From Hydrogenibacillus sp. (GTDB taxonomy: Bacteria; Bacillota; Bacilli; Thermicanales; DSM-22653): a stretch of DNA of 64,000 bases. The translations under genes were made by a program, and so were the position numbers. The notes below the pieces were generated by a model. That model made no database searches and had not been told where the DNA came from. It saw nothing but the letters and a program-made list of their open reading frames with translations. Location of the stretch: positions 3,660-67,659 of the forward strand of contig JADBKT010000003.1 in assembly GCA_014896255.1 (NCBI GenBank). The letters run 5' to 3'. The number at the start of each line of letters is the position of its first letter. The stretch's first letter is position 1. Of this stretch, positions 1 through 64,000 are shown in pieces.

Positions 1-316
1 CGCGCACCGCCAGCGTTGACAGCGCCGCACCGTACGTCGCCGCGCCCTGGAGCGCGGGCGAGAGCGCGGGTGCATCGAACGGACGGGCGGACAGCGCCTG
101 CACGATGAACGCGCTTCCCGCGGGCTGGTCGAGCAGCGTATCGCGAAAGAACGCCTCGACGAACGCCTCGAGCCGGATACCCTCGCCCTCCGGATCGCTC
201 CGCAACCGTTCCAAGGCGTTCTGTACGCCGGCGTTGCGCTGGACGATGCGCTCACTGAAACGGTCGACGGCCATCTGCAGGAGGATGTTAAAATATTCCT
301 GTTCGTGCGGATGCAT
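1..316 (-). CDS. Hypothetical protein in the hydrogenase accessory cluster (C-terminus truncated by the window edge)
   Basis: Manual translation from ATG at 316 gives MHPHEQEYFNILLQMAVDRFSERIVQRNAGVQNALERLRSDPEGEGIRLEAFVEAFFRD..., open to base 1. A G-rich RBS lies upstream and the ORF is co-oriented with the huc operon. It is absent from the ORF track. Confidence 0.7.
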   Translation of the reverse strand, partial: MHPHEQEYFNILLQMAVDRFSERIVQRNAGVQNALERLRSDPEGEGIRLEAFVEAFFRDTLLDQPAGSAFIVQALSARPFDAPALSPALQGAATYGAALSTLAVR

Positions 317-376
317 CGCCCGCCCCCTATGGCTCCTCGTTGACTGCTCGTTGGCCCTTCTGGTCGCGATGAGACT

Positions 377-1651
377 TCATTGGACTTCTTGCTGCGCCTC
401 GCTTCGGCGCCGGGCGATCTCCCCGAGCGTCTCGGCGAGCGTCTCGGCGGCCTCACGATCGCCGTACGCTTCAAACGTGCGTTTAGCTTCCGTAAGCCGC
501 GGCACCGCCCGGGAGAAGGCCCCCAGATGGGCGAGCGCATTGCCCTGGTTGGCCAAGACGCGCGCCCGGCGAACGGGATCCCGCTGCACCTCCGGCAGGC
601 CGAGCACGTCTTCGTAGAGCGCCACCGCCTCCCACAGGTTGTCTTCGATGTGCGAAGACTTCACATGTTGAATGGCGTTGGCCAGATTGATCGTCGCGCT
701 GGCCCAGAGATCGGGATGCGTTTCTTTCGTGAAATGACGGAGCGCCTCGCGGAGCGATTGCACGGCCATGGCCGCTCTCAGCGCGTGCCGCTCCTCGTGC
801 ATCGGCATGGACAAGTAGGCGACGGCCAGATTCATGTGGGCCAAGGCAAACGCTTCCGGATGGCGATCCCGCCGGAGCACTTTCAACGCTTCGTGATAGC
901 AGCGGACGGCCTCCAACAGCTTCGACTTTTGCCCGCCGGCTTCGGCCTGGAGCGCGGATCCGAGCTCCAGCCAGATTTCCCCCCGCACGTCATGCATCGC
1001 CGTCGGTGCGAGCAGTTCGAGCGCCGTCCGGTACCCATCGATCGGAGACTGCACTGCCTCGGCCGCGCGCAGAGCCTCGGCATCGCCCGAAGCGCCGCCC
1101 GTACCGCTCACCGGCTGGACGGCGAGCGACTGCAACATCGCCGCCCGCTCGGCATAGAGGCGCGCGGCGAAGACCGGAGAGCACGCGTGGACGCTCCGCG
1201 CCGCTTCATAGAGCAGCGAGAGCGCCTTCGGCCAATCATGAGACGCCATCGCGGCATACGCATGGGTGGCGAGAAGAAAGGCCCGGACTTCGCCTTCCGT
1301 GCCCTCATGGGACGGCGGGTCGACCGGAAACTGCAGCCGCCAGGCGACCGCCTGAAGCAACCGGCGCATGTCGCCGTCCGCGACCGCCTCCGCCGCATGG
1401 AGCGTCTTTTCCTCCGGGTTCAAGACGAATCGGTTGAACCGGCCTTCCGGCGTGTCGGGGATGAGCGACCAGACGACCTCTTCCGGTTCTCCGGACAAAG
1501 CCGCTTGTAAAAAGCGCCAGGCTTCCGGCCACGGTTCCGGCATTTCGCCGTACAAAAGCCGCCGGAGGAGCGCTTCCGCCCCCGCCACTTCCGGAAGTAA
1601 AAAAAAGCCCGCCGCACCCGGGAATACGCCGATCGCCTGGGGTCTTTGCAT
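377..1651 (-). CDS. Tetratricopeptide-repeat protein, hydrogenase-associated
   Basis: Repeated TPR-like helices (EIWLELGSAL...LLEAVRCYHEAL; AHMNLAVAY; ATINLANA; VLANQGNALAHLG). RBS AAAGGAGG. Located in the hydrogenase operon. Confidence 0.8.
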   Translation of the reverse strand: MQRPQAIGVFPGAAGFFLLPEVAGAEALLRRLLYGEMPEPWPEAWRFLQAALSGEPEEVVWSLIPDTPEGRFNRFVLNPEEKTLHAAEAVADGDMRRLLQAVAWRLQFPVDPPSHEGTEGEVRAFLLATHAYAAMASHDWPKALSLLYEAARSVHACSPVFAARLYAERAAMLQSLAVQPVSGTGGASGDAEALRAAEAVQSPIDGYRTALELLAPTAMHDVRGEIWLELGSALQAEAGGQKSKLLEAVRCYHEALKVLRRDRHPEAFALAHMNLAVAYLSMPMHEERHALRAAMAVQSLREALRHFTKETHPDLWASATINLANAIQHVKSSHIEDNLWEAVALYEDVLGLPEVQRDPVRRARVLANQGNALAHLGAFSRAVPRLTEAKRTFEAYGDREAAETLAETLGEIARRRSEAQQEVQ

Positions 1652-1702
1652 CGATGGCCTCCTTTCGGATGTCCATCACGTCCGGATGTCCATCGCGGTC
1701 AG

Positions 1703-1993
1703 CTATGCGGGCTCGAGCGGAATGCAGAGCGCGCCCATCCGTTCGTCCCACCGGCCGCTGCGCTTCCCGACCGGGAGGCCCCCCGGCCGGTCGCGCAGGA
1801 GCTCCCCGACGTACAAGCTGCGGTCGCCCTGCCGGTTGATCTGCTTCAACAACAGCCCGCCGCTCGCCGCGCGCCGGACGGGCATGAGCCAGAGCTCCTC
1901 GCCGCGGACGAGGGCGATGACCGTGTTCGTCGGGAAGCGCGCCGCTTCATCCGCCGTCAAGTGCAGGTAACCTTTTTCCGTAAACTCGATCAC
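1703..1993 (-). CDS. Small hypothetical protein, hydrogenase accessory (96 aa)
   Basis: GTG start with an AGGGGA RBS, protein-like composition, and position between the maturation protease and the TPR gene. Confidence 0.7.
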   Translation of the reverse strand: MIEFTEKGYLHLTADEAARFPTNTVIALVRGEELWLMPVRRAASGGLLLKQINRQGDRSLYVGELLRDRPGGLPVGKRSGRWDERMGALCIPLEPA

Positions 1994-2078
1994 CCTTCAT
2001 CCCCTGCGCGCAACGGATTGGCAACGGACGGCTGTCGGGTCCACACGCGGAGCCGTCCTCGCCGAAGCGCGGGGCCCC

Positions 2079-2591
2079 TTATATCCCCGCTTTCCCTGAA
2101 GTCGCGTCCGAAAGCGATTCGCCCTGCGTGACGTTTTGCATGAGGCGTTCGGCGAGCCGTTCCATCGCCGCTTCGACCTCAGGGCTCAAGCCGAACCCGT
2201 AGTCGACGTCCTTCGCTTCGATCAGGTAAACCGTCACGTCTTCGGGGAATCGCTCTTTGAGCAGCCACCGCCCGACGGCGAGGGCATGATCCCAGCGAAA
2301 ATCGTGCAGGTTTACGCCGGCAAGCGGCGGCGTCTCGGCTTCCTCCCCCGGGAGCTCGAAGATCGTCCCCGGTTCGGCCCCGGTCCGGGCGGCGTCGACG
2401 ATGATCAGGCGCTTGGCATCTTGAATCTGAAACACGACGTCCAACCCGGCGGTGCCGCCGTCCGCCAGGCGGACGCCGGGCGGCGGCCCGAGCGCCCAGA
2501 GCTTCCGGATGAGCGTCGGGCCGACGCCGTCGTCGCGGCGGAGCAAGTTCCCGCAACCGATGATGAGCGTGGACACGTCGACTCCCCTCAT
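2079..2591 (-). CDS. hupD: Hydrogenase maturation endopeptidase (HupD/HybD family)
   Basis: N-terminal IIGCGNLLRRDDGVG, then DGGT, IIVDA and the H motif (NLHDFRWDH). ATG at 2591 overlaps the hucL stop (TGATG); GTG at 2576 is an alternative start. The track ORF extension to 2954 is shifted-frame hucL sequence. Confidence 0.9.
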   Translation of the reverse strand: MRGVDVSTLIIGCGNLLRRDDGVGPTLIRKLWALGPPPGVRLADGGTAGLDVVFQIQDAKRLIIVDAARTGAEPGTIFELPGEEAETPPLAGVNLHDFRWDHALAVGRWLLKERFPEDVTVYLIEAKDVDYGFGLSPEVEAAMERLAERLMQNVTQGESLSDATSGKAGI

Positions 2592-4219
2592 CAGAACTTC
2601 GTCACTTCGTACTTCGCGATCTCTTGCTTGGTCTTCGCGTCGTAGCGTGGACCGTGCAGACGAGGCACGAGTCGAGCTCTGCGCGATGCGGGCGAGCTCC
2701 ACCGGATCTTCGGGATTTCGATCGGCGTGCCGATCATCGCCGTCTCGATCGGCCCCCGCTGATCGTGGCGGTCGCGCGGACCGATGTTCCACGCCGTCGG
2801 CGTGATCACCTGATAGTTTTCGATCTTCCCGTCCTTGATCACGATCCAGTCGGACAGCGCCCGCGGCGGCTTCCGTCGATCCGAAGCCGCGCCCTTCCGA
2901 AGCTCCTTCGGCTTGATGTAGAACTTGTCGTTCAGGTCGATGCGCCGGAGCCACTCCTTGACGCGCAGATAGTACTTCGGCGCCTCGTGCATCCGGGCGA
3001 GGACGCGGACCATGACGCTCGGACCGATTTCCTTCACGATATTGTAGATGAGCGGATCATAGTCCTGGTGCGCTTCGGCGCCAGGCCGGCCGGCGATCAC
3101 CTGGCGCGCCAGCGGCCCCGCTTCCAGCGCGAGCTCGCCGACCCCGGGGACGTCGTAGCGGGGGGCTTTGGCCCACGTGTACTTGCCTTCTTTCGCCCCT
3201 TCCTCCGGATCGATCGGATCGGTGACGCCTTCGAACGGATGGAACGCGCCGCCGCCGCGGAAGAAGGAATGCGTATGATCTTCGCGCACGCGCGCCTGGT
3301 CGAAATCGTGGAAGTTCTCCCCGTCATACACGCCGGAACGGGCGATGAGCGCGCGGTTGCGCCCTTCGATCGTCGGGTAGCGGTACAGATCCGGTTCGAA
3401 GAAGCTACCCGTCGCGAGGAAGCGCCCCGGGCCGCGGCCGTATTGGTCGAGGCCGAGGTCCAAGCTGTAGCGGATAAAGAGGCCGAGGTCGGAATCGCGG
3501 TGTTCGGGCTTTTCCTCCAGCCAGTTGAGGACGTCTCTTCCACGTCTTGTTCTCCAGCCAGCGCTCCACCGAACAGCCGAGCCAGACTTTCTCCAGCCAG
3601 TATTCGCGGTAGTGCTCGAGGATGGAGATCGAGCGCGTGACGCGTCGGAAAGCGTCGGCGCGCACATCACGCCGCCGGGCACCATGAAGCTGGAGGTGGC
3701 CACTGGCCGCCGAAGATGGCGTAGATCTCGACCGGCTTGGCCGATTCGATGACGCCGATTTCGTAGCTCGTGCCCATAGGGCGCCCAGCGCTTCACGACT
3801 TCATCGTACAGCGGCGATTTCTTGTAGTTTTCATGGGTCAGGCCGATGGCAAAGAGCGCGTAAAACCAGCGCGGGATGCTCTGCAGCGTCTCCACCGCCT
3901 GCGCGATGTTCCGGACAAGCGTCGCGTTCGGCGGGACCTCCGTGCTCCAGGCGGTGTCTATGGCATAGACCGCCTTCGTCAAGTGGCTGCCCCCGCAGAT
4001 GCCGCAGATGCGCGGCGTGACGATGAGGCCGGCCTGCGGGTCTTTGCCTTTTAAGATGATCTCAAACCCGCGAAACATCGTCGCTTCCGTCCACGCATCG
4101 ACGACGACGCCGTTTTCGATGGACACGCGGACGTCCAAGTCCCCTTCGACCCGGCCGAGCGAGTGCACCTTGAGATCCTTCCGATCGATCGTCTTGACTT
4201 CGGACCCTTTTTGGCTCAT
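2591..4219 (-). CDS. hucL: [NiFe]-hydrogenase large subunit, group 2a (Huc/HupL type); contains four compensated frameshift segments as sequenced
   Basis: GRVEGD, L1 motif PRICGICGGSH, SSFMVPGGV, YTWAKAPRY, NYQVITPTAWN. The L2 motif DSCLVCTVH is encoded at 2647-2673 but in a shifted frame. A C-terminal extension follows it. Confidence 0.9.
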   Translation of the reverse strand: MSQKGSEVKTIDRKDLKVHSLGRVEGDLDVRVSIENGVVVDAWTEATMFRGFEIILKGKDPQAGLIVTPRICGICGGSHLTKAVYAIDTAWSTEVPPNATLVRNIAQAVETLQSIPRWFYALFAIGLTHENYKKSPLYDEVVKRWAPYGHELRNRRHRIGQAGRDLRHLRRPVATSSFMVPGGVMCAPTLSDASRARSPSSSTTANTGWRKSGSAVRWSAGWRTRRGRDVLNWLEEKPEHRDSDLGLFIRYSLDLGLDQYGRGPGRFLATGSFFEPDLYRYPTIEGRNRALIARSGVYDGENFHDFDQARVREDHTHSFFRGGGAFHPFEGVTDPIDPEEGAKEGKYTWAKAPRYDVPGVGELALEAGPLARQVIAGRPGAEAHQDYDPLIYNIVKEIGPSVMVRVLARMHEAPKYYLRVKEWLRRIDLNDKFYIKPKELRKGAASDRRKPPRALSDWIVIKDGKIENYQVITPTAWNIGPRDRHDQRGPIETAMIGTPIEIPKIRWSSPASRRARLVPRLHGPRYDAKTKQEIAKYEVTKF

Positions 4220-4303
4220 CGTTCTCCACCGCCTTTTCGTATCGTTCTGATGATGATCGTCCTGACGCGATCGCCGTGTGCCGGCATGACCACGCGGATG
4301 ACA

Positions 4304-5275
4304 TCAGGGCACGAACATCTCTTCTTTGGCCCACTTCGGCGCCGCCGCGCGCGACACCGCCGCGCTGATGGAGTAGCTCAAAGCGTCGACGCCCTGCGGC
4401 ACTTCCTTCGGGATCGAGCCCAGCACCTTCTGCGTCTTGAAGACCGTCCCCGGCGCGAGGTCGAAGAACGGGAACTGCGGTTCGGTGCACCCGATGCAGG
4501 GCATCCCGGAGCGCGTCTTCGACGATTGCCGGTTCCAGAGGATGCGGTTGCACGGAGAGTGCGTCAGCGGGCCGCGGCAGCCCTGTTCGTAGAACAGGCA
4601 GCCCTTGCGCGTGCCCTGTCCGAATTCTTCCACCGGCTCCTTCCATTCAAAATATTGCACTCGTGTGCAGCCGGTCTGCGTAAACGTCTTGAAGAACGTC
4701 TGCGGACGCTGCAGTTCATCGAGCTGGACGTCCTCCAGCCGGCCCGTGGCGACGGCCACGAGAATCTGCGTCACCCAATCGGGATGCGCCGGGCAGCCCG
4801 GAATGTTGATCACGGGGAGACCGGCCTTGGAGCGGAAGTTCTTCCCCAAAAACCCGCCGTGCTCGCCTTTTAAGTACTGCAGGCCGACCGACTCCGACGG
4901 ATTCGGCTTCGTCGCCGGGATGCCGCCCCAGCACGCGCAATCGCCGATGGCGACGACAAACTGCGCCTTGTGGGCCAGTTCCCAGATCCAATCTTTTTTC
5001 GGGCGATCGTGGAACATGTCGTAGCGCCCGGTGCCGTTCGGCCCCTGGATCACCGTGCCCTCGAAGACGAAGATGTCGAGCGGGATCTCGTCGTTTAGGA
5101 TCTGATGCACCAGGCGGTGGACCTGCTCGCCGAACTCCATGGAGATGGAGTGGTGATACAGGATGTTGATGCCGAAGTCGCGCACCAGGTCGATCACCGA
5201 AGGCTCATCCGCGTTCAGGAACGACTGCGTGTTGCCGTTACACGCGCCCCCGTGCATCCAGAGGAGATTGGCCAT
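4304..5275 (-). CDS. hucS: [NiFe]-hydrogenase small subunit, group 2a (no Tat signal)
   Basis: Starts MANLLWMHGGACNGNTQS after a GGAGGTG RBS. Motifs GDCACWGG, PGCPAHP, QTGCTR, GCLF..GCRGP, SPCN..PCIGCTEP. Confidence 0.93.
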   Translation of the reverse strand: MANLLWMHGGACNGNTQSFLNADEPSVIDLVRDFGINILYHHSISMEFGEQVHRLVHQILNDEIPLDIFVFEGTVIQGPNGTGRYDMFHDRPKKDWIWELAHKAQFVVAIGDCACWGGIPATKPNPSESVGLQYLKGEHGGFLGKNFRSKAGLPVINIPGCPAHPDWVTQILVAVATGRLEDVQLDELQRPQTFFKTFTQTGCTRVQYFEWKEPVEEFGQGTRKGCLFYEQGCRGPLTHSPCNRILWNRQSSKTRSGMPCIGCTEPQFPFFDLAPGTVFKTQKVLGSIPKEVPQGVDALSYSISAAVSRAAAPKWAKEEMFVP

Positions 5276-5319
5276 ATACCCCGCACCTCCGTCACATGGC
5301 TTGATGGATTTGGATGGAT

Positions 5320-5991
5320 TCATTTGACAAGGGCCTGGCGCGCCGCCTTGAGCCGCGCCACCCACGCGTCCATGCCCGAACCGGTGCGCGCGGACACTTC
5401 GAGGACGGGGATCCCCGGGCGCACGCGCTCCACGGCTTCGATGAAGCGCGCCCGGTCAAACCCGACCGCCTCCGCCAGGTCGATCTTCGTGATCACCGCG
5501 AGATCCGAACTGTTGATGAGCGTCGGGTATTTTTCCGGCTTGTCCTCGCCCTCGGTGACCGAAAAAAGGACGGCGCGCTCGTTTTCTCCGAGGTCATAGC
5601 TGGCCGGGCAGACGAGGTTGCCGACGTTTTCGATGAAGAGATAGTCGAGTTCCGCGAGATTCCATCCTTCGAGCGCTCGGGAGATCATCTCCGCCTCGAG
5701 GTGGCAGACGGTTCCCGTGGTGATCTGGCGTACCGAGGCCCCGCTTTCTTTCAGCCGCTCGGCGTCGTTGTCCGTCGCCAAGTCCCCGACGACCGCCGCC
5801 ACGCGGTAGGAACGGCCCAGCCGGCGGAGCAGTTCGGTGAGCGCCGTCGTCTTTCCCGCGCCGGGGCTGGAGACGAGGTTGACGACGTAGACGCCCGACC
5901 GTTGGAAGCGCTCCCGCAATTCGCGGGCCAAGACGTCGTTTTTCTTGAGCACGTTTTGCCGGACTTCGACGATGCGCGGGGTGATCGTCAC
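5320..5991 (-). CDS. hypB: Hydrogenase nickel incorporation GTPase HypB
   Basis: SSPGAGKTT P-loop, VCHLEA, ENVGNLVCPA, TKID. Confidence 0.95.
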   Translation of the reverse strand: MTITPRIVEVRQNVLKKNDVLARELRERFQRSGVYVVNLVSSPGAGKTTALTELLRRLGRSYRVAAVVGDLATDNDAERLKESGASVRQITTGTVCHLEAEMISRALEGWNLAELDYLFIENVGNLVCPASYDLGENERAVLFSVTEGEDKPEKYPTLINSSDLAVITKIDLAEAVGFDRARFIEAVERVRPGIPVLEVSARTGSGMDAWVARLKAARQALVK

Positions 5992-6021
5992 CGCCTTCGA
6001 CCGCCCTTCCGATTATGGTCC

Positions 6022-6375
6022 TTACGCCTCCTCGACCCCTTCCAGGGCGACGAGCTCGAGTTCCCGCCCGGCGCGGACGTCGCCCGATCGTGTGCCGCAT
6101 TCGGGGCAACGCATCGGGACGGGGGCATCCAGCGTCCGTTCCGCTTGACAAGACGGGCAGAAAATCGTCACCGGCACATCTTCGATGATGAGCGCCGCCC
6201 CTTGGGCCGGCGTGCCCTCCGTGACGACGTCGAAAGCGAACAATAGCGCCTCCTTGACGACGCCGGAGAGGGCGCCGATGCGCACGTGGAGCGCCGTCAG
6301 GCGGCGTAAGCCTTGTGCCTGGGCCGATTCGACGGCCAATTCGACGAGGTTCTGCGCGATCGACAGTTCATGCAT
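6022..6375 (-). CDS. hypA: Hydrogenase nickel metallochaperone HypA
   Basis: MHELSIA N-terminus, two CxxC motifs (CPSC, CPEC), GRELEL. Confidence 0.95.
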   Translation of the reverse strand: MHELSIAQNLVELAVESAQAQGLRRLTALHVRIGALSGVVKEALLFAFDVVTEGTPAQGAALIIEDVPVTIFCPSCQAERTLDAPVPMRCPECGTRSGDVRAGRELELVALEGVEEA

Positions 6376-6898
6376 CGGAAAGCTCGCGCGACAGGTGACG
6401 CGCCAGACTGAAGACGAAGTTGAGCGCCGGCTGCACCTCCGGATCGCTGAGCGCGCGCATGAGGCCGATCAGCCCGACGCGCCTCTGCACCGCCGACGGA
6501 TCGGCCGTCTCCTGGGCCGCGCGCGTCATCGCCCGGGCCACTTTGCCGACCATCGCCACCGAACGCGTATCGAGGACATCGGACTTAAACAGCGCCTGGA
6601 CCTGCGGCGAATCCAAAAACTCCTGCATCTTCCGGCCGGCATTGAGCGCCGTCTCGATTCGGGAAACGTAAGCCGGCGTCTTGAGTCCTGCCCTGAGGGT
6701 CTGGACCAATTCGTTGACCGAATCGGCCAGCTCCGGCCCCCGGGCCAGGAAAGATTCGAGCATGTCGACCAAAAATCCGATCGTCTCCAGCTTGTCGAGC
6801 AACCGGACGAGCTGTTCGATCGTCTTCGGGTCGGACAGCCGTTCCACCAGCACGCGATCGACCGGCATCTCCAGCTGGTCAAGCGCCGCATTCGCCAC
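6368..6898 (-). CDS. DUF1641 family protein (all-helical), first gene of the hydrogenase operon
   Basis: GTG start after an AAAGGAGG RBS. C-terminal GLIGLMRALSDPEVQPALNFVFSLAR is typical of DUF1641. The stop overlaps the hypA start. Confidence 0.75.
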   Translation of the reverse strand: MANAALDQLEMPVDRVLVERLSDPKTIEQLVRLLDKLETIGFLVDMLESFLARGPELADSVNELVQTLRAGLKTPAYVSRIETALNAGRKMQEFLDSPQVQALFKSDVLDTRSVAMVGKVARAMTRAAQETADPSAVQRRVGLIGLMRALSDPEVQPALNFVFSLARHLSRELSDA

Positions 6899-7028
6899 CG
6901 CGATCGACCTCCTTTCGCGAACATGATTGCCAGGCGGCTCACAAGATGCCCTAGGGGGTTCGTTTCATAACTTCTTACAAATTTTTTCTCATATAAATTT
7001 TCGAAACTCACCGCCCCGGTTAATTTTA

Positions 7029-7057
7029 ATTAAATGATAACGCTCCAAAACTGTCAA
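7029..7057 (-). promoter_or_regulatory. sigmaA-type promoter of the hydrogenase operon
   Basis: Minus strand TTGACA (7052-7057), 17 nt spacer, TTTAAT (7029-7034), inside a strongly AT-rich intergenic region. Confidence 0.7.
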
Positions 7058-7083
7058 GCGGTGAAAAATTCATTCTGAAATTC

Positions 7084-8199
7084 TTATTGTAACTGCTTAT
7101 ACAATGATTCGTATTGCGACACGCGCGCTTCGGCCGAAAACAGGCGCGCCACGCGCGCCCGCCCGGCGCGTCCCATGCGCGCGCGCAAATCCGGATCGTC
7201 GAGCAGCCGGCGGACATAAGCGCTCATCGCCTCGACATCGCCGACTTCGGCCAAAAAGCCGGTCTCCCCGTCGGCCACGACTTCGGCGAGGCCGCCGGCG
7301 GCGGTGGCCACGACGGGCGCCTCGCAGGCCATCGCTTCCGCCGCCGCCAGTCCGAAGCTTTCCGTTTCGGAAGGCAGGAGGAAAACGTCGGCGATCGAGT
7401 ACAAGGCCGAAACGTCGTCCACCTTGCCGAGAAAAAGGACGTCTTCTTCGACGCCGAGCGCTTGGGCATCCGTCCTGGCACGGGCAAGCTCCGGCCCGTC
7501 GCCGACCATAAGGAGCCGCGCCCGATGCGTACGACGGACGCCCGCAAAGACCTTCACCGCATCCGTCACGCGTTTGATCGGCCTGAAATTGGACACGTGC
7601 AGGAGGAGGGATTCGCCGTTCGGGGCCAGGTGCCGCCGGAGGACGGCGTCCTCCCGCCGCTTGTAGTGATCCAGATCGACAAAGTTATAAATGACCTCGA
7701 TCGGCCGGTCGATGTCGAACGCCCGCCGCGTCTCCTCGGCGAGGCTGTGCGACACGGCGGTGACCGCATCGCTCTTTTCGATCCCCAGGCGGATCGCGGC
7801 GGTGAGCGAGAGATCATAGGCGTGGATGGAGATGTCGGTGCCGTGCAGCGTCACGACGGTGCGCACCGGGCGGCGCGGGCTCATCGCCCGGGCGAGAAAG
7901 GCGCACGCGGCAAAGGGCACGGCGTAATGGACGTGCAACACGTCGAGTGCGTGGTTTTGGATCACGTCGGCCATTTTGCAGGCTAAGGCGACGTCAAACG
8001 GCGGATAGCGAAACACGTCATAGCTCGGGACGTCGACGACATGCACGACGATGTTTTCTTGAAACGCGCTCAGGCGAAACGGCATCCCGTCGGAAATGAT
8101 GTGCACTTCATGCCCGCGCCGGGCGAGCTTCCGGCCGAGTTCGGTGGCGAGCACGCCGGAACCGCCGACCGAGGCGTAGCACGCGATGCCGATGCGCAC
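7084..8199 (-). CDS. bshA: N-acetyl-alpha-D-glucosaminyl L-malate synthase BshA (GT4)
   Basis: GTG start MRIGIACYASVGGSG, LHVHYAVP, TLHGTD, HVSNFRPIKR, ESFGLAAAEAMAC. Confidence 0.93.
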   Translation of the reverse strand: MRIGIACYASVGGSGVLATELGRKLARRGHEVHIISDGMPFRLSAFQENIVVHVVDVPSYDVFRYPPFDVALACKMADVIQNHALDVLHVHYAVPFAACAFLARAMSPRRPVRTVVTLHGTDISIHAYDLSLTAAIRLGIEKSDAVTAVSHSLAEETRRAFDIDRPIEVIYNFVDLDHYKRREDAVLRRHLAPNGESLLLHVSNFRPIKRVTDAVKVFAGVRRTHRARLLMVGDGPELARARTDAQALGVEEDVLFLGKVDDVSALYSIADVFLLPSETESFGLAAAEAMACEAPVVATAAGGLAEVVADGETGFLAEVGDVEAMSAYVRRLLDDPDLRARMGRAGRARVARLFSAEARVSQYESLYKQLQ

Positions 8200-8269
8200 G
8201 ATGTCTTCACTCCCCGAGAACATTTGCGCCTGGGCGGCTCGGCGCCCATAGAGGCGATGGTGCCGCCGC

Positions 8270-9922
8270 TTAGCGCCAATAGACGAGACGGTGCCGTCCG
8301 TCGAGCGGAAGCGGCGCCTCGAGAAACGGCCGGATCCACGCCACGCCATGGCGGTTGACGAAATGAAAAACGTTCAGCACCCGCTCCTGCGTCTTGCCGA
8401 GCGGGGCGAACATCTGGCGGATGCGGGCAAAGCGGCGCAGGGCGCTGTCGAACTGGGTGCGTTTGGCCGCCAGCGCGCGGGATTGCAGAAAATCGACATG
8501 CCCCAAAATTTTGCGCAAGTTTTCTTCTCCCAGCGGGCCAAGCCCCTTTTCCATCGCCCCGACTTCCGCGATGAGCGGCTCGTAGAGCGCGCGAATGTCC
8601 GCTTTGACCGCTTCAAAGCGCGCCTCCAGCGACTGCACGTCGGACTGCGAGCGGAACCAGGCCGCCTGGCACGCCTCGATGTAGCCGGCATCTCCGACCG
8701 CCCTGGCGGCCTCGCAGCCGAAAGCGGCAAGCGCTTTCTCCAGCGCCGGCTCGACGACGGTCGCCTGAAAGCGCGGGACGAGCGGCGGAACGCGCATGGT
8801 CATGAAATGGAACGCCTCGCGCAGTTCCGCCCAGTAGGCGACCTCGCTCGGCCCGAGGACGGCGGCCAGCACCGGGAACAAATATTCTTGCATGAGCGGG
8901 CGGGTCGCGACGTTGGCCGAAAAGCGTTCCGGATGGGCCGCGACGAGCGCCGTCAGGGCCTCGCGGTCGAAGCGCAGGCGCGCACGCCGGTCGAAAAACG
9001 CGCCGTCCTCGCCGTACAATAAGACGCGCTCTCCGCCTTCATGCAAAAAGATATTCGCGCTTTCCGGGGCGATCTCGAGCTGCGGCGCGTAACCGAGCGC
9101 GCGGACGGCCGCCTCCCCGTCCAGAAGCGCCCTCCGGAGGCCTTCCGCCTCTTCGATCAGACGGCGGAACAGGGGCCGCTCGAGGCGGCGCACGTTCGGG
9201 TCGTCGCTGTCGATGAGGACGAGCCCCTCTGAGCCAAGCAGCCAGGCAAAGACCCGCGCGAAGACGTCGACGAGAGTCCTGGACGCGGCGACGATGGACG
9301 AAAGCCGCTCGGCGATCGCCGGTTTGAATTCGCTGTCCGGAAGGGTCTCCAGGAACACGTCGAGCGCCGCGCGGAGGGCGTCTTGCGGGATCTCCAGGCG
9401 GCTTACCGCCGTCCGGCGGTCAGGGTGGGGATGCGGGATGGCGATTTTTTGGATGTCGAGCTCCGGGGTCAGGCTGTAGACGTGGTTCACTTCGTCGAAG
9501 TCGTGATCCTCTCCGGCGATCCAGAAAACGGGAACGACGGGCCGGCCGAGCCGCTCCGCGAGCTTTCGCGCCAGCTGGATGACCGTGAGCGCCTTATAGA
9601 TCACGAACAACGGTCCCGTAAAAAGCCCCGCCTGCTGTCCGCCGACGACGGCCAGCGCCTCGCCGCGCGAAAGCGCCGCGATGTTCGCCAGAGCCGCTTC
9701 GCCGTTTTCGACCTTCCGGTTATAGGCAAAAAGCGCCGCGCCGAGCGCCTCGCGATCGGCGCGCGGGTAATGCGCTTCCATGAGTTCGGCGGCGCGCTTT
9801 TCCCACGTCGCCTCCGCCCACGGATCATGGTCGTAGCGGGCGGAAAAAAGCGCCGCATCGCGCGCGACGTAAGCGGCGTACAGCGGCGGCGACAACTTCA
9901 ACCGACAGTCGACGATGTCCAT
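8270..9922 (-). CDS. bshC: Bacillithiol biosynthesis cysteine-adding enzyme BshC
   Basis: GQQAGLFTGPLFVIYKA, FWIAGEDHDFDE, RPLMQEYLFP, GPSEVAYW, QER. Confidence 0.93.
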   Translation of the reverse strand: MDIVDCRLKLSPPLYAAYVARDAALFSARYDHDPWAEATWEKRAAELMEAHYPRADREALGAALFAYNRKVENGEAALANIAALSRGEALAVVGGQQAGLFTGPLFVIYKALTVIQLARKLAERLGRPVVPVFWIAGEDHDFDEVNHVYSLTPELDIQKIAIPHPHPDRRTAVSRLEIPQDALRAALDVFLETLPDSEFKPAIAERLSSIVAASRTLVDVFARVFAWLLGSEGLVLIDSDDPNVRRLERPLFRRLIEEAEGLRRALLDGEAAVRALGYAPQLEIAPESANIFLHEGGERVLLYGEDGAFFDRRARLRFDREALTALVAAHPERFSANVATRPLMQEYLFPVLAAVLGPSEVAYWAELREAFHFMTMRVPPLVPRFQATVVEPALEKALAAFGCEAARAVGDAGYIEACQAAWFRSQSDVQSLEARFEAVKADIRALYEPLIAEVGAMEKGLGPLGEENLRKILGHVDFLQSRALAAKRTQFDSALRRFARIRQMFAPLGKTQERVLNVFHFVNRHGVAWIRPFLEAPLPLDGRHRLVYWR

Positions 9923-9955
9923 GACCGACTTACCGTCTCCCTCCGGCAATCGATT

Positions 9956-11086
9956 TTAATTCTGCATCACAAAATCCCGCTCGGCGTACTCGCCGTCTTG
10001 AAAGATGCGCAAAATCTCGTATTTTGTGTTTCGCTGCGCCGGAATGCGCCCCGCCTCGCGGATGAGCCGGAGGATCAAATTCGTGTTCACCTTATACGTG
10101 CACGCCGCCGCGGAGACGACGTTTTCCTCCATCATCGTCGAGCCGAAGTCGTTGCAGCCGTAGGAGAGCGACAATTTGCCGACTTCCGGCCCCATCGTCA
10201 CCCACGACGTCTGGAAGTTCGGGATGTTGTCGATCATGAGGCGGGCGATGGCCAGATTTTTGAGATATTCTTCCGGACCGATCTTCTTCGCCGGAAGATG
10301 GGTGTTCTCCGGCTGGAACGTCCAGAGGATGAACGCGAGGTACCCGACCGCGCCGATCGCCCGGGCGCGGTCTTGCGACTCGCGGATGCGGATCATATGT
10401 AAGAGCCGCTCCTCGATCGACTCCCCGAAGCCGATGACCATCGTCGCCGTCGTGGAAAACCCGACGCGGTGCGCCGTCTCCATGATGTCGATCCATTCTT
10501 TCCACGAGCCTTTGAGGCGGCTGATCTTCATCCGCGTCCGGTCGTCGAGGATCTCCGCGCCGGCGCCGGGGAGCGAATCGAGCCCCGCCGCCTTGAGTTC
10601 ACGGAGCACCTCCTCGATCGAAAGGCCGGAGACGACGCTCATCTTCTTGATCTCCGCCGTGGAGAAGGAATGCATGTGAATGTTCGGAAAGCGCGCCTTG
10701 ATCTTGCGCAGCAGGTCGAGATAATACGAAAACGAAAGATGCGGATGCGTCCCGCCCTGCATGAGGATTTCCGTGCCGCCGACGTCGACCGTCTCTTGAA
10801 TTTTTTGCAAGATCGCGTCGTCGTCCAGCACGTATGCTTCCGGATGGCCCGCCGGGCGGTAAAACGCGCAAAAGCGGCAATACGTGTCGCAGACGTTCGA
10901 ATAGTTGATGTTCCGCCCGATGACGAACGTCGTGATCGGAAATTCCGGGTGGAACGAGCGCATCTTCTCATGCGCCGCGGCGCCGATCTTTTCGACCGCG
11001 TCCGAGGCGTACAGCTCAAATCCGTCTTCGATCGAAAGGCGCCCGCCGCGCCGGGCGCGCTCGAGAATCGCATCGATCTTGGCCAA
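9956..11086 (-). CDS. mqnC: Cyclic dehypoxanthine futalosine synthase MqnC (radical SAM, menaquinone futalosine pathway)
   Basis: NINYSNVCDTYCRFCAF (CxxxCxxC), MQGG, PGAGAEIL, GCNDFGSTMMEENVV. TTG start at 11086 after a GGGGGAG RBS. Confidence 0.85.
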   Translation of the reverse strand: MAKIDAILERARRGGRLSIEDGFELYASDAVEKIGAAAHEKMRSFHPEFPITTFVIGRNINYSNVCDTYCRFCAFYRPAGHPEAYVLDDDAILQKIQETVDVGGTEILMQGGTHPHLSFSYYLDLLRKIKARFPNIHMHSFSTAEIKKMSVVSGLSIEEVLRELKAAGLDSLPGAGAEILDDRTRMKISRLKGSWKEWIDIMETAHRVGFSTTATMVIGFGESIEERLLHMIRIRESQDRARAIGAVGYLAFILWTFQPENTHLPAKKIGPEEYLKNLAIARLMIDNIPNFQTSWVTMGPEVGKLSLSYGCNDFGSTMMEENVVSAAACTYKVNTNLILRLIREAGRIPAQRNTKYEILRIFQDGEYAERDFVMQN

Positions 11087-11170
11087 CGTATCTCCCCCGT
11101 TCCGTCCACCGCGTCTACATCCGGACCGCCGAGCCTCTTCAGGCGCCGAGCAAGCGCTCCGCCTGAGCCC

Positions 11171-11199
11171 ATTGTAACACAAGGCGGAAGACGTTCCAA
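11171..11199 (-). promoter_or_regulatory. sigmaA-type promoter of mqnC-bshC-bshA
   Basis: TTGGAA, 17 nt spacer, TG-T-TACAAT (extended -10). It overlaps the GTG used by the ORF track, which supports the later start. Confidence 0.55.
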
Positions 11200-11262
11200 A
11201 GCATACCGCCGAAGGCCGCCTACGCTTACGGAGCCCCGCCGTCGGATCCGCGCGATCGCTCC

Positions 11263-12207
11263 CTACCGGACCGCGTTTCTCCGCCGATTCGGCCCCCCCA
11301 GGAAGATCACATCGCTTGACGCACGGATGCGCTCGACGATGCGGTGCGCCTTCAGTTCGTCGATGCCGCCCCGCGCCGTCTCGCTGTACAGGTCGGTGAG
11401 GTCGTCCGGCGACAGGTTCGAGGTAAACAGCGTCGGGCGGCCGTTTTGAGAACGGGCGCTGAGCAGCGGGAGCAGCACCTCATCCCGCGCCCAGGGCGTG
11501 AGCTGCTCGGCGCCGACGTCGTCCAGGATGAGCACGTCGACCGATTCCAGCTCGCGCATTTTGTCCAAAAACAGGCCGTCTTCAAAGCCCATGCGCAGCT
11601 CGCGAAAAAGTGCCGGCATGTGCACGTACAGGACGGATACGCCGAATTCGACGAGATGATTGGCGACCGCCCCCATCAAATAGCTCTTGCCGACGCCGAA
11701 CGGCCCATAGACGTACAATCCCCGCACGGAGGCATTTCGGCCGTGAATGAAACGTTCGACGAACGCTTGGGCGGCCTCGATCGCCTTGGCGTTGTGCGCA
11801 TCGCGCTTAAGGTCCGCAAAACGCACGCGGGAGAGCTCCACAGGGATGGCGATCGTTTTGAACAGTTTTTTTCGACGCGCTTCGGCCTGCGCCTGCCGTT
11901 CATACGCGCACGGCGCGTAATCGAAGGTGATGTGCCCGCCCGCCGCGCGCCGCGGAACCGGTACATGCCCGCGAAAGGCGTGCGTGCACGCCGAAAGCCC
12001 CGGGCAACGCTCACAGGCGGCCGTTTCCTCCAAGTAGCGAAGGACCGCGACGCGCGAACGATCGATCGCCGCTTCATCGACCTCAAGTTCGCGCATGAGC
12101 GTCTGAACGCGCGGGTCGGCATGCAGCCGCTTCGCCGTCTCCCGCCGTGACGGGTCGTCCGCGGCCAGGCCGAGCTCGAACAATGCCGATCGGAGCGGTT
12201 TAAACAT
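11263..12207 (-). CDS. dnaI: Primosomal helicase loader DnaI
   Basis: N-terminal Zn ligands (CERC..C..H), Walker A GPFGVGKS, LILDDVGAE, TSNL. Confidence 0.92.
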   Translation of the reverse strand: MFKPLRSALFELGLAADDPSRRETAKRLHADPRVQTLMRELEVDEAAIDRSRVAVLRYLEETAACERCPGLSACTHAFRGHVPVPRRAAGGHITFDYAPCAYERQAQAEARRKKLFKTIAIPVELSRVRFADLKRDAHNAKAIEAAQAFVERFIHGRNASVRGLYVYGPFGVGKSYLMGAVANHLVEFGVSVLYVHMPALFRELRMGFEDGLFLDKMRELESVDVLILDDVGAEQLTPWARDEVLLPLLSARSQNGRPTLFTSNLSPDDLTDLYSETARGGIDELKAHRIVERIRASSDVIFLGGPNRRRNAVR

Positions 12208-13690
12208 CGTCCGTCACCTCCGCCCGGGATCCGGTCTCCAGGGCACGCTCCGCCTCCAGTTGGGCGAGGATGTAGCTCGGGAGCCGTCGGTGCGGTTTGG
12301 CGCGACGCGGCGCTTCAGCCGACGCGGCATCCGCCGTTTCGGCGTTCCGAGCCCCCGTGCCCTTTTGCCGCCGTGCGGCATGTCTGAGGTATTCCCGACG
12401 GGCATAGGCGAGCGCTTCTTCCGCCGTCCGAAAGCCCTTGCGTTTCCAGCTCGCGGCGATCTTTTCGGTAAAGGCGCGCGGAAATTTGTGATCTTGGACG
12501 AGGAGGACATAATCGATGAGCACGTTCACCACTTCCGACGGCAAGCCGATGTCTTCCAAAACCGTCTTGACGAGCCGTTCGTCCGCCGGACTGAGCTCCC
12601 CGCCTCCCTGGTAATTGCGCAAAAGTTCATACGGCGAGACCGACTTGAGGTAAATGAGGTGCTGTTCAAAACGCTTCCGGCCGTCTTCGGCATCGGCCCT
12701 CTCCCGTCCGCGGGTGCCGCCGGGGGCGGGATCCTGCTCCGGAGGAGCGGCGGCTTGCGCCTGCGAATCGTCCGGGTCGAACGACGCCGGCCGTCCTCCG
12801 CCGATCGGTTGCCTCTCGCCGGAAAGCGATCGTCCGCGCACCTTTTGCCAGATCGCGGCAAGCGTCCGAAAACGATCCGCGTCGATCGTTCCGGTCGACG
12901 GATCATACGCATCCCGGACGAGATACAACAGTTGCTCGATGTCCAGTCCATAGCGGGATTGCCATTCTTGAAGCGTCCGGATGAACGCCTCATCGAATAC
13001 CGGCGGGCGCGCGACGTCGGTGAAGCGCGCCCGAAGCCGGAGGGGGTCGAGCGGCTCGGCCCCGGCTTGAAGCGAGATCTTGACCGGATGGACGGCTTCT
13101 CCTCCCGGCGAGCGGCCGAACCGTCTCAGGCGCGCGTTCGCCGTCTCCACCGCCCGTCGCGCAAGCGGATAGGCCGGTGAAGCAGGCGTGACGATGAGCT
13201 CGGTCGGCGCCACTTCGCGAAAGGCCTCGGAAAAGGCGGCCGTCACCTCTTCTCCGGTCAAAACGGCCTCGTCGTCGAGCAGGCGATAACGCCGAAGCAG
13301 CCGTTCATACGCCGTCTGACCGATCCGTCCCAGCAAGAGCGCGACGAGCACTTCGCTCTCAACAAAACGTTCCGGAACGAGCGGCGGTAGAGCTTGCAGC
13401 GCATAACGGCGCATACGGCGGTCGAAAAACGTCCGAAGCAGGCCGACGCCCTCAAGCCGTCGGCGGGCATCGAGAAACGCCGCGGACTCTCGCGCATCCC
13501 AACCGAGACGGAGGAAAAACGAGCGCTCCGACTCCGGCGCTCCGCCGAGGCGGCTGTCGATGAGCGCGATGTAGAGGGCGTAAGCGCTCCGGCCGATGAT
13601 CGGCAAATACCAATCGGCGAGCGCCGCGCGCTCCGCCGCCGAAAGCTCGGGCGACGATTCCACGGTGTACTCGATCTCCGGCGTCGGCAT
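12200..13690 (-). CDS. dnaB: Replication initiation / helicase loading protein DnaB (Bacillus type, DnaD-like domains)
   Basis: YLPIIGRSAYALY, RRRLEGVGLL, VVNVLIDYVLL, IAASWKRKG. Directly upstream of dnaI with overlap. Confidence 0.85.
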   Translation of the reverse strand: MPTPEIEYTVESSPELSAAERAALADWYLPIIGRSAYALYIALIDSRLGGAPESERSFFLRLGWDARESAAFLDARRRLEGVGLLRTFFDRRMRRYALQALPPLVPERFVESEVLVALLLGRIGQTAYERLLRRYRLLDDEAVLTGEEVTAAFSEAFREVAPTELIVTPASPAYPLARRAVETANARLRRFGRSPGGEAVHPVKISLQAGAEPLDPLRLRARFTDVARPPVFDEAFIRTLQEWQSRYGLDIEQLLYLVRDAYDPSTGTIDADRFRTLAAIWQKVRGRSLSGERQPIGGGRPASFDPDDSQAQAAAPPEQDPAPGGTRGRERADAEDGRKRFEQHLIYLKSVSPYELLRNYQGGGELSPADERLVKTVLEDIGLPSEVVNVLIDYVLLVQDHKFPRAFTEKIAASWKRKGFRTAEEALAYARREYLRHAARRQKGTGARNAETADAASAEAPRRAKPHRRLPSYILAQLEAERALETGSRAEVTDDV

Positions 13691-13734
13691 CCTCTCTTCC
13701 CCCCTGGTCCGCGTCACGCTTCAGCATAAAGCGG

Positions 13735-15426
13735 TCACGGCGCCGCTTTCCACCACTGTTCGGCATTCAACCGCTCGCCCAAACGGACCATCTCAACGCC
13801 GTGCATCCCCGGCGCGACGGCGACATATGCCTCCGGACGAAGGAGCGGGATGAGCGGGGCCGCTTCGGCGACGGAGCGAAACGCTTCGCGAAGCGCCGGC
13901 GCATCGATTTCCCCCGGTATCGCCTCATAGGCAGCCTTGAGCGCCCGGTCGACGGCATCGTCCGCATAGTGCATGACGTTCAATCCCAATCGGGCGATCG
14001 TATGCGCCTTCCCCAGATAACGCCACCACTCGCCCGGTTCCGAGACATCCGCGAGCGGCCAGAGAAAAAGCGGCGCACCGTGACCGCTCATCGTCTCGGC
14101 GTAAAACGCCTCGTGCGGGAGAGGCTTTTCGCTCACCGCGTAGCCCGACGTCCCAAGCACGTCAGCAAGCGCCGGCGCCAAAAGCGCGGCGTACGGTTGA
14201 TCACGATCATACGCCAGATCGCCGAGCGCCAGTCGGGAGTCGGCCCCTTTCGGCGCATTTGCCCCGTCCGACTGCTCCATGAGCGCGTGTCCGGGCGGAA
14301 AATAGCCGGTCTCCGGACGCGCCGCGAACTCCCCGGCTTCGATCGCCGCGACCAGCGGCCGCCGATCGATCGTCGCCAACTTCCGCCGAACGTCGTCCGG
14401 AATGCGCGTCACGTCGGCGGCGAGATACAGCGCGTACGGAAGCGGGACGCGCATCAACCGAAAATCGTTCGGAAGCGCCGGTTTTTTCAACGAAATGACG
14501 ACATCGTAAGCCGCCACAGGCGCCTCGTGCCCGGCATGTCCGTCGTCAGGGCCGAGCGTCCCGAAGGTGAATTCCAGCGCGTCGGCGTACGCCGCATCCC
14601 CGGCTTTCGTCGATGCCCGCTCCAGCTCCAGCCGGCCTTCCGCGGCCACGACGACGCGGTAGGCGCCGCTTACGGGCACCTCGCCGGCGCGGATCCGCTC
14701 GGCCAATGCCTCGACATCGGCGCGCCGCGCGATCTTTGGGACAGCGGCGTGAGGGAACAGGGGCGCGGTCAACGCGCGGAAAAAGAGCGCCGTCGGGTGC
14801 GTCGCGCGAAGGACAATCCAGTCGCCGTCGGTCACAACGCCGAGCACGTCTTCTCCTTTTCCGCTGCGGTAGGCCGAAGCGCCGTCCAGGGCCGACAAAT
14901 GATCGCGGAATACCCCGGTATAAAACGGGCTCAAATAGAGCGCCAACGTCCGCCTGACGTCCAGATCGGTGATCGGTTGCCCGTCGCTCCAACGCGCCCC
15001 ATCAAGACGGAAGCGAACGGTGACCGCCCCGTCTGCACCGCGCTCGACGCGGACGTCTTGGGCGAGATCGCCGACCCACCGCCCGCGTTCATCGTATCGA
15101 AACAAACCCCGATAGGCGAGCGCCCAGTAGGGCGACGGGCGCACCGCCTTCGCGCTGAGCCCCAGCGGATCCGCCTCGATGGGCTCGGCCGTAAGCACGC
15201 GGATCACCCCGCCGCGCACCGGGACGGCCGATTCCGATGCTGGCCTCCCGTCCTGCGCGAAGCGATCCGCCTCCCCGCTCGATCGGGCCTCCGGGTTCCA
15301 CAGACAGCCGCCGAGCATGACCATCGACAGCAAAAAGAGCGCGGCGGCCGCTCCCCTACGCCACCGCGAACCCGCCTGAGCGCCGCGCCTCTCTATCCGC
15401 TTCCCCTGTATCCGCATCTTCGGCAT
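13735..15426 (-). CDS. ABC transporter substrate-binding lipoprotein, family 5-like (orphan)
   Basis: Lipobox MLGG|C after a hydrophobic stretch. YRGLF, GDLA, RWSDGQPITDLDV resemble SBP family 5. Start is uncertain (15426, or 15516 overlapping the nrdR stop). Confidence 0.7.
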   Translation of the reverse strand: MPKMRIQGKRIERRGAQAGSRWRRGAAAALFLLSMVMLGGCLWNPEARSSGEADRFAQDGRPASESAVPVRGGVIRVLTAEPIEADPLGLSAKAVRPSPYWALAYRGLFRYDERGRWVGDLAQDVRVERGADGAVTVRFRLDGARWSDGQPITDLDVRRTLALYLSPFYTGVFRDHLSALDGASAYRSGKGEDVLGVVTDGDWIVLRATHPTALFFRALTAPLFPHAAVPKIARRADVEALAERIRAGEVPVSGAYRVVVAAEGRLELERASTKAGDAAYADALEFTFGTLGPDDGHAGHEAPVAAYDVVISLKKPALPNDFRLMRVPLPYALYLAADVTRIPDDVRRKLATIDRRPLVAAIEAGEFAARPETGYFPPGHALMEQSDGANAPKGADSRLALGDLAYDRDQPYAALLAPALADVLGTSGYAVSEKPLPHEAFYAETMSGHGAPLFLWPLADVSEPGEWWRYLGKAHTIARLGLNVMHYADDAVDRALKAAYEAIPGEIDAPALREAFRSVAEAAPLIPLLRPEAYVAVAPGMHGVEMVRLGERLNAEQWWKAAP

Positions 15427-15515
15427 GTGCGCCTCGGCCACCTTCGTCCCGCTCGTCTTCGGCCGGCGCCGCGTCGTTTCCCGCCTCATCGTTCGCCGCA
15501 TGCGCATGATCCGCA

Positions 15516-15992
15516 TTACGTGCCGCGGTCGGCTTCAAGGCGCAACCCTTCGAGGCGCCGGAGTTCTTGCAAAAACCCGTTCACGTCGTCAAACTCACGA
15601 TAAACGCTGGCAAAGCGCACATACGCCACCTGATCGACGTCGATCAAGCGCCGGAGCACCGCCTCGCCGATCTGCGTGCTCGTGATTTCCCGGAGCCCCG
15701 CGCCGCGGGCCTCGCGTTCGATGTCCTCGGCGATGGCCTGCATCGTCTCCAGGCTCACCGGACGCTTTTCACAGGCGCGCATCAGCCCTCGGACGATTTT
15801 ATCCGATTGGAACGGTTCTCGTGTACCGCTCTTTTTGATCACCACGAGCGGCGCCATTTCGACCGTTTCAAACGTCGTAAACCGCTCTTGGCACCGCGTG
15901 CATTCCCGCCGGCGGCGGATCGCCCGGCCGTCTTGCGCCTGGCGGCTTTCCAAAACCCGCGTGTCGTCGTTGCCGCAATACGGGCAACGCAT
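15516..15992 (-). CDS. nrdR: Transcriptional repressor NrdR
   Basis: MRCPYC...RRRRECTRCQERFTTFE, ATP-cone, VAYVRFASVY. Confidence 0.97.
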   Translation of the reverse strand: MRCPYCGNDDTRVLESRQAQDGRAIRRRRECTRCQERFTTFETVEMAPLVVIKKSGTREPFQSDKIVRGLMRACEKRPVSLETMQAIAEDIEREARGAGLREITSTQIGEAVLRRLIDVDQVAYVRFASVYREFDDVNGFLQELRRLEGLRLEADRGT

Positions 15993-16019
15993 CGCCTTCG
16001 CTCCTTTGCCTTTTCGTCC

Positions 16020-16028
16020 ATTATAGCA
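16020..16028 (-). promoter_or_regulatory. Extended -10 promoter of nrdR
   Basis: TG-C-TATAAT about 28 nt upstream of the nrdR ATG. Confidence 0.6.
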
Positions 16029-16044
16029 CAGGCGAAAACGGTCG

Positions 16045-16076
16045 AAAAAAGAAAAACCGTCGGGTGTCGCCCGACG
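16045..16076 (-). terminator. Intrinsic terminator after pstB
   Basis: Hairpin CGTCGGG-CGACA-CCCGACG followed by GTTTTTCTTTTTT. Confidence 0.8.
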
Positions 16077-16094
16077 TCGAACCCCCGCCGTCGC

Positions 16095-16871
16095 TCACCC
16101 AAAGCGGCCGGAGATGTAGTCTTCGGTTTCTTTGCGCTTTGGCCGTTGGAACAACTCCGCCGTCGGCGCGTGCTCGATGAGCCGACCGTTCAAGAAAAAC
16201 GCCGTATCGTCCGAAATACGCGCCGCTTGCTGCATGTTGTGCGTGACGATGACGACCGTGTATGCGTTCCTCAGCTCATCGATCAAATCTTCAATGCGTG
16301 TCGTTGACGACGGGTCGAGGGCGCTCGTCGGCTCGTCCATCAAAATGATCTCCGGATCGACGGCCAGCACCCGGGCGATGACGAGCCGCTGCTGCTGTCC
16401 TCCGGAAAGCGCCAGCGCCGAAGCGTTCAGGCGGTCTTTGACCTCGTCCCACAGCGCCGCCGCCTTGAGGCTCCGTTCGACGATTTCGTCCAGCCGCGCC
16501 CGATCGCGAATGCCGTGAATGCGCGGGCCGTAGGCGACGTTGTCGTAAATGCTCAAGGGAAACGGATTCGGGCGCTGGAAGACCATGCCGATCTTTTTGC
16601 GCACCTTAACGACGTCAACGTTCGGCGCGTAGATGTTCCGGCCGTGCCAAAGCACTTCGCCTTCGACACGCGCGCCGTCGACCAAGTCGTTCATGCGGTT
16701 CAACGTCCATAAAAACGTCGACTTGCCGCTTCCGGACGGGCCGATGAGGGCCAATACACCTCCGGTCGGCACGTCCAACGTGATGTCGAACAAGGCCTGC
16801 TTTTTCCCATAAAAAAAGTTCAGTCCGCGCACCGAAAGTGCAGGCGTTCCTTGCGGTACCGCTTGAGGCAA
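16095..16871 (-). CDS. pstB: Phosphate ABC transporter ATP-binding protein PstB (second copy)
   Basis: [46 protein letters not shown]. Confidence 0.95.
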
Positions 16872-16898
16872 CGCGATCCCTCGCCTTAACGAGCAATA

Positions 16899-17777
16899 TC
16901 AACCGAAACGGCCGCTGACGTAGTCTTCCGTCTCTTTCCGTTCCGGGCGGGTAAAAATCGTCTTCGTGTCGGCATACTCGATGAGTTCGCCGTTCAAGAA
17001 GAACGCCGTACGGTCGGAAATGCGCGCCGCTTGCTGCATGTTGTGGGTGACGATGATCACCGTATATCGTTTTTTCAGTTCGAACAACAGCTCTTCGATC
17101 TTCGCCGTGGAGATCGGATCCAAGGCGCTTGCCGGCTCGTCGAGGAGCAAGATCTCCGGCTCGATGGCGAGCGCCCGGGCGATGCACAAGCGCTGCTGCT
17201 GACCGCCGGAGAGGGCGAAGGCGGACTCGTGCAGCCGGTCCTTGACTTCGTCCCACAGCGCCGCCGCCCGAAGGCTGCGCTCGACGATCTCGTCGAGTTC
17301 CGGCTTCTTTTTCACGCCATGAAATCGCGGAGCGAAGGCGACGTTCTCATAAATCGATTTGTTGAACGGATTCGGCCGCTGCCAGACCATCCCGACGCGC
17401 TTCCGGAGTGCCCAGACGTCGATGTCCGGACGATTCAAGTCGACGCCGCCCAAGAGAATCTGGCCGGTCGTCCGCGCCGAAGGAATCGTATCGTTCATCC
17501 GGTTGAGCGAACGCAGATACGTCGACTTGCCGCAACCGGACGGGCCGATGAGCGCCGTGATTTCGGAGCGGTAAAACTTCAGGTCGATCCCCTTGATCGC
17601 ATGGACGTCGCCGTAATGGACGTTGAGATCGCGCGTTTCGATGGCCACCGCGCTTTCCGACGCTTCACGGGCGCTTTCCCGTGCGTCCGTCTCCGCCTCG
17701 TCCGTCGCCCAGCGCTCGGCGATCCAGACGGGCCTCGGCGGAGCAGGGGTCGTGAGCGACTCCCCCACGCAAAACAC
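16899..17777 (-). CDS. pstB: Phosphate ABC transporter ATP-binding protein PstB (first copy, N-terminal extension)
   Basis: [39 protein letters not shown]. Confidence 0.95.
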
Positions 17778-17954
17778 ACCACGCTTTCCTTAGTTTCGCT
17801 CGGCTCAAGCGTCGTACACCGGCCGCCCGCGATTCGCGGCCCGGACGTCGTCTTCGACACGTTTCGCCGCCCGCATATGCTTGTCACTATATAGTTTACC
17901 ATCTCGGCATCGGAGGGTGGAAGCGGCAAAACATGAAAAAAGAGCAGCGACGGT

Positions 17955-18845
17955 TCACGACTTCGAGGCGGTCATCTTGCGGTATACATAGCGCGACGCG
18001 AAGCGCGCCAACACGTTGAACAACAGCACGGACAAAACGAGCACGGCCGACGCCCCGGCGGCGACTTCTTTGGCGTCGGGAATAAGCCCTTCGGAGTTCA
18101 CCTTCCAGATGTTGACCGCGAGCGTCTCGCCGGGGCGGAACGGGTTGAGCGGGGAAGCGGAAGAAAGCGGGTTCCAGTCGTGAAAATCCAGCGGCGGTGA
18201 ACTCATTCCGGACGTGAAGATGAGCGCCGCCGCTTCGCCGAAAGCCCGGCCGGCGGTGAGGATGGCGCCGGTGACGATCCCGGGCAGGGCGGATGGAAAG
18301 AGCACGTCGGTAATCGTCCGCCAGTGGGAGATGCCGAGCGCCAAGCTCGCTTCCTTTTGTTCGTGCGGAACGGCGCGGATGGCCTCTTCGCTCGTGCGCA
18401 CCATCAGCGGGAGGTTGAACAGCATGAGCGCCAGCGCCCCGCCCATCAGCGTATAGCCCCAGCCGGTGTAATAGACGAAGACGAGAAAGCCGAACAGGCC
18501 GACGACGATCGACGGCAAGGAAGAGAGCACCTCGATCGCCGCCCGAATCGCATCGGTCAGCCGCCCCGGCCGGGCGTACTCGGCGAGATAGATGCCGCCG
18601 CCGACGCCGATCGGCACCGTAAACACCATCGTGAGGAAGAGCATGTAAAGCGAATTGAACAACGGCGTTCCGATGCCGGAGCCCGCTTCAAGCGACCGAG
18701 GCGGGCCGGTGAGAAACGTGAGGGAGAGCTTCGGAACCCCTCGCGCCAGGATGTAGCCGATGAGCCCGAAAAGAATGACAATCAACAACAAGGCGATGGC
18801 GTAAAAAACGACGGTCATCACCCGATCGATGATTTTGGCGTTCAT
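17955..18845 (-). CDS. pstA: Phosphate ABC transporter permease PstA
   Basis: Multiple TM segments, LSSLPSIVVGLFG, EASLALG, GRAFGEAAAL. Confidence 0.95.
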   Translation of the reverse strand: MNAKIIDRVMTVVFYAIALLLIVILFGLIGYILARGVPKLSLTFLTGPPRSLEAGSGIGTPLFNSLYMLFLTMVFTVPIGVGGGIYLAEYARPGRLTDAIRAAIEVLSSLPSIVVGLFGFLVFVYYTGWGYTLMGGALALMLFNLPLMVRTSEEAIRAVPHEQKEASLALGISHWRTITDVLFPSALPGIVTGAILTAGRAFGEAAALIFTSGMSSPPLDFHDWNPLSSASPLNPFRPGETLAVNIWKVNSEGLIPDAKEVAAGASAVLVLSVLLFNVLARFASRYVYRKMTASKS

Positions 18846-19768
18846 CGGGACATCATCCTCCCTCGGCGCCCGATCCAGCGCACGGCGAAGATAAAGACCG
18901 TCGACATGAGGAGAAGGAGCAGGGCCAAAGACCAGAGCACGTTGTTCTCGACCGACCCGGCGACGGTGTTGCCCATGTTCATCGTGATCACCGTCGTGAT
19001 CGTCGACGCCGGCTCAAGCAGGCTCGTCGGCATGTTTTTGCCGTTCCCGATGACCATCTGCACGGCGAGCGCCTCGCCGAAGGCTCGGGCCATGCCGAAG
19101 ATGACGGCCGTGACGAAGCCCGAAGCGCCGGCCCGCATGAGGATGCGCCAGATCGTCTGCCAGCGCGTCGCCCCAAGGGCGTACGAGCCCGCCTTGATCT
19201 CCGGCGCGACGGCCGAGAGCGCGTCGACGGAGATGCTGGTGATCGTCGGCAAGATCATCACCGACAGGACGATCACCCCGGCCAATAGGCCGAAGCCGAG
19301 CCCGCCGACGTGTTCGCGGATGAACGGCACGAGCAGCGTGAGCCCGGTAAAACCGTAGACGACGGACGGAATGCCGACCAAGAGTTCAATGACCGGCTGC
19401 ATCGCTTTCCGCCCCCACGGCGGGGCGATCTCCGTCATGAAGATGGCCGCCCCGATGCCGATCGGACCGGCGATCGCCGCCGAGAGAAAGGTGACGATGA
19501 ACGAACCGACGATAAACGGCAGAACGCCGAATTTCGGTCCGCCCTCCTCTTCGGTCAAGGTCGGTCGCCATTCGGTGCCGAACAAAAAATCCAAAACGTT
19601 CACCTGATTGACGAAAAAGGTGGCCAATCCTTTTGAAAAAACGAACAGATAGATGCCCGCCACGGCGAGTACGATGATCGTCACGGAAAAAAGCGTACCG
19701 ATGAAACCCAAGCGGTCGCGCAGACCCTCGTGAGACCTTCCGCGCGCGATGAGCGGTTTCGCCTCCAT
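18842..19768 (-). CDS. pstC: Phosphate ABC transporter permease PstC
   Basis: ELLVGIPSVVYG, GSYALGATRWQT, ARAFGEALAV. Start moved to the RBS-supported ATG at 19768. Confidence 0.95.
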   Translation of the reverse strand: MEAKPLIARGRSHEGLRDRLGFIGTLFSVTIIVLAVAGIYLFVFSKGLATFFVNQVNVLDFLFGTEWRPTLTEEEGGPKFGVLPFIVGSFIVTFLSAAIAGPIGIGAAIFMTEIAPPWGRKAMQPVIELLVGIPSVVYGFTGLTLLVPFIREHVGGLGFGLLAGVIVLSVMILPTITSISVDALSAVAPEIKAGSYALGATRWQTIWRILMRAGASGFVTAVIFGMARAFGEALAVQMVIGNGKNMPTSLLEPASTITTVITMNMGNTVAGSVENNVLWSLALLLLLMSTVFIFAVRWIGRRGRMMSR

Positions 19769-19804
19769 CACATCCGTCCTTTCTTCCGTCGTCGTTCCCT
19801 GTGT

Positions 19805-19834
19805 ATTATTGTCGAATGAGACGGAAGTCGTCAA
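19805..19834 (-). promoter_or_regulatory. Putative internal sigmaA promoter for pstC
   Basis: TTGACG, 18 nt spacer, AATAAT, located downstream of the pstS terminator. Confidence 0.45.
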
Positions 19835-19887
19835 GTCACACATCCGCGACGGCGGTTCGATGCGGCGTGAGACATCCATCGCGATAC

Positions 19888-19917
19888 AAAAACGGGGTAG
19901 CGCCCGTGCCTACCCCG
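19888..19917 (-). terminator. Intrinsic terminator or stabilising hairpin after pstS
   Basis: CGGGGTAG-9 nt loop-CTACCCCG followed by TTTTT. Confidence 0.7.
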
Positions 19918-19973
19918 CTTCTTTCGCTCAACCGGACGAACCGTCCTCAAAGCCGCCGGTCGATCGGGTGACG

Positions 19974-20933
19974 TTACTTTTGCGTGACGTTGCCTTGGGC
20001 GTCGCGCTCGACCTTCATCTTCGATATCGGAATGTAGCCGCCCTCAACGACCGGGCCGCTTTGCACCTCATCGGACATCATGTAGTCCAAAAACGCCTTC
20101 ACCGCGCCCGTCGGCTCGCCCTTCGTGTACATGTGCTGGTAAGCCCATACTTTGTAGTCGTTCGTCACGACGTTCGCTTCGGTCGGCTCGACGCCGTCGA
20201 TCTTTAAGGCCTTCACCGAACCGTCGAGGTAGGAGAAGGCCAGGTAGCCGATGGCGCCGGGCGTACTCGAAATGATCTGGCGCACCGTCCCCGACGAGTC
20301 TTCCTCGATCCCGGACGCTTCTTCCGCGCCGTCCAGGGCGTATTTCTTAAACGTCGCCCGCGTGCCGGAACTCGCCGGCCGGTTGACGAGCGTGATTTTC
20401 TGGTCTTTTCCGCCGACGTCTTTCCAGTTCGTGATCTTGCCGGTGAAAATGTCGATCAGCTGCTGCTTGGTCAGATTGTCGACGCCGACGTCCGGATGCG
20501 CCACGGCGGCCATGGCCACGACGGCCACCTTGTGGTCGACGAGGTCTTTCGTCTCTTCCGGCTTCAGCTTTTCTTCGGCGAAGACATCGGAGTTGCCGAC
20601 GTCGATGGCGCCTTGGGCCACCTGCGAAAGACCGGTACCGCTGCCGCCGCCTTGCACGGTGATCTGTACCTGCGGATGCTTCTCCATGAACATTTGCGCG
20701 ACTTTCTCCACGAGCGGCTGCATGGCCGTCGAGCCGGCGACGGTGATCGAACCGCTGATGTTTTCTGTTGTTCCCTGTTCTGTTGTTCCCCCTGTGTTCT
20801 CCGTCCCGGGCTGTTCTTGATTCGGAGTCGGTTGCTCGGCGTTCTTTCCGCCGCCGCACGCGGCGAGAACGGTGAGGCTTACGAGAAAGACGAAGCTGAG
20901 CAGCCACACCTTCTTTGCTTTGCTCACCCGCAT
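19974..20933 (-). CDS. pstS: Phosphate-binding lipoprotein PstS
   Basis: AAGGAGG RBS, lipobox LAA|C, AGSTAMQPL, GGGSGTG, RPASSGTR. Confidence 0.95.
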   Translation of the reverse strand: MRVSKAKKVWLLSFVFLVSLTVLAACGGGKNAEQPTPNQEQPGTENTGGTTEQGTTENISGSITVAGSTAMQPLVEKVAQMFMEKHPQVQITVQGGGSGTGLSQVAQGAIDVGNSDVFAEEKLKPEETKDLVDHKVAVVAMAAVAHPDVGVDNLTKQQLIDIFTGKITNWKDVGGKDQKITLVNRPASSGTRATFKKYALDGAEEASGIEEDSSGTVRQIISSTPGAIGYLAFSYLDGSVKALKIDGVEPTEANVVTNDYKVWAYQHMYTKGEPTGAVKAFLDYMMSDEVQSGPVVEGGYIPISKMKVERDAQGNVTQK

Positions 20934-20995
20934 GACCTCCTTATGTGTGGTCCATAATGACCTGGGGGCGATCGCCTGTCCCGCGCCCGTCAACT

Positions 20996-21049
20996 ACTAT
21001 ACACCATCAATATAAAGCGCGTGTTAAGGATTTGTAAAGAAACTGTAAA
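20996..21049 (-). promoter_or_regulatory. Pho box (PhoP binding) and -10 of pstS
   Basis: Four hexamers at exact 11 bp spacing: TTTACA (21044-49), TTTACA (21033-38), TTAACA (21022-27), TTTATA (21011-16). They are followed by -10 TATAGT (20996-21001) and match the Bacillus TT(A/T/C)ACA Pho box. Confidence 0.85.
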
Positions 21050-21133
21050 GTTGATCTGCACGATCCTTTACACGATGAAACGAAAGCGCCCCCGATCCCG
21101 CATCTTCCGGCGATCGGCGGCGGTCACACTTTC

Positions 21134-22207
21134 TTACCGCAGCGCTTCCGCTTCCTTTGGTTGTTCTCTTGCCGCTTGGCGGTCGTCCGCGCCGAAGCCT
21201 TGCGCCATTCGCGCCATGAGCGCAAGGAGATCGACGATGCGCGCCGAGTAACCCCATTCGTTATCATACCACGCGAGCACCTTGACCATCCGCCCGAGGG
21301 CGATCGTCGAGGGCGCGTCGACGATCGCCGAACGGTCGTCGCCGTTAAAATCGACCGAAACGAGCGGAGCCTCCGAGACGCCGAGGATGCCTCGAAGCGC
21401 GCCGGTTTCCGCCTGCCGAAAGGCGTCGTTCACCGCCTCCGGCGTCACTTCCGTCTCCAGTTCGGCGACCAAGTCGACGACCGACACGTTCGGCGTCGGC
21501 ACGCGAAGCGCCATACCGCGGAGTCTCCCGGCGAGCTCGGGCAGCACCTTGCCGACGGCCTTCGCCGCGCCGGTCGTCGTGGGAATGATCGACATCCCCG
21601 AGGTCCGCGCCCGGCGAAGATCTTTGTGCGGATTGTCCAGCACCTTTTGATCGTTCGTCACGGCATGCACGGTGGTGATGAGGCCCGTTCGCACGCCGAA
21701 CGCCTCATGCAGCACTTTGACGATCGGCGCGAGGGCATTGGTCGTGCACGATGCACCGGAGACGATGAAATGGCGGGACGGTTCATAATCGTCGGCGTTG
21801 ACGCCGATGACGATCGTGACGTCTTCGTTTTTGCCCGGCGCGGTGATGAGCACGCGGCGCGCCCCTGCCTCAAGGTGCCGCGCGGCTCCTTCGCGATGCG
21901 TGAATTGGCCCGTGGCTTCGACGACGATGTCGACGCCGAGATCTCCCCACGGCAGCCGCGCCGGATCGCGCTCGGAGAGCAAACGAACGGTACGTCCGTC
22001 GACGATGAGGCGACCGTCCTCAGCCCGAACGTCGCGGCGAAAACGGCCGTGCACCGAATCGTATCGCAAAAGATGGGCCAGCGTCTCGGCCGGATAACCG
22101 GCGTTGATGGCCACGACGCCGAGCGACGCGTCGCCGACTTCGATCAGGCGGCGGAGTACCGTCCGCCCGATGCGTCCAAACCCGTTGATGGCGATGTTGA
22201 TCGTCAT
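21134..22207 (-). CDS. gapB: Glyceraldehyde-3-phosphate dehydrogenase, gluconeogenic GapB type
   Basis: INGFGRIGR, ASCTTNAL, WYDNEWGY. INAGY replaces the NAD-type INDL, and the gene is in the conserved coaE-gapB-nrdR position. Confidence 0.85.
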   Translation of the reverse strand: MTINIAINGFGRIGRTVLRRLIEVGDASLGVVAINAGYPAETLAHLLRYDSVHGRFRRDVRAEDGRLIVDGRTVRLLSERDPARLPWGDLGVDIVVEATGQFTHREGAARHLEAGARRVLITAPGKNEDVTIVIGVNADDYEPSRHFIVSGASCTTNALAPIVKVLHEAFGVRTGLITTVHAVTNDQKVLDNPHKDLRRARTSGMSIIPTTTGAAKAVGKVLPELAGRLRGMALRVPTPNVSVVDLVAELETEVTPEAVNDAFRQAETGALRGILGVSEAPLVSVDFNGDDRSAIVDAPSTIALGRMVKVLAWYDNEWGYSARIVDLLALMARMAQGFGADDRQAAREQPKEAEALR

Positions 22208-22252
22208 GACCGGGCCTCCTTCGACGAATGATCCGCATGATTTCCTCTAGTC

Positions 22253-22275
22253 ATTATATCTCGTATGGCACATTA
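22253..22275 (-). promoter_or_regulatory. CcpN-like operator overlapping the gapB promoter
   Basis: Minus strand TAATGTGCCATAC (22263-22275) immediately upstream of a perfect TATAAT (22253-22258). It resembles the TGTG-YY-ATAC CcpN core. Confidence 0.6.
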
Positions 22276-22332
22276 ATCAATATGATACGTCACATGCGCC
22301 GGACGACGGCCGTAAAAAAACTCCCAAACGGC

Positions 22333-22914
22333 TTATCGCGCGTTTAGGAGATTTCCGTACACTTGCCGATATCGATGTTGAAGGTACAGGACACGGGCGA
22401 GGTAGTGACGCGTCTCGCCGAACGGGATGTCGCCGATCGCCTGTGCCGTGCCGTTCCACGTTCCGGTCGCAAGCCAGCGGTCGACGTTGGCCGGTCCGGC
22501 GTTGTACGCGGCGAGGGCCGCGATGGCGTTTCCGTCGAAACGATCGATCAGGTGGCGGATGTACCAGCTGCCGAGGCGGATGTTCACCTCCGGCGCATCG
22601 CGCATCTCCTCCGGAAAACGCCGATCGAGTCCGGAACGGGAGAGCGCCCAGTCGCGCGTCTCGTCGAGCAGTTGCATAAGCCCCCGGGCGCCTTTTTTCG
22701 AAGACGCGTCGTGATAAAAGCCGCTCTCGGCGCGGATGACGGCGGCGACGAGCGACGGATCGAGTCCCGCTTCATCGGCGGCGGCGGCGATCACGTCAGG
22801 ATAATCGAGCGGATAAAGCCAACGCCAAAAGGCCGGCTGCACGACCCCAAAAATCAGTCCGCCGAGCGCGATCAAGCGGATCATCGCCCCAAGGGCGAAT
22901 CGAAACGCGTTCAT
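22333..22914 (-). CDS. Lytic transglycosylase (SLT domain, membrane-anchored)
   Basis: AVIRAESGF, GARGLMQL, ALAAYNAG, ETRHY. ATGA overlap with coaE. Confidence 0.9.
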   Translation of the reverse strand: MNAFRFALGAMIRLIALGGLIFGVVQPAFWRWLYPLDYPDVIAAAADEAGLDPSLVAAVIRAESGFYHDASSKKGARGLMQLLDETRDWALSRSGLDRRFPEEMRDAPEVNIRLGSWYIRHLIDRFDGNAIAALAAYNAGPANVDRWLATGTWNGTAQAIGDIPFGETRHYLARVLYLQHRYRQVYGNLLNAR

Positions 22915-23555
22915 GATTCGCCTTCGCCGCTTTCGTCTGAACGCTCCCGGTGCGCCGAACGCATCTCCCGCGTGAGATATTCCCACAGCGCGTCGACTTG
23001 TCGTTCAAGATCTTCAATCGTCCCGCGGTTGATGAGGACGACGTCCGCCAGGGCGCGTTTTTCGCCGAGCGGCATCTGCGCGTCAAGGCGCGCCGCGGCC
23101 TCCGCGCGCGGAAGGCGATCGCGGACCGTCAAACGTTCGATCTGCGTTCGGACATCGGTCTCGACGACGACGGTGAGATCCGCCAGGCGCTCAAGGCCGT
23201 TTTCGAACAGAAGCGGGACATCGAGGACGATGATCGCCGCCCTCTTTGCTTTCGCTTGTGCGATCTCATCCCGCATCATCCGCCGCACTTCGGGGTGGAC
23301 GATCGCCTCCAACGCCTTTAGCGCCGAGACGTCGGCAAAGACGATTCGACCGAGCGCCTTCCGATCGAGCGTGCCGTCCGCTTGGAGAACGCCGGCACCG
23401 AAACGTTCGACGATCTGCTCGAGCGCGGTCGAACCCGGTTCGACCGCGGCACGGGCCAGGCGATCGGCGTCCACCACCCACGCGCCGCGGGCGGCGAGCA
23501 TCTTCGAAACCGTGCTTTTCCCGCTGGCGATGCCGCCGGTGAGGCCCACGATCAT
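22911..23555 (-). CDS. coaE: Dephospho-CoA kinase
   Basis: MIVGLTGGIASGKST, DAD, LDVPLLFE, AQMP. Confidence 0.96.
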   Translation of the reverse strand: MIVGLTGGIASGKSTVSKMLAARGAWVVDADRLARAAVEPGSTALEQIVERFGAGVLQADGTLDRKALGRIVFADVSALKALEAIVHPEVRRMMRDEIAQAKAKRAAIIVLDVPLLFENGLERLADLTVVVETDVRTQIERLTVRDRLPRAEAAARLDAQMPLGEKRALADVVLINRGTIEDLERQVDALWEYLTREMRSAHRERSDESGEGES

Positions 23556-24397
23556 GCGCCCTGTCTCCCTTCGCGCTGGCATTTCGGGCAGAGGTGGGTG
23601 CCGCGGCCAGCGACGACCGTCCGGACGATCGGCGTGCCGCAGCGCGGGCAAGGTTGATCCTTCCGACCGTACACCTGGATGTTCAGCTGAAAATAGCCGA
23701 GCGCTTCCTGCGGTCCGCGGTAAGAACGCACGCTCGCTCCGCCGCTTTCGATGCCCGCTTCGAGGACTTCCCGCACGGCGGCATGAAGCTTTTGCGCCTT
23801 CACCGGTGAAATCGCTCCGGCCGGCGTCCGCGGATGAATCCGCGCGCGGAACAAGGCCTCATCGGTGTAGATGTTGCCGAGCCCGGCGATCACCGTCTGA
23901 TCGAGGAGAAGCGCCTTGATCGCCCGCCGCGGACGGCCTTTCAGGATGGCGTAAAAGGCCTCGGCGTCGAGCGCCGGATCGAGGGCATCCGGACCGAGGG
24001 TGCGAAGCAGAGGCAGACGGTCGATCCGCTCTTCGTCGACCAGATCAAACGTGCCGAACTGCCGGACGTCCCGGTATTTGAGCGCCCGACCGTCGTCGAG
24101 TTCGAAGGCGATGTGCGTGTGCGCAAGATCCGGCGTCCCCGACGGAACGACGTCGTATTTGCCTTCCATCCGCATATGCGAGACGAGGACGAACGGGGGA
24201 ACGGCAAAGAGCAAGTATTTGCCGTGCCGTCCGATGCCGGCGAAGGTCCGCCCGGCGAGCCGCTCGGCGAAGGCGACGGGATCGCTCGGCGTACGGATGA
24301 GGCGCGGCAGGCGAACATGGACACGCGCGATGCGCGTCCCGACGATCATCCGCGCGAGGGCGCGGCGAACCGTTTCGACTTCCGGAAGCTCGGGCAT
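23552..24397 (-). CDS. mutM: Formamidopyrimidine-DNA glycosylase MutM/Fpg
   Basis: MPELPEVETV, SHMRMEG, GLGNIYTDE, C-terminal zinc finger CPRC..CPKCQ. Confidence 0.97.
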   Translation of the reverse strand: MPELPEVETVRRALARMIVGTRIARVHVRLPRLIRTPSDPVAFAERLAGRTFAGIGRHGKYLLFAVPPFVLVSHMRMEGKYDVVPSGTPDLAHTHIAFELDDGRALKYRDVRQFGTFDLVDEERIDRLPLLRTLGPDALDPALDAEAFYAILKGRPRRAIKALLLDQTVIAGLGNIYTDEALFRARIHPRTPAGAISPVKAQKLHAAVREVLEAGIESGGASVRSYRGPQEALGYFQLNIQVYGRKDQPCPRCGTPIVRTVVAGRGTHLCPKCQREGRQGA

Positions 24398-24529
24398 CAC
24401 GCCTCTCCTTTCGATGCCATTTCGACCTAATCGCACGACCGACCCTTCTTCAAAGCGACGATGGCGTATCCGACGACCTCCGGCTTCCGACGACGTCCGA
24501 CGATCCCCTCGTGCAGCGCGACGGGGTGG

Positions 24530-27169
24530 TTATTTCGCGTCGTACCACGTGTCGCCGACGGCGACGTCGACCTTGAGCGGCACGCGGAGTTCGGCCGCCC
24601 CTTCCATCTTTTCGCGGACGATGTCGGAAAGCGCCGGGGCGTCCGCTTGAGCGACCTCGAAGACCAGCTCATCGTGCACCTGCAAAAGCATGCGCGCCCG
24701 AAGCCCGCTTTCCCGAAGCGCCGCGTCGACGTCGATCATCGCCTTTTTGATGATGTCCGCCGCCGTGCCTTGAATCGGCGTGTTCATCGCCGTCCGCTCG
24801 GCAAAACTGCGCCGGGCGAAGTTTTTGGCGGTGATGTCCGGAAGCGTCCGCCGGCGGCCGAAGAGCGTCTCCACATAGCCGAACTCCCTGGCTTTTTGCA
24901 CCGCTTCGTCCAGATAGCGCTTGACGTCGGGATAAGCGGCAAAATACCGCTCGATGAAGTCCGCCGCCTCTTTACGGCTGATGCCGAGGTTTTGCGAGAG
25001 GCCGTAGTCGCTGATGCCGTAAATGATGCCGAAGTTGACGGCCTTCGCTTGCCGGCGATGGAGAGGCGTGACGTCTTCTTTGGCCAGGCCGAAGACGTCC
25101 ATCGCCGTCTGGGTGTGGATGTCCGCGTCGTTTTGGAACGCCTCGATGAGCTTCGGGTCGGCGGCCATGTGGGCGAGCACGCGGAGCTCGATCTGGGAAT
25201 AGTCGGCGGAGAGGATACGCCATCCCGGTTCGGAGGGGACGAACGCCCGGCGGATCTTCCGCCCTTCTTCGAGGCGGATGGGGATGTTCTGCAGGTTCGG
25301 GTCGCTCGACGACAGACGCCCGGTGGCGGTCAGCGCCTGGTGAAAGGTGGTGTGGATCTTGCCGTCTTCGTGGATCTCTTTGATCAACCCTTCGATATAC
25401 GTCGAACGCAGTTTCGTGAGCAGCCGATAATCGAGGATGCGGAGGACGACCGGATTAAGCGGCGCGAGTTTTTCAAGCGTCTCGGCGTCCGTCGAATAGC
25501 CGGTCTTCGTCTTTTTGATCGGCGGGATGCCGAGTTTGTCGTACAGCACCTCGCCGAGCTGCTTCGTCGAGTTCAAATTGAATGAGAAGCCGACCTCGCG
25601 GTAGACGGCGGCTTCGAGCTCCCGGATACGCGCCTCGAGCTCCTTGCCGTAAGCCTCGAGCGCTTCCCGATCGACCTTGACCCCGTAAAGCTCCATCTCC
25701 GCCAGGACACCGGCGAGCGAAAGCTCCACCGTGCGATAGAGGTCCTGCATTTCCCATCTTTCGATGTCTTCCGTGACGCGCGGCCGAAGCGCCCAAACCG
25801 CTCGGGCCTTGGCGGAAAGATGCCGAAGCAAGGCGTCCGGTTCAGGCACTCGGAACTTCGCGCCCTTGCCGTAGACGAGCGCATCGTCGGGAAGATCGAG
25901 GCCGTATGTTCGAGCAAGGTCGCTTAAGGTATACGTCCCGCGCGTCGCATCCAACAAATACTGCATGAGCAAAAGATCGTCCGCCGCACCGGCGAAGCGG
26001 ACGCCGACGCGGGATAAGGCGACGTACGTCTTTTTCACGTCATAGGCGACCTTCTGCGTGTTCGGATCGGCCAGCCAGGCGCGCAAGGCGTCGCTTTCCA
26101 GCGCTTCCGGCAAAAAGGCCCAAGTGCCGTCTTCCGCGGCGATCGCTCCGCCGACGAGGCGCGCGCGGTGAGGGTTGTCTCCGTCGAGTTCGATGATGAG
26201 CGCGGCGTGGGCGGGTAACGCGCGCGCCGCCGCGTCGGCTTCCTCTGCGCTTCGAATCCGGCGCAGATCGTCCGCCTTCACGGTCACCGCCGCTTTTGCC
26301 GCCTGAGGCGCATCGCCTCCTGTTCCCGTAAGCCGGCCGAGCAGCGATCGAAAGCCGAGCGCCCGAAAAAGCGGAACGAGGCGGGAGGCGTCATATCCGC
26401 CGTAGGCGAGGGCATCCGGGGTCGTCGGAAGCGAGACGTTCCGCTCGATCGTCGCCAGCCGCCGGCTCAAGTAAGCCGAATCCCGATGTTCGGCCAGCCG
26501 CTCCCTGAGCTTCCCCTTGAGCGACTCGAGGCGGTCGTAGACGGCATCCAACGAGCCGTGCTCGGCGATGAGCCTAAGCGCCGTCTTTTCCCCTACGCCC
26601 GGAACGCCGGGGATGTTGTCCGAGGCATCGCCCATGAGCGCTTTGACGTCGACGTACTGCCCGGGGGCGATACCGTACGCTTCACGAAACGACGCCTCGG
26701 TCATCCACTCGATGTCGGTCATCCCTTTTCGCGTCAGCCCCACGGCGATGCGTTCGTCGATCAGCTGCAGCAGGTCCCGATCGCTGGAGATGATGCGCAC
26801 GTCGAAGCCGGCCGCTTCCGCTTGCACGGCGAGCGTGCCGATCACATCGTCGGCCTCGTAGCCTTCTTGTTCGACGAGGGCGATGTTGAACGCGGCGACG
26901 AGCTCGCGAACCAGGGGAAATTGCTCGACGAGCTCCGGCGGGCTCTTCTGCCGCGTACCCTTGTATGCGGCGTACAGCTCATGGCGAAAGACGGTTTTGC
27001 CGGCGTCGAAGACGACGGCGATGTGCGTCGGTTTGGCCTCTTCGATGAGTTTGAGGAGCATCAGGGCAAAGCCGTAGACGGCGTTCGTCGGCCGACCGCC
27101 CGGATCGGAAAGCGGCGGCAGGGCGTAAAACGCCCGGTGGGCGACGCTCGAGCCGTCGATGAGGTACAA
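24530..27169 (-). CDS. polA: DNA polymerase I
   Basis: LIDGSS, EADDVIG, GDASDNIPGVPGVG, DYSQIELR, LQVHDEL. Confidence 0.97.
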   Translation of the reverse strand: MYLIDGSSVAHRAFYALPPLSDPGGRPTNAVYGFALMLLKLIEEAKPTHIAVVFDAGKTVFRHELYAAYKGTRQKSPPELVEQFPLVRELVAAFNIALVEQEGYEADDVIGTLAVQAEAAGFDVRIISSDRDLLQLIDERIAVGLTRKGMTDIEWMTEASFREAYGIAPGQYVDVKALMGDASDNIPGVPGVGEKTALRLIAEHGSLDAVYDRLESLKGKLRERLAEHRDSAYLSRRLATIERNVSLPTTPDALAYGGYDASRLVPLFRALGFRSLLGRLTGTGGDAPQAAKAAVTVKADDLRRIRSAEEADAAARALPAHAALIIELDGDNPHRARLVGGAIAAEDGTWAFLPEALESDALRAWLADPNTQKVAYDVKKTYVALSRVGVRFAGAADDLLLMQYLLDATRGTYTLSDLARTYGLDLPDDALVYGKGAKFRVPEPDALLRHLSAKARAVWALRPRVTEDIERWEMQDLYRTVELSLAGVLAEMELYGVKVDREALEAYGKELEARIRELEAAVYREVGFSFNLNSTKQLGEVLYDKLGIPPIKKTKTGYSTDAETLEKLAPLNPVVLRILDYRLLTKLRSTYIEGLIKEIHEDGKIHTTFHQALTATGRLSSSDPNLQNIPIRLEEGRKIRRAFVPSEPGWRILSADYSQIELRVLAHMAADPKLIEAFQNDADIHTQTAMDVFGLAKEDVTPLHRRQAKAVNFGIIYGISDYGLSQNLGISRKEAADFIERYFAAYPDVKRYLDEAVQKAREFGYVETLFGRRRTLPDITAKNFARRSFAERTAMNTPIQGTAADIIKKAMIDVDAALRESGLRARMLLQVHDELVFEVAQADAPALSDIVREKMEGAAELRVPLKVDVAVGDTWYDAK

Positions 27170-27194
27170 CCGTTTCGTCGTCGGTCACCTGCCG

Positions 27195-27848
27195 TCAATC
27201 GTTGAATTCGCGGATTTCACCGGTTTTCATGTAATAGATCCACTCGCAGATGTTCGTCACATAATCGCCGATGCGCTCGAGCGAACGCGCGACGAACAAA
27301 AATTGCGTCCCCTGGTTGACCCAACGCTCGTCGGAGGTCATGATCTTGACGGCGTCGGTGACGATCGCTTTGTACAGCGCGTCGACCTCGTCATCCTCCT
27401 GCGCGATCGCCTGCGCGCGATCGGTGTCCCCGGCGATGTACGCGTCGACCGCCTCGGAGAGCATGCGCCGCACGACGGCGCCCATCTTCGGCGTGTCGAC
27501 GAGGGGCTTGACGTACGCCTCGGACAAAATACGCCCGGCCGACTTGGCGATGGACACGGCGTGGTCGCCGATGCGTTCGAGGTCGTTCGACACCTTGAGT
27601 ATCGTGGCGATGCGCCTGAGGTCTGCGCCGACCGGGTTTTGCAGCGCGATGAGCGTCAAGCAGCCTTGCTCGATCTCGATTTCCAGCGCGTTGATCTCCG
27701 GATCTTCCCGGATGACCGCTTCGGCGATCGCGCCGTCCTGCTCGACGAGCGCCTTTAAGGACTTGTCGATGGCCGCCCCCACGCGGCTGGCCATCTGGAT
27801 CAATTTTTGATGCAGTTCATCCAGTTGTTCGTCAAACCGAGCGCGCAT
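27195..27848 (-). CDS. phoU: Phosphate signalling complex protein PhoU
   Basis: ADLRRIATILKVSNDLERIGD, DDEVD, LERIGDYVTNICE. Confidence 0.95.
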   Translation of the reverse strand: MRARFDEQLDELHQKLIQMASRVGAAIDKSLKALVEQDGAIAEAVIREDPEINALEIEIEQGCLTLIALQNPVGADLRRIATILKVSNDLERIGDHAVSIAKSAGRILSEAYVKPLVDTPKMGAVVRRMLSEAVDAYIAGDTDRAQAIAQEDDEVDALYKAIVTDAVKIMTSDERWVNQGTQFLFVARSLERIGDYVTNICEWIYYMKTGEIREFND

Positions 27849-27868
27849 CGGTTCAACTCCTTTCTGTC

Positions 27869-29641
27869 TCAAAGCGCTTCGTCCCGCGCCTTCGGCAGGC
27901 GGACGTAAAACGTACTGCCGACGCCCTCCGTGCTCTCGACCCGGATCTCGCCGCCGAGCAGTTCGACGAGGTGCCTGACGATCGAAAGGCCGAGCCCCGT
28001 CCCGCCGGAGTTGCGCGAACGAGCTTTGTCGACGCGATAGAAGCGCTCGAAGATGCGGTCGAGGTCGCGTTTCGGGATGCCGATGCCGTTGTCTTGGACG
28101 ACGAACACGACATCCTCGCCTTCATCTTCGGCCCGAAGGGCGATACGGCCGCCTTCCGGCGTGTATTGCACGGCGTTGACGACGAGGTTCAACAAAATTT
28201 GCTTGAGCCGGTCGTAGTCGCTCTCGATGTGCAGGCGAGGGTCGACCTCGGCGGTCAAGACCATCGACTTTCGGCTGCGCTCTTTTTCGACCTGCAACAA
28301 AATGTCCTCGAAAAGCGACTGAATGTGAACGTCGCGATAGTCGAGCGGCAGACGCCGTCCTTCGATGCGGGAGAGATCGAGAATGTCCTGGATGAGGCGC
28401 TTCAGCCTTTCGCTTTCATGATAGATGATCTCCACAAACCGCCGCGCTTCTTCCGCTTCGTCGAGCGCGCCGTCGAGAAGCGTTTCGGCAAACCCTTGAA
28501 TGGAGGTCACCGGGGTTTTCAGCTCGTGCGACGCATTGGCCACGAATTCGCTGCGGATACGTTCCAGCCGCCGGATGTCGGTGATGTCGTGCGCGACGAG
28601 CAGGATGGCGTCGAGCCTCGGCGCGTCGTCGAAGAGCGGGACAAGGTGGACGTCGAGTACTCTCTCTTCCGGGAAATAGACGATGAGTTCACGGCGGGCG
28701 GCCGCTTTCGACTCCCGCACGAGCTCGACGAGTTGAGACAGTTCGAACAGGCGAAACGCTTCGACGTGATGCCGCCCGGTGATCGCCCGCCCGCCGAGCG
28801 AAAAGAGCGCGAGGGCGGCGCGGTTGGCGAACAGGACGCGGCCGCGGGGGTCGAGCAGCACGACGCCGCTCGTCATGTTCGTCAAGATGTCGGACAGGCG
28901 TTTTTCGTTGTCGCGGATGCGCTTCACCTGCTGCGCGAGGGAAGCGCTCATGGCGTTGATCGCCTCGGTGAGCTCGGCGAGCTCCCCGTAACCTTGGACG
29001 TCGACGGTGACGCCGTAGTGCTGCCGGCTGATCTGACGCGCCACTTCGGCGACGCGGACGAGCGGGCGGGTGAGCTCCTTGGCCACGTGGAAGATCAGCA
29101 GGCTCAAGAGACCGAGCACGGCGAGGCCGCCGAACAATCCGCCGAGGCCCCACGCGCCGGTGATGAGATCCGTACGGCGCGAAAGCGCGGCGATGACGAC
29201 GACGGTTCCGGCGGAACCGTCCGCGAACCGGACGGACCGGGAAACTTGCGCATATCGCGATCCCTCTTCGGCCGCGGTCACCGTGATCACCCCGTCCGGC
29301 GCCGGAGCGGGATCGACCCGGCGAAGCTCCGGGTCAGCGGACGAAACGACATCGGCGAGAATACGGCCGTCGCCGGAAAGGACGACATACCGCTCCCCGG
29401 TCGACCGCGCAAAGCGTACGAGCATCGCCCGGACGGCGTCCGCGCCGGAGGCCGATGCGGCGCCCGCGTACAAGGCCGTGAGCGCGTCGGCGATGAGCGC
29501 GCTTTCGCGGAACAGATGACGCCGCGCTTCCTGCTCGACGGTGCGGGCGGTGAGCACCGCCTCATACAAAAAAAAGGCGACGAACGACACCGCGACGATG
29601 CCCAGCACGCCCACGGTGAGGCGAAGACGCAAGCTTTTCAT
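27869..29641 (-). CDS. phoR: Sensor histidine kinase PhoR (HAMP-PAS-HisKA-HATPase)
   Basis: FVANASHELKTP, NLVVNAVQY, DNGIGI, RIFERFYRVDKARSR, GTGLGL. Conserved phoPR-polA position. Confidence 0.9.
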   Translation of the reverse strand: MKSLRLRLTVGVLGIVAVSFVAFFLYEAVLTARTVEQEARRHLFRESALIADALTALYAGAASASGADAVRAMLVRFARSTGERYVVLSGDGRILADVVSSADPELRRVDPAPAPDGVITVTAAEEGSRYAQVSRSVRFADGSAGTVVVIAALSRRTDLITGAWGLGGLFGGLAVLGLLSLLIFHVAKELTRPLVRVAEVARQISRQHYGVTVDVQGYGELAELTEAINAMSASLAQQVKRIRDNEKRLSDILTNMTSGVVLLDPRGRVLFANRAALALFSLGGRAITGRHHVEAFRLFELSQLVELVRESKAAARRELIVYFPEERVLDVHLVPLFDDAPRLDAILLVAHDITDIRRLERIRSEFVANASHELKTPVTSIQGFAETLLDGALDEAEEARRFVEIIYHESERLKRLIQDILDLSRIEGRRLPLDYRDVHIQSLFEDILLQVEKERSRKSMVLTAEVDPRLHIESDYDRLKQILLNLVVNAVQYTPEGGRIALRAEDEGEDVVFVVQDNGIGIPKRDLDRIFERFYRVDKARSRNSGGTGLGLSIVRHLVELLGGEIRVESTEGVGSTFYVRLPKARDEAL

Positions 29642-30354
29642 TCACCGGACCCCTCGGCGCGGTCTTCCAGCTTGTAGCCCAGCCCGCGGATGGTCTTGAT
29701 GTAGCGCGGCTGTTTGGGGTCGCGTTCCAGTTTTTCGCGCAGGTGGCTGATGTGCACGTCGACGATGCGCGAATCGCCGACAAAGTCGTAGTTCCATACG
29801 TTGTTGAGCAGCTGTTCGCGGGTCAGCACTTTCCCTCGATTGCGAGCCATGAAGAAGAGGAGGTCGTACTCCTTCGGCGTGAGATCCACCGGCACGCCGT
29901 CGCGCGACACTTCATAACGGCCGAGGTCGATCATGAGTTCCCCGATCTGGATGATCCGTTCCTCCGGCATCTCGCGCTCGGCCGAAAGCCCTTCCGTTCG
30001 GCGAAAAACAGCCTTGATGCGGGCCAACACTTCGCGGATGCGGAACGGCTTGGTGATGTAGTCGTCGGCCCCGAGCTCCAGCCCGAGCACTTTGTCGAAC
30101 TCCTCGTCCCGCGCGGTAACCATCATGACCGGGATGATGATGTTCCGGCTGCGCATGTGTTTTAAGATGTCCATCCCGTCCAGTCCCGGGAGCATCAGAT
30201 CGAGGAGCACGAGATCCGGCGCCTCCGTCTCGATGATCCGGAGCGCCTCGCGACCGTCTTGGCTCGCGATGACGTCGTATCCCGCCTTTTCGAGGTTGAA
30301 CGAAAGGAGCGTGATGATCGACGGCTCGTCGTCGACGACCAAAATCTTTTTCAT
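29638..30354 (-). CDS. phoP: Response regulator PhoP (OmpR family)
   Basis: ILVVDDE, LDLMLP, ELGADDYITKPF, winged helix ending TIRGLGYK. Confidence 0.9.
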   Translation of the reverse strand: MKKILVVDDEPSIITLLSFNLEKAGYDVIASQDGREALRIIETEAPDLVLLDLMLPGLDGMDILKHMRSRNIIIPVMMVTARDEEFDKVLGLELGADDYITKPFRIREVLARIKAVFRRTEGLSAEREMPEERIIQIGELMIDLGRYEVSRDGVPVDLTPKEYDLLFFMARNRGKVLTREQLLNNVWNYDFVGDSRIVDVHISHLREKLERDPKQPRYIKTIRGLGYKLEDRAEGSGE

Positions 30355-30435
30355 CGCGCCTTCCTTCCCCTGCCCCGCCGCGTACTTTTCCAGCCGCTTC
30401 GGATCGCTTTAGACGATGATTCACAGCTACTTAGC

Positions 30436-30444
30436 ATCATATCA
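30436..30444 (-). promoter_or_regulatory. Extended -10 promoter of phoP
   Basis: TG-A-TATGAT about 80 nt upstream of the phoP ATG. Confidence 0.45.
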
Positions 30445-30453
30445 CGACGTGGG

Positions 30454-30480
30454 CAAAAAAAGAAGGCCGGAAACGGCCGG
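30454..30480 (-). terminator. Intrinsic terminator after the SDR gene
   Basis: GGCCG-TTTC-CGGCC followed by TTCTTTTTTT. Confidence 0.65.
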
Positions 30481-30534
30481 ATCTTAAGCGTCCTAGGGCG
30501 CATCGCCTCTTTAATTTTCGGCGTTGACCGACAT

Positions 30535-31335
30535 TTACCAGGCCAGCCAGCCGCCGTCGACGGCGTAGACGTAGCCCGTGCAGTACGAGGAAGCGTCGGA
30601 GGCCAGATAGGCCGCCATGCCCTTCAGGTCGTCGGGTTCGCCCAAACGGCCGAGCGGCGTCCGGCGGATGATCTCCTCACGAACCTGCTTGGTTTCCGGG
30701 CTTTCCTCCTCGTTCGCGAGCCAGCCTCCGCCGATGTTGGTCTTGATGAAGGCCGGGGCGATGGCATTGACTCGAACGTTGAAAGGCGCAAGCTGGACGG
30801 CCAACGTCCGCGTCAGGTTGACGACGCCGCCTTTGGCCGCCGTATAGCCGATGGCGCCCAGGCCGAAGTCGGCGACAAGCCCGTAGATGGAAGCGGTATT
30901 GATGATCCGCCCCTTCCGTTTTTGGATCATGTGCTTGGCGGCCGCTTTGTCCGTCAGATAAACCCCCGTCAGGTTGACGGCAAGCACCTTGTGCCACTCG
31001 TCGTCCCGATAGTCGGCAATCGGAGCGGCCGTTTCGGCGATGCCGGCGTTCGCGAAGGCGACGTCGAGATCGCCGAGTTCGCTGACCACGCGTGCGACGG
31101 CCGCTTCCACTTCGTCGGCCCGGGTGACGTCCGCCCGAAGCACGAGCGTTTTGCACGAATGGTCCTTTTCCAGTTGGCGCGCGACGTCGCGGGCTTTGTT
31201 TTCATCCACGTCGACCAGGGCGACCGCCGCCCCCAGTTCGGCCATCGCCTCGGCAAAGGCGCGCCCGATGCCGCTCGCGGCACCCGTGATCATGGCCACC
31301 TGGTGATCCAGGCGAAACCGATCCAGAACCGACAC
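30535..31335 (-). CDS. Short-chain dehydrogenase/reductase (classical SDR)
   Basis: TGAASGIG, NAG, YTAAKGG (YxxxK). GTG start after a GGAGGTG RBS. Confidence 0.9.
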   Translation of the reverse strand: MSVLDRFRLDHQVAMITGAASGIGRAFAEAMAELGAAVALVDVDENKARDVARQLEKDHSCKTLVLRADVTRADEVEAAVARVVSELGDLDVAFANAGIAETAAPIADYRDDEWHKVLAVNLTGVYLTDKAAAKHMIQKRKGRIINTASIYGLVADFGLGAIGYTAAKGGVVNLTRTLAVQLAPFNVRVNAIAPAFIKTNIGGGWLANEEESPETKQVREEIIRRTPLGRLGEPDDLKGMAAYLASDASSYCTGYVYAVDGGWLAW

Positions 31336-31439
31336 ATCGCTCACCTCCATGGAACGGGTTGTGGGCTCACCCCCGTGATGGGCCGCTTTCCTATCATGAA
31401 CAAAGAAGCGCCCGTGCATGCAGATTTCCTACAACTTCC

Positions 31440-32378
31440 TTACAATCCCACCACGGCCATCACTTTTTTCACCGACTCGACGGAACGGGCGAACGCCGCC
31501 TTCTCTTCCGCTGTCAGCTCAAGCTCGATCACCCGTTCCACGCCGCCGCCGCCCAAGATCGTCGGCACGCCGACGTACAGGTCGCGGTAACCGTACTCTC
31601 CGGAAAGGTAGGCGATCGCCGGAAGGATCCGCTTTTCGTCGAGCAGAACGGCTTCGGCCATCTCGACGAGCGCCGCCGCTGGGGCATAGTAGGCGCTCCC
31701 CGTGCCGAGAAGGCCCACGATCTCGCCGCCGCCTTTGCGCGTGCGCTCGACGATGGCGTCGATCGTCGGCTGATCCAACCACTTCGTGAGCGGGATGCCG
31801 CCGATGTACGAGTAGCGGATGAGCGGGACCATGTCGTCGCCGTGACCGCCCAGGACAAAACCGGTCACGTCGCGGACGGAGACGCCGACCGCCTCCGCCA
31901 CGAACGCCCGAAAGCGGGCCGTATCGAGCACGCCGGATTGGCCGAAGACGCGCTCCCTCGGAAAGCCGGTCGTCCGATAGGCGATATACGTCATGACGTC
32001 GGCCGGATTGGAGAGGACGAGGACGAACGCCTCGGGGGCGTGCGCCTTCACCTGCTCGGAGACGCTTCTTACGATTCCGGCGTTGGTCGTGACCAAATCG
32101 TCGCGGCTCATGCCGGGCTTTCGCGCCATGCCGGCGGTAATGATGACGAGATCCGCCCCGGCCATCGCCCCGTAATCCGACGTGCCGACGACGCGGACGT
32201 CTTTCCCCAGGACCGGCGTCGCCTCGTACATGTCGAGCGCCTTGCCCTTCGTCGGATTCTCCTGCTGCGGGATGTCGATCAGGACGACGTCGCCGAGGGC
32301 GCGTTCGGCGAGCATGAAGGCGGTCGTCGAACCGGTAAACCCGGCGCCGACGACGGCGATTTTCTTGCGGCGGATCAT
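31440..32378 (-). CDS. mdh: Malate dehydrogenase (LDH-like)
   Basis: [29 protein letters not shown]. Confidence 0.96.
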
Positions 32379-33685
32379 ACGCGCGCCTCCTTCGGTTGCA
32401 TGTTGCGGATGAGGGCATTGCCGAATTCGCTCGTCTTCACTTCCGTCGCTCCGTCCATCAAGCGGGCAAAGTCGTAGGTGACGATCTTCTGGCCGATCGT
32501 CTTCCCCATCGCCTCGATGATCAGATCGGCCGCTTCATGCCAACCCATGTAGCGCAGCATCATCTCGCCGGAGAGGATGACCGACGACGGGTTCACCTTA
32601 TCCAGTCCGGCGTACTTCGGCGCCGTGCCGTGCGTCGCCTCGAAGACGGCGTGGCCGGTGTCGTAGTTGATGTTCGCTCCCGGCGCGATGCCGATGCCGC
32701 CGACCTGCGCGGCGAGGGCGTCGGAGATGTAGTCGCCGTTTAAGTTCATCGTCGCGACGACGTCGAATTCGTCCGGGCGGGTGAGCACCTGCTGCAGGAA
32801 GATGTCGGCGATGGCGTCCTTGATGATGAGCTTCCCCTGCGCGAGCGCTTCTTGCTGGGCCGCATTCGCCGCCTCGACGCCGCGCTCCGCTTTGATCCGA
32901 TCGTACATCGCCCAAGTGAACACGCGGTCGCCGAATTCTTGCTCGGCCACTTCGTATCCCCAATGTTTAAACGCGCCCTCGGTGAACTTCATGATGTTGC
33001 CCTTGTGCACGAGGGTGACGCTTCTTCGGCCGTTTTCCAGAGCGTAGCGGATCGCCGCGCGCACAAGGCGCTTCGAGCCTTCTTCGGAGATCGGCTTGAT
33101 GCCGATGCCGCTCGTCTGGGGGAAACGGATTTTCTTGACGCCCATCGCTTCTTGAAGGAATCGGATGACCTTTTGCACTTCCGGTGAACCGGCGGGCCAT
33201 TCGATGCCGGCGTAGATGTCTTCCGTGTTTTCGCGAAAGATGACCACGTCCGTAAGCTCCGGACGGCGGACCGGCGAAGGCACCCCCTCAAAATGGCGCA
33301 CGGGGCGGACGCAGGCGTACAAATCGAGCTCCTGGCGCAGCGCCACGTTGAGCGAGCGGATGCCGCCGCCGACCGGCGTCGTCAGCGGTCCTTTGATCGC
33401 CACGAGATATTCGCGGACGGCCTGAAGCGTATCGTCCGGCAGCCACTCGCCGAAAGTGTTGTATGCCTTTTCGCCCGCGTATACTTCAAACCAGACAATT
33501 TTCCGCCGTCCGCCGTACGCTTTATCCACGGCGGCGTCGAGCACGCGGGAGGCCGCACGCCAGATATCCGGGCCGGTACCGTCCCCCTCGATGAACGGAA
33601 TGATCGGCCGATCCGGGACGACAAGCCGCCCGCCTTGCAGGGTGATCTTCTCTCCGTCTTGCGGTGGCGTCAAATGCTTGTACAT
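32375..33685 (-). CDS. icd: Isocitrate dehydrogenase (NADP)
   Basis: [57 protein letters not shown]. Confidence 0.97.
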
Positions 33686-33765
33686 ACGCTTTCCTCCTCG
33701 TTCACTGGCCTTCGCGCCGCCTTGCGCCATGCCTCTTTTTACCTTATCGAACGCGCCGGCGACGG

Positions 33766-34884
33766 TCAACCGCGCGCTTCAATCGGGACGTACGGCACGT
33801 TCGACGGACCGACGTATTCGGCCCGCGGGCGGATGAGCCGGTTGTCGCTGTATTGCTCGAGGATGTGCGCCGTCCATCCGGCCATCCGGCTGATGGCGAA
33901 GATCGGCGTGAACAGGTCGCGCGGGATGCCGAGGCTGTGGTAGACGCTGGCGGAATAAAAATCGACGTTCGGTTTGAGGCCTTTCAGCTCGCCGACGAGC
34001 CGCTCGATGGCCACCGACATCGCGTACCATTTCGACTCCCCGATGCTTTCCGTCAAGCGTCGGCTCATCTCGCGCAGGTGTTTGGCCCGCGGGTCGCCGT
34101 CTTTATACACGCGGTGGCCGAAGCCCATGATCCGCTCCTTCCGCTCCAATTTGCCGCGGATATAGGCTTCCACGCGATCCGGCGCGCCGATTTCCTCGAG
34201 CATCGCCATCACCTGCTCGTTCGCCCCGCCGTGGAGCGGACCTTTCAGCGCCCCGAGCGCGGCGACGACGCCGGAGTACATGTCCGACAGCGTCCCGACG
34301 GTGACCCGGGCGGCAAACGTCGAAGCGTTGAATTCGTGATCGGCATGTAAAATGAAGGCCTTGTCGAGCGCTTCCACGTGCGTCGGATCCGGCTCCCGCC
34401 CGTGCAGCATGGTGAGAAAGCTTTCGGCGATCGAACCGTTCGATCGCGGCGCCACCGGTTCTTCGCCGCTCCGGATACGCTGCCAGGCGGCGACGAGGGT
34501 CGGCGTCTTGGCCACGAGGCGCACCGCTTTGCGGATGTTCGCCGCCTCAGACATGTCTTCAGCCTCGGCATCATACAGCGCAAGCGCCGAGATCGCCGTG
34601 CGCAGCACGGTCATCGGATGCGTGTTTTGGGGGGCACGGCGCAGTACGGCGAGCACGTCTTCCGGGACACCCGCCGCCTCGATCAGCGCGCTTCGAAGCG
34701 CTTCCAACTCGGAAGCTTTCGGCAATCGACCGTGCCACAGCAAGTACACGACTTCTTCGAAGTTCGACCGCTCGGCGAGGACATCGATGTCGATGCCGCG
34801 GTACGTGAGCATGCCGTTTTCGATGGCGCTGATCGCCGAGGTCGCCGCGACGACACCTTCCAGCCCTTTTGCGACGGTGGTCAT
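33766..34884 (-). CDS. citZ: Citrate synthase
   Basis: [36 protein letters not shown]. Confidence 0.96.
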
Positions 34885-34924
34885 CGCCTTCATCCTTTCT
34901 TGTCCGTCTTGTCCCCTTGTTTTG

Positions 34925-34938
34925 TGAAAACGGTAACC
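34925..34938. promoter_or_regulatory. cre (CcpA) site upstream of citZ
   Basis: TGAAAACGGTAACC matches 13 of 14 positions of TGWAANCGNTNWCA and lies in the citZ leader. Confidence 0.5.
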
Positions 34939-35161
34939 TGCCGGTCATCTTCATCATACTTCATTTTGAACGGTTTGTGAAGGATTTTAAAATCTCGTTT
35001 CACTATGCAAAACAAACACGCCCGTCTGCAGGATGTTAGTATGTCCCAAACCGGGCGATTGCGCCGAAACGCCGTTCAGACAAAAAATGCCCGCCGAAGC
35101 GGCTTGACAGGGCCGTTCAGACGGGCGGCAAGGACCTTTTTTAGGCGCCGAGGGACAAAAG

Positions 35162-35614
35162 TCACGCTCGCGAGCGCCGTCGCGTCGTGTCGCCGCCTTC
35201 AGACAATGCGGAAAGACGCGCATACGCTTCCGGCCACGCCTTGGACAGCGGACGAGGGCGGAATGCCCGGTCGACCCAGGCGTGATGCGTCTCGCCTTCG
35301 GCGATGATGACGCCGTCATCCGCTCGGCGCACGGCGTAGACGAACGTCAGTCGGAGAGGGCCGAACGCGGAAAGACGCGCTCGAACGATGAGCGCGTCGT
35401 CATAGCGCGCCGCACGGACGTAGCGGACCGATGACGCCGTAAGCGGCAGAAGCAGTCCGCGCGCCTCGAATTCGCGGTACGGCGCAAAATGGACGCGGAT
35501 CCACTCTGTGCGGCCGAGTTCAAACCAGGACAGATAATGGGCGTGGTAAGCGACGCCCATCGCATCGGTTTCGCTGTAGCGGACGCGGAAAGGCACTTCC
35601 ACATCGTGCATCAT
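35162..35614 (-). CDS. Acyl-CoA thioesterase (YbgC/4HBT hot-dog family)
   Basis: RVRYSETDAMGVAYHAHYLSWFELGR. Confidence 0.9.
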   Translation of the reverse strand: MMHDVEVPFRVRYSETDAMGVAYHAHYLSWFELGRTEWIRVHFAPYREFEARGLLLPLTASSVRYVRAARYDDALIVRARLSAFGPLRLTFVYAVRRADDGVIIAEGETHHAWVDRAFRPRPLSKAWPEAYARLSALSEGGDTTRRRSRA

Positions 35615-35700
35615 CCGCTTCGGTCCCCTCGCCTTCGCATCGTTTCTCCTCGATGTCGCGTCGTGCCGCGCTTCGCCGCCGGCGGTCTTTGCCTTCCGCT

Positions 35701-37455
35701 TCATAAGACATGGGCCTGGCCGATGTAGACATGCCCGTGGCGGGCGTCGACGGTGATCTCCTCGCCGTCCGGGATGCGCCGCGTCGCGCCCTGGGCGCCG
35801 ACGACGACCGGGATGCCGAGCGAAAGCCCGACGATGGCCGCGTGAGACGTCAAACCGCCGCTTTCGGTGACGATCGCCTTGGCCTGCCGAATCATCTCCA
35901 TCATCGTCTCGTCGGTGGACGCGGCGATGAGAATGTCCCCCGGGACAAACGGTTTTCGAGCCGCCTCCCGCTTGCCGTCGTATACGTAGGCCCGACCGGT
36001 GGCGACGCCTTGGCCGATGCCTTGGCCTTTGGCGACGATGTCGCCGACGACATGGATTTTCATCAGGTTGGTCGTCCCCGGCTCGCGGAGCGGCACGCCG
36101 GCGGTGATGACGACGAGCTCGCCGTGGCGGATATAGCCCGCCTCCAGGGCGCGGGAGATGGCCTGCTTCATCATCTCGTCCGTGCTCGAATGGTCCGCCC
36201 CGATGAGCGGATAGACGCCCCAGACGAGTTTCAACTTGCGGGCGACGCGCGTATGCGGGGTGACGGCGATGATCGGCTGCGTCGGGCGGTACTTGGCCAC
36301 CATCCGCGCCGTCGATCCGCTTTCCGTCGGGGTGATGATCGCCGCGGCACCCAGACGCCTGGCCGCCTCCCGCACCGCGCGGCTGATGACGTCGGTGATC
36401 GACGTCTCCAGCGGCAACGGCTCGCCGTTTTCGCCCGCTCGGGCGATCTGCTCGCGATCGGCCCGCTCGGCGATTTTGACCATCGTCTCCACCGCCTCGA
36501 TCGGATAGCGGCCGGCCGCCGTCTCGCCGGAGAGCATGACCGCATCGGTGCCGTCCAAGATGGCGTTCGCCACGTCGCTCGCCTCGGCCCGCGTCGGCCG
36601 CGGACGCACCTGCATCGAGTCGAGCATCTGCGTCGCCGTGATGACCGGCTTGCCGGCGCGGGACGCGAGGGCGATGAGGCGCTTTTGGACATGCGGCACG
36701 TCTTCCGGCGGAATCTCCACTCCGAGATCGCCGCGGGCGACCATCAAGCCGTCGGCGACGGCCAGGATCGCCTCCGCGTTTTCCACGCCTTCGGCGTTTT
36801 CGATCTTGGCGATGATGTCGATCGCCGCCCCGTGGGCCTCGAGGACCCGCCGGACGTCGTGTACGTCCTCCGGCGAACGGACGAAAGAAGCGGCGATGAA
36901 GTCGAAGTTGTGCTCGATGGCGAAGCGGATGTCGGCGATGTCTTTCTCGTCGACCGCCGGGAGGTTCAACTTCGCGCCCGGAACGTTGACTCCTTTGCGG
37001 TTTTTGAGGATGCCGCCGTTTTGCACGCGGCAGACGATTTCATCGCCGTCGATCGCTTCGACGGTGAGCGCGATCAGGCCGTCGTCCAGGAGAATCGTCT
37101 GCCCGACGGCGATGTCCTTGGCCAGATGCGGGTAACTGATCGTAACGCCGCGCGCATCGCCCAGGCGCGGTCGCGGCGTGAGGGTAAACGTCGATCCTTC
37201 GACCAGCTCGACCGCCCCGCCTTCGACTTCCCCGGTGCGGATCTCGGGCCCCTTCGTATCCAAAAGGAGCGCCACATCCCGCCCGGCGCGCGTCGCGGCG
37301 GCGCGCACCGCCCGCACGCGGCGGGCATGCTCTTCATGCGAACCGTGCGAGAAATTAAAGCGCACCACGTCGCAGCCGGCGCGGATGATCCGCTCGAGCA
37401 CTTCCGGCGACTCGCTGGCCGGGCCGACGGTGCATACGATTTTCGTCTTGCGCAT
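35701..37455 (-). CDS. pyk: Pyruvate kinase with C-terminal PEP-utiliser mobile domain
   Basis: MRKTKIVCTVGP, MVARGDLGVE, VMLSGETAAG, GGLTSHAAIV. Confidence 0.97.
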   Translation of the reverse strand: MRKTKIVCTVGPASESPEVLERIIRAGCDVVRFNFSHGSHEEHARRVRAVRAAATRAGRDVALLLDTKGPEIRTGEVEGGAVELVEGSTFTLTPRPRLGDARGVTISYPHLAKDIAVGQTILLDDGLIALTVEAIDGDEIVCRVQNGGILKNRKGVNVPGAKLNLPAVDEKDIADIRFAIEHNFDFIAASFVRSPEDVHDVRRVLEAHGAAIDIIAKIENAEGVENAEAILAVADGLMVARGDLGVEIPPEDVPHVQKRLIALASRAGKPVITATQMLDSMQVRPRPTRAEASDVANAILDGTDAVMLSGETAAGRYPIEAVETMVKIAERADREQIARAGENGEPLPLETSITDVISRAVREAARRLGAAAIITPTESGSTARMVAKYRPTQPIIAVTPHTRVARKLKLVWGVYPLIGADHSSTDEMMKQAISRALEAGYIRHGELVVITAGVPLREPGTTNLMKIHVVGDIVAKGQGIGQGVATGRAYVYDGKREAARKPFVPGDILIAASTDETMMEMIRQAKAIVTESGGLTSHAAIVGLSLGIPVVVGAQGATRRIPDGEEITVDARHGHVYIGQAHVL

Positions 37456-37467
37456 CGCTTCACGCTC

Positions 37468-39426
<1,959 letters not shown>

Positions 39427-39449
<23 letters not shown>

Positions 39450-40323
39450 CGCTTCGCCCCCTTCCGGCGTGCACGGCGAGCACTTTGCCGAGCACGTCGC
39501 GCATCTCCTTGCGCGGCACGACGCGGTCGAGCTGTCCATGCCGAAGCAAAAACTCGGCCGTCTGAAAATCGGGCGGCAGTTCCTGGCGAATCGTCTGTTC
39601 GATGATCCGCCTTCCGGCAAAGCCGATCAAGGCTCCCGGTTCGGCGAACAAATAGTCGCCGAGCATGGCGAAGCTCGCCGACACGCCGCCCGTCGTCGGG
39701 TGGGTAAGGACGGAGATGAACAGCCCTCCGGTACGGTGAAAGCGCTCCACGGCGGCGCTCGTCTTGGCCATCTGCATGAGGGAGAGCATCCCTTCCTGCA
39801 TGCGCGCTCCGCCGGAGGCGGCGAAGATGATGAGCGGATAGCGCTTGATGCGGGCGTTTTCGATCGCCCGGGCGATCTTCTCTCCGACGACGGAGCCCAT
39901 GCTGCCCATGATGAACCGCCCGTCCATCGCCGCCATGACGACCGGATGCCCTTTGATCGTCCCCTCTCCGGTCATGACCGCTTCCGTGAGGCCGGTCTTT
40001 TGCATCGCCTGCTCGAGCTTCTCGCGGTATCCGGGAAATTCGAGAGGATCGTCGCTCACCAGATCGGCATCGTATTCAAAAAAACGGCCGCCGTCGAACG
40101 TCAGGCGAAACCGCTCCGGCGCGCTCATCGGAAAATGATGGCCGCATTTCGGACAGACATACAGATGTTGCTCCAACTCTCGAGTATAAAGAAGCGCCCC
40201 GCACTGCGGGCACTTTTCGATGATTCCTTCCGGCACATCGCCGGTCTTTTGGGTCGGGGACGGAAGCGGCCGCGGGGCACGTTTGGCTTTGGTGCTCTTT
40301 CGGAAAAACTCCCGCCAATTCAA
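39427..40323 (-). CDS. accD: Acetyl-CoA carboxylase carboxyltransferase beta
   Basis: CPQC..CPKC zinc finger, [28 protein letters not shown]. Confidence 0.96.
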
Positions 40324-40330
40324 CCGCCGC

Positions 40331-41737
40331 TCACCCCTTTGCCGCGTCCGCGCTTGGATCGCCGTCTTCGGGTGAACCGGACGGCGCTTCCATGGACGCG
40401 GCATCTTTCGGATGCACGTCTCTCGCCTGCGCCGCGCGACGTTTGCCGCCCAGAGGCGCATCTTTCAAACGCGCGCCGACGGCGTCGGAGACGCCGTTTT
40501 CTTCCTGAAGGCGCCGGACGCGCGAGAGCGTCTCTTCATAAATCGCGTCCGGATCACGGCGCAAGCGGGCCACGCCGGTTTCGATCGCCGCCCTGGCCAC
40601 GGCGCGGGCGACGCTCGGCGCGACGCGCGGGTCGAACGGCGAGGGGATGATGTAATCCGGCCTAAGGTCCGCAGGATCGATCAGCTCGGCGATGGCCTGG
40701 GCCGCCGCAAACTTCATCTCTTCGTTGATCGTCGTCGCCCGCACGTCGAGCGCCCCGCGGAAAATGCCGGGGAAGGCGAGGACGTTGTTCACCTGGTTCG
40801 GGTAGTCCGAGCGCCCCGTGCCGACAACCGCGGCACCGGCGGCGAAGGCCTCTTCGGGCATGATCTCCGGCGTCGGATTGGCCATGGCGAAGATGATCGG
40901 CCGCTCGTTCATCGACGCGACCATCTCCGGCGTCACCGAACCGCCGACGGAGACGCCGATGAACACGTCCGCCCCTTTCAGCGCGTCGGCGAGTCCGCCC
41001 GACCGCCGGGCGCGGTTGGTAAGACGGGCGATCTCTTCTTTGATCGGGTTCATCCCCTCGGTACGCCCCTCGTAGATGATGCCCTTGGTGTCCACCATGA
41101 TGATGTGCCGGACGCCGAAGGTGAGGAGCAGCTTGACGATGGCCACGCCGGCGGCGCCGGCGCCGCTCACCACGACGCGAATGTCGGGAAGGGTTTTGTC
41201 TACGATCTTGAGCGCGTTGATCAGCCCGGCCAAAGTGACGATCGCCGTGCCGTGCTGATCGTCGTGAAAGACGGGGATGGAGAGCGTTTTTTTCAGCCGT
41301 TCTTCGATTTCGAAACATTTCGGGGCGGCGATATCCTCCAAGTTGATGCCGCCGAACGTCGGCGCGATGCGCGAGACGACCTCGACGAAGTCGTCTACGG
41401 CGTCGCTCGCGACGACGATCGGGAAGCTGTCGATGTCGGCAAACGCCTTAAAGAGCAGCGCCTTTCCTTCCATCACCGGAAGCGCCGCCTCGGGGCCGAT
41501 GTTGCCGAGTCCCAAGACCGCCGTCCCGTCGGAGATGACGGCGACGAGGTTATGTTTGATCGTATACTCGTAGACGCGCTTCTTGTCTTCATAGATTTCC
41601 TTACACGGTTCGGCCACCCACGGAGAGTAGGCAAGCGACAGATCGTAGGCCGTCGCGTGCGGCACCTTCGGCCGCACGGAAAGCTTGCCGCCGTGCTCCC
41701 GGTGCAGTCGCAGCGCGAGAAGGCGCATGTCGTTCAT
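40331..41737 (-). CDS. NAD(P)-dependent malic enzyme (YtsJ/MaeB-like) with a low-complexity C-terminal tail
   Basis: [40 protein letters not shown]. The track start at 41779 lies inside the -10 box. Confidence 0.93.
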
Positions 41738-41777
41738 GTTGAAGATTCGCTCCTTTACAGACGTTTCAGCTTGTTTC

Positions 41778-41805
41778 ATTATACCACTCGCCGTCGGGAT
41801 GACAA
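41778..41805 (-). promoter_or_regulatory. sigmaA promoter of the malic enzyme-accDA-pfkA-pyk block
   Basis: TTGTCA, 16 nt spacer ending TGG, TATAAT. Confidence 0.6.
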
Positions 41806-41815
41806 CGCCGTGGGA

Positions 41816-44800
41816 CTAACGCCGTTCAGACTTCCGGGTGTGGACGACGACCGCCTCCGGGCCGAGCAGCGCCTGTACCGCTTTGATGAATGAAAGCGAG
41901 GGGGTGATGCGGTATTTGTCCGACAACGCACGAACGCTTCTCCCCTCGTCGACGAGGTAGACCGGAACGTCACCGGGGTGTTGAAGCAAGACATCCTTCA
42001 GCGCCTCCAGTTTCCCGGTCAGGCGGTCGGCGGCGCGGACCCGGATGAACACCTCCCGCAGCGGCGAACCGGAGGCGGCCTTGAGTTTGTGCCGCGCCTT
42101 GACGGCCGCAAGGGGCCAGGCGTGCTCGACGGCCAGGCGCGGCGCTTCGCCGCCGTCGATGACGCGGCCGCGCAACGCATACAGGCCGCCTTCGGAGAGA
42201 TCAAAGCGGAGCCGCCGATAGGCGGCGGGATACACGACGGCCCAGGCCCGGGCGCTCAGATCATCCAAGTACAGCGAAGCCATCGGCTCTCCTCGGCGTG
42301 TCGTGCGCGGGCGGAGCTGAAGCAGTTCGGCGGCCACGGTGACGGTCGCGCCCGGCGGCATGTCGGCAAGGTCGATCAAACGGGTGATCGCCGGATCGCG
42401 CCACACCTCGGCGTAGTCCAAGAGCGGATGGTCGCTCAAGGCGACTCCGAGATACTCGCGCTCGTAGCGGGCGATCTCCCGCGGCGAAAACGGTTCGATC
42501 CCGTCTTTGGCGGCGCCGGAGGAAGCGTCGATCGACGGCGGATGCCGTTCGACGCCGCGGCGAGGCGGACTGTCGCCGAAGGCAGCTCCTTTGTCGTCTT
42601 GTTCGAACAGCACACCTTGATCTTTGTGCGCGCGCACCGCTTCGGCGTACCGAAGCGCATCGTCGAGATCGGCGAGCAATCTCGCGCGATGCCGATCGAT
42701 GGCGTCGAAGGCACCGGCGAAGATGAGCGCCTCCACCGCCCGGCGGCTCACCTGCCGCGCGTCGGTGCGCTCGAGGAGATCGATGAGCGACTTAAACGGC
42801 CCTGCCTCGCGTGCCCGAAGGATCGCCTCGGCGGCCTGCCGCCCGACGTTTTTCACGGCGAGGAGGCCGAAGCGGATCGCCTGGCCGTCGATTCGATGGA
42901 GCGCATCGGAAGCGTTGAGGTCCGGCCCGAGCAGGCGGATGCCCATGCGCCGCGCCGCGTCAACGTAAGCCGCCGTCTTGTCCGTATCGCCGAGCGTGCT
43001 GTTTAAGAGCTCCGTCATGTAAAACAGCGGATAATGCGCCTTCAGATACGCCGTCTGATAGGCGATGAGGGCGTAGGCGACGGCGTGGCTTTTGTTGAAC
43101 CCGTAATCGGCAAAACGGACGATGAGGTCATACACCGCCTCCGCGTCCGACCGCAAGACGCCCCGCGCTTCGGCGCGGGCCACGAACCGCGCCCGCTCCG
43201 CTTCCAGGGTGGCGCGGTCTTTTTTCGACACCGCCCGGCGCAAAAGATCCGCTTCGCCGAGCGAATAGCCGGAGAGCGTCTCGGCGATGCGCATGATCTG
43301 CTCCTGGTAGACGACGACGCCATACGTCGGGGAGAGGATCGGCCGAAGCGCCGGGTGCGGGTAGCGCACCGCGCTATGGCCGTGCTTGGCGCGGACGTAA
43401 TCCGAGATATGTTCCATCGGGCCCGGCCGGTAGAGGGCGATGACGGCGACGATGTCGTCAAAACCGCTCGGTTTGAGCTCCATCAACACGCGGCGCATGC
43501 CGGCCGATTCCAGCTGAAAGACGCCGTCCGTCTCCCCGCGGCTGAGGAGGGCAAACGTCTTCGCGTCGTCGAGCGGAAGGCGCCGAAGATCCGGCGCCGC
43601 GCCCGTCTCCCGCTCTACGGCGCGGACGGTGCGGTCGAGGATGGTGAGGTTCCGGAGCCCCAAAAAATCGATTTTCACCAGCCCGATGCGCGCCAGATCG
43701 TCCATCGGAAACTGCGTCACCGCGCCCGCCGCCCCGGGATAGAGCGGCACCAGCCGATCCAGCGGCTCCGGCGACAGGACGAGGCCGGCGGCGTGCGTCG
43801 AGACGTGCCGAGGCAGGCCCTCGATGTGCCGGGCGATGTCAAAAAGCCGCTTCCACTCCGGATTGGCCTCGATCTCGCGGCGAAGCGCGGCGTCTTCCTC
43901 GAGGGCCCGGGCGATCGTCATCCCCGGCTGGGCGGGGATGCGCTTCGCCAGCCGGTCGATGTCGTTCGTCGCAAGTCCCAGCACCCGACCGGCATCCCGC
44001 ACGCTCATCCGCGCGGCCATCGTTCCGAACGTGCCGATGTTCGCCACGCGCTCCGCGCCGTACGTCTCGCGGACATAGGCGAGCACCTCGTCGCGGCGGT
44101 CGTCGGCGAAGTCGATGTCGATGTCCGGTAAGTTTTGCCGCTCAGGATTCAAAAACCGCTCGAAGAGGAGATCATACCGGAGCGGATCGACGTCGGTGAT
44201 GCCGAGGGCGTACGCCACAAGGCTCCCGGCCGCCGAACCGCGCCCCGGACCGACGGGAATCCCGCGTCGCTTGGCGGCGGCCACCACATCGGCGACGATC
44301 AAGAAATAATCGCTGAAGCCCATGTGCGTGATGACCGAAAGCTCGTGCTCGAGACGCGCGGCGACCGGCTCCGGAAGGGGCGAACCATAGCGCCTCCGGG
44401 CCCCCGCCTCGGCCTCTTGCCGGAGATAGGCCGGAGCGTCCAGGCCTTCTGCTTGCGCCGATGCCGGCAAGGGGAAGCGCGGCATTTTCGGCGTGGCGTC
44501 AGGGAGACGCGCTCGGCAGCGCCGCGCGATGCGCACGGTGTTCTCCAGCGCTTCTTTGGGCCACGGTCGGCGACGGGCGAAATCGTCCGGCGCGGCGAGA
44601 TCATATCCGCGTCCTTCGAGCTTCGGGCGCAGCGGATCGGAAAGTTTCGTCCCCGCGCCGATCGCCATCAGCACCTCCTGCACCGGCGCCTCGCGTTCGT
44701 CCAAGTAGTGGACGTCGTTCGTCGCCACGAGCGGAATGCCGAGACGCCGTCCGAGCTCGACGAGATGGGCGTTCATCTTCTGCTCTTCCGGCGTTCCGTG

Positions 44801-45307
44801 ATCGGCAAGCTCCAGGTAAAACCGCTCCGGACCGAAGATATGCCGATACCAGATGGCCGCCTCCACCGCTCGGGACACATCTCCGCTCAAAATATGGCGC
44901 GCGATTTCGCCCTCTACGCCGCCGCTTAAGGCGATGAGCCCGCGGGCGTGGGCGGAGAGCGCCTCCTTCGTGACGCTCGGCACGCGGGCGGCCGGCGAAA
45001 GCTGCGCGAGGGTGGAGAGCTTGACGAGCGACGCGTAGCCGTCGTCATCTTCGGCCAAAAGGACGACATTGGCCGTCCGATCGCCTTCACCGAACACCAC
45101 GGCGAGCTCCATCCCGAGAATCGGGTGTACGCCGGCGCGCGTGCACGCTTCATAAAACGGCACCCAGCCGAAGAGCACGCCGTGATCGGTGATCGCCACG
45201 GCCTCCATGCCGCGCGCGCGGACGGCCTCGGCCAGCGCCGAAATGCGCACCGTGCTTTTGAGCAGCGTGTATTCGGTATGCACGTGCAGATGACAAAATG
45301 CCGTCAC
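41816..45307 (-). CDS. dnaE: DNA polymerase III alpha subunit
   Basis: PHP domain HLHVHTEY, GRGSAAGSL, PDIDIDF, KIDFLGL, YGFNKSHA. GTG start after a GAGGTG RBS. Confidence 0.97.
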   Translation of the reverse strand: MTAFCHLHVHTEYTLLKSTVRISALAEAVRARGMEAVAITDHGVLFGWVPFYEACTRAGVHPILGMELAVVFGEGDRTANVVLLAEDDDGYASLVKLSTLAQLSPAARVPSVTKEALSAHARGLIALSGGVEGEIARHILSGDVSRAVEAAIWYRHIFGPERFYLELADHGTPEEQKMNAHLVELGRRLGIPLVATNDVHYLDEREAPVQEVLMAIGAGTKLSDPLRPKLEGRGYDLAAPDDFARRRPWPKEALENTVRIARRCRARLPDATPKMPRFPLPASAQAEGLDAPAYLRQEAEAGARRRYGSPLPEPVAARLEHELSVITHMGFSDYFLIVADVVAAAKRRGIPVGPGRGSAAGSLVAYALGITDVDPLRYDLLFERFLNPERQNLPDIDIDFADDRRDEVLAYVRETYGAERVANIGTFGTMAARMSVRDAGRVLGLATNDIDRLAKRIPAQPGMTIARALEEDAALRREIEANPEWKRLFDIARHIEGLPRHVSTHAAGLVLSPEPLDRLVPLYPGAAGAVTQFPMDDLARIGLVKIDFLGLRNLTILDRTVRAVERETGAAPDLRRLPLDDAKTFALLSRGETDGVFQLESAGMRRVLMELKPSGFDDIVAVIALYRPGPMEHISDYVRAKHGHSAVRYPHPALRPILSPTYGVVVYQEQIMRIAETLSGYSLGEADLLRRAVSKKDRATLEAERARFVARAEARGVLRSDAEAVYDLIVRFADYGFNKSHAVAYALIAYQTAYLKAHYPLFYMTELLNSTLGDTDKTAAYVDAARRMGIRLLGPDLNASDALHRIDGQAIRFGLLAVKNVGRQAAEAILRAREAGPFKSLIDLLERTDARQVSRRAVEALIFAGAFDAIDRHRARLLADLDDALRYAEAVRAHKDQGVLFEQDDKGAAFGDSPPRRGVERHPPSIDASSGAAKDGIEPFSPREIARYEREYLGVALSDHPLLDYAEVWRDPAITRLIDLADMPPGATVTVAAELLQLRPRTTRRGEPMASLYLDDLSARAWAVVYPAAYRRLRFDLSEGGLYALRGRVIDGGEAPRLAVEHAWPLAAVKARHKLKAASGSPLREVFIRVRAADRLTGKLEALKDVLLQHPGDVPVYLVDEGRSVRALSDKYRITPSLSFIKAVQALLGPEAVVVHTRKSERR

Positions 45308-45324
45308 CGCGATCACCTCGGGGA

Positions 45325-45353
45325 TCATGTTCCCTAAAGACTGCGCATACGCT
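45325..45353 (+). promoter_or_regulatory. sigmaE-type promoter of ytrH-ytrI
   Basis: TCATGTT, 14 nt spacer, CATACGCT, matching the sigmaE consensus (TCATATT-N14-CATACAxT). Confidence 0.65.
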
Positions 45354-45405
45354 GGATGTGAGCAACGCCGGCGCACCTGGGCGCTTTTCACAAGCCGAAG
45401 AAAGG

Positions 45406-45732
45406 ATGGTCGCCTTGGCCCGGCTGGTCACCATTTTTTTCATCGCCTTCGGCACCACCTTAGGCGGCGCGCTGTTCGCCGGACTGGCGGCGGTGCTCAC
45501 GCGGCAGGCGCCGTACGAGCTGATGAAAGAAGTGGCCCGCGACTTGAAGATGTGGGCCGTCATCGCCGCCGTCGGCGGCACGTTCGCCGCCCTGCGCGGC
45601 ATCGAAGAAGGATTTCTCGGAGGGCAGCCGTCGTCGTTGGTCAAACAACTCTTCTATCTGGCCAGCGCCTTGCTCGGCGCGCAGGCCGCCGCCGCCGTTC
45701 TCCTCGCCGCCCTCGGCGCGCGCGACGGATGA
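45406..45732 (+). CDS. ytrH: YtrH family sporulation membrane protein
   Basis: FFIAFGTTLGG, LKMWAVIAAVGGTF, KQLFYLASALLGAQ. Divergent from dnaE. The start may be TTG at 45415. Confidence 0.85.
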   Translation: MVALARLVTIFFIAFGTTLGGALFAGLAAVLTRQAPYELMKEVARDLKMWAVIAAVGGTFAALRGIEEGFLGGQPSSLVKQLFYLASALLGAQAAAAVLLAALGARDG

Positions 45733-45774
45733 GCCGAAGGTGTAAGATGAGCGATCGAGGAAAGAAGGGGCAGC

Positions 45775-46254
45775 GTGATCTGGACGAATACCCCCGGCCG
45801 ACGGGCGCTTCAGTGCGCAGCCGTCTTTTTGCTCGGCGCGATCGCCGGGAGCCTCCTCATGCTCCTGGAACTCGGCGGCGAGCTCAACCGCCTCAGCCTG
45901 GAGCGGGCCAAACTCGCCACGGAGAAGGCCCATCTCGCCGAGCGCTTGGAACGCCAAGAGACTGCCGGCGCCGACTGGGCGATGCGCACGCAGGTACGCG
46001 ACGTGGATGTACACATCGAACCATTGGACAACGCCATGGCCGAACAGACCCTCGTCCGTCGCGTGCTGGCCGACATGCGGATCTTGATCGGCAAAAACAT
46101 CGCCGACGTCACCGCCGCCCAGGACCTCCTCTTCCGCTCCTTCGCCAATCGGGCATACGCCATCGACGGAAAAACGTACTTCGTCACCTTAAAAGCGCTC
46201 GTCATCGGCCCGACGGTGACCCTCTATGTCGTCGCCCGAAACGGTGCGCCTTAA
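45775..46254 (+). CDS. ytrI: YtrI family sporulation membrane protein
   Basis: One N-terminal TM (FLLGAIAG), a coiled coil, and position directly after ytrH. Confidence 0.7.
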   Translation: MIWTNTPGRRALQCAAVFLLGAIAGSLLMLLELGGELNRLSLERAKLATEKAHLAERLERQETAGADWAMRTQVRDVDVHIEPLDNAMAEQTLVRRVLADMRILIGKNIADVTAAQDLLFRSFANRAYAIDGKTYFVTLKALVIGPTVTLYVVARNGAP

Positions 46255-46260
46255 AGCGGC

Positions 46261-47574
46261 TCACCCTTCCCACAAGTGCGCCCGGAAATATCCTTTGGCC
46301 ACAAGCTTCCCTTCGGCGTAAACGTCGTTTTCCAGCTGCACCGTCTTGCGCCCGGCGTCGAAAATCACCGGCACGATCTCGATGCGCGCGTCGATCGGCA
46401 CCGGACGAAGAAAATAGACGTGCGCGTCTTCGATTTCATAATCGCCGCGCAACGCCCCTTTGAGCGCCCGGCGCGCGGACTCGAGCAGCAAGTTGGTGAG
46501 CACGCCGTTGGAAAGCACCCCGAAGCGGTTGGACATCTGCGGGACGACGGCGGCGCTGAAGCGGGCGTCGGACTTCCCCGGGATATCTTCGCTCAAGTGA
46601 GAAAACATCAGATCGTCGAACGTATCGCCGATCTGCGGCTGCTTTTGCAGTATTTGCATGGCCTTGAGGACGTCTTTGCGCGTGAGCACGCCGATGAGCC
46701 GCCGGGCGCCGTCGACGACGGGCATGAGGTGAATCCCTTCCCAGATCATCGCGTGGGCTGAAGCGGCCAGCGTGTAGTGCGGCCGGGCGTACGTCGCGTT
46801 CGGGCGGACGATCGCTCGAAGCGGCGTGGCCGGATCGTGACCGATCACGTCGCGGGAAGAGACGACGCCGTAGACGACGCCCTCTTCGGTGACCACCGGA
46901 AAATGATGGTGGCCGGTCTCCTGGGAAAGGCGCATCACCGCCCCGGCATCGGCGGACAGGGCGACGTAGACCGTTTTGTCGAGCGGGATCATGACGTCTT
47001 CGACGCGCAAGATCTCTTTCTTGATCAAGTTGTCGAAGATGGCGCGGTTGATCATCGAAGCGACGGTGAACGTGTCGTAGGAGCAGGAGATGATCGGGAG
47101 TTTCAGCTCGTCGGCCAGCTGCTTGGTCGTCTCGCGGGCCTCGAAGCCGCCGGTGATGAGCACCGCCGCGCCTGCGAGCAGCGCCATGCGGTGCGCCTCG
47201 TCGCGGTTGCCGACAATGAGCAAGTTTCCCGGCTCGACGTATTTCATCATGTCGTCGAGCTTCATCGCCCCGATGACGAACTTGTTCAGGCGCTTGTGCA
47301 ACCCTTCCCGCCCGCCGAGCACGACGCCGTCGACGATGGAGACGACTTCGGCGAAGGTGAGCATCTCCAGCGTCTCTCGCCGTTTGCGCTCGATGCGGAT
47401 CGTCCCGACCCGCTCGATGGTGCTGACGAACCCCAGCGTCTCCGCCTCTTTGATCGCCCGGTACGCCGTCCCTTCGCTGACTTGAAGCGCTTTCGCCACT
47501 TGGCGCACGGAGATCTTTTCGCCGATCGGCAGATCTTCGATGTATTTGAGGATTTGTTCGTGCTTCGTCGTCAC
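46261..47574 (-). CDS. ytoI: YtoI-like protein (HTH, DRTGG, CBS pair, hot-dog domain)
   Basis: TKHEQILKYI, VSEGTAYRAIK, FVIGAM, IVGNR, CBS repeats. Confidence 0.85.
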   Translation of the reverse strand: MTTKHEQILKYIEDLPIGEKISVRQVAKALQVSEGTAYRAIKEAETLGFVSTIERVGTIRIERKRRETLEMLTFAEVVSIVDGVVLGGREGLHKRLNKFVIGAMKLDDMMKYVEPGNLLIVGNRDEAHRMALLAGAAVLITGGFEARETTKQLADELKLPIISCSYDTFTVASMINRAIFDNLIKKEILRVEDVMIPLDKTVYVALSADAGAVMRLSQETGHHHFPVVTEEGVVYGVVSSRDVIGHDPATPLRAIVRPNATYARPHYTLAASAHAMIWEGIHLMPVVDGARRLIGVLTRKDVLKAMQILQKQPQIGDTFDDLMFSHLSEDIPGKSDARFSAAVVPQMSNRFGVLSNGVLTNLLLESARRALKGALRGDYEIEDAHVYFLRPVPIDARIEIVPVIFDAGRKTVQLENDVYAEGKLVAKGYFRAHLWEG

Positions 47575-47775
47575 AACCCATCCTCCATCGTCGACCCTCG
47601 GTCGAATTGTAACAGCGCTCTCACTCATTATAGGACAGTGGATCTCCGCGCCGCAAACGGACGTCCGGACGTTGGCCGACGAGCCGCACGTTCCGCTGAA
47701 AGCGGCGCACAATGAAAGCCGCCGCCGCTCGTTACGTGGAGCGACGGCGGCTTTCGTGCGCGCCGAGCCCTTCTG

Positions 47776-48081
47776 TCAGTCGCGTGTCCGTTCCACACCG
47801 GACATCCGTCGCGCTTCCGTCGCCGCCACAGGCCGCACCCTTCCGGCGTGCGGATGCATGGATCGCCGGGCGTGTTTCAGTCGGATGCGGGCTTCCGCCT
47901 GCGCTTGTGCGTTTTCGTACGCGAGTCGACGGGCAAAAAGCGCCACGAACGCCACGCCGAGCCAGACGACGGCGAAGACCCGTCCGAGCGGAGCCGCCGA
48001 CCAGCGCGGAGACAAAAATACAAAGGCGAAGATGAGAAGAAAGAGCGAAATGAAGGAGAGTCTCCATCTCAACCGCGGCAT
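47776..48081 (-). CDS. Small hypothetical membrane protein (2 TM)
   Basis: GGAGGG RBS, two hydrophobic helices (LSFISLFLLIFAFVFL; VFAVVWLGVAFVALFA) and a basic tail. Confidence 0.55.
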   Translation of the reverse strand: MPRLRWRLSFISLFLLIFAFVFLSPRWSAAPLGRVFAVVWLGVAFVALFARRLAYENAQAQAEARIRLKHARRSMHPHAGRVRPVAATEARRMSGVERTRD

Positions 48082-48248
48082 GGCCGATCCCTCCGCAATC
48101 CAGGCAACTGAACGGCGTCGCCCATCGTGAAGCGCTCGGACAACCCCGCCGTTTAAGCCTATGCGCGAAGGGACGGCGGTAGACCTCGGCGGGCGGCGCC
48201 ACTTCGAGGGGGCAGCGTCAAAGGCGGCACGGCGCCCGCCCGCCGACC

Positions 48249-48935
48249 TCAGACGGAAAGCGACTCCCCGGGAGACAAGGCCAGGCCTTCGATGCCGCGT
48301 TCCTTGAGATTGCGAACAAAGGCGTCGACATCTTGAACGATGACCGGGAAGGTGTTGTAGTGAATCGGGATGACCCTCGGCCGACCGAGCCACTCGGCGG
48401 CGACGACCGCTTCCTCCGGACCCATGGTGAAATTGTCGCCGATGGGCAAGAAGGCGATCCGCGGCCGGTACAGCTCGCCGATCAGTTTCATATCGCCGAA
48501 CAGCGCCGTATCTCCGGCGTGATAGAGGACCGTGCCTTCCGCTTCGATGATCGCGCCGGCCGGCATGCCGAGATAAACGATCCGGCCGTCTTCCTCGATC
48601 AGCGACGAGCTGTGGAAGGCCTGCACGAGGCGGACGGTGCCGAACGGAAAACGATGCGCACCGCCCAGGTTCATCGGATGGACGTTCGCTCCTTTGGCGC
48701 CGAAGTACGAGGCGAGTTCAAACGTGGCGATGATCGTCGCCTTGTGCCGCTCGGCCAGCGCCAAGGCGTCACCGGTATGGTCGCTGTGGCCGTGCGTGAG
48801 GACGATATAGTCGGCGCGGACGGCATCGGCCTTGACCTTCGCGAGCGGGTTGTCGCTCAAATACGGATCGATCCATACATGCGCATCGCCGATGACGAGT
48901 TCCACCGTCGCATGACCGTGATAGCGGATTTCCAC
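48249..48935 (-). CDS. Metal-dependent hydrolase, beta-lactamase fold (YtkL/UPF0173)
   Basis: THGHSDH, AFHSSS, HAGDT, LPIGDNFTMG, PIHYNTFP. Confidence 0.92.
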   Translation of the reverse strand: MEIRYHGHATVELVIGDAHVWIDPYLSDNPLAKVKADAVRADYIVLTHGHSDHTGDALALAERHKATIIATFELASYFGAKGANVHPMNLGGAHRFPFGTVRLVQAFHSSSLIEEDGRIVYLGMPAGAIIEAEGTVLYHAGDTALFGDMKLIGELYRPRIAFLPIGDNFTMGPEEAVVAAEWLGRPRVIPIHYNTFPVIVQDVDAFVRNLKERGIEGLALSPGESLSV

Positions 48936-48940
48936 GATGT

Positions 48941-49291
48941 TCAGCTCCCTTCGTCCATGAAGTGGGCCAGCCGGTTGAACGGTTCGGCCAAAATCTTTTG
49001 AATGTCCTCGTAGATCATCGCCAACTCGTGCTCGAGCAAGAGCAGCCGGTCGATCTCCGGATTGAGGCGCACGGTATCGACCAATCGGTGATAGCGCTGT
49101 TCGTCTTCGACGCTCGGCGCCTCTCCGGACAGCTGCTTAAGCTGCAGCGCGACTTCCAGTTCCCGCAAATCTCGAAGCATCGCTTTGCTCGTCTCGTCAT
49201 CGGCGATCCGCTGATAGATCCCCTTGAGCTCTTGATACGGCGCGCTCGCCTCGATCAAGTGGGCCAATTCATAAGCCAGACCGTAATCCAT
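48941..49291 (-). CDS. yheA: YheA/YlbF (Com_YlbF) family protein
   Basis: AYELAHLIEASAPY...LLLEHELAMIYEDIQKIL. Divergent from the yheC/D genes, as in B. subtilis. Confidence 0.75.
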   Translation of the reverse strand: MDYGLAYELAHLIEASAPYQELKGIYQRIADDETSKAMLRDLRELEVALQLKQLSGEAPSVEDEQRYHRLVDTVRLNPEIDRLLLLEHELAMIYEDIQKILAEPFNRLAHFMDEGS

Positions 49292-49400
49292 CTTCATCCC
49301 CCTCATCGCTTGCGCCGCCCAGTGCGCGAACACCGGTTGCCGCCCTATTTCCTCCCTATTGTACCGAAATTCGGCAACCGGCGTAAACCGGCTTTCCGCG

Positions 49401-49428
49401 CACACGCAGAGCGGCAGCCGCATACCAT
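49401..49428 (+). promoter_or_regulatory. sigmaK-like (mother-cell) promoter of the YheC/D operon
   Basis: CACA (49401-04), 16 nt spacer, CATACCAT (49421-28), fitting MACM-N16-CATAxxxT. Confidence 0.5.
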
Positions 49429-49468
49429 GGTCATGCCGACACTTGGTCAGTGCGAATCCAAAGTAGGG

Positions 49469-50869
49469 ATGACCGTGCTTCTCGCTCGCCGTCTTTCGAT
49501 CATCGTCGACGAGACGCTGCCGGAGGCGTCGATCGCGCTTCATCCGCGCCATCGTCAGGCGCTTTCGGCGCGTCACCTACCGCGTGCGATGACGTTCGGC
49601 CTCTTGCCGCCGAAGCCGCTCTCCCGCCTTTTGTTCGACGCCCGCATCGCCCCCGGAAGGCTGGCCGTCTCACCGGAACTCGCCGCGTCTCTCCTCTTAT
49701 GTTCCGAGTTGACGTTCCATGCCTTCGTTCAAAGGGAAACGCTCCGTCTCGGTCCGCTCGTCGCCCTCGCGCTTGATGCCGGTGCACTCGACGTTGAACG
49801 ATCACCGGACGCAGACGGGCGCACGTTCTTCGGGCGCGAGTTGTGCCGTGCACTCCGGCGTTACGGCGGTCAATGCATTGTCGCCGCGCGAGACGCGCTT
49901 TCCCCCGAACGCCCGGACGTCATCGCTTGGGCTTTGAACGGCGAGCGGTGGACTTACGGGCGTTGGCCGGCGCCCGACGTCATCATCCCCCGATTTGCCT
50001 ACCGGCGCGAGGAGCGCGAGGCCGTCCGTTCGGGATGGTACGAGGGCTGGCGGGCGCGCGGAGCGATCATCTTCAACACGCGTTATTTGAGCAAATGGGA
50101 GGTCTTTCAAACGCTCTTGAAGACGCCTCTCGCCGATCATCTGCCGCCGACTGCGCTCCTCGACCCCGTATGTTTGTCCCATGATCTTCCCCGACTTCTG
50201 AAAGCCGAATGCGGGGCGTGGTTCATCAAGCCGGCGTATGGGCGCGAAGGGCGCGGCATATGGCACCTCAAACGCGACGGTGAAGCGTTCATCGTCCGCC
50301 GTCCTAACCCTTCGGGTTCGCCGTTCGTCGAACGCCTCACCCCCGATGCCCTCCGGCACCGAATGCGCGCCCAAGCAGCCCGCCGCCGCCTGATCCTGCA
50401 ACCGGATATCGAATTGGCGCGCATCGGAGACCGCCCGGTCGATTTTCGCGCCGTCGTCGCGCAAACGTCGCCCTCCGCATTCCGCGTCGCCTCGCTCGTC
50501 GGCCGTCTGGGCGAACGAGGCCATTTTCTGACCAATCTGTCTCAGCGCGGGACGCTCGTACCGGCGTATGATGCGCTCACCGTCCTGCAACAGACGGTGA
50601 ACGTACCGCCGATCTCGGCGCTCAAACGGCTCAGCCTGGAAGCCGCCAGAGCGCTCGATGCCGGAAGGAAGCTCCCTGAGCCGTACTTGGAGCTCGGCAT
50701 CGACCTCGGCGTCGATCGACAGGGCCGCCTATGGATCGTCGAAATCAACGGCAAACCGTCCAAACGCCACGGAACCGCCGGTACGGACGACGTCCGGCCG
50801 AGCGTCCGGGCCATGGCCAAAGCGACCGTCACATGGTGGGTGCACCGTATTCGGGACGACCCGGAATAG
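49469..50869 (+). CDS. YheC/YheD family ATP-grasp protein 1 (long form)
   Basis: LSKWEV, FIKPAYGREGRG, VDFR, ELGIDLG, WIVEINGKP. Confidence 0.85.
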   Translation: MTVLLARRLSIIVDETLPEASIALHPRHRQALSARHLPRAMTFGLLPPKPLSRLLFDARIAPGRLAVSPELAASLLLCSELTFHAFVQRETLRLGPLVALALDAGALDVERSPDADGRTFFGRELCRALRRYGGQCIVAARDALSPERPDVIAWALNGERWTYGRWPAPDVIIPRFAYRREEREAVRSGWYEGWRARGAIIFNTRYLSKWEVFQTLLKTPLADHLPPTALLDPVCLSHDLPRLLKAECGAWFIKPAYGREGRGIWHLKRDGEAFIVRRPNPSGSPFVERLTPDALRHRMRAQAARRRLILQPDIELARIGDRPVDFRAVVAQTSPSAFRVASLVGRLGERGHFLTNLSQRGTLVPAYDALTVLQQTVNVPPISALKRLSLEAARALDAGRKLPEPYLELGIDLGVDRQGRLWIVEINGKPSKRHGTAGTDDVRPSVRAMAKATVTWWVHRIRDDPE

Positions 50870-50901
50870 AACACGGCGGAGCGGTCGAAGGAGGAGAGGT
50901 G

Positions 50902-51975
50902 ATGCGCATGGTGCTCTTATTCTGGCCGTGTCCAAAAAGCGCTCGGACACCCACAGAACCGTTTTATACCGCGGCGCTTTCCGCACGCGCCCGCGTGCTT
51001 GGAATCGATTTCAGCGCTCTTCCCCTCCCGCCCGCCGCATCATACGCTGCGGCGCTTTGGCCGAAAAGACGGCCGGACGTCTTCTACGACCGCACCTTCC
51101 CTTGTCCCGGGCCGGGTAGCCGGGCGCTCTCCGCCGCGCGCCGCTCATGGATCAGTCGCCTACGGGCCGCCGGCGACCTCCGGCTGAATGCCGGTTTGCC
51201 CGATAAATGGCGGCAGTTCACCTTGTGGATGCGTGATCCCGAACTGCGCGCGCATCTGCCGGCGCAGACGCTGTTTACCGCACCGGAAGCCCTCTGGCGC
51301 CTGGACCGTCCCGCCGTCGTCCTCAAGCCGCGGGCGGGCGCCTTTGGACGGGGCGTCATCGCCGTCGATCTCCGTCCTCCGTATGCCGTCCTCGGCCGTG
51401 ACGGACACAATCGGCCGTTTGTCCGACGTTTTGAGCATCAAGAGGCGCTCTTGCAGTTCCTCCGCCCGTACCTCGGCCGAGCGATTGTCCAGGAAAAACT
51501 CAGTCTTTCATCGTCGATCGGCACGCCGTTCGACGTTCGCGTTCTCGTCCAGTGGCGCGCCGGAAAAGACGGCGAAGAAGATCAACAGGTCTATGATTAT
51601 GTGCGTTTGGGCGTTCCCGGAGGACTGACCGCCAATCTCAAGGGCGGCGGTACGGCCGTGCGTCTGGAGACGGCGGCGAGACGCCTCCGCCGTCCGGATC
51701 TTCTTGGGATGCGCCAAGCCATCCACCGCCTGGCGCAGCGCGCCGCCGAGGCGCTCGCCGCCGCCTTTCCGCCGCAGATCGAGATGGGCATGGATTTCGG
51801 CGTCGACCGCGACGGCCGCCTGTGGTTGCTCGAAGCCAACGGCAAACCCGGACGGATGGGTCTTCTCGGGGCTCACGGCCGCGAAACGTTTGACGCTTCG
51901 TTGGATGCCCTGCTTTTGACCGCCAGAGCGCGGTGGCATCGCACGATGAGGAGAAAGAAGGCGAATCTTCGATGA
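50902..51975 (+). CDS. YheC/YheD family ATP-grasp protein 2 (short form)
   Basis: GLPDKW, VLKPRAGAFGRG, FDVR, ANLKGGG, EMGMDFG, WLLEANGKPG. Confidence 0.85.
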   Translation: MRMVLLFWPCPKSARTPTEPFYTAALSARARVLGIDFSALPLPPAASYAAALWPKRRPDVFYDRTFPCPGPGSRALSAARRSWISRLRAAGDLRLNAGLPDKWRQFTLWMRDPELRAHLPAQTLFTAPEALWRLDRPAVVLKPRAGAFGRGVIAVDLRPPYAVLGRDGHNRPFVRRFEHQEALLQFLRPYLGRAIVQEKLSLSSSIGTPFDVRVLVQWRAGKDGEEDQQVYDYVRLGVPGGLTANLKGGGTAVRLETAARRLRRPDLLGMRQAIHRLAQRAAEALAAAFPPQIEMGMDFGVDRDGRLWLLEANGKPGRMGLLGAHGRETFDASLDALLLTARARWHRTMRRKKANLR

Positions 51976-53354
51976 ACGGATCGCTCACCATGCATCAACC
52001 GCTTGCGCTGTGGTTCGAGGACGACGAAGAACGATGGATCGCACTTCCTCACGACCTCATGATGCTTCCCGCCGAGAGCGGCGACCGCGCCCTCGTCGCC
52101 TTCGGCCACGCCGGCGCCGCCGCGCGCGTGCGGCGCCTCCAAAGGCGGAAAAACCAGCGGCCGGCGAACGTCATCGCCCTTAGCCGAGGGCTCGCGCACG
52201 CCCTCCAACTTCCGTCGCTCCCATCCCTGCACGTCGCCTACGACCGAGGCACCATCCGTCTCGGACCGTTCATCGGCATCGTCACCTCCGGCGGTGCAGA
52301 ACGGCTGCGCGGGATGCTCATGCCCTTTCGGCGAATCGGGAGAGGCATGGCCTTTGCCGCTTTCGACGCGGAGGGGATCGACTGGCAGTCGCTGACCGTG
52401 TCCGCCCTCGTCGCCCAAGAGGAAGGCGTGCGCCGGATGACCGTTCCGCTCCCGGACGTCCTCTACAACAAAATTCCCTCCCGTCGGGCCGAACGCCGGC
52501 TTGAGACCGGCGGCTTTTTTGACCGCCTCTACGCGCTTTCGAGGGCACCGATCGTCAATGAAACGTACTTTCAAAAGTGGGACGTATACCTCACCCTGCT
52601 CGCTTATCCGGAAGTTCGCCCAGGGCTCCCGGAGACCATCTACGCGCCCGATCCGGTAGACATCGCGCACTTGCTCGCGCGCTATCACCTGGTTTATCTC
52701 AAGCCGGAAGGCGGTTCCAAAGGCCGGGGCATCGTCCGCTTGGAACGGTCGCAGCGCGGTTTGGTCGCCCGCTATTACCGCGGCGTACGACCCGTCGCCA
52801 AGCGCGTGCGTTCGCTCGGCGCTTTTTTGCACCGCCATTTCCCCGGAGAACGCCTCAAGACCTACGTGGCGCAGCAAGGCATTCGCCTCATCGAAGAGGA
52901 CGGTCGACCGGTCGATTTTCGCCTGCATCTTTCCAAAGGATCAACCGACCGATGGGAAACGCTCACCCTGGCCGCCAAAATCGCCGGCACCGCCGGCGTC
53001 ACCACCCACCTCGCCTACGGCGGCACGACGGCAGATGCCAAACGGGTGCTGTCGGCGCACTTCGGCGACCGCGCGCCGGATATCCTCCGGACGATGATCG
53101 ACTACGGCCGCACCGTCGGGGAAAAGCTGGAACACGCCTACGGTCGGCCGCTGATCGAACTCGGATTGGACCTCGGCGTCGATCCGAGCGGGCACGTGTG
53201 GCTGTTTGAAGCGAACGCCAAGCCCGGGCAGGCCGTCTTATGCCGAATCAGCGGCCTCAAAACGACCCGCCTCAAACGGCTCGTCAATGCCATGGCGCGC
53301 TTGGCCGGATTTGAAGTGACGATCCCCCGGACCGTCGAGGAGGGTTGGCCATGA
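51972..53354 (+). CDS. YheC/YheD family ATP-grasp protein 3 (long form)
   Basis: GPFIGI, PDVLYN, FQKWDV, YLKPEGGSKGRG, VDFR, ELGLDLG, WLFEANAKPG. Confidence 0.88.
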   Translation: MNGSLTMHQPLALWFEDDEERWIALPHDLMMLPAESGDRALVAFGHAGAAARVRRLQRRKNQRPANVIALSRGLAHALQLPSLPSLHVAYDRGTIRLGPFIGIVTSGGAERLRGMLMPFRRIGRGMAFAAFDAEGIDWQSLTVSALVAQEEGVRRMTVPLPDVLYNKIPSRRAERRLETGGFFDRLYALSRAPIVNETYFQKWDVYLTLLAYPEVRPGLPETIYAPDPVDIAHLLARYHLVYLKPEGGSKGRGIVRLERSQRGLVARYYRGVRPVAKRVRSLGAFLHRHFPGERLKTYVAQQGIRLIEEDGRPVDFRLHLSKGSTDRWETLTLAAKIAGTAGVTTHLAYGGTTADAKRVLSAHFGDRAPDILRTMIDYGRTVGEKLEHAYGRPLIELGLDLGVDPSGHVWLFEANAKPGQAVLCRISGLKTTRLKRLVNAMARLAGFEVTIPRTVEEGWP

Positions 53355-54508
53355 AACCGGACGCGGTGCTCACGGTCGGACTGTTTACGACCGCCCGGCA
53401 ACTCCAGAACGGGCACGCCTATCGCCCTGGCGGCCGGTTCGTGCGGCTTGCCAAAGCCGGGTTGAAGCACGACGTGTTCTTGTACGCCTTCGTTCCTGAA
53501 TGGATCGACGAGGCGCGGCGCATGATCCGCGCCGTGCCGCTGTTTTTGTCGGATCGAACATCGCCTTCGGCGCGCCGGCCGGTCGTGTTGAGCGCCCTCG
53601 ACGTGGTCTACAATCGGTTGCCGACGCGCGACGATGAAGCGCGCGCGCTGAGGGCCATCCGGACGTTGGAACGTTGGACCGGAGGCGCGCTGTTCAACCC
53701 GCGTTTTTTCGACAAATGGTCGGTCTACATCCTGTTGAAACTCTCCGGCGCAACTGTCTTCATGCCGCATACCGAGCGCTGCATCAGCAAAGGAGATCTC
53801 ATCCGTTGGGCGGAGGGCGCCAAATCCGCGCCGCTTCAGGCCGATGATCCGCCAGGGTTGTTCAGTTTTTATCTCAAGCCGCTCGCAAGCCGACTCGGCG
53901 AGGGAATCTACGCCGTCCGTCGCGAGAAGGACGCCTTGTGGCTGGTCGACGCCGAAGGCCAACGCGCGCGCTTCGCGGATGCTTGGGCGTTGGCCGACGC
54001 CCTTTGGCCGCTGATCCAAAGCCGAGCGTATCTTTTGCAGCGCGCGGTACGTCGATCGACCCTATCCGGGAGAGCCGTCGATCTGCGCGCCCTGGTTCAA
54101 AAAAACGCCCGCGGACGTTTTCGGTTGAGCGGCATCGGCGCCCGCGTCGGCGCCCCCGGCGCGCCGACGACGCACATTGCGCGCGGCGGCACCGTGAGGG
54201 CGCTTCGCTCCGCGCTCGACGCGCTTTTCTTTCCGGCCGAAACCGTGCAGATCATCGAGCGCGCCAAGGCCGCCTCCCTCGCCGTCGCCGAGCGGCTCGA
54301 CGCGCGGGCCGGCGGGCGCCTCGGCGAACTGTCCCTCGACTTTGCGCCGGCGGAGGACGGCGCGCTTTGGCTGCTGGAAGTGAACGCCAAGCCGATGGCC
54401 TTCGACGAAACGCGCATCGAGCGCAGATGGCGGGCGGGGTTTTTCCAAACCGTTCGTTACTTCGCCGCGCGCGCCAAAGCGCATGCCGGACTCCGGGGCG
54501 GGAAATGA
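53351..54508 (+). CDS. YheC/YheD family ATP-grasp protein 4 (short form)
   Basis: DVVYNR, FFDKW, YLKP, VDLR, TTHIARGG, ELSLD, WLLEVNAKP. Confidence 0.88.
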   Translation: MKPDAVLTVGLFTTARQLQNGHAYRPGGRFVRLAKAGLKHDVFLYAFVPEWIDEARRMIRAVPLFLSDRTSPSARRPVVLSALDVVYNRLPTRDDEARALRAIRTLERWTGGALFNPRFFDKWSVYILLKLSGATVFMPHTERCISKGDLIRWAEGAKSAPLQADDPPGLFSFYLKPLASRLGEGIYAVRREKDALWLVDAEGQRARFADAWALADALWPLIQSRAYLLQRAVRRSTLSGRAVDLRALVQKNARGRFRLSGIGARVGAPGAPTTHIARGGTVRALRSALDALFFPAETVQIIERAKAASLAVAERLDARAGGRLGELSLDFAPAEDGALWLLEVNAKPMAFDETRIERRWRAGFFQTVRYFAARAKAHAGLRGGK

Positions 54509-55032
54509 CCATGACGCCCGACGTCCGCATTCGTGCGGTTCAAGCCGCCGAGATCGTCCGTCTGCGCGCGGCCCTTCTCGGCTTCGTCCGCCGACACGGC
54601 GAACGCCGCATCACCGAGAGAGCCATCCGCTGGCTCCAGCACGTCGACGGAGCCAAGCTTCGATCGCCGGGCACCGTCATGTTGCTCGCGCTGGCTTTAC
54701 GGCGCGATCGCGCGCCTGTTCCGGATGCACGGCCGCTCATCGGCCTGTTCGCCGCCGGCGATTACGGCCTTTCGGCCTCCTTTCTCGTCGTGCACCGCCG
54801 CGCGCGCGGGAGCGGAATCGGACGCACCCTGCTTAAGACCGCCCTCCGCCTGCTCGGCCGGTTATACGGCAGAATCGCCCTGGACAACGCGGCGAGCCTT
54901 GCCGTCGCTCAAGCCGCCGGGCTCATCCCCGTCCGGCGCACGTTCACGCCTAAGGGCGCCCCGGCCGTCGTCGTCGCCGGCGGCGATTGGACCGAAGAGG
55001 AGGTTCGCCAATGTGCACGGTCGGTTTTTTGA
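54505..55032 (+). CDS. GNAT family N-acetyltransferase
   Basis: Acetyl-CoA motif A VHRRARGSGIGRTLL and DNAASL. ATGA overlap with the upstream gene. Confidence 0.8.
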   Translation: MTMTPDVRIRAVQAAEIVRLRAALLGFVRRHGERRITERAIRWLQHVDGAKLRSPGTVMLLALALRRDRAPVPDARPLIGLFAAGDYGLSASFLVVHRRARGSGIGRTLLKTALRLLGRLYGRIALDNAASLAVAQAAGLIPVRRTFTPKGAPAVVVAGGDWTEEEVRQCARSVF

Positions 55033-56078
55033 CGTATCGTCGTCCCGGCGGCCGTTATGATTCGCTTGCCTACGCGCGTCGATTGGCCGACGTCGGACGC
55101 CGCCTCGGGATCACCGTCGTCGCCTTTTCCGTCGACGATCTGCTGCCGGAAGGCGGTGCCGTCTCCGCCCTGCGTTTCACGCCGCACGGTGCCCCAAGGC
55201 GGCAGACCCTGCCGCTGCCGGACGTCGTCTACGACTTCGTCCGCCATCATCCGACGGCCGCCTTTCGCCGTTATGCCGAGGCGCGCCGGCAAGCGCTCTG
55301 GCCTTCACCTTCCCGCCTCGGCAGCAACAAGTGGACGCATTACAAGGCCCTTCGGAAGACACCGCTTTCCCGTCACCTGCCGGAGACGGTTTTGTGGGAT
55401 GCGAGCGACGCTCGGAAGACAGAAAAGCTGCTCCGCCGCCTGCTCGCCGGCGGCGACGTCGTCGTCAAGCCGGCCAACGGCACCGGCGGTCGGCGGATAG
55501 CCCTGATCCGCGCCGGAACGCCGCTCTCGGAAGCTCGCGTTTTTTTGTCCCGGCATTACCGGCGCCGAAAGACCCTCTTGCAACGGTATATCCCGCACGC
55601 CGTCGGCGACTTTGTCTACGATATCCGGCTTTTGGTCCAAAAAAACGCCGCCGGCGCATGGGCGCCGACGGGCATCGGCGTGCGACGAAACGCCCGCCAT
55701 GCCCTGGTCACCAACCTCGCCCGCGGCGGGCGCGCCGTCCGCTTGCACGAATATTTGATCAACGCGCGCGGTTTCTCGACGTCCGAGGCGGAAAACATCG
55801 AGGCCGAACTTTTGACGTTCGGCCTCCAGGTCGCCGCCCATCTCGATCGTTCGCTCGAGTCTTCGCTCGTCGAACTCGGCTTGGACCTCGTCCTCGACCC
55901 CGAGGGCACGCCGTATCTCCTTGAAGCGAACACGAAGCCGGACCGCAAGACCTTCCTTCGGCTGGGCGATCGCGCCGCCTACGGGCTTGCTCACGCGAGA
56001 CCGCTCCTTTATCTTTGCGCCTGGGCGGAGAACAACGCATCGACCCGATGGGCGTACAAAAAGCCGTCCTTCCAATAA
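55011..56078 (+). CDS. YheC/YheD family ATP-grasp protein 5 (short form)
   Basis: AGGAGG RBS, PDVVYD, NKW, VVKPANGTGG, YDIR, VTNLARGG, ELGLDL, YLLEANTKP. Confidence 0.88.
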   Translation: MCTVGFLTYRRPGGRYDSLAYARRLADVGRRLGITVVAFSVDDLLPEGGAVSALRFTPHGAPRRQTLPLPDVVYDFVRHHPTAAFRRYAEARRQALWPSPSRLGSNKWTHYKALRKTPLSRHLPETVLWDASDARKTEKLLRRLLAGGDVVVKPANGTGGRRIALIRAGTPLSEARVFLSRHYRRRKTLLQRYIPHAVGDFVYDIRLLVQKNAAGAWAPTGIGVRRNARHALVTNLARGGRAVRLHEYLINARGFSTSEAENIEAELLTFGLQVAAHLDRSLESSLVELGLDLVLDPEGTPYLLEANTKPDRKTFLRLGDRAAYGLAHARPLLYLCAWAENNASTRWAYKKPSFQ

Positions 56079-56515
56079 CCGCTGCTCAGCGAACTGATCT
56101 GCACGCCGCGTCCGCCGGCCGGCGAGGCATGAATAAAGTTGCCCCCGCCGATGTATATCCCGACGTGATTCATCTTTCGATCTTTGCGGGTCGTAAAAAA
56201 GACGAGATCGCCGATGAGCAGATTTTGCTTCGGGATCCACCGCGTTGCCGCCGATTGCTTCGCCGTCGACCGCGGCAGCGCGATGCCGACGTCGGCAAAC
56301 GCCCGCTGCACAAAGGCGCTGCAGTCGAAAGCACCGCTTCCGTCGAGGTCATATGTCGCGCCAAAGCGATATGGCACGCCGAGATACTGTTTGGCCTGTT
56401 CCACGAGCGTCAAACGGAGCGAAGAGGTCGCCTGCGCCGCGCCCGCGGACGCACCGCCCCAAAGCCAAAATCCGACCCAGACCGCCCAAAGACCGACGAC
56501 CAAGCGGCGCCCCAT
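56009..56515 (-). CDS. Secreted NlpC/P60 (C40) peptidoglycan endopeptidase
   Basis: Signal peptide, YLGVPYRFG, FDCSAF, HVGIYIG, FIHAS. Confidence 0.9.
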   Translation of the reverse strand: MGRRLVVGLWAVWVGFWLWGGASAGAAQATSSLRLTLVEQAKQYLGVPYRFGATYDLDGSGAFDCSAFVQRAFADVGIALPRSTAKQSAATRWIPKQNLLIGDLVFFTTRKDRKMNHVGIYIGGGNFIHASPAGGRGVQISSLSSGYWKDGFLYAHRVDALFSAQAQR

Positions 56516-56580
56516 TGGACATCCCTCCCGAGGTCCAGGGTACCATACCGCCCGCACCGTGGATCTGGTAATTCCTGTGT

Positions 56581-56609
56581 TTGACAGATTGGACGCGTTA
56601 TGTAATAAT
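56581..56609 (+). promoter_or_regulatory. sigmaA promoter of the T-box-proC unit
   Basis: TTGACA, 17 nt spacer ending TG-T, AATAAT. Confidence 0.7.
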
Positions 56610-56647
56610 GGGCAGAAACATCACGAGATGAACAATTGAAGGACAAA

Positions 56648-57026
56648 GGCGATGAACAGGACCGGCCGCGCCGCCCTTCGCGTCCAGAGAGCAAAGCCCC
56701 GGCTGGAAGCTTTGCCGCGAACGGCGCTGGCCTCCCACCTGCGAGCAGCGCACCAACTCGGAGAGCGACGGGCTGATCCGCCGTCCGGATGCGATCCCGC
56801 CCGATCCGATGAAGCGCGCCGGGACGCGCCACCCCGATATCACGCGCAGAGGACCGTACGCCGGGCGCCGGATTGTGCCCGTTGTCGACGTCCAATGATG
56901 GCGACGTGGGCGACGACGCCTGCCGACGACGGTGCGGCAAGAGGCATAAGCGGCGATGGACGACGGTAAAAAAAGGTGGTACCGCGGATGCACCCTTCCG
57001 CCCTTTTGGGGTCGGAAGGGTTTTTT
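56648..57026 (+). ncRNA. T-box riboswitch leader, proline specifier (CCC)
   Basis: GA motif GCGATGAAC, AG box CAGAGAG, GGCTGGAA loop, stem I pairings, specifier CCC-A at 56734-37, T-box AAGG-TGGTACC-GCG (56977-83), and terminator CCCTTCCG/CGGAAGGG plus TTTTTT. Confidence 0.88.
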
Positions 57027-57074
57027 GCTTTTTTGGAAGATCTGACTTTGAGGTTTGCAGGAGGGCGAACGAAG

Positions 57075-57947
57075 ATGACCGAGACCGGACGGCTCACGGC
57101 GCTCAACCTCATCGGCGCCGGGGCCTTAAGCGAAGCGTTGATCATGGGCATTTTGGAAGCCGACGTTCTGCCGCCGGAAGCCATCTATGTCACCAATCGT
57201 TCCGACGATGAACGGTTGCTCGACTTAAGCCGCCGCTTCGGCGTACAAGCGGTCCGCGACGCTTCGCGCTTCCCGTCGGCCTTGACCGTCCTCGCCGTGA
57301 AACCCAAGGACGTTTCCGAGGCGCTTTATCACCACCGCCCGCTCATCGTCCGCGCCCCCCTCCTTTTGTCCGCCGTCGCCGGAGTTCCCATGCGCGCCTT
57401 GCGTTCCGCCCTCGGCGTCAAGCCCCCTCTCGCCCGGGCCATGACCAACACCTCGGCCGTCGTCCGCGCCGCGGTCACCGTCGTGGCGTATGAAGACGGC
57501 GTGCCCGAAAACCTCCGCGCGCAGGTGGAGGCGCTCTTTTCCGCCGTCGGCAGCGTGGAGAGAATACCGGAAGAGGCGATGGACCTCGTCACGGCGCTCT
57601 CCGGAAGCGGCCCGGCATACGTCTATTACCTGTTGGAAGCGCTGACCGCGGCCGCCGCGGCGCTGGGCATGTCTTACGACCTCGCCGCCCGTTTGGCCCG
57701 GCAGACGGTCATCGGCGCCGGATGCATGCTCGCCGCCCGACCGGAAACGCCCGAGTCCCTGCGGCTTAAGATCATGTCCCCGGGCGGGACGACCGAAGCG
57801 GCCCTCGCCGCCCTGGACGCCGGAGATTTCCGCGCTCTCGTGGCGAGAGCCGTAGAGGCCGCCGAACGGCGTTCCAAGGCGCTGGCCGAGCAGTTCGACG
57901 CATCGCTTAAGCATGCCGCGCACGGAAAAAATGCTTCGAACCCCTAA
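57075..57947 (+). CDS. proC: Pyrroline-5-carboxylate reductase (ProC/ProI)
   Basis: IGAGALS, LAVKP, MTNTS, TALSGSGPAY, SPGGTT. Confidence 0.93.
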   Translation: MTETGRLTALNLIGAGALSEALIMGILEADVLPPEAIYVTNRSDDERLLDLSRRFGVQAVRDASRFPSALTVLAVKPKDVSEALYHHRPLIVRAPLLLSAVAGVPMRALRSALGVKPPLARAMTNTSAVVRAAVTVVAYEDGVPENLRAQVEALFSAVGSVERIPEEAMDLVTALSGSGPAYVYYLLEALTAAAAALGMSYDLAARLARQTVIGAGCMLAARPETPESLRLKIMSPGGTTEAALAALDAGDFRALVARAVEAAERRSKALAEQFDASLKHAAHGKNASNP

Positions 57948-57981
57948 AACCCCTAAAATGGAAGGCAAAGGAGGCGGAAAC

Positions 57982-59436
57982 ATGACCGAAGGCACATCCC
58001 ATCCGCATGCCCATCCTTCTCCGGGGAACGCGTCGGAAAACGCCGCGGCGGAGCGGGCCCTCGAGTACCTCGCCGCCCATCGGGAGGCGCACCTCCAAGG
58101 GCTCCTTGACTTTCTCCGTTTAAAGAGCATCAGCGCGCTCCCCGCCCATCGGGACGACGTCCGGCGTACCGCTCGTTTCGTCGCCGAGGCGCTGAAAGAG
58201 GCCGGGCTTTCTACCGTCCGCATCGAAGAGACGAAAGGGCACCCCATCGTCTACGGCGAATGGCTCGGCGCACCCGGCCGACCGACGGTGCTCCTCTACG
58301 GCCACTACGACGTTCAGCCGGTGGACCCGGAAGCGCTCTGGACGACGCCGCCCTTTGAACCCGACATCCGCGACGGCAAGATCTACGCCCGCGGGGCGAG
58401 CGACGACAAAGGGCCAGTGTGGATGCACATCAAAGCGCTCGAAGCGATGATGAACACCGCCGGGAGTCTTCCGGTGAACGTCAAGGTGCTCATCGAAGGG
58501 GAAGAAGAGATCGGAAGCCCCCATCTCGAGCCGTACGTCGCCCGCCATCGGGAAGCCTTGCGCGCCGACGTCGTGCTCATCTCCGACACCACCCTGCTCG
58601 GCCCGGGACAGCCGGCCATCACCGTCGGGCTCAGGGGTCTCGCCGCCCTCGAAGTGCGGCTCAAGGGCGCGCGGGGCGATCTCCACTCCGGGCTCTACGG
58701 CGGCATCGTCATGAATCCCATCCAGGCGCTCGTTCAACTGCTTTCCACCCTCCACGACGCCGACGGCCGCGTGCGCGTCCCCGGCTTTTACGACGACGTG
58801 CGCCCGCTTTCCGCCGAAGAACGCGCGGCCATGGCCGCCCTCGCTCCGACGGAGGATCAACTCCTCTCCGAACTCGACGTGCCGGCGCTCTTCGGCGAGG
58901 CCGGGTATACGCCCCTGGAACGCAACTGGGCCCGCCCGACGTTGGAACTGAACGGCATCTTCGGCGGATTTCAAGACGAAGGGATCAAGACCGTCATCCC
59001 GTCCACGGCCGGGGCGAAGATCAGTTGCCGCCTCGTCCCCGACCAAGATCCGAAGCGCATTCAGGCGCTCATCGCCGACCACCTGCGGCGGCACACCCCG
59101 CCCGGCGTGACGCTGGAGGTGACCTTCTTCGACACCGGACGCCCCTTCCTCGCCCCGGCCGACCATCCGGCCGTTCAGGCGGCGGCAGACGCTTTGTCCC
59201 AAGCCTACGGGAAAGAGACCGCCTTCATCCGCATGGGCGGCTCCATTCCCATCGTCGAAGCGTTCGACCGCCTGCTCGGCGCCCCCATCGTGCTCATGGG
59301 CTTCGGACTGCCGACGGAAAACTTCCACGCGCCGGACGAACACTTCCACCTGGAAAACTACGACCGCGGCCTGGAAGCATTGGTCCGGTCGTTCTACGCT
59401 TTCCCCGAAACGCTCCGCACGGCCCCGTCGGTTTAG
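57982..59436 (+). CDS. M20 family metallo-dipeptidase (ArgE/DapE/CNDP-like)
   Basis: YGHYDVQP, ARGASDDKG, EGEEEIGS, DLHSG, NFHAPDE. Confidence 0.92.
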   Translation: MTEGTSHPHAHPSPGNASENAAAERALEYLAAHREAHLQGLLDFLRLKSISALPAHRDDVRRTARFVAEALKEAGLSTVRIEETKGHPIVYGEWLGAPGRPTVLLYGHYDVQPVDPEALWTTPPFEPDIRDGKIYARGASDDKGPVWMHIKALEAMMNTAGSLPVNVKVLIEGEEEIGSPHLEPYVARHREALRADVVLISDTTLLGPGQPAITVGLRGLAALEVRLKGARGDLHSGLYGGIVMNPIQALVQLLSTLHDADGRVRVPGFYDDVRPLSAEERAAMAALAPTEDQLLSELDVPALFGEAGYTPLERNWARPTLELNGIFGGFQDEGIKTVIPSTAGAKISCRLVPDQDPKRIQALIADHLRRHTPPGVTLEVTFFDTGRPFLAPADHPAVQAAADALSQAYGKETAFIRMGGSIPIVEAFDRLLGAPIVLMGFGLPTENFHAPDEHFHLENYDRGLEALVRSFYAFPETLRTAPSV

Positions 59437-59449
59437 GCGGGGCTTTTTT
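59422..59449 (+). terminator. Intrinsic terminator after the dipeptidase gene
   Basis: GCCCCGTC-loop-GGCGGGGC followed by TTTTTT. Confidence 0.75.
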
Positions 59450-59451
59450 CG

Positions 59452-60945
59452 TCATTCACGATGCCCGCCTCCGGACTCCCCCCGATCTTCCGGCGCACCG
59501 CCGGTCCACACGATCGGCAACCGAAGCGTCACCGTCGTCCCTTCGCCTTCCCGGCTGTCGACGTCGAGCGCACCGCCGTGCGCCTCGGCGACCGCGCGGA
59601 CGATGGAGAGGCCAAGACCCGTTCCCGGGCGGGAAAGCGCGTTCGAGGCGCGGTAAAAGCGCTCCGCGACATGCGCAAGATCGTCCGCCGGAATGCCGAT
59701 GCCGGTATCCTGCACCTTTACGACGAGCGCCTCCCCGTCCACGCAGCCGCGCACCGTCACGTTTCCGCGATCCGTATACTTCAGCGCATTTTCCACCAAG
59801 AGTTCCACGGCCGAGGCCAGCGCCTCCGGACGGCCCCGCCCGACCAACGGCGTATGGCCTTCCTTGCATTTCAGCCGCTCCTGAGCGACGAGCGCCACCT
59901 CCGAACGCCTTCCGGCATAACGCCGGACAAGGCGCGCGACGAGCGCCTCGTACCAGGCGCCCACGTCGAACGTCACCTGCTCCTCCCCGCGGGACGCATC
60001 GGCCCGCGCCAGCGCGAGAAGCTGTTCGGTCAGCGAGACCATGCGCTCCACATCGTCCGCCAAATCGGCGAGCACTTCCTGAACGTCGTTCGACGGCACA
60101 TCCGGCAGGGAGAGCATGTGCCGAAGAAACTCCAAATTGCCGCGCATGGCCGTAAGCGGCGTCCGAAGCTCGTGGGAAGCATCGGCGATGAACCGTTTTT
60201 GCGCCTTGAGCGTCTCCGCCAAACGGCGGTAGGCCGCATCCAGCCGCTCCAACATGGCGTTGATCTGAGCGACGAGTTCCTGCACCTCAGCCGTTTTCCC
60301 CCTCGACGACACCCGTCGGCTGAGATCGTCGCCGCTTTGGATGTCCGCCACCGTCTTGATGAGCACGCCCAGCGGCTGAAGCTCCCGGCCCACGACGACG
60401 TACGTCACCCCGGCGACCGCGACAACGAGAAACAGCATGGCCGAGGCGAGCGCGAGCCGCAAATTGAACAGCGTCCGCTCAAGCGGCGCCAGCGAACCGG
60501 CCACGGTAATGAGGCCGATCGGACGACCGTCGACGTTGATCGGCGCCGCATAGAGGCGTAGCGGATGACGGTCGACGATCACCGTCGTATACACGCTCCG
60601 CCCGTTCTGCACGGCGCCGATGAGTGCCGCATCGATCGGCAGCCGAAATCCTTCCAGCGATGAAGAGCGGGCCACGACGCGGCCGTCCAAACGCCGGATC
60701 TCGATCATCGTATTGGGAAACGTAAAGACGTCCACATCCGGCAAAATGACTTCCTGATACGGAAAAAAAAGCGGTTCACTTACCCGTACCGACCGCAAGA
60801 CCTCGAGCGCCGTCCGCTTGAGCCCCTCGTCCATCGCCGTCTTCTCCCGCGTTTCAAATTGCAAGTACAAGCCGCCGCCCACCGCCGTAAGCATGAGCGT
60901 CAAAGCCAGCGACAAAAAGAGCACCAGCCGCAGGCGGAGACTCAT
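59452..60945 (-). CDS. Sensor histidine kinase (2 TM, HAMP, HisKA, HATPase)
   Basis: FIADASHELRTP, LVENALKY, DTGIGI, GTGLGL. Confidence 0.93.
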   Translation of the reverse strand: MSLRLRLVLFLSLALTLMLTAVGGGLYLQFETREKTAMDEGLKRTALEVLRSVRVSEPLFFPYQEVILPDVDVFTFPNTMIEIRRLDGRVVARSSSLEGFRLPIDAALIGAVQNGRSVYTTVIVDRHPLRLYAAPINVDGRPIGLITVAGSLAPLERTLFNLRLALASAMLFLVVAVAGVTYVVVGRELQPLGVLIKTVADIQSGDDLSRRVSSRGKTAEVQELVAQINAMLERLDAAYRRLAETLKAQKRFIADASHELRTPLTAMRGNLEFLRHMLSLPDVPSNDVQEVLADLADDVERMVSLTEQLLALARADASRGEEQVTFDVGAWYEALVARLVRRYAGRRSEVALVAQERLKCKEGHTPLVGRGRPEALASAVELLVENALKYTDRGNVTVRGCVDGEALVVKVQDTGIGIPADDLAHVAERFYRASNALSRPGTGLGLSIVRAVAEAHGGALDVDSREGEGTTVTLRLPIVWTGGAPEDRGESGGGHRE

Positions 60946-61625
60946 CGGTCTGCCTCCTTCAGCACATAACCGGCGCCGCGGACGGTATGGATCAACCGCG
61001 CTCGTCCGCCTTCTTCAAGCTTTTGCCGCAGTTGGGCGACATACACTTCGACGACGTTCGCATCGACCGTCGCCTCCGGCCCCCACAGCCGGGCGAGGAG
61101 CATTTCTTTGGACAGCACCTGCTCCGGGTGCTCCAGAAAATAAGCCAAAAGATCAAACGCTTTGCCGGAAAGCGCCACCGGCATCCCGGCCCGCTCCACG
61201 CGCCGGGCGCCGAGATCGAGCACGACGTCGGCGTAGCGAAGAACGCCGCGCTGGGAAAGTACCGCCTGTCGCCTCAGCTGGGCGCGCATCCGGGCAATGA
61301 GCTCCGACAGATGAAAGGGCTTGGTCACGTAATCGTCCGCCCCCCGCTCCAGACCGAACACCCGCGCCTCCACCTCGTCTCGGGCGGTCAGCATGATCAC
61401 CGGAAGCGCGCGGTTTTCTTCCCGGATGTCGCGGAGCAATTGAAAACCGTCCCCATCCGGCAAACGGACGTCGAGCAAAACCAGATCGAACGCCTCTTTG
61501 GCCAGCGCTTCCCGGGCACTCTCGGCATTTTCCGACAAGCGCACGGCAAACCCTTCATACTCGAGCGCGCGTTTCAACATGCTCCGGATTTTCGGATCAT
61601 CGTCGACCACGAGCACCGTCGCCAC
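60942..61625 (-). CDS. OmpR-family response regulator
   Basis: VLVVDDD, LDVRLP, GADDYVTKPF, HTVRGAGY. GTG start after a GGAGGTG RBS. Confidence 0.93.
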   Translation of the reverse strand: MATVLVVDDDPKIRSMLKRALEYEGFAVRLSENAESAREALAKEAFDLVLLDVRLPDGDGFQLLRDIREENRALPVIMLTARDEVEARVFGLERGADDYVTKPFHLSELIARMRAQLRRQAVLSQRGVLRYADVVLDLGARRVERAGMPVALSGKAFDLLAYFLEHPEQVLSKEMLLARLWGPEATVDANVVEVYVAQLRQKLEEGGRARLIHTVRGAGYVLKEADR

Positions 61626-61781
61626 CCGTTTCACCTCCGCACCGCACCGTGAATCGGTTGCCATATGTACTCGAGCGCCCGAACCGTATCGTATCCATCC
61701 GCATCGTATCAAAAAAACGGCGGCCTTTCTCGGCCGCCGTTTTGCTTTATCGGTCACCGACACCGCCTGCGCCAAGCGGCG

Positions 61782-62975
61782 TCAATTGTAACTTTTCTCC
61801 CCGATGCGCACATCCAGCGGGGTAAGCTTGCCGTCCCGCATGACGAGCACCTTTTTGACCTGGCCGACCTTGGACTTCTGGATCAAATCGACGAGCGACT
61901 GCGCGTCGGTCACGTTTTGCCCGTCGAACTGAACGATGACGTCGTACGGCTGAATACCGGCCTTGGCCGCCGGGCTCCCGTCAAAGACTTGCGTCACGAT
62001 CGCGCCCTTGGTCGTGGAGATGCCGAGATAGTTGGCGATGTCCTGCGTCATGTCCTGGACGCCGATCCCCACCCACGGCCGCGACACCTTGCCGTTGGTA
62101 AGGAGATCGTTCAACACTTCCTTCACCGAATCGCTGGGGACGGCAAAACCGATGCCCTGCCCTTGGGCACTCACCGCCGTGTTGATGCCGATCACCTGCC
62201 CGTTGAGGTTCAAAAGCGGCCCGCCGCTGTTGCCGGGGTTGATCGAAGCATCCGTTTGCAGGAGATTCTTAAACTGCTTCCCTTCGACCGTGAGCGGACG
62301 CCCCTTGGCGGAAAGCACGCCGACCGTCACGGTGTGATCGAGCCCGAAGGGGTTGCCGATGGCCACAACCCAGTCCCCGACTTCCATCTTCTCCGAGTCG
62401 CCGAGGGCGAGATACGGAAACGGCCCTTTCCCCTCGACCTTGAGCACCGCCAGATCGAGCTCCGGATCGCGTCCGACGACTTTGGCCGAAAGCGGATCTT
62501 TGCGTTCGGACATATAGACCTTGATATCACTCGCCCCGTCGATCACGTGGTTGTTCGTCAGAATCGTCCCGTCATCGGAGATGAAAAACCCCGAACCGAT
62601 CGAGCCGCTCGGCTGGTTCGGCACCGGAACGCTGAACGGAAACGGACCGAAGAAAAAGTCCTGCGCATTCGGTGCGCCGCGCGCCGGAATCTTCGTCTCG
62701 ATGCGCACCACGGCCGGCCCGGCCTTCTTCACCATCTCGGCGATGATGCTGCTCCCTGAGCCCGCCTGCGGAATGATCGGCGCCACCGCCGCCTTGCCGT
62801 CGCCGACGGTGCCGCTCGCCGGCGCCGCCGTACCGCCCGCCGTAGGCGGCTCACCGCCCGGTTCGGCATACGACGGCCCGAAGGGCCCGCCGGCGCGGCC
62901 GAACCAAAACCCGCCGGCAAACAACAACCCCGCCAAAAAGGCCAACAACACCGCTTTTCCGCTGAACCGTTTCAT
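61782..62975 (-). CDS. htrA: HtrA/DegP-like serine protease with one PDZ domain
   Basis: N-terminal TM, GSGF, TNNHV, DLAVLK, QTDASINPGNSGGPL, PDZ (GSPAAKAG). Confidence 0.92.
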   Translation of the reverse strand: MKRFSGKAVLLAFLAGLLFAGGFWFGRAGGPFGPSYAEPGGEPPTAGGTAAPASGTVGDGKAAVAPIIPQAGSGSSIIAEMVKKAGPAVVRIETKIPARGAPNAQDFFFGPFPFSVPVPNQPSGSIGSGFFISDDGTILTNNHVIDGASDIKVYMSERKDPLSAKVVGRDPELDLAVLKVEGKGPFPYLALGDSEKMEVGDWVVAIGNPFGLDHTVTVGVLSAKGRPLTVEGKQFKNLLQTDASINPGNSGGPLLNLNGQVIGINTAVSAQGQGIGFAVPSDSVKEVLNDLLTNGKVSRPWVGIGVQDMTQDIANYLGISTTKGAIVTQVFDGSPAAKAGIQPYDVIVQFDGQNVTDAQSLVDLIQKSKVGQVKKVLVMRDGKLTPLDVRIGEKSYN

Positions 62976-63055
62976 CGGCCTCACCTCTTCCAAAACTTGG
63001 ATTTCCCGTTTCCTTCGCCTCTTGGATGTCTTCGCCTATGATTCAACCAAAGGAA

Positions 63056-63083
63056 ACTGAAACCAAGCTGAAGAAAATGTGAC
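63056..63083 (-). promoter_or_regulatory. Putative OmpR-family operator upstream of htrA
   Basis: GTCACA, TTCAGC and TTCAGT at exact 11 bp spacing. Confidence 0.45.
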
Positions 63084-63103
63084 AAATCGGTGAACGCCGT
63101 CCT

Positions 63104-63901
63104 TCAGCGTGACAGCACGGCCCACAGCACCGCCACCAGGATCAACCGGTAGACGGCAAAGGGAATGAGGCCGAAGCGCTTCAACAGGTTCAAAAACGTG
63201 ACCACCGCCGTCATGGCGAAAACGAACGCCGCAAAAAAGCCCGTAAGCAAAAGGCCCCAATCCCCGGGGTGGATGATGTCCCAACTTTTCACCAGGTCGA
63301 GTCCGACGGCCCCGAACATCACCGGCACGGCGACGAGAAAAGAGAACTCCGCCGCCGCCCGGCGCCCGGTGCCGACGAGGAGCCCTCCGCTGATCGTCGC
63401 CCCGGAGCGGGAAAAGCCCGGGTACAGGGCGAGCGACTGAAACATCCCGATCCAAAACGCCTGCGCATAGGTGATGTCATCCAGCGTCTTACGATCGTCC
63501 TGTCGCCGTCGGCTTTGCCATTCCGCCCCGATCATGAGCAGTGCACCGACGAGTAAGCCGTAGACGACCGTCTGCGGCGAAAACAGACGGTTCTTAATGA
63601 AATCGTGCAGCAAAAAACCGAACGCCGCCGCCGGCAACACGCCCAACGCCAGATGCACGATGTTCAGTTTTTTGTCCGTGAGGTTCGGTATGGTCAAAAA
63701 GCTTAAAAAACGGCGGAAATACAGCACGATGATCGCCAAAATCGCCCCAAGTTGGATGAAAATGTCGAACGTATTCGCCAGATCGCCGGTAAACCCGAGC
63801 CAATGCCCGACCAAAATCAAGTGTCCCGTCGACGAAACGGGCAAAAATTCCGTCAACCCCTCCAGCGCGCCCAACAACACCGCAATCCAGAACAACGACA
63901 A
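63104..63901 (-). CDS. uppP: Undecaprenyl-diphosphate phosphatase UppP/BacA
   Basis: EGLTEFLPVSSTGH, IQLGAILA, PGFSRSGATI, AAEFSF. Confidence 0.96.
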   Translation of the reverse strand: MSLFWIAVLLGALEGLTEFLPVSSTGHLILVGHWLGFTGDLANTFDIFIQLGAILAIIVLYFRRFLSFLTIPNLTDKKLNIVHLALGVLPAAAFGFLLHDFIKNRLFSPQTVVYGLLVGALLMIGAEWQSRRRQDDRKTLDDITYAQAFWIGMFQSLALYPGFSRSGATISGGLLVGTGRRAAAEFSFLVAVPVMFGAVGLDLVKSWDIIHPGDWGLLLTGFFAAFVFAMTAVVTFLNLLKRFGLIPFAVYRLILVAVLWAVLSR

Positions 63902-63947
63902 CGTTCAACGCACTCCCTTCGTCTCTCCGGAGGGCATTACCGCCGGC

Positions 63948-64000
63948 TTATCCGCCTTTCGACGCCTTTTCGATCGCCTGCCGGATGGCCCGGGCCGCCT
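63948..64000 (-). CDS. 3' end of an unidentified CDS entering from the right edge
   Basis: Frame reads ...AARAIRQAIEKASKGG* with TAA at 63948-50. Too short to identify. Confidence 0.35.
   Translation of the reverse strand, partial: AARAIRQAIEKASKGG

Follow-up and report, generated by a model that had tools for sequence, protein, structure and literature searches.

Ten indels that leave the hydrogenase gene hucL of a Hydrogenibacillus metagenome-assembled genome open but partly out of frame are most likely assembly errors

In the window analysed here, that is, the whole stretch of 64,000 nucleotides of Hydrogenibacillus DNA, the gene hucL (2591..4219, minus strand) is written as an open ORF of 542 codons carrying ten indels, and these indels as written are most likely an error of assembly or sequence and not a real biological feature. 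By sequence membership, the predicted product is a group 2a (Huc/cyanobacterial-type uptake) [NiFe]-hydrogenase large subunit. We consider it highly likely that the indels are technical in origin, namely leftover errors in a metagenome assembly gap that was patched with noisy long reads, and the true gene of the strain would most likely be an intact, ordinary Huc-type large subunit. A local artefact had also been the first choice of the initial annotation, and this choice fits the selection seen on the canonical frame, the gap between the short-read contigs, the public contigs of appreciable depth, which carry none of the ten indels, and the published gap-filling procedure. Judging from depths, taxonomy, and sample type, the window very probably belongs to the metagenome-assembled genome (MAG) Hydrogenibacillus sp. 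Bu13, which was obtained from a gas vent at a coal fire.

The initial annotation had described hucL as open for 542 codons yet off frame in four segments, and translation of the alternative frames gives exactly the peptides that it quoted, these being MGTSYEIGVIESAKPVEIYAIFGGQWP, VTRSISILEHYREYWLEKVWLGCSVERWLENKTW, EGRGFGSTEAA, PEDPVELARIAQS, and DSCLVCTVH. In the protein alignment, the frame-0 product differs from all 8 homologues only within these four segments. The indels were placed by aligning the hucL DNA to that of H. schlegelii MA48, with the positions later refined, and all of the following lie on the minus strand. Segment 1 (3696..3779) holds the conserved GTSYEIGVIESAKPVEIYAIFGGQWP in frame +1 and is bounded by two deletions, one of -2 at about 3776-3779 and the other of -1 at 3695, while segment 2 (3537..3644) holds the conserved VTRSISILEHYREYWLEKVWLGCSVERWLENKTW in frame +2 between a +2 insertion at about 3641-3644, where CG is duplicated, and a +1 insertion at 3537. 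Segment 3 (2859..2899) has the conserved EGRGFGSTEAA in frame +2 and contains -1 deletions at 2899 (CC>C), 2864 (CCC>CC), and 2859 (GGGG>GGG), and segment 4 (2645..2720) has NPEDPVELARIAQS in frame +2, followed by DSCLVCTVH in frame +1, with -1 deletions at 2720 (CC>C), 2674 (a single A), and 2645 (CC>C). The DNA alignment thus bears out the earlier count of about ten indels in clusters of -2/-1, +2/+1, -1/-1/-1, and -1/-1/-1, each of which sums to a multiple of 3 (net -3, +3, -3, and -3). It had also been claimed that most indels shorten homopolymers, and this holds for five of the eight deletions (CC>C, for example), although the cited changes of AAAA to AAA and of TT to T were not found; the two remaining indels are insertions, including the CG dinucleotide duplication. 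Across the affected stretch of hucL, the indel rate is about 0.6%. A predominance of deletions together with homopolymer contraction is the typical error spectrum of nanopore R9.4 reads.

The N-terminal metal-ligand motif RxCGxCxxxH is present as RICGICGGSH (residues 70-79) and is invariant in the alignments, but the C-terminal motif D(P/S)CxxCxxH is absent from frame 0, whose end reads ...SRRARLVPRLHGPRY and contains no cysteine. DSCLVCTVH lies in frame +1, at about 2646-2672, and returns when the indels are read through; we attribute its absence from frame 0 to sequence error and not to the organism. Of the four Ni-Fe cysteine ligands, two sit in this motif, whose histidine lies at the endopeptidase cleavage site. 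The profile PF00374 is matched at 195.5 bits in frame 0 vs. 275.1 bits in the read-through, and of the 508 profile positions, the match covers those up to 486 in the former and up to 508 in the latter. The best PDB matches of HucL are the structures 7UTD and 7UUS of Mycobacterium smegmatis Huc, with E about 1e-185, and the group 1 enzymes stand far behind, at about 1e-47.

Since the indel groups each regain the frame and the ORF stays open throughout, a biological decoding could be imagined in which programmed ribosomal frameshifting or other recoding yields a normal protein. We regard this as extremely improbable, and programmed frameshifting was rejected, given that it would take about ten shifts, of the four types +1, +2, -1, and -2, in a single gene, with no slippery motif common to the indel sites. 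The initial annotation had named homologues with the same scrambled segments as what would overturn a frameshift interpretation, and among about 2000 homologues checked there was nothing similar. Furthermore, when ten indels of the same sizes were placed randomly over the same span, hucL stayed open in 1-3% of simulations, a chance that is not negligible for an accidentally open ORF, even if it also counts against an artefact made of ten random errors. The observed in-frame fraction of 0.81 was reached in 1.7-8.6% of simulations. The earlier remark that the restoration of frame is odd was therefore a fair one, but statistically weak, as the simulated chance is 1-9%; being only mildly beyond chance, it was rejected as evidence of a frame-aware process or of selection. 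Frame-aware polishing, for instance with proovframe, was likewise rejected, because the window is free of Ns and the published methods contain no such step (PMC10215811).

The canonical frame bears a signature of purifying selection throughout the shifted segments. Inside the four segments, 24 substitutions separate hucL from that of H. schlegelii, and 19 of them are at canonical third positions, including 7 of 9 in segment 1 and all 5 in segment 2. Over the whole gene, the codon differences between the read-through and the H. schlegelii HucL number 88 synonymous and 29 non-synonymous, at 95% protein identity and 92.4% DNA identity, and the read-through keeps all columns that are invariant in 12 homologues, bar one. 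These figures bear directly on the possibility that the indels are real and that hucL was inactivated very recently in a Hydrogenibacillus strain of low abundance, where it would be a young pseudogene, which we find unlikely. A strain with a dominant hydrogen oxidiser as its neighbour, or one that turns to CO, could perhaps tolerate such a loss, and the Bu13 MAG is reported to possess, as another source of energy, an aerobic CO dehydrogenase (PMC10215811). Nevertheless, the decay would have had to proceed by indels alone to leave such third-position and codon counts and a single departure from the invariant residues. The caveat of a decaying allele, already raised in the initial annotation, still stands at this low probability, with the substitution pattern and the intact accessory genes against it; for the collapsed paralogue proposed alongside it, we found nothing specific in favour.

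The accessory genes adjoin hucL in the same order as in the H. schlegelii locus, and all of them are intact. They comprise, on the minus strand, the small subunit gene hucS (4304..5275; PF01058 and PF14720; 95% protein identity to the H. schlegelii subunit), the hupD/HycI-type maturation endopeptidase gene (2079..2591; PF01750), and the nickel-insertion maturation genes hypB (5320-5991) and hypA (6022-6375). The start of hupD overlaps the stop of hucL (TGATG). As had been stated earlier, hucS is clean, with no frame-shifting indel in the DNA alignment, and frame-shifting indels looked for in the hupD alignment were not found either. Given that hucS, hupD, hypA, and hypB would be useless without a working large subunit, their integrity supports an artefact in hucL and argues against a genuine inactivation. 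Twelve neighbouring genes each align in one frame, and the flanking genes have 54-85% protein identity to those of H. schlegelii. The statement that nothing similar occurs in the other genes of the window also held: a model that tracks the reading frame, applied to 39 ORFs that make up 77% of the window, found internal out-and-back frame excursions of at least 75 nt in hucL alone, though short compensated shifts are possible elsewhere, since segment 3, of 41 nt, escaped the model and segment 4 was detected only at the lowest penalty. Pfam matches, mostly spanning their profiles end to end, were obtained for 25 of the 28 other ORFs scanned, and no broken gene was found among these 28. Further candidates for broken genes at 47.7-52 kb, 22-24.5 kb, and 10326-10538 (a dip in contig cover) were rejected as ordinary intact genes.

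The defect coincides exactly with the one stretch of the region for which the likely source sample yields no near-identical short-read contig, which again speaks against real indels. We compared the window with Logan contigs of several public runs, among them X2, a run of the likely source metagenome, and X8, which belongs to the same sample and is noisy in indels. Contigs of X2 at least 99% like the window cover 1500-2462 and 4205-6000, the latter including all of hucS, at depths of 115-133, and between them, from 2463 to 4204, there is no such contig. In a control stretch (6001-26000), the X2 cover is near-unbroken, each contig showing 0-2 differences, none of them an indel. The fraction of the 31-mers of the window that occur in X2 is 0.23 over 2400-4400, 0.85 over hucS, and 0.91-0.99 elsewhere. 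The stretch 2463-4204 thus appears to be an interval left open between short-read contigs and closed with long reads. Within it, the indels are confined to two zones (2645-2899 and 3537-3779) where the k-mers private to the window form short runs, and there are none in the private run of 550 k-mers at 2927-3506; this arrangement of indel zones and a clean private run fits a patchwork fill.

At all ten sites, the canonical form is found in contigs of X1, X2, X8, X3, and X7, which are not surely from the strain of the window, and there is one exception, a 3.55x unitig in X8 that has the +1 of the window at 3537, where the canonical form stands at 152.6x. This unitig may be taken in favour of real indels, as may the fact that at most sites no contig positively shows a canonical allele specific to Bu13; because Logan contigs drop rare variants, the lack of the window's indels in public contigs is not proof against them. 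On the other hand, X8 carries low-depth +/-1 and +/-2 indel variants of its own and a fixed extra G at 2882 vs. X2, and from depths, taxonomy, and sample type we infer that it is the MinION run. An 82-nt, 84x contig of X1 shares the alleles of the window at 2600 and 2609 and has the canonical base at 2645, which goes against a real deletion there, but it may come from another strain; as strain-specific evidence it was rejected, being indistinguishable from a Bu28-like allele. In the unlikely event that the indels are real, a rare population with a 30-fold commoner, hydrogen-oxidising congener at its side would just have lost its only Huc-type hydrogenase by a burst of clustered small indels, its substitution patterns and all accessory genes being as yet unaffected. 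hucL would then show either a loss of function caught early, under competitive release, or the work of a mutational process that locally favours indels, and so recent a loss would be of modest interest.

In X2 and X1, hucL occurs as no fewer than three or four alleles, with depths of about 3900, 384, 178, and 120 in X2, and it is also conceivable that hucL is a chimera or consensus of such co-occurring alleles from collapsed strains, with the indels arising from merged alignments without any long reads. The differing depths of these alleles would suit that explanation, as would some blocks of the window's hucL that are 98-99% identical to H. schlegelii and an identity at four-fold sites of 0.81 in hucL, somewhat above the 0.74 of hucS. 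However, all alleles seen are free of indels relative to each other at these sites, and therefore their merging should not make indels; homopolymer deletions are not normally produced by short-read assemblers, and a 74x contig of X1, a 99.5% match to the window over 3089-3456, shows a genuine single allele there. We hold such a chimera to be improbable, if anything slightly more so than a genuine inactivation.

Leftover errors from a long-read patch, which we prefer, fit the assembly procedure published for what appears to be this sample, Bu22-1 of BioProject PRJNA663466 (PMC10215811). HiSeq and MinION R9.4 reads were assembled by hybrid metaSPAdes, followed by npScarf scaffolding and gap filling, and Pilon polishing is described for Flye contigs only, Bu13 not being among the four Flye-derived MAGs (PMC10215811). 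Table S2 of the same paper lists Bu13 at 123.9x, with 18 contigs, 62.4% GC, and the genus Hydrogenibacillus, and Bu28 at 3663x, and the X2 depths of 115-138 and 3870-4060 agree with these two values. We suggest that the congener H. schlegelii Bu28, about 30 times commoner in the sample than Bu13 and with a hucL that would be about 92% identical and have many exact k-mers in common, prevented the short-read graph from carrying the rare strain through this gene, so that the Bu13 short-read contigs would have stopped on either side of hucL. The two contigs would then have been joined by MinION R9.4 reads, through either npScarf or the long-read gap closure of hybrid metaSPAdes, and the nanopore consensus would have stayed wherever the bridge took no short-read contig, retaining about 0.6% of indel errors, chiefly one-base deletions in short homopolymers, in a stretch for which short-read polishing is not described in the Bu13 pipeline. 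The H512R change at 2689 might then be an error as well. The paper says that gaps were filled by Illumina consensus from the assembly graph (PMC10215811), and therefore, that nanopore consensus was left in place is our inference. According to its authors, npScarf fills a gap with a consensus built from the bridging reads, for which repeat contigs are substituted only where they align (PMC5321748), and an independent benchmark placed Unicycler and SPAdes slightly ahead of npScarf in assembly accuracy (PMC5481147). The argument from a tangled graph is incomplete, since hucS, whose similarity to the abundant relative is about that of hucL, was nonetheless cleanly assembled.

The value of this case lies chiefly in quality control. 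A gene caller would output a full-length 542-residue "hydrogenase" without its active-site cysteines and with about 100 wrong residues, and a frameshift-aware pipeline would call hucL a pseudogene instead. Either annotation could pollute protein databases and mislead the metabolic inference made from the MAG, whose hydrogen oxidation is predicted, and no more than predicted, in PMC10215811 and rests on hucL. The general trap is that genes in hybrid metagenome assemblies that are highly similar to those of a much commoner relative are where long-read patches and their errors land.

Compared with known systems, the indels resemble the residual errors of hybrid or long-read assemblies, such as those in npScarf or hybridSPAdes gaps, which are likewise local, are mostly one-base homopolymer deletions, and lie where short-read contigs are missing. 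Unlike the usual errors of this kind, those of hucL, whose long-read origin we deduce, cancel in frame, and for that reason the gene is not split and a gene caller would emit a full-length wrong protein. The closest sequences found are the HucL proteins of H. schlegelii MA48, also the best match in the genome-contig search, and of Hydrogenibacillus sp. N12; their locus is syntenic with that of the window, whose organism is another species, and both lack its ten indels. A search for records of exactly the HucS and HucL proteins of the window yielded none. The best solved relative is the Huc of M. smegmatis (PDB 7UTD, 7UUR, 7UUS, and 8DQV), which aligns over residues 15-500 and shares with the window the locus order of small subunit, large subunit, and endopeptidase, with hyp genes nearby. 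The window HucL also shares RICGICGGSH with this enzyme and, in the read-through, DSCLVCTVH, whereas in frame 0 it lacks the C-terminal cysteine pair and has three other conserved stretches scrambled, a difference from M. smegmatis Huc that most likely is not biological.

The hydrogenase large-subunit gene of the window, hucL (2591-4219, minus strand), is an open reading frame of 542 codons encoding a [NiFe]-hydrogenase large subunit, and in a protein alignment its product as written (frame 0) differs from all eight homologues only within four short segments. Three-frame translation recovered the conserved residues of exactly these four segments in the other two frames, and the alternative frames give the peptides quoted in the initial annotation, which had described four frame-restoring shifted segments; these are therefore confirmed, and DNA alignment gives ten indels. 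We placed these indels by alignment to the syntenic locus of H. schlegelii MA48, two of them being refined by homopolymer context. All lie on the minus strand in four groups: deletions of two nucleotides at ~3779 and one at 3695 (net -3); insertions of two nucleotides at 3644, where CG is duplicated, and one at 3537 (net +3); single deletions at 2899 (CC to C), 2864 (CCC to CC) and 2859 (GGGG to GGG) (net -3); and single deletions at 2720 (CC to C), 2674 (a single A) and 2645 (CC to C) (net -3), which together explain the length of 542 vs. 544 residues. Deletions make up eight of the ten, five of them shortening a homopolymer, and ten events per roughly 1.1-1.7 kb correspond to ~0.6-0.9%; indels at this rate, mainly deletions with homopolymer shortening, are the residue typical of an unpolished R9.4 consensus. 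The last group destroys the C-terminal motif DSCLVCTVH, invariant across the homologues aligned with the read-through (the translation with the ten indels undone), and, given that two of the four cysteines that bind the Ni-Fe centre come from this motif in the family, the frame-0 protein could not, judging from its sequence, be an active hydrogenase.

The divergence from H. schlegelii follows the canonical frame, that of the conserved indel-free gene, whose third positions take 19 of the 24 substitutions within the four shifted segments and 93 of the 123 mismatches in the whole of hucL. The read-through protein shares 95% identity with H. schlegelii HucL (a first-pass version showed 88 synonymous and 29 non-synonymous codon differences), agrees with all columns invariant in 12 homologues with the sole exception of H512R, and raises the Pfam score from 195.5 bits in frame 0 to 275.1 bits, the match then extending to the profile end. 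Selection has therefore acted on the canonical frame during practically the whole divergence, and the indels must be very recent if they are real at all.

The repeated restoration of the frame is odd, yet it provides no evidence of selection or of a frame-aware process, and it is less remarkable than it seems because mostly -1 events cycle the frame anyway; the in-frame intervals between indels (4 of 10) equal the chance expectation. When the same ten sizes were set at random positions in the same 1134-nt span, 3.3% of simulations preserved a reading frame running through to the native stop, as did 1.2% with random indel sizes. An in-frame fraction as high as the observed 0.81 occurred in 1.7% of simulations with randomised positions, and shuffling the order of sizes alone gave it in 8.6%. 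Programmed recoding of hucL is scarcely conceivable: some ten events, of four different kinds and sharing no motif, would be required.

The organism of the window is present in two coal metagenome runs, X1 and X2, the latter probably from the source sample. Of the 31-mers sampled from 30-38 kb of the window, a share of 0.99 occurs in X2 and 0.92 in X1; from 7-12 kb the shares are 0.91 and 0.81. Over 2400-4400 they drop to 0.23 in X2 and 0.29 in X1, with hucS alone at 0.85 in X2. X2 contigs with at least 99% identity to the window, at a depth of 115-133, span 1500-2462 and 4205-6000, including all of hucS, and none was found over 2463-4204; the control interval 6001-26000 had near-continuous X2 cover at a depth of 121-138, in indel-free contigs with 0-2 differences each. 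Both runs are dominated by a relative (depth ~3900 in X2 and ~1500 in X1) whose hucL is 92-94% identical to that of the window. An X1 contig of 368 nt at 74x covers 3089-3456 with 99.5% identity; no X2 contig at least 98% like the window was found within 2463-4204, although the strain is deeper in that run (~120x), possibly by graph simplification beside the 3900x relative.

At all ten indel sites the canonical form appears in every contig of X1, X2 and X8, the last being another run of the X2 sample, and of two H. schlegelii isolate runs. Site 3537 is the single exception: there X8 contains a 60-nt unitig identical to the window at a depth of 3.55 alongside the canonical form at 152.6; these Logan contigs lose rare variants and thus reveal presence, not absence, so that the indel-free state of the rare strain is unprovable from them alone. 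X8 is indel-noisy, with further low-depth variants (+TC at 2598, +C at 2749, -2 at 3506) and several indel variants at 1-3%. An extra G at 2882 is fixed in its dominant-strain contig, whereas the 3900x contig of X2, a run of that sample too, lacks it; this extra G and the 1-3% variants are consistent with a noisy long-read data set. A real and very recent pseudogene is quite improbable, given that it would need ten indels without accompanying relaxation of substitutions, intact accessory genes, and a chance overlap with the hole in short-read cover.

A published study probably covers the sample from which the window was assembled. A coal-fire gas-vent sample was sequenced by HiSeq and MinION R9.4, followed by hybrid metaSPAdes assembly, binning, and then npScarf scaffolding and gap-filling of contigs, with Pilon polishing described for a separate Flye assembly only, the source of four other MAGs (PMC10215811). 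Table S2 of that study lists Bu28, an H. schlegelii MAG, at 3663x and 32.7% of the metagenome, and Bu13, a Hydrogenibacillus sp. MAG, at 123.9x with 18 contigs, 1.92 Mb and 62.4% GC; Bu13 has 70% AAI to MA48 and a group 2a hydrogenase in Table 2 (PMC10215811). The window has 63.9% GC, and its neighbour proteins are 54-85% identical to those of H. schlegelii. As the depths and other properties of the MAGs agree with X2 and the window, we infer that the window belongs to Bu13, that X2 is the HiSeq run and that X8 is the MinION run. In npScarf, a gap first takes the consensus of bridging nanopore reads, and repeat contigs then substitute where aligned (PMC5321748); in an independent benchmark, npScarf assemblies fell slightly short of those of Unicycler and SPAdes in accuracy (PMC5481147).

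The gene of the region most similar to the abundant congener is hucL, with many exact 31-mers in common, because of which the route of the rare strain through the short-read graph would break in hucL; long reads would then bridge the contigs, and short-read pieces could be put back only where long enough or shared. In two zones (2645-2899 and 3537-3779), window-private k-mers are broken into short runs of 29-121, and a single long run of 550 k-mers occupies 2927-3506. All ten indels lie within the two short-run zones and none in the long run, and the chance that ten random events in the 1742-nt hole miss the 550-k-mer block is ~0.02 by arithmetic from the coordinates. A chimera of co-occurring hucL alleles, made with no long reads involved, is very improbable and leaves the indels unexplained, all alleles seen being collinear at these sites. 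The hucL indels are thus very probably errors of an unpolished long-read consensus in a bridged short-read gap, and the feature is most likely not biological. The local sequencing, polishing or assembly artefact favoured at first as the likeliest cause is supported by selection on the canonical frame, the missing short-read cover at hucL and the long-read gap-filling published for the matching MAG.

Two further observations concern this locus. At position 2689 (read-through codon 512), just upstream of the C-terminal cysteine motif, His is replaced by Arg (CAC to CGC, in PVELA[H/R]IAQSYDSC); all public contigs carry the His codon, and the change may be genuine variation or one more error, a substitution, within the patched stretch. 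Four-fold-site identity to MA48 is 0.74 for hucS, 0.81 for hucL and 0.76 for hupD (all three within 2079-5275) and 0.48-0.62 for eight flanking genes (377-2000 and 5320-11086), with protein identities of 95%, 95% and 85.5% vs. 54-83%. Strong codon bias could account for this, as could a recent exchange of the huc structural genes among species of Hydrogenibacillus, and in hucL it could partly be fill-in with pieces of the abundant strain.

As far as could be tested, hucL is the only broken gene in the window. No frame-shifting indels relative to H. schlegelii were found in hucS or hupD, and twelve H. schlegelii neighbour proteins searched against the window by tblastn all matched in a single frame, hucL alone being broken. 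A frame tracker based on the codon usage of the window was applied to 39 ORFs, which make up 77% of its length, and found internal out-and-back excursions of at least 75 nt in hucL only, the remaining switches sitting at ORF ends; it missed the 41-nt third segment (2859-2899), and very short compensated shifts elsewhere may escape it. Pfam matches, mostly of full profile length, were obtained in 25 of 28 other ORFs scanned, including PolA, DnaE, pyruvate kinase, PFK, AccA, citrate synthase, ICDH, MDH, GAPDH and Fpg.

Near-identical X2 cover dips slightly at 10326-10538, within a radical-SAM CofH-like gene, where a gap-free alignment of 376 aa with the H. schlegelii protein rules out a second frameshift problem. 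The 523-codon open frame at 22348-23919 (plus), with no Pfam match and GC flat over codon positions (0.62, 0.65, 0.67), is probably a mechanical product of high GC content and overlaps real genes, fpg (23552-24529, minus) among them. The adjacent, overlapping ORFs at 48962-50866 and 50731-51972 (plus), each with a YheC/D-like ATP-grasp domain (PF14398, E ~1e-44), are a tandem paralogue pair. At 13738-15534 (minus), with a 667-codon ORF antisense to it, lies a homologue of an H. schlegelii SBP_bac_5 solute-binding protein with a sub-threshold Pfam match (26.8 bits, profile 15-155 of 368); as the tracker found no internal frame shift and X2 contigs back the sequence, this is probably plain divergence.

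As a case, hucL is a warning to anyone annotating this MAG or, more generally, hybrid metagenome assemblies. In other respects the gene encodes a typical group 2a (Huc-type) hydrogenase subunit in an equally ordinary hucS-hucL-hupD-hyp context, and the sole defining family feature that it fails as written, because of the indels, is the in-frame C-terminal cysteine motif. Its nearest database proteins are the HucL of Hydrogenibacillus schlegelii and of Hydrogenibacillus sp. N12, each of 544 aa, and its closest solved relative is the large subunit of M. smegmatis Huc (7UTD/7UUS, E ~1e-185), far ahead of the group 1 enzymes (E ~1e-47).

Follow-up and report, generated by a model that had tools for sequence, protein, structure and literature searches.

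The window analysed here, a stretch of 64,000 nucleotides with a G+C content of about 63%, carries a Huc-type hydrogenase operon at its left end, and the genes of this operon are encoded on the minus strand. The first gene encodes a 176-aa protein with a C-terminal DUF1641 domain, and we refer to it as hucM for the reasons given below. The minus-strand location of hucM had not been mentioned in an earlier, sequence-only reading of the same DNA. The features of the locus, in the order of transcription, are as follows.

11086-9956, minus strand: mqnC (TIGR03699, 468 bits, cut-off 428), 3.06 kb upstream of hucM
7029..7057, minus strand: candidate huc promoter, read by eye, with -35 TTGACA (7057-7052), a 17-nt spacer and a -10-like TTTAAT (7034-7029)
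6908..6913, minus strand: Shine-Dalgarno sequence AGGAGG (6913-6908), 9 nt before the hucM GTG, by direct sequence reading
6368..6898, minus strand: hucM homologue, 176 aa, first gene of the operon, an ORF from GTG at 6898 to TGA at 6370-6368
6022..6375, minus strand: hypA (Pfam HypA, E=2.9e-31)
5320..5991, minus strand: hypB (Pfam cobW/HypB, E=3.6e-23), 82% identical to HypB of the Hydrogenibacillus schlegelii MAG
4304..5275, minus strand: hucS, group 2a small subunit, 323 aa, without Tat signal (7UUR_D, E=1.2e-162, gap-free)
2591..4219, minus strand: hucL, group 2a large subunit (HucL 7UUS_A, E=2.3e-185), with nine frameshifting indels
2079..2591, minus strand: hupD-type maturation protease (Pfam HycI; TIGR00072 at 144 bits)
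1703..1993, minus strand: conserved 96-aa huc-operon protein, with 85% identity to its positional counterpart in a Hydrogenibacillus MAG (L001)
377..1651, minus strand: conserved TPR-like huc-operon protein, 424 aa, 76% identical to its L001 counterpart, with a weak TPR match
2..316, minus strand: next conserved huc-operon gene, truncated at the window edge after its first 105 codons (77% identity to the 129-aa L001 protein by tblastn)

The protein-collection entry P0001 gives a 166-aa version of the hucM product that starts from an internal ATG. We preferred the 176-aa reading, because AGGAGG precedes the GTG at 6898 and the homologues of the protein begin at the same point. Between bshA and hucM lies an AT-rich spacer of 185 bp. 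The promoter at 7029..7057 is a candidate from visual reading, and its -35 box, as CTTGACA, aligns with the H. schlegelii MAG. A consensus promoter scan of the spacer upstream of hucM reported no sites, since the scan accepts only an A as the second base of the -10 hexamer.

The sequence-only reading placed a DUF1641 gene, coupled to hypA, at the head of a Huc-type operon whose small subunit has no Tat signal and whose visible part has neither a cytochrome b nor another transmembrane anchor, and our analysis bears out this description. The hypA ATG (6375-6373) and the hucM stop overlap by 8 nt (ATGCATGA), and the same 8-nt overlap was found in three relatives, the H. schlegelii MAG, Parageobacillus thermoglucosidasius and Kyrpidia tusciae. 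HucS and HucL both match M. smegmatis Huc best. Aligned gap-free over 321 residues, HucS and its M. smegmatis counterpart share 69.5% identity, and the window HucS, which begins MANLLWMHGG, aligns to that protein from residue 2, so that there is no Tat signal. The residues K212, Y229 and Y301, which bind the head group of menaquinone in the M. smegmatis Huc cryo-EM structure (PMC10017518), are identical in the window HucS. No membrane-helix-like hydrophobic 19-residue window was detected in the operon proteins of the window or in those of the downstream part of the operon seen in a relative. The enzyme is assigned to the group 2a Huc type by its Tat-less HucS, its menaquinone-site residues, its Huc-type HucL and the absence of a cytochrome b, with the hucL frame broken nine times.

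The gene order is DUF1641-hypA-hypB-hucS-hucL-hupD-(100 aa)-TPR-(125 aa)-NifU/Rieske-NHL-hypC-hypD in the H. schlegelii MAG, P. thermoglucosidasius and K. tusciae. The 96-aa protein of the window gave no family matches, and the counterparts of the edge-cut gene in relatives are 125-129 aa long. The earlier reading had allowed for a true HucM or a cytochrome b encoded left of the window; neither a cytochrome b nor a second DUF1641 gene is present in the operons of the three relatives, and no other anchor candidate is expected there because the hucM homologue would itself be the anchor.

Upstream of the huc operon, bshA, bshC, mqnC, dnaI and dnaB form a Bacillota housekeeping block on the same strand. 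The earlier reading had pointed to the menaquinone gene mqnC about 3 kb upstream of hucM. Its position is right. The arrangement nrdR-dnaB-dnaI-mqnC-bshC-bshA beside the huc operon is shared with Hydrogenibacillus only and is absent at the operon in Parageobacillus and Kyrpidia. A functional link between huc and mqnC was therefore rejected in favour of housekeeping synteny confined to the Hydrogenibacillus lineage. An exact-sequence look-up of the hucM product matched no contig. A HucS identity of 95% and a shared gene order from nrdR through the huc operon place the source organism near Hydrogenibacillus.

Frameshifts in hucL

Compared with the Hydrogenibacillus MAG (L001), hucL carries nine indels of 1-2 nt, near positions 3779, 3695, 3644, 3537, 2899, 2864, 2720, 2674 and 2645, and these had gone unmentioned in the earlier reading. 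The indels sum to a net change of -6 nt, and each frame shift is restored within 10-35 codons; the last shifted stretches put the C-terminal nickel-binding motif DSCLVCTVH out of frame. Such frameshifts are absent from hucM, hypA, hypB, hucS, hupD and the TPR gene. Further upstream, dnaB shows an apparent frame change.

These indels, together with the displaced nickel-binding motif, could mean that the locus is decaying, with hucL a pseudogene and the hucM homologue a functionless relic. The DNA of hucL is 92% identical to that of the Hydrogenibacillus MAG, and a frame scan of the unshifted HucL against Hydrogenibacillus showed that most 12-residue windows are identical, with one or two differences in each of the others. 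Most of the divergence is therefore synonymous, indicating that hucL has been under selection, unlike a long-dead gene. Every shift is compensated, and the flanking genes are frameshift-free, which also argues against decay. Moreover, the organism of the window is present in two coal-metagenome runs at depths of about 130 and 67, and the same two runs contain a relative that is about 30-fold more abundant, with hucSL about 93% identical and the frame intact. The contigs of both runs fragment exactly at the hucL region, which, given so abundant and so similar a relative, indicates an assembly or consensus artefact. A point on the side of decay came from the Logan contigs of three coal-metagenome runs, where, at a likeness of at least 99%, a single 60-nt unitig at the depth expected for the organism carries the indel at 3537, and no other contig spans any of the nine. 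We conclude that the indels are probably an assembly artefact, which is likelier than a pseudogene, and we consider a decaying locus unlikely.

Family membership of the first gene product

The DUF1641 assignment in the sequence-only reading was confirmed by Pfam, with PF07849 matching residues 139-171 at 41.5 bits and E=1.2e-10 (Pfam cut-off 21), while NCBIfam has no model for the protein. When the protein was compared with the PDB by phmmer, the best match was HucM itself (7UUS_Q, named there the Huc membrane associated subunit, E=3.5e-6; query residues 6-168 against 12-183 of the 188 in the chain), at about 27% identity to the M. smegmatis protein. The 60-residue HucM core fragment modelled by cryo-EM (7UTD_Q) also gave a match by itself. 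In the single-sequence ranking HucM was followed by YjlC/Ncp, with ForE1 far behind (E=0.87). A total of 52 homologues were found at E<=4e-31, with conserved synteny. Two regions of the protein are distinguished.

6689..6850, minus strand: N-terminal module of HucM, about residues 17-70, counterpart of M. smegmatis HucM 20-79 (7UTD_Q, E=2.6e-4; family profile 5e-15)
6386..6484, minus strand: C-terminal DUF1641 domain, residues 139-171 (Pfam), including the predicted membrane-contact head R139-R140-V-G-L-I144-G-L-M-R148

A profile built from 22 Bacillota homologues scored Ncp/YjlC (4.6e-8) and HucM (8.8e-8) nearly alike. To split the subfamilies, sequence therefore has to be combined with a cross-phylum profile and gene context, and the wider family was for this reason assembled through gene context. 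The resulting cross-phylum profile comprises 26 hucS-linked proteins from nine phyla, the window protein among them. It matched M. smegmatis HucM at 96 bits (E=1.8e-26), 60 of which were contributed by the N-terminal module, whereas Ncp/YjlC reached 49 bits (3e-12) and ForE1 38 bits (1.4e-8). The N-terminal module was matched in HucM only, and Ncp and ForE1 were matched only through the C-terminal domain. These scores place the window protein in the HucM family and not in another recruited DUF1641 lineage. A specific origin of Ncp from Bacillota HucM was also weighed and rejected, because the mixed-phylum profile scores Ncp above the Bacillota-only profile, leaving no special affinity of Ncp to Bacillota HucM.

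The gene neighbourhood was examined for the partners of the other two families. No forC-type neighbour and no adjoining ndh were found, the flanking genes being bshA upstream and hypA downstream, and hucM is the sole DUF1641-family ORF in the window.

Residues 12-183 of M. smegmatis HucM score 18.9 bits against PF07849, slightly under the cut-off of 21, and databases therefore give HucM no DUF1641 label. This sub-threshold score probably misled the earlier reader, who proposed that a DUF1641 adaptor is used in place of HucM in a distinct H2:menaquinone oxidoreductase architecture. That proposal fails, since HucM is the best PDB match of the window protein and belongs to the DUF1641 superfamily itself. 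DUF1641 and HucM are not alternatives: DUF1641-domain proteins build the complexes that carry quinone in both Huc and ForCE, HucM and Ncp are homologues, and the superfamily membership of HucM is already published (PMC13524794, Nat Microbiol 2026).

The window protein contains no Cys and one His, and no membrane helix was predicted in it, the maximum of the Kyte-Doolittle 19-residue window being 1.01. The earlier description of an all-helical protein with an amphipathic C-terminus was upheld: an AlphaFold2 monomer was all-helical (22-sequence alignment; low confidence, pLDDT 61.5, pTM 0.25), the C-terminal peptide cited there, LIGLMRALSDPEVQPALNFVFSLARHLSREL, spans residues 143-173, and the hydrophobic moment of the last 18-residue window is 0.56. 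A Foldseek search of this low-confidence model against the PDB gave nothing below E=1. Both the low pLDDT and the empty search would be expected of a chain that reaches its fold only within an intertwined tetramer, and so neither was used as evidence. R140, G142, G145, D152 and P153 do not vary among the 22 Bacillota homologues. In the alignment I144 is flanked by R139, R140 and R148, and its column contains I, L, F or V in these homologues. I144 falls opposite the Trp of the M. smegmatis HucM head and opposite the GLFGLL Phe of YjlC/Ncp, which is presumably the membrane-inserting Phe108 described for Ncp (PMC13524794).

Taken together, these results make it very probable that the window gene is the hucM orthologue of Bacillota and encodes the third structural subunit of the Huc-type (group 2a) [NiFe]-hydrogenase.

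Linkage of hucM to hucS across phyla

We then surveyed Huc-type loci by a HucS scan of GTDB representative genomes, which yielded 63 loci from Bacillota, Chloroflexota, Acidobacteriota, Gemmatimonadota, Melainabacteria, Cyanobacteria, Rhodothermales, Planctomycetota, Aquificota and others; the peptide patterns used did not pick up Actinobacteria. Among the 63 loci, 55 had an ORF near hucS that matched the Bacillota hucM profile (E 1e-92 to 1e-15), and where at least 4.8 kb of upstream DNA was available, a hucM-type gene stood beside hucS in all loci except one (51/52). The sequence-only reading had asked for a survey of the co-occurrence of DUF1641 and HucM, expecting one to replace the other. 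The near-universal linkage to hucS instead indicates that this DUF1641 gene, being of the hucM family, belongs to the standard architecture and is not a replacement. The survey thereby adds a modest point, namely that the stalk gene is nearly universal with hucS in at least nine phyla.

The order of the genes and the number of modules in the stalk gene vary by lineage. In Bacillota the order hucM-hypA-hypB-hucS-hucL is conserved, and hucM of the window lies 1.09 kb upstream of hucS. The hucM-type gene of Chloroflexota is on the same strand and about 1.1 kb upstream of hucS, as in the window. In Melainabacteria, Cyanobacteria, Rhodothermales, Planctomycetota and Aquificota, the hucM-type gene is divergent from the adjoining hucS, with gaps of 59-598 bp in 12 of 13 hits and one gap of 2.5 kb; the short gaps leave no space for hypAB between the two genes.

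This variation bears on the idea that the window protein acts mainly as a maturation or assembly factor with HypA and HypB and is not a permanent subunit. The 8-nt overlap with hypA in four Bacillota loci would fit such a role, as would the same-strand gene of Chloroflexota at the same distance of about 1.1 kb from hucS. On the other hand, the gene is divergent from hucS in five lineages, with gaps too small for hypAB, and the window protein, with no Cys and one His, has no obvious metal ligands. In M. smegmatis, HucM co-purifies stoichiometrically with HucSL, and deletion of HucM abolishes the ~800-kDa oligomer while Huc is still active (PMC10017518), which also speaks against this idea. A role mainly in maturation is thus very unlikely. 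Recruitment of a ForE-type DUF1641 adaptor instead of HucM, giving an architecture unlike M. smegmatis Huc, is extremely unlikely, since the two points in its favour, a window protein above the PF07849 cut-off of which M. smegmatis HucM falls just short and the near-equal scores of Ncp and HucM in the Bacillota-only profile, are outweighed by the membership of HucM in the DUF1641 superfamily and its rank as best PDB match, by ForE1 being the weakest relative in both the single-sequence and the profile comparison, by an N-terminal module common to HucM alone, and by the near-universal presence of the gene beside hucS across phyla.

Proposed role and relation to known systems

As the Bacillota orthologue of HucM, the window protein would most likely serve as a tetrameric scaffold and a hydrophobic tube that delivers menaquinone to HucS. 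In M. smegmatis, HucM residues 20-79 form the cage that holds the HucS2L2 lobes (PMC10017518). As in that solved complex, four copies of the window HucM may intertwine. The N-terminal modules (about residues 17-70) would then form a cage that docks the HucS2L2 lobes, and residues of about 80-176, which end in the DUF1641 domain, would build a coiled-coil tube, amphipathic and hydrophobic in its lumen. At its tip, R139-R140, I144 and R148 would rest against the membrane from the cytoplasmic side. From the bilayer, menaquinone could pass up the tube into a central hydrophobic chamber and be reduced at the K212/Y229/Y301 site of HucS beside the distal FeS cluster, and menaquinol would return to the membrane. 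Such a tube would explain how a hydrogenase with neither Tat signal nor anchor can feed the respiratory chain. The helical quinone adaptor of the earlier reading thus survives, on grounds of homology, as a cofactor-less link from an anchor-less Huc to menaquinone, and what does not survive is its claimed novelty.

There is a small chance that the Bacillota enzyme forms a supercomplex whose stoichiometry or tube organisation is unlike the 833-kDa octamer of M. smegmatis, for example a lipid-filled or filamentous one like that of Ndh-Ncp, because HucM identity is only about 27%, the Bacillota profile ties HucM with Ncp, and the gene is coupled to hypA-hypB.

The subunit, its mechanism and its membership in the DUF1641 superfamily are already published, and the locus offers no new respiratory architecture. 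The window protein itself is uncharacterised, and its orthologues are labelled just as DUF1641 in databases and in PMC12976888. The value of the present assignment lies in annotation: a "DUF1641 domain-containing protein" that heads a Huc-type operon in thermophilic Bacillota can be named hucM, including the induced gene of P. thermoglucosidasius described below, and such Bacillota Huc enzymes are expected to reduce menaquinone via the stalk subunit and not via a cytochrome b.

The closest characterised system is Huc of M. smegmatis. Its HucM (MSMEG_2261, 7UUS/7UTD, PMC10017518) resembles the window protein in being the first huc gene product, all-helical and cofactor-less (188 versus 176 aa), in its collinear arrangement of an N-terminal scaffold module and a C-terminal DUF1641-type domain, and in its partners HucS and HucL. 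The two differ in several respects. In M. smegmatis, hucM lies immediately before hucS, whereas hypA and hypB stand between them in the window; the window protein passes the PF07849 cut-off while M. smegmatis HucM stays below it; the membrane-head Trp of M. smegmatis HucM is replaced by Ile144; and menaquinone synthesis in the window host follows the futalosine route (mqnC).

In P. thermoglucosidasius, the DUF1641 proteins P0013 and P0033 are about 61% identical to the window HucM, and the operon has the same order and the same hypA overlap, in a different genus and a different genomic neighbourhood. We assume that P0013 and P0033 correspond to IMI45_RS09585 of strain 23.6. At near-zero growth this gene was reported to be induced alongside hucSL, its transcripts rising from 1.9 to 714 FPKM, and the gene was listed there as a DUF1641 protein only and not as HucM (PMC12976888).

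Ncp/YjlC, the coupling protein of B. subtilis NDH-2 (9PXK, 9SNK; PMC13524794), belongs to the same superfamily as the window HucM. The two share the C-terminal head motif G-L-(F/I)-G-L-(L/M)-R-x-L-x-D-P and a weak similarity in the first N-terminal helix, and the membrane contact and quinone conduit proposed for Ncp are those we propose for the window protein. Ncp differs in its partner NDH-2, with ndh-ncp synteny always present, and in forming lipid-filled filaments (PMC13524794), whereas the window hucM has no adjoining ndh. Similarly, ForE (YjgD/YrhD; 8RQZ; PMC8808070) is a small cofactor-less DUF1641 subunit connecting a soluble dehydrogenase with menaquinone, as proposed for the window HucM, but its partner is a molybdoenzyme and not a hydrogenase, and the likeness is confined to the C-terminal domain.

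Finally, in the archaeon Acidianus brierleyi a related hydrogenase, of group 2e, has a subunit, HysM, that was modelled as a HucM-like tube and reported to be 18% identical to HucM (PMC11018855). A stalk subunit of this kind is thus already known outside mycobacteria.

Reading frame of hucL and the source community

Compared with the Hydrogenibacillus schlegelii MAG, the called hucL gene carries nine frameshifting indels of 1-2 nt, after each of which the frame is restored within 10-35 codons, and DSCLVCTVH, the C-terminal Ni-binding motif, falls outside the called frame.

2591-4219, minus strand: hucL

No frameshifting indels were found in the genes neighbouring hucL. In the coal metagenomes (runs X1, X2 and X3; window positions 2400-7100), we found the window's organism together with a close relative that is roughly 30-fold more abundant and whose hucSL DNA is about 93% identical to that of the window. 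The hucL indels are probably an artefact of assembly or consensus that arose from the presence of this abundant relative.

A frame change was also observed in dnaB, which it breaks into two ORFs (at about 13735-13820, minus strand); tblastn with the Hydrogenibacillus counterpart as the query placed the switch between 13822 and 13774.

12200-about 14180, minus strand: dnaB, Bacillota-type replication initiation/membrane attachment protein, two ORFs

Upstream region and family label of the first gene

A promoter-like site occurs within the AT-rich spacer that precedes the huc operon, about 130 nt upstream of the start codon.

7029-7057, minus strand: promoter-like site, TTGACA-17 nt-TTTAAT

Its -35 box is kept in the Hydrogenibacillus MAG, and the site was not reported by the consensus scan. 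In the precomputed Pfam annotation, PF07849, the family of the first gene, is labelled 'HMP' and not 'DUF1641' (gene tables of the H. schlegelii locus L001 and of the Huc-type loci L003 and L004), and this label suggests that the family was renamed in a newer Pfam release.

Placement and module number in the HucM family

The placement of the HucM-like gene differs by lineage (L021-L027, L040, L060 and other Huc-type loci). In Bacillota and Chloroflexota it shares a strand with hucS and precedes it by about 1.1 kb, an interval that in Bacillota holds hypA-hypB; in Acidobacteriota and Gemmatimonadota it is found about 3.5 kb upstream of hucS. The gene adjoins hucS divergently in Melainabacteria, Cyanobacteria, Rhodothermales, Planctomycetota and Aquificota, and no HucM-like gene occurs within 8 kb upstream of hucS at the Thermoanaerobaculia locus L058. 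The Aquifex loci carry two short HucM-like genes in tandem, divergent from hucS.

L059:3767-4733 and L061:5436-6402: tandem HucM-like gene pairs, Aquifex

Outside Bacillota and Actinobacteria, HucM-family reading frames span 250-370 aa from stop to stop (L021-L060).

L033:3344-4459, L030:5965-6840 and L055:3662-4501: examples of long HucM-family reading frames

These long proteins contain two copies of the N-terminal scaffold module (LxxRLxDPxTxxxLxxLLDxL...GFLxRGxxxADS; L021-L060), and that of L033 contains three. Such proteins might carry more hydrogenase lobes per stalk.

What the first reader, a model, noticed from the sequence alone, without database searches (positions are those of the whole stretch)
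49469..56078. Five motif-intact YheC/D ATP-grasp ligases plus a GNAT in one tightly coupled operon: an undefined peptide-ligation pathway
Six genes are joined by ATGA overlaps, a 22 bp overlap and one 32 bp gap, in the order long-short-long-short-GNAT-short. All five ATP-grasp paralogues keep the K-P-x(2)-G/S loop, the D-x-R motif, the E-x-G/S-x-D strand and the terminal E-x-N-x-K-P metal-binding motif, so they look catalytically competent although highly diverged. B. subtilis has one YheC/YheD pair, known only as spore-associated proteins. ATP-grasp enzymes of this superfamily (RimK, tubulin-tyrosine ligase-like, D-Ala-D-Ala ligase) form amide bonds. Inference: two long+short heterodimers, a fifth ligase and an acetyltransferase make up an assembly line that adds or caps amino acid chains on spore coat or cortex substrates, or builds a small N-acetylated peptide. 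It might contribute to spore heat resistance in a thermophile.
Basis: partly seen in the sequence, partly recalled or inferred. Interest (0 to 1): 0.66.

Follow-up and report, generated by a model that had tools for sequence, protein, structure and literature searches.

The report
Conserved sporulation operon of YheC/D ligases
This is an intact copy of a widely conserved sporulation operon, the expanded form of the Bacillus subtilis yheCD spore-coat locus, which encodes five apparently active ATP-dependent amide-bond ligases and an acetyltransferase whose substrate nobody has yet identified.

Summary
Six co-directional genes (49469-56078) have spacings of +32, -4, -4, -4 and -22 nt. Five match Pfam PF14398 (YheC/D ATP-grasp, E 1e-44 to 1e-62) and one is a GNAT.

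The array is not unusual. The order long-short-long-short-[GNAT]-[short] recurs in Hydrogenibacillus (closest, 48-55% identity), Paenibacillus, Cohnella, Brevibacillus, Thermoactinomycetaceae and, as four genes, Cytobacillus. Each paralogue's best cross-clade match sits at the same position, so the duplications are old.

Eight ATP-binding or catalytic residues are invariant in virtually every copy at all five positions across 80 loci. That argues against inert coat proteins.

A motif resembling mother-cell sigma promoters (AC-N15-18-CATANNAT) precedes the first gene in 79 of 82 loci, against 0.8% of background windows. B. subtilis yheCD is sigma-E/SpoIIID-controlled and YheD is a SpoIVA-dependent coat protein.

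The GNAT (35/86 loci) and the fifth ligase are optional. The long forms carry an N-terminal barrel, absent from Pfam, that resembles the p97/VCP N domain.

Most likely these are RimK/TTL-like ligases that add amino acids to coat-associated substrates. This is inferred; I found no biochemistry. The heterodimer and thermophile ideas are not supported. It is a new member of a known, uncharacterised kind, of moderate interest.

The parts
49402..49428 (+). Promoter-like element ACACGCAGAGCGGCAGCCG-CATACCAT. AC lies 17 nt upstream of a CATAnnAT -10 box, which resembles the sigma-E/sigma-K mother-cell class. It ends about 40 nt upstream of the g1 start.
   Evidence: AC-N15-18-CATANNAT lies upstream of the first YheC/D gene in 79/82 related loci, against 92/11710 background windows. 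It is also present in Hydrogenibacillus at L081 7058. The sequence was read. The motif was defined after seeing the sequences, and the sigma-factor assignment rests on published consensus sequences recalled from memory.
49469..50869 (+). g1, position-1 long YheC/D ATP-grasp ligase (466 aa): N-terminal beta-barrel domain, pre-ATP-grasp domain and ATP-grasp domain.
   Evidence: PF14398 E 8.7e-45. The best cross-clade hits are always position 1. Catalytic residues are intact.
50902..51975 (+). g2, position-2 short YheC/D ATP-grasp ligase (357 aa). Probable counterpart of B. subtilis YheC, inferred from gene order and length only.
   Evidence: PF14398 E 7.2e-44. Positional orthology 2-2 in all clades. 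Good ribosome-binding site.
51972..53354 (+). g3, position-3 long YheC/D ATP-grasp ligase (460 aa) and the most conserved paralogue. Probable counterpart of B. subtilis YheD (inferred). Residues 1-100 form a cradle-loop/double-psi-like beta-barrel.
   Evidence: PF14398 E 6.5e-62. 55% identical to Hydrogenibacillus schlegelii. AF2 pLDDT 87.9. Foldseek top hits are RimK, GshB and ArgX. N-domain model pLDDT 78.9, matching VCP/p97-N double-psi barrels.
53351..54508 (+). g4, position-4 short YheC/D ATP-grasp ligase (385 aa).
   Evidence: PF14398 E 4.4e-49. Positional orthology 4-4. Its glycine loop KPLASRLGEGI is slightly degenerate, but the catalytic residues are intact.
54505..55032 (+). g5, GNAT acetyltransferase (175 aa, or 173 aa from ATG 54511). 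It belongs to a subfamily that always follows position 4 in these arrays.
   Evidence: PF00583 21.9 bits. Orthologues occur in 35 of 86 loci, always after Y4. All 30 aligned orthologues hit GNAT Pfams. The profile hits solved amino-acid and N-terminal acetyltransferases at E 1e-6 to 1e-4.
55011..56078 (+). g6, position-5 short YheC/D ATP-grasp ligase (355 aa). Most similar to the position-2 type in clades that lack a fifth gene.
   Evidence: PF14398 E 1.6e-44, plus weak RimK, GSH-S and TTL hits. Best hits are position 5 in Hydrogenibacillus and Paenibacillaceae, otherwise position 2.
48941..49294 (-). Divergent yheA-like gene (YlbF/YmcA family, 117 aa). It is a conserved neighbour of the array, not shown to belong to the system.
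   Evidence: PF06133 E 2.6e-16. A homologue is detected upstream on the opposite strand in 28 of the first 80 loci and also in Cytobacillus, B. methanolicus and Paenibacillus sp. 32O-W.

Best explanation
The locus is the orthologue, in a Hydrogenibacillus-like bacterium from a coal metagenome, of a conserved Bacillales sporulation operon. B. subtilis yheC-yheD is a reduced remnant of that operon.

It is probably transcribed from a mother-cell (sigma-E/sigma-K-class) promoter. It makes five differentiated but catalytically active ATP-grasp amidoligases and an accessory acetyl-CoA-dependent N-acetyltransferase.

The most likely mechanism is RimK/TTL/LysX-like. Each ligase would phosphorylate a carboxylate (a C-terminus or an Asp/Glu side chain) on a substrate associated with the spore coat basement layer, then join the amino group of an amino acid to it. 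This would build short peptide additions on coat components during encasement. The extra N-terminal beta-barrel of the two long paralogues would serve docking or self-assembly on the forespore surface.

Shown here: gene structure, family membership, conservation of order, conservation of catalytic residues, the conserved promoter-like motif, and fold similarity.

Inferred: sigma-factor dependence in this organism, coat localisation (transferred from B. subtilis YheD), a protein rather than small-molecule substrate, and which amino acids are added.
For: Family and layout.

Conserved order and positional orthology in Hydrogenibacillus, Paenibacillaceae, Brevibacillus, Thermoactinomycetaceae and Cytobacillus.

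Catalytic conservation: K244, Q301, D315, R317, E396, D400 and N415 are invariant in all five positional groups over 80 loci, and E413 is invariant apart from one E-to-D change. Overall identity among the paralogues is only 27-33%.

Functional differentiation: six columns are fixed differently between positions, five of them just after the D-x-R motif.

Fold: the closest solved structures are RimK, GshB, ArgX/LysX, Ddl and RiPP ATP-grasp ligases. The nearest solved sequences are TTLL6 and GshB, at marginal E-values.

Promoter motif: 79/82 loci against 0.8% of background windows.

B. subtilis: yheC and yheD are in the sigma-E regulon and are stimulated by SpoIIID. YheD is a SpoIVA-dependent basement-layer coat protein that self-interacts strongly.

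An independent YheC/D cluster lies immediately downstream of cotE in Alicyclobacillus, together with another predicted carboxylate-amine ligase.

The N-domain of the long forms resembles the partner-binding double-psi barrel of p97/VCP.
Against: No enzymatic activity, substrate or product is known for any family member.

No expression data exist for this organism. Only DNA runs from coal metagenomes hold the sequence.

The promoter motif was defined after inspecting the sequences, and the loci are related by descent. I cannot tell sigma-E from sigma-K.

Bacterial two-hybrid tests found no YheD contact with coat morphogenetic proteins.

No candidate substrate gene is conserved in the operon. 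YheE/DUF5342 was found only in the Cytobacillus (Bacillaceae) locus.

Foldseek cannot separate protein-modifying from small-molecule ATP-grasp enzymes. GshB and Ddl score as well as RimK.

The N-domain match is modest (E 2e-3, TM 0.57-0.65, pLDDT 79).
Confidence: 0.5

Rival explanations
1. A soluble small-molecule pathway. The ligases work in sequence as L-amino-acid ligases and build a short, possibly N-acetylated, peptide in the mother cell. This would parallel mammalian NAT8L (GNAT) plus the RimK-like RIMKLA/B enzymes, which make N-acetyl-Asp-Glu; that comparison is from my own knowledge.
For: GshB, Ddl and DcsG, which act on small molecules, are among the top structural matches. The GNAT profile's best solved relative is phosphinothricin acetyltransferase, which acetylates a free amino acid. 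Several differentiated paralogues in a fixed order would suit stepwise assembly.
Against: The GNAT is missing from most loci and the fifth ligase from many, so there is no fixed starter-plus-elongation set. B. subtilis keeps only two genes. YheD is built into the coat and forms rings and then shells, which is unusual for a soluble biosynthetic enzyme. The operon carries no exporter, peptidase or amino-acid supply gene. proC and the M20 peptidase downstream have their own sigma-70-like promoter and are not conserved neighbours.
Confidence: 0.2
2. The ligases modify a non-protein envelope polymer. They would add amino acids to carboxylates of cortex peptidoglycan or of a spore-surface polysaccharide, as proposed for TupA-like ATP-grasp enzymes.
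For: Ddl-type ligases are close in fold. Basement-layer proteins sit next to the outer forespore membrane, where cortex precursors are made. A secreted NlpC/P60 peptidase gene lies convergent to g6 here and in Hydrogenibacillus.
Against: No glycosyltransferase, flippase or Mur-type gene is conserved beside the array. The enzymes have no signal peptide or membrane segment that I could see in the sequences, and mature cortex lies across a membrane from the mother-cell cytoplasm. The NlpC/P60 neighbour is absent from the Paenibacillus, Brevibacillus and Cytobacillus loci.
Confidence: 0.12
3. The proteins are mainly structural coat components: ATP-grasp folds recruited as building blocks, with catalysis irrelevant.
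For: Reviews note that coat 'enzymes' are not necessarily active. YheD self-interacts strongly and may polymerise. No phenotype or activity is reported in the papers I could read.
Against: Eight ATP-binding or catalytic residues are invariant in virtually all of about 370 proteins from five paralogue lineages that share only about 30% identity. That pattern is hard to explain without selection for catalysis.
Confidence: 0.07
4. A graspetide-type RiPP system. The ATP-grasp enzymes would cyclise a ribosomal precursor peptide through side-chain ester or amide links.
For: RiPP ATP-grasp ligases (7mgv, PsnB) appear among the structural matches.
Against: No conserved small precursor ORF lies in or next to the operon. 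The RiPP ligases rank below RimK, GshB and ArgX. There is no protease or exporter. The sequences belong to PF14398, not to the RiPP ligase families.
Confidence: 0.03

Closest known systems
B. subtilis YheC/YheD (Pfam PF14398, 'YheC/D like ATP-grasp'; NCBI name 'YheC/YheD family endospore coat-associated protein')
   Same: Same Pfam family for all five ligases. Same neighbourhood: a divergent yheA (YlbF-family) gene here, and yheA-yheB in Cytobacillus. The same sporulation mother-cell context is likely. The long and short forms correspond to YheD (453 aa) and YheC (363 aa).
   Different: There are five paralogues plus a GNAT instead of two genes. B. subtilis appears to keep only positions 2 and 3; this is inferred from order and length, because I could not retrieve the B. 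subtilis sequences. No yheE or yheB is found here. Function is unknown in both.
Orthologous operons in Hydrogenibacillus schlegelii, Paenibacillus/Cohnella, Brevibacillus and Thermoactinomycetaceae
   Same: Identical gene order, positional orthology, promoter motif and GNAT placement. The dnaE-ytrH-ytoI neighbourhood is conserved in Hydrogenibacillus and Paenibacillus sp. 32O-W, and dnaE-ytoI (without a called ytrH) in Brevibacillus.
   Different: Only sequence divergence: 48-55% identity to Hydrogenibacillus and 25-38% to the others. Lineages differ in whether the GNAT and the fifth ligase are present.
RimK / LysX-ArgX / tubulin-tyrosine-ligase-like ATP-grasp protein-modifying ligases
   Same: Same fold and the same ATP, Mg and acyl-phosphate residues. 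RimK and ArgX are top structural hits. TTL, TTLL6, RimK and GSH-S profiles give weak sequence hits. This is the proposed working model: adding an amino acid to a protein carboxylate.
   Different: Not members. NCBIfam scores are 20-27 bits against cut-offs of 143-350. There is an extra N-terminal barrel in the long forms, no LysW-like carrier gene, and the substrate is unknown.
Nα-acetyltransferase-type GNATs (RimI, Ard1/Naa, phosphinothricin acetyltransferase, YjaB/YpeA)
   Same: GNAT fold signature and the R-x-x-G-x-G acetyl-CoA loop. These are the best solved relatives of the array-associated GNAT profile.
   Different: Distant (E 1e-6 to 1e-3). The subfamily has its own C-terminal G-P-T-G-K-P-T-L motif, which is degenerate in the window copy (TPKGAPAV). 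The acceptor is unknown.
N-terminal double-psi beta-barrel of VCP/p97/Cdc48 (cradle-loop barrels, a class I recall as related to AbrB/SpoVT swapped-hairpin barrels)
   Same: The predicted fold of residues 1-100 of the long paralogues superposes on these barrels (TM 0.57-0.65, E 2e-3 to 5e-2). The sequence shows two similar halves, each resembling the AbrB-type pattern 'I-x-L-P-x-x-L...G-x-x-I' (my reading).
   Different: No detectable sequence similarity. Model confidence is moderate (pLDDT 78.9). It is fused to a ligase rather than to an AAA+ ATPase or a DNA-binding module.

Membership tests
YheC/D-like ATP-grasp (PF14398) | Profile match above Pfam's gathering score | tested here: met
   All five score 150-210 bits against a cut-off of 26.8.
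YheC/D-like ATP-grasp (PF14398) | Intact ATP-grasp nucleotide and metal-binding residues (Lys of K-P, hinge Gln, D-x-R, E...D, E-x-N) | tested here: met
   Present in all five window proteins. Invariant, apart from one E413-to-D change, across five positional groups in 80 loci.
YheC/D-like ATP-grasp (PF14398) | Endospore-former context: next to yheA, with mother-cell expression | tested here: inconclusive
   A yheA-like neighbour is present, ytrH is nearby, and the promoter-like motif is conserved. No transcript data exist for this organism.
YheC/D-like ATP-grasp (PF14398) | Localisation to the spore coat basement layer (known for B. subtilis YheD only) | not testable with these tools
   Taken from the literature.
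RimK / LysX / GshB families | Score above the NCBIfam equivalog or subfamily cut-offs | tested here: not met
   Only g6 hits, at 20-27 bits against cut-offs of 143-350. The similarity is at the level of fold only.
Tubulin-tyrosine ligase family (PF03133) | Pfam match above the gathering score | tested here: not met
   g6 scores 19.3 bits against 20.1, over the C-terminal motif only. TTLL6 gives E 0.006 against the family profile.
GNAT acetyltransferases (PF00583 / PF13508) | Profile match and the acetyl-CoA pyrophosphate-binding loop R/Q-x-x-G-x-G/A | tested here: met
   g5 scores 21.9 bits against a cut-off of 20.7. All 30 orthologues match, with a best E of 2e-10. The loop RARGSGIG is present.
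Graspetide (RiPP) ATP-grasp systems | An adjacent precursor-peptide gene with leader and core | tested here: not met
   No conserved small ORF lies in or beside the operon in the window or in related loci.
LysW/ArgW carrier-protein amino-acid ligase systems | A small acidic carrier protein gene next to the ligase | tested here: not met
   There is no such ORF between or beside the six genes, which overlap or are 32 nt apart.

The most novel reading that the evidence does not exclude
The four ancestral paralogues, plus the lineage-specific fifth ligase and GNAT, form a dedicated spore-coat 'tagging' machine. Each differentiated ligase would add a specific residue, building a defined hetero-oligopeptide branch on basement-layer coat proteins. 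The long paralogues would be docked to the forespore surface by a p97-N-like barrel. This would be a bacterial counterpart of the tubulin glutamylation/tyrosination system and a new class of coat post-translational modification.
Probability: 0.2. Interest if true: 0.75.

Novelty: new member of a known kind. Interest (0 to 1): 0.35.

Why it matters
YheC/D proteins are among the more widely distributed spore-coat-associated proteins in Bacillales, yet no substrate or product is known for any of them.

This work shows three things:
- The ancestral unit is a four-gene set, expanded to five genes plus a GNAT in several lineages.
- Every paralogue has kept its catalytic residues over long evolutionary distances.
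- The operon carries a conserved mother-cell-type promoter.

Together these turn a vague 'coat protein of unknown function' into a specific and testable claim: an ATP-dependent amino-acid ligation takes place on or near the developing coat.

If confirmed, it would add a new enzymatic modification to coat assembly, alongside transglutaminase cross-links. The practical point is that Paenibacillus or Brevibacillus, which have the full set, may be better models than B. subtilis, which has a reduced one.

The window's own copy adds little beyond being another intact member from a thermophile-related lineage.

Tried and rejected
- The paper that defined the family (Iyer, Abhiman, Burroughs and Aravind 2009, PMC3268129) is not held. 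I recall that it, and the Pfam entry, predict a role in modifying or synthesising spore-wall and capsular proteins. I could not check whether it already describes multi-paralogue arrays with a GNAT.
- I tried to obtain B. subtilis YheC/YheD sequences by searching with the Cytobacillus position-3 protein. The 120 listed hits of 1082 did not include B. subtilis. The assignment YheC = position 2 and YheD = position 3 therefore rests on gene order and length only.
- The homologue search with the GNAT returned only itself. Orthologues came from the fetched loci instead.
- The look-up of P0036 found nothing on record.
- Rfam and tRNA scans of the whole window found nothing.
- YheE/DUF5342 as a conserved candidate substrate: found only in the Cytobacillus locus among the 87 fetched loci and the window. 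Rejected.
- proC and the M20 peptidase downstream as part of the system: rejected. They have their own sigma-70-like promoter and are absent from the related loci.
- A thermophile-specific role: rejected on distribution.
- Expression evidence: only coal-metagenome DNA runs hold the sequence.
- The terminator-like hits inside the genes are consensus matches within coding sequence and were not taken as real.
- The N-terminal domain has no Pfam hit and no PDB sequence hit. Only the fold search was informative.

Full report
**Observation**

The stated interval holds six co-directional genes:

| Gene | Coordinates | Length | Form |
|---|---|---|---|
| g1 | 49469-50869 | 466 aa | long ligase |
| g2 | 50902-51975 | 357 aa | short ligase |
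| g3 | 51972-53354 | 460 aa | long ligase |
| g4 | 53351-54508 | 385 aa | short ligase |
| g5 | 54505-55032 | 175 aa | GNAT |
| g6 | 55011-56078 | 355 aa | short ligase |

The junctions are +32, -4, -4, -4 and -22 nt. Two starts are uncertain. g1 may begin at GTG 49475. g5 may begin at ATG 54511, as in the 173-aa database protein P0053, which would remove the g4/g5 overlap.

Pfam places g1-g4 and g6 in PF14398 (YheC/D-like ATP-grasp) at E 1e-44 to 1e-62. g5 only just passes the GNAT model. NCBIfam has no model for them; only g6 gives sub-threshold RimK, GshB and LysX hits.

The five ligases are 27-33% identical to each other. All keep the K-P..G..G loop, the hinge Gln, D-x-R, G-G, E-x-G/S-x-D and E-x-N-x-K-P. 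The description is confirmed.

**Surroundings**

Upstream, on the other strand:
- a YlbF/YmcA-family gene, 48941-49294, like B. subtilis yheA
- a metallo-beta-lactamase-fold gene
- a DRTGG-CBS (YtoI-like) gene
- ytrH
- dnaE

Downstream:
- A secreted NlpC/P60 peptidase gene (56009-56557, minus strand) overlaps the end of g6 by 70 nt.
- proC and an M20 peptidase follow, behind their own strong sigma-70-like promoter at 56581-56609.

The operon therefore ends at g6. No Rfam family or tRNA gene is present in the window. The sequence is held only by DNA runs from coal metagenomes, so there are no transcript data.

**How common the array is**

The nearest relative of g3 is from Hydrogenibacillus schlegelii (55% identity). 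The next are 30-38% identical proteins from Brevibacillus, Paenibacillus and Thermoactinomycetaceae, all already named 'YheC/YheD family (endospore coat-associated) protein'.

A scan of one genome per species returned 585 confirmed matches. I analysed the 80 best, plus seven loci fetched by protein identity.

In 80 of the 86 loci analysed (the window included), at least four YheC/D genes lie in the order long (~455-490 aa), short (~360-400), long (~455-460), short (~370-450). Architectures found:

| Architecture | Loci |
|---|---|
| four ligases | 16 |
| four ligases + GNAT | 11 |
| five ligases | 31 |
| four ligases + GNAT + fifth ligase | 23 (includes the window, H. schlegelii and Paenibacillus sp. 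32O-W) |

The remaining five loci comprise three cut by contig ends (L011, L036) or with a lone plus-strand copy (L052), one with an extra distant copy (L030), and the separate Alicyclobacillus cluster (L085).

The H. schlegelii locus matches the window gene for gene, including the dnaE-ytrH-ytrI-ytoI-MBL neighbourhood, the 22-nt GNAT/ligase overlap and the convergent NlpC/P60 gene. Paenibacillus keeps the dnaE-ytrH-ytoI neighbourhood and Brevibacillus keeps dnaE-ytoI.

Cytobacillus (Bacillaceae) has yheA-yheB facing a four-gene array followed by yheE. In B. methanolicus PB1 the array is decaying: position 2 is frameshifted and position 4 truncated.

The array is therefore an old, conserved operon and not a peculiarity of this genome. 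Its presence in Paenibacillus, Cohnella and Brevibacillus, genera I know as largely mesophilic, removes any specific link to thermophily.

**Positional orthology**

For each window paralogue I took the best BLAST hit in every other clade. That hit lies at the same position in the array (1-1, 2-2, 3-3, 4-4). g6 matches position 5 where a fifth gene exists and otherwise position 2.

The duplications therefore predate the split of these families, and each copy has been kept separately. This argues for non-redundant roles.

B. subtilis yheC (363 aa, next to yheB) and yheD (453 aa, next to yheE) fit positions 2 and 3 by order and length. I could not obtain their sequences to test this.

**Are they enzymes?**

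I aligned about 370 proteins from 80 loci to a family profile.
- K244, Q301, D315, R317, E396, D400 and N415 (g3 numbering) are invariant in all five positional groups. E413 is invariant apart from one E-to-D change at position 2.
- Only 18 columns are conserved across all groups, and these include the ATP, Mg and acyl-phosphate residues.
- Six further columns are fixed differently between positions. Five of them lie in the stretch following D-x-R; for example, position 3 has H319, N326, K336 and H346 where most other positions have L, G, R and N (position 4 shares H346). This suggests different substrates or steps.

This pattern is strong evidence for retained catalysis and against a purely structural role.

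**Fold**

The AlphaFold2 model of g3 is confident (pLDDT 87.9). Its best matches among solved structures are RimK, glutathione synthetase, ArgX/LysX, D-Ala-D-Ala ligases, DcsG and RiPP ATP-grasp ligases.

No YheC/D-family structure has been solved. By sequence, the family profile reaches only TTLL6 and GshB, at E about 0.006.

**N-terminal domain of the long forms**

The first ~100 residues of the long forms have no Pfam match and no PDB sequence match. Modelled alone (pLDDT 78.9), they superpose on the double-psi beta-barrel of the VCP/p97/Cdc48 N domain (E 2e-3 to 5e-2, TM 0.57-0.65).

The sequence shows two similar halves resembling the AbrB-type pattern (my reading). This fits a cradle-loop barrel. 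In p97 this barrel binds partner proteins (my knowledge), so here it may serve docking or self-assembly. That is an inference.

**The GNAT**

- Orthologues occur in 35 of 86 loci, always directly after position 4.
- All 30 aligned orthologues match GNAT families, and the acetyl-CoA loop is conserved.
- The profile's nearest solved relatives are phosphinothricin acetyltransferase, YjaB/YpeA, and the N-terminal acetyltransferases RimI and Ard1.
- The subfamily has its own C-terminal motif G-P-T-G-K-P-T-L, which is degenerate in the window and in H. schlegelii.

The GNAT is often absent, so it is an accessory and not a core component.

**Regulation**

The motif AC-N15-18-CATANNAT lies within about 260 nt upstream of the first ligase gene in 79 of 82 loci, against 92 of 11,710 background windows. 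H. schlegelii also has it, just outside my search window.

In the window it is ACACGCAGAGCGGCAGCCGCATACCAT at 49402-49428. The flanking sequence differs between families but the motif persists.

It resembles the published mother-cell promoter consensus sequences, which I recall as sigma-K AC-17-CATA---TA and sigma-E -10 CATACA-T. [quoted passage not shown]

Two caveats apply. I defined the motif after looking at the sequences, and the loci are related by descent.

**What is known**

- YheD is a SpoIVA-dependent basement-layer coat protein that first forms two rings and then a shell.
- It self-interacts strongly in a two-hybrid assay, but showed no contact with the morphogenetic proteins.
- Its function is stated to be unknown.
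- Reviews list YheC/D as ATP-grasp enzymes of the coat that are 'not necessarily active'.
- I found no biochemical study.
- The 2009 paper that defined the family is not in the library.

**Mechanism**

The best-supported reading is that these are mother-cell, coat-associated amidoligases working like RimK, TTL or LysX. They would activate a carboxylate on a coat-associated substrate as an acyl phosphate and join an amino acid to it. The different paralogues would carry out different steps or act on different substrates.

An independent clue is an Alicyclobacillus cluster of three YheC/D genes and a COOH-NH2 ligase directly downstream of cotE.

The rivals are a soluble, possibly N-acetylated, peptide; modification of cortex or polysaccharide; a purely structural role; and a RiPP system. 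Each is weighed in its own section.

**Verdict**

This is a real, intact and correctly described operon. It is a new member of a known, widely conserved and already annotated kind whose function remains open. Interest is moderate: the open question is genuine and testable, but the window itself adds little that is surprising.

Noticed in passing
window 56009-56557 (-): A secreted NlpC/P60 (C40) peptidase gene (182 aa, PF00877 E 9e-29) runs convergent to g6 and overlaps its 3' end by 70 nt. The same arrangement is seen in Hydrogenibacillus schlegelii (L081 14125-14550), but not in the Paenibacillus, Brevibacillus or Cytobacillus loci.
   Followed up: partly
window 48962-50869 (+) and L081 7097-8728: The g1 reading frame stays open about 500 nt upstream of its real start and runs antisense across the yheA-like gene. 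In H. schlegelii g1 is called at 543 aa and no yheA-like gene is called or detected there; that Y1 may also be genuinely longer (about 545 aa from an ATG near 7091).
   Followed up: partly
window 51972-52271 (residues 1-100 of g3) and 49469-49768 (g1): The N-terminal domain of the long YheC/D forms has no Pfam match. It is predicted to be a double-psi/cradle-loop beta-barrel like the p97/VCP N domain, with two AbrB-like sequence halves.
   Followed up: yes
window 56581-56609 (+): A near-consensus extended -10 sigma-70 promoter (TTGACA-17-TG-AATAAT, 11/12) lies ahead of proC (56976-57947) and an overlapping M20 peptidase gene (57913-59436). In B. subtilis the proline genes proH and proJ are also in the sigma-E regulon. 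This is probably coincidence.
   Followed up: no
L085 4677-10125 (Alicyclobacillus mali): A different YheC/D cluster lies directly downstream of cotE: two short YheC/D genes, a COOH-NH2 ligase (PF14395) and a third YheC/D gene, between cotE and the miaB/ymcA-mutS-mutL genes.
   Followed up: no
L086 4925-6000 and 7365-8132 (Bacillus methanolicus PB1): The array is decaying here. Position 2 is split over two frames (tblastn, 48-50% identity to Cytobacillus Y2) and position 4 is truncated to 255 aa.
   Followed up: partly
L087 (GCA_050258735.1, labelled Deltaproteobacteria MAG): A lone long YheC/D gene sits among typical Firmicute genes (SLH, Gin/CsfB, YabA, DUF327, holB). The contig or bin seems mislabelled.
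   Followed up: no
g3 residues 319-346 and 420 (window ~52926-53009 and ~53229-53231) and equivalents: Six alignment columns are fixed differently between positional groups. Position 3 has H319/N326/K336, positions 3 and 4 have H346 where the others have N, position 1 has V344 instead of T, and residue 420 is K or R by position. These are candidate specificity determinants.
   Followed up: partly
window 45298-45732 (+) and 45775-46254 (+): A ytrH sporulation gene (PF14034, E 9e-31) is followed by a 159-aa ORF with no Pfam hit, at the place where H. schlegelii has ytrI. This is a further sign that the organism is an endospore former.
   Followed up: partly
PMC5627462: Paenibacilli are reported to carry a separate YheC/D-family gene (orf14) between gyrB and gyrA. 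The family therefore has members outside the array.
   Followed up: no
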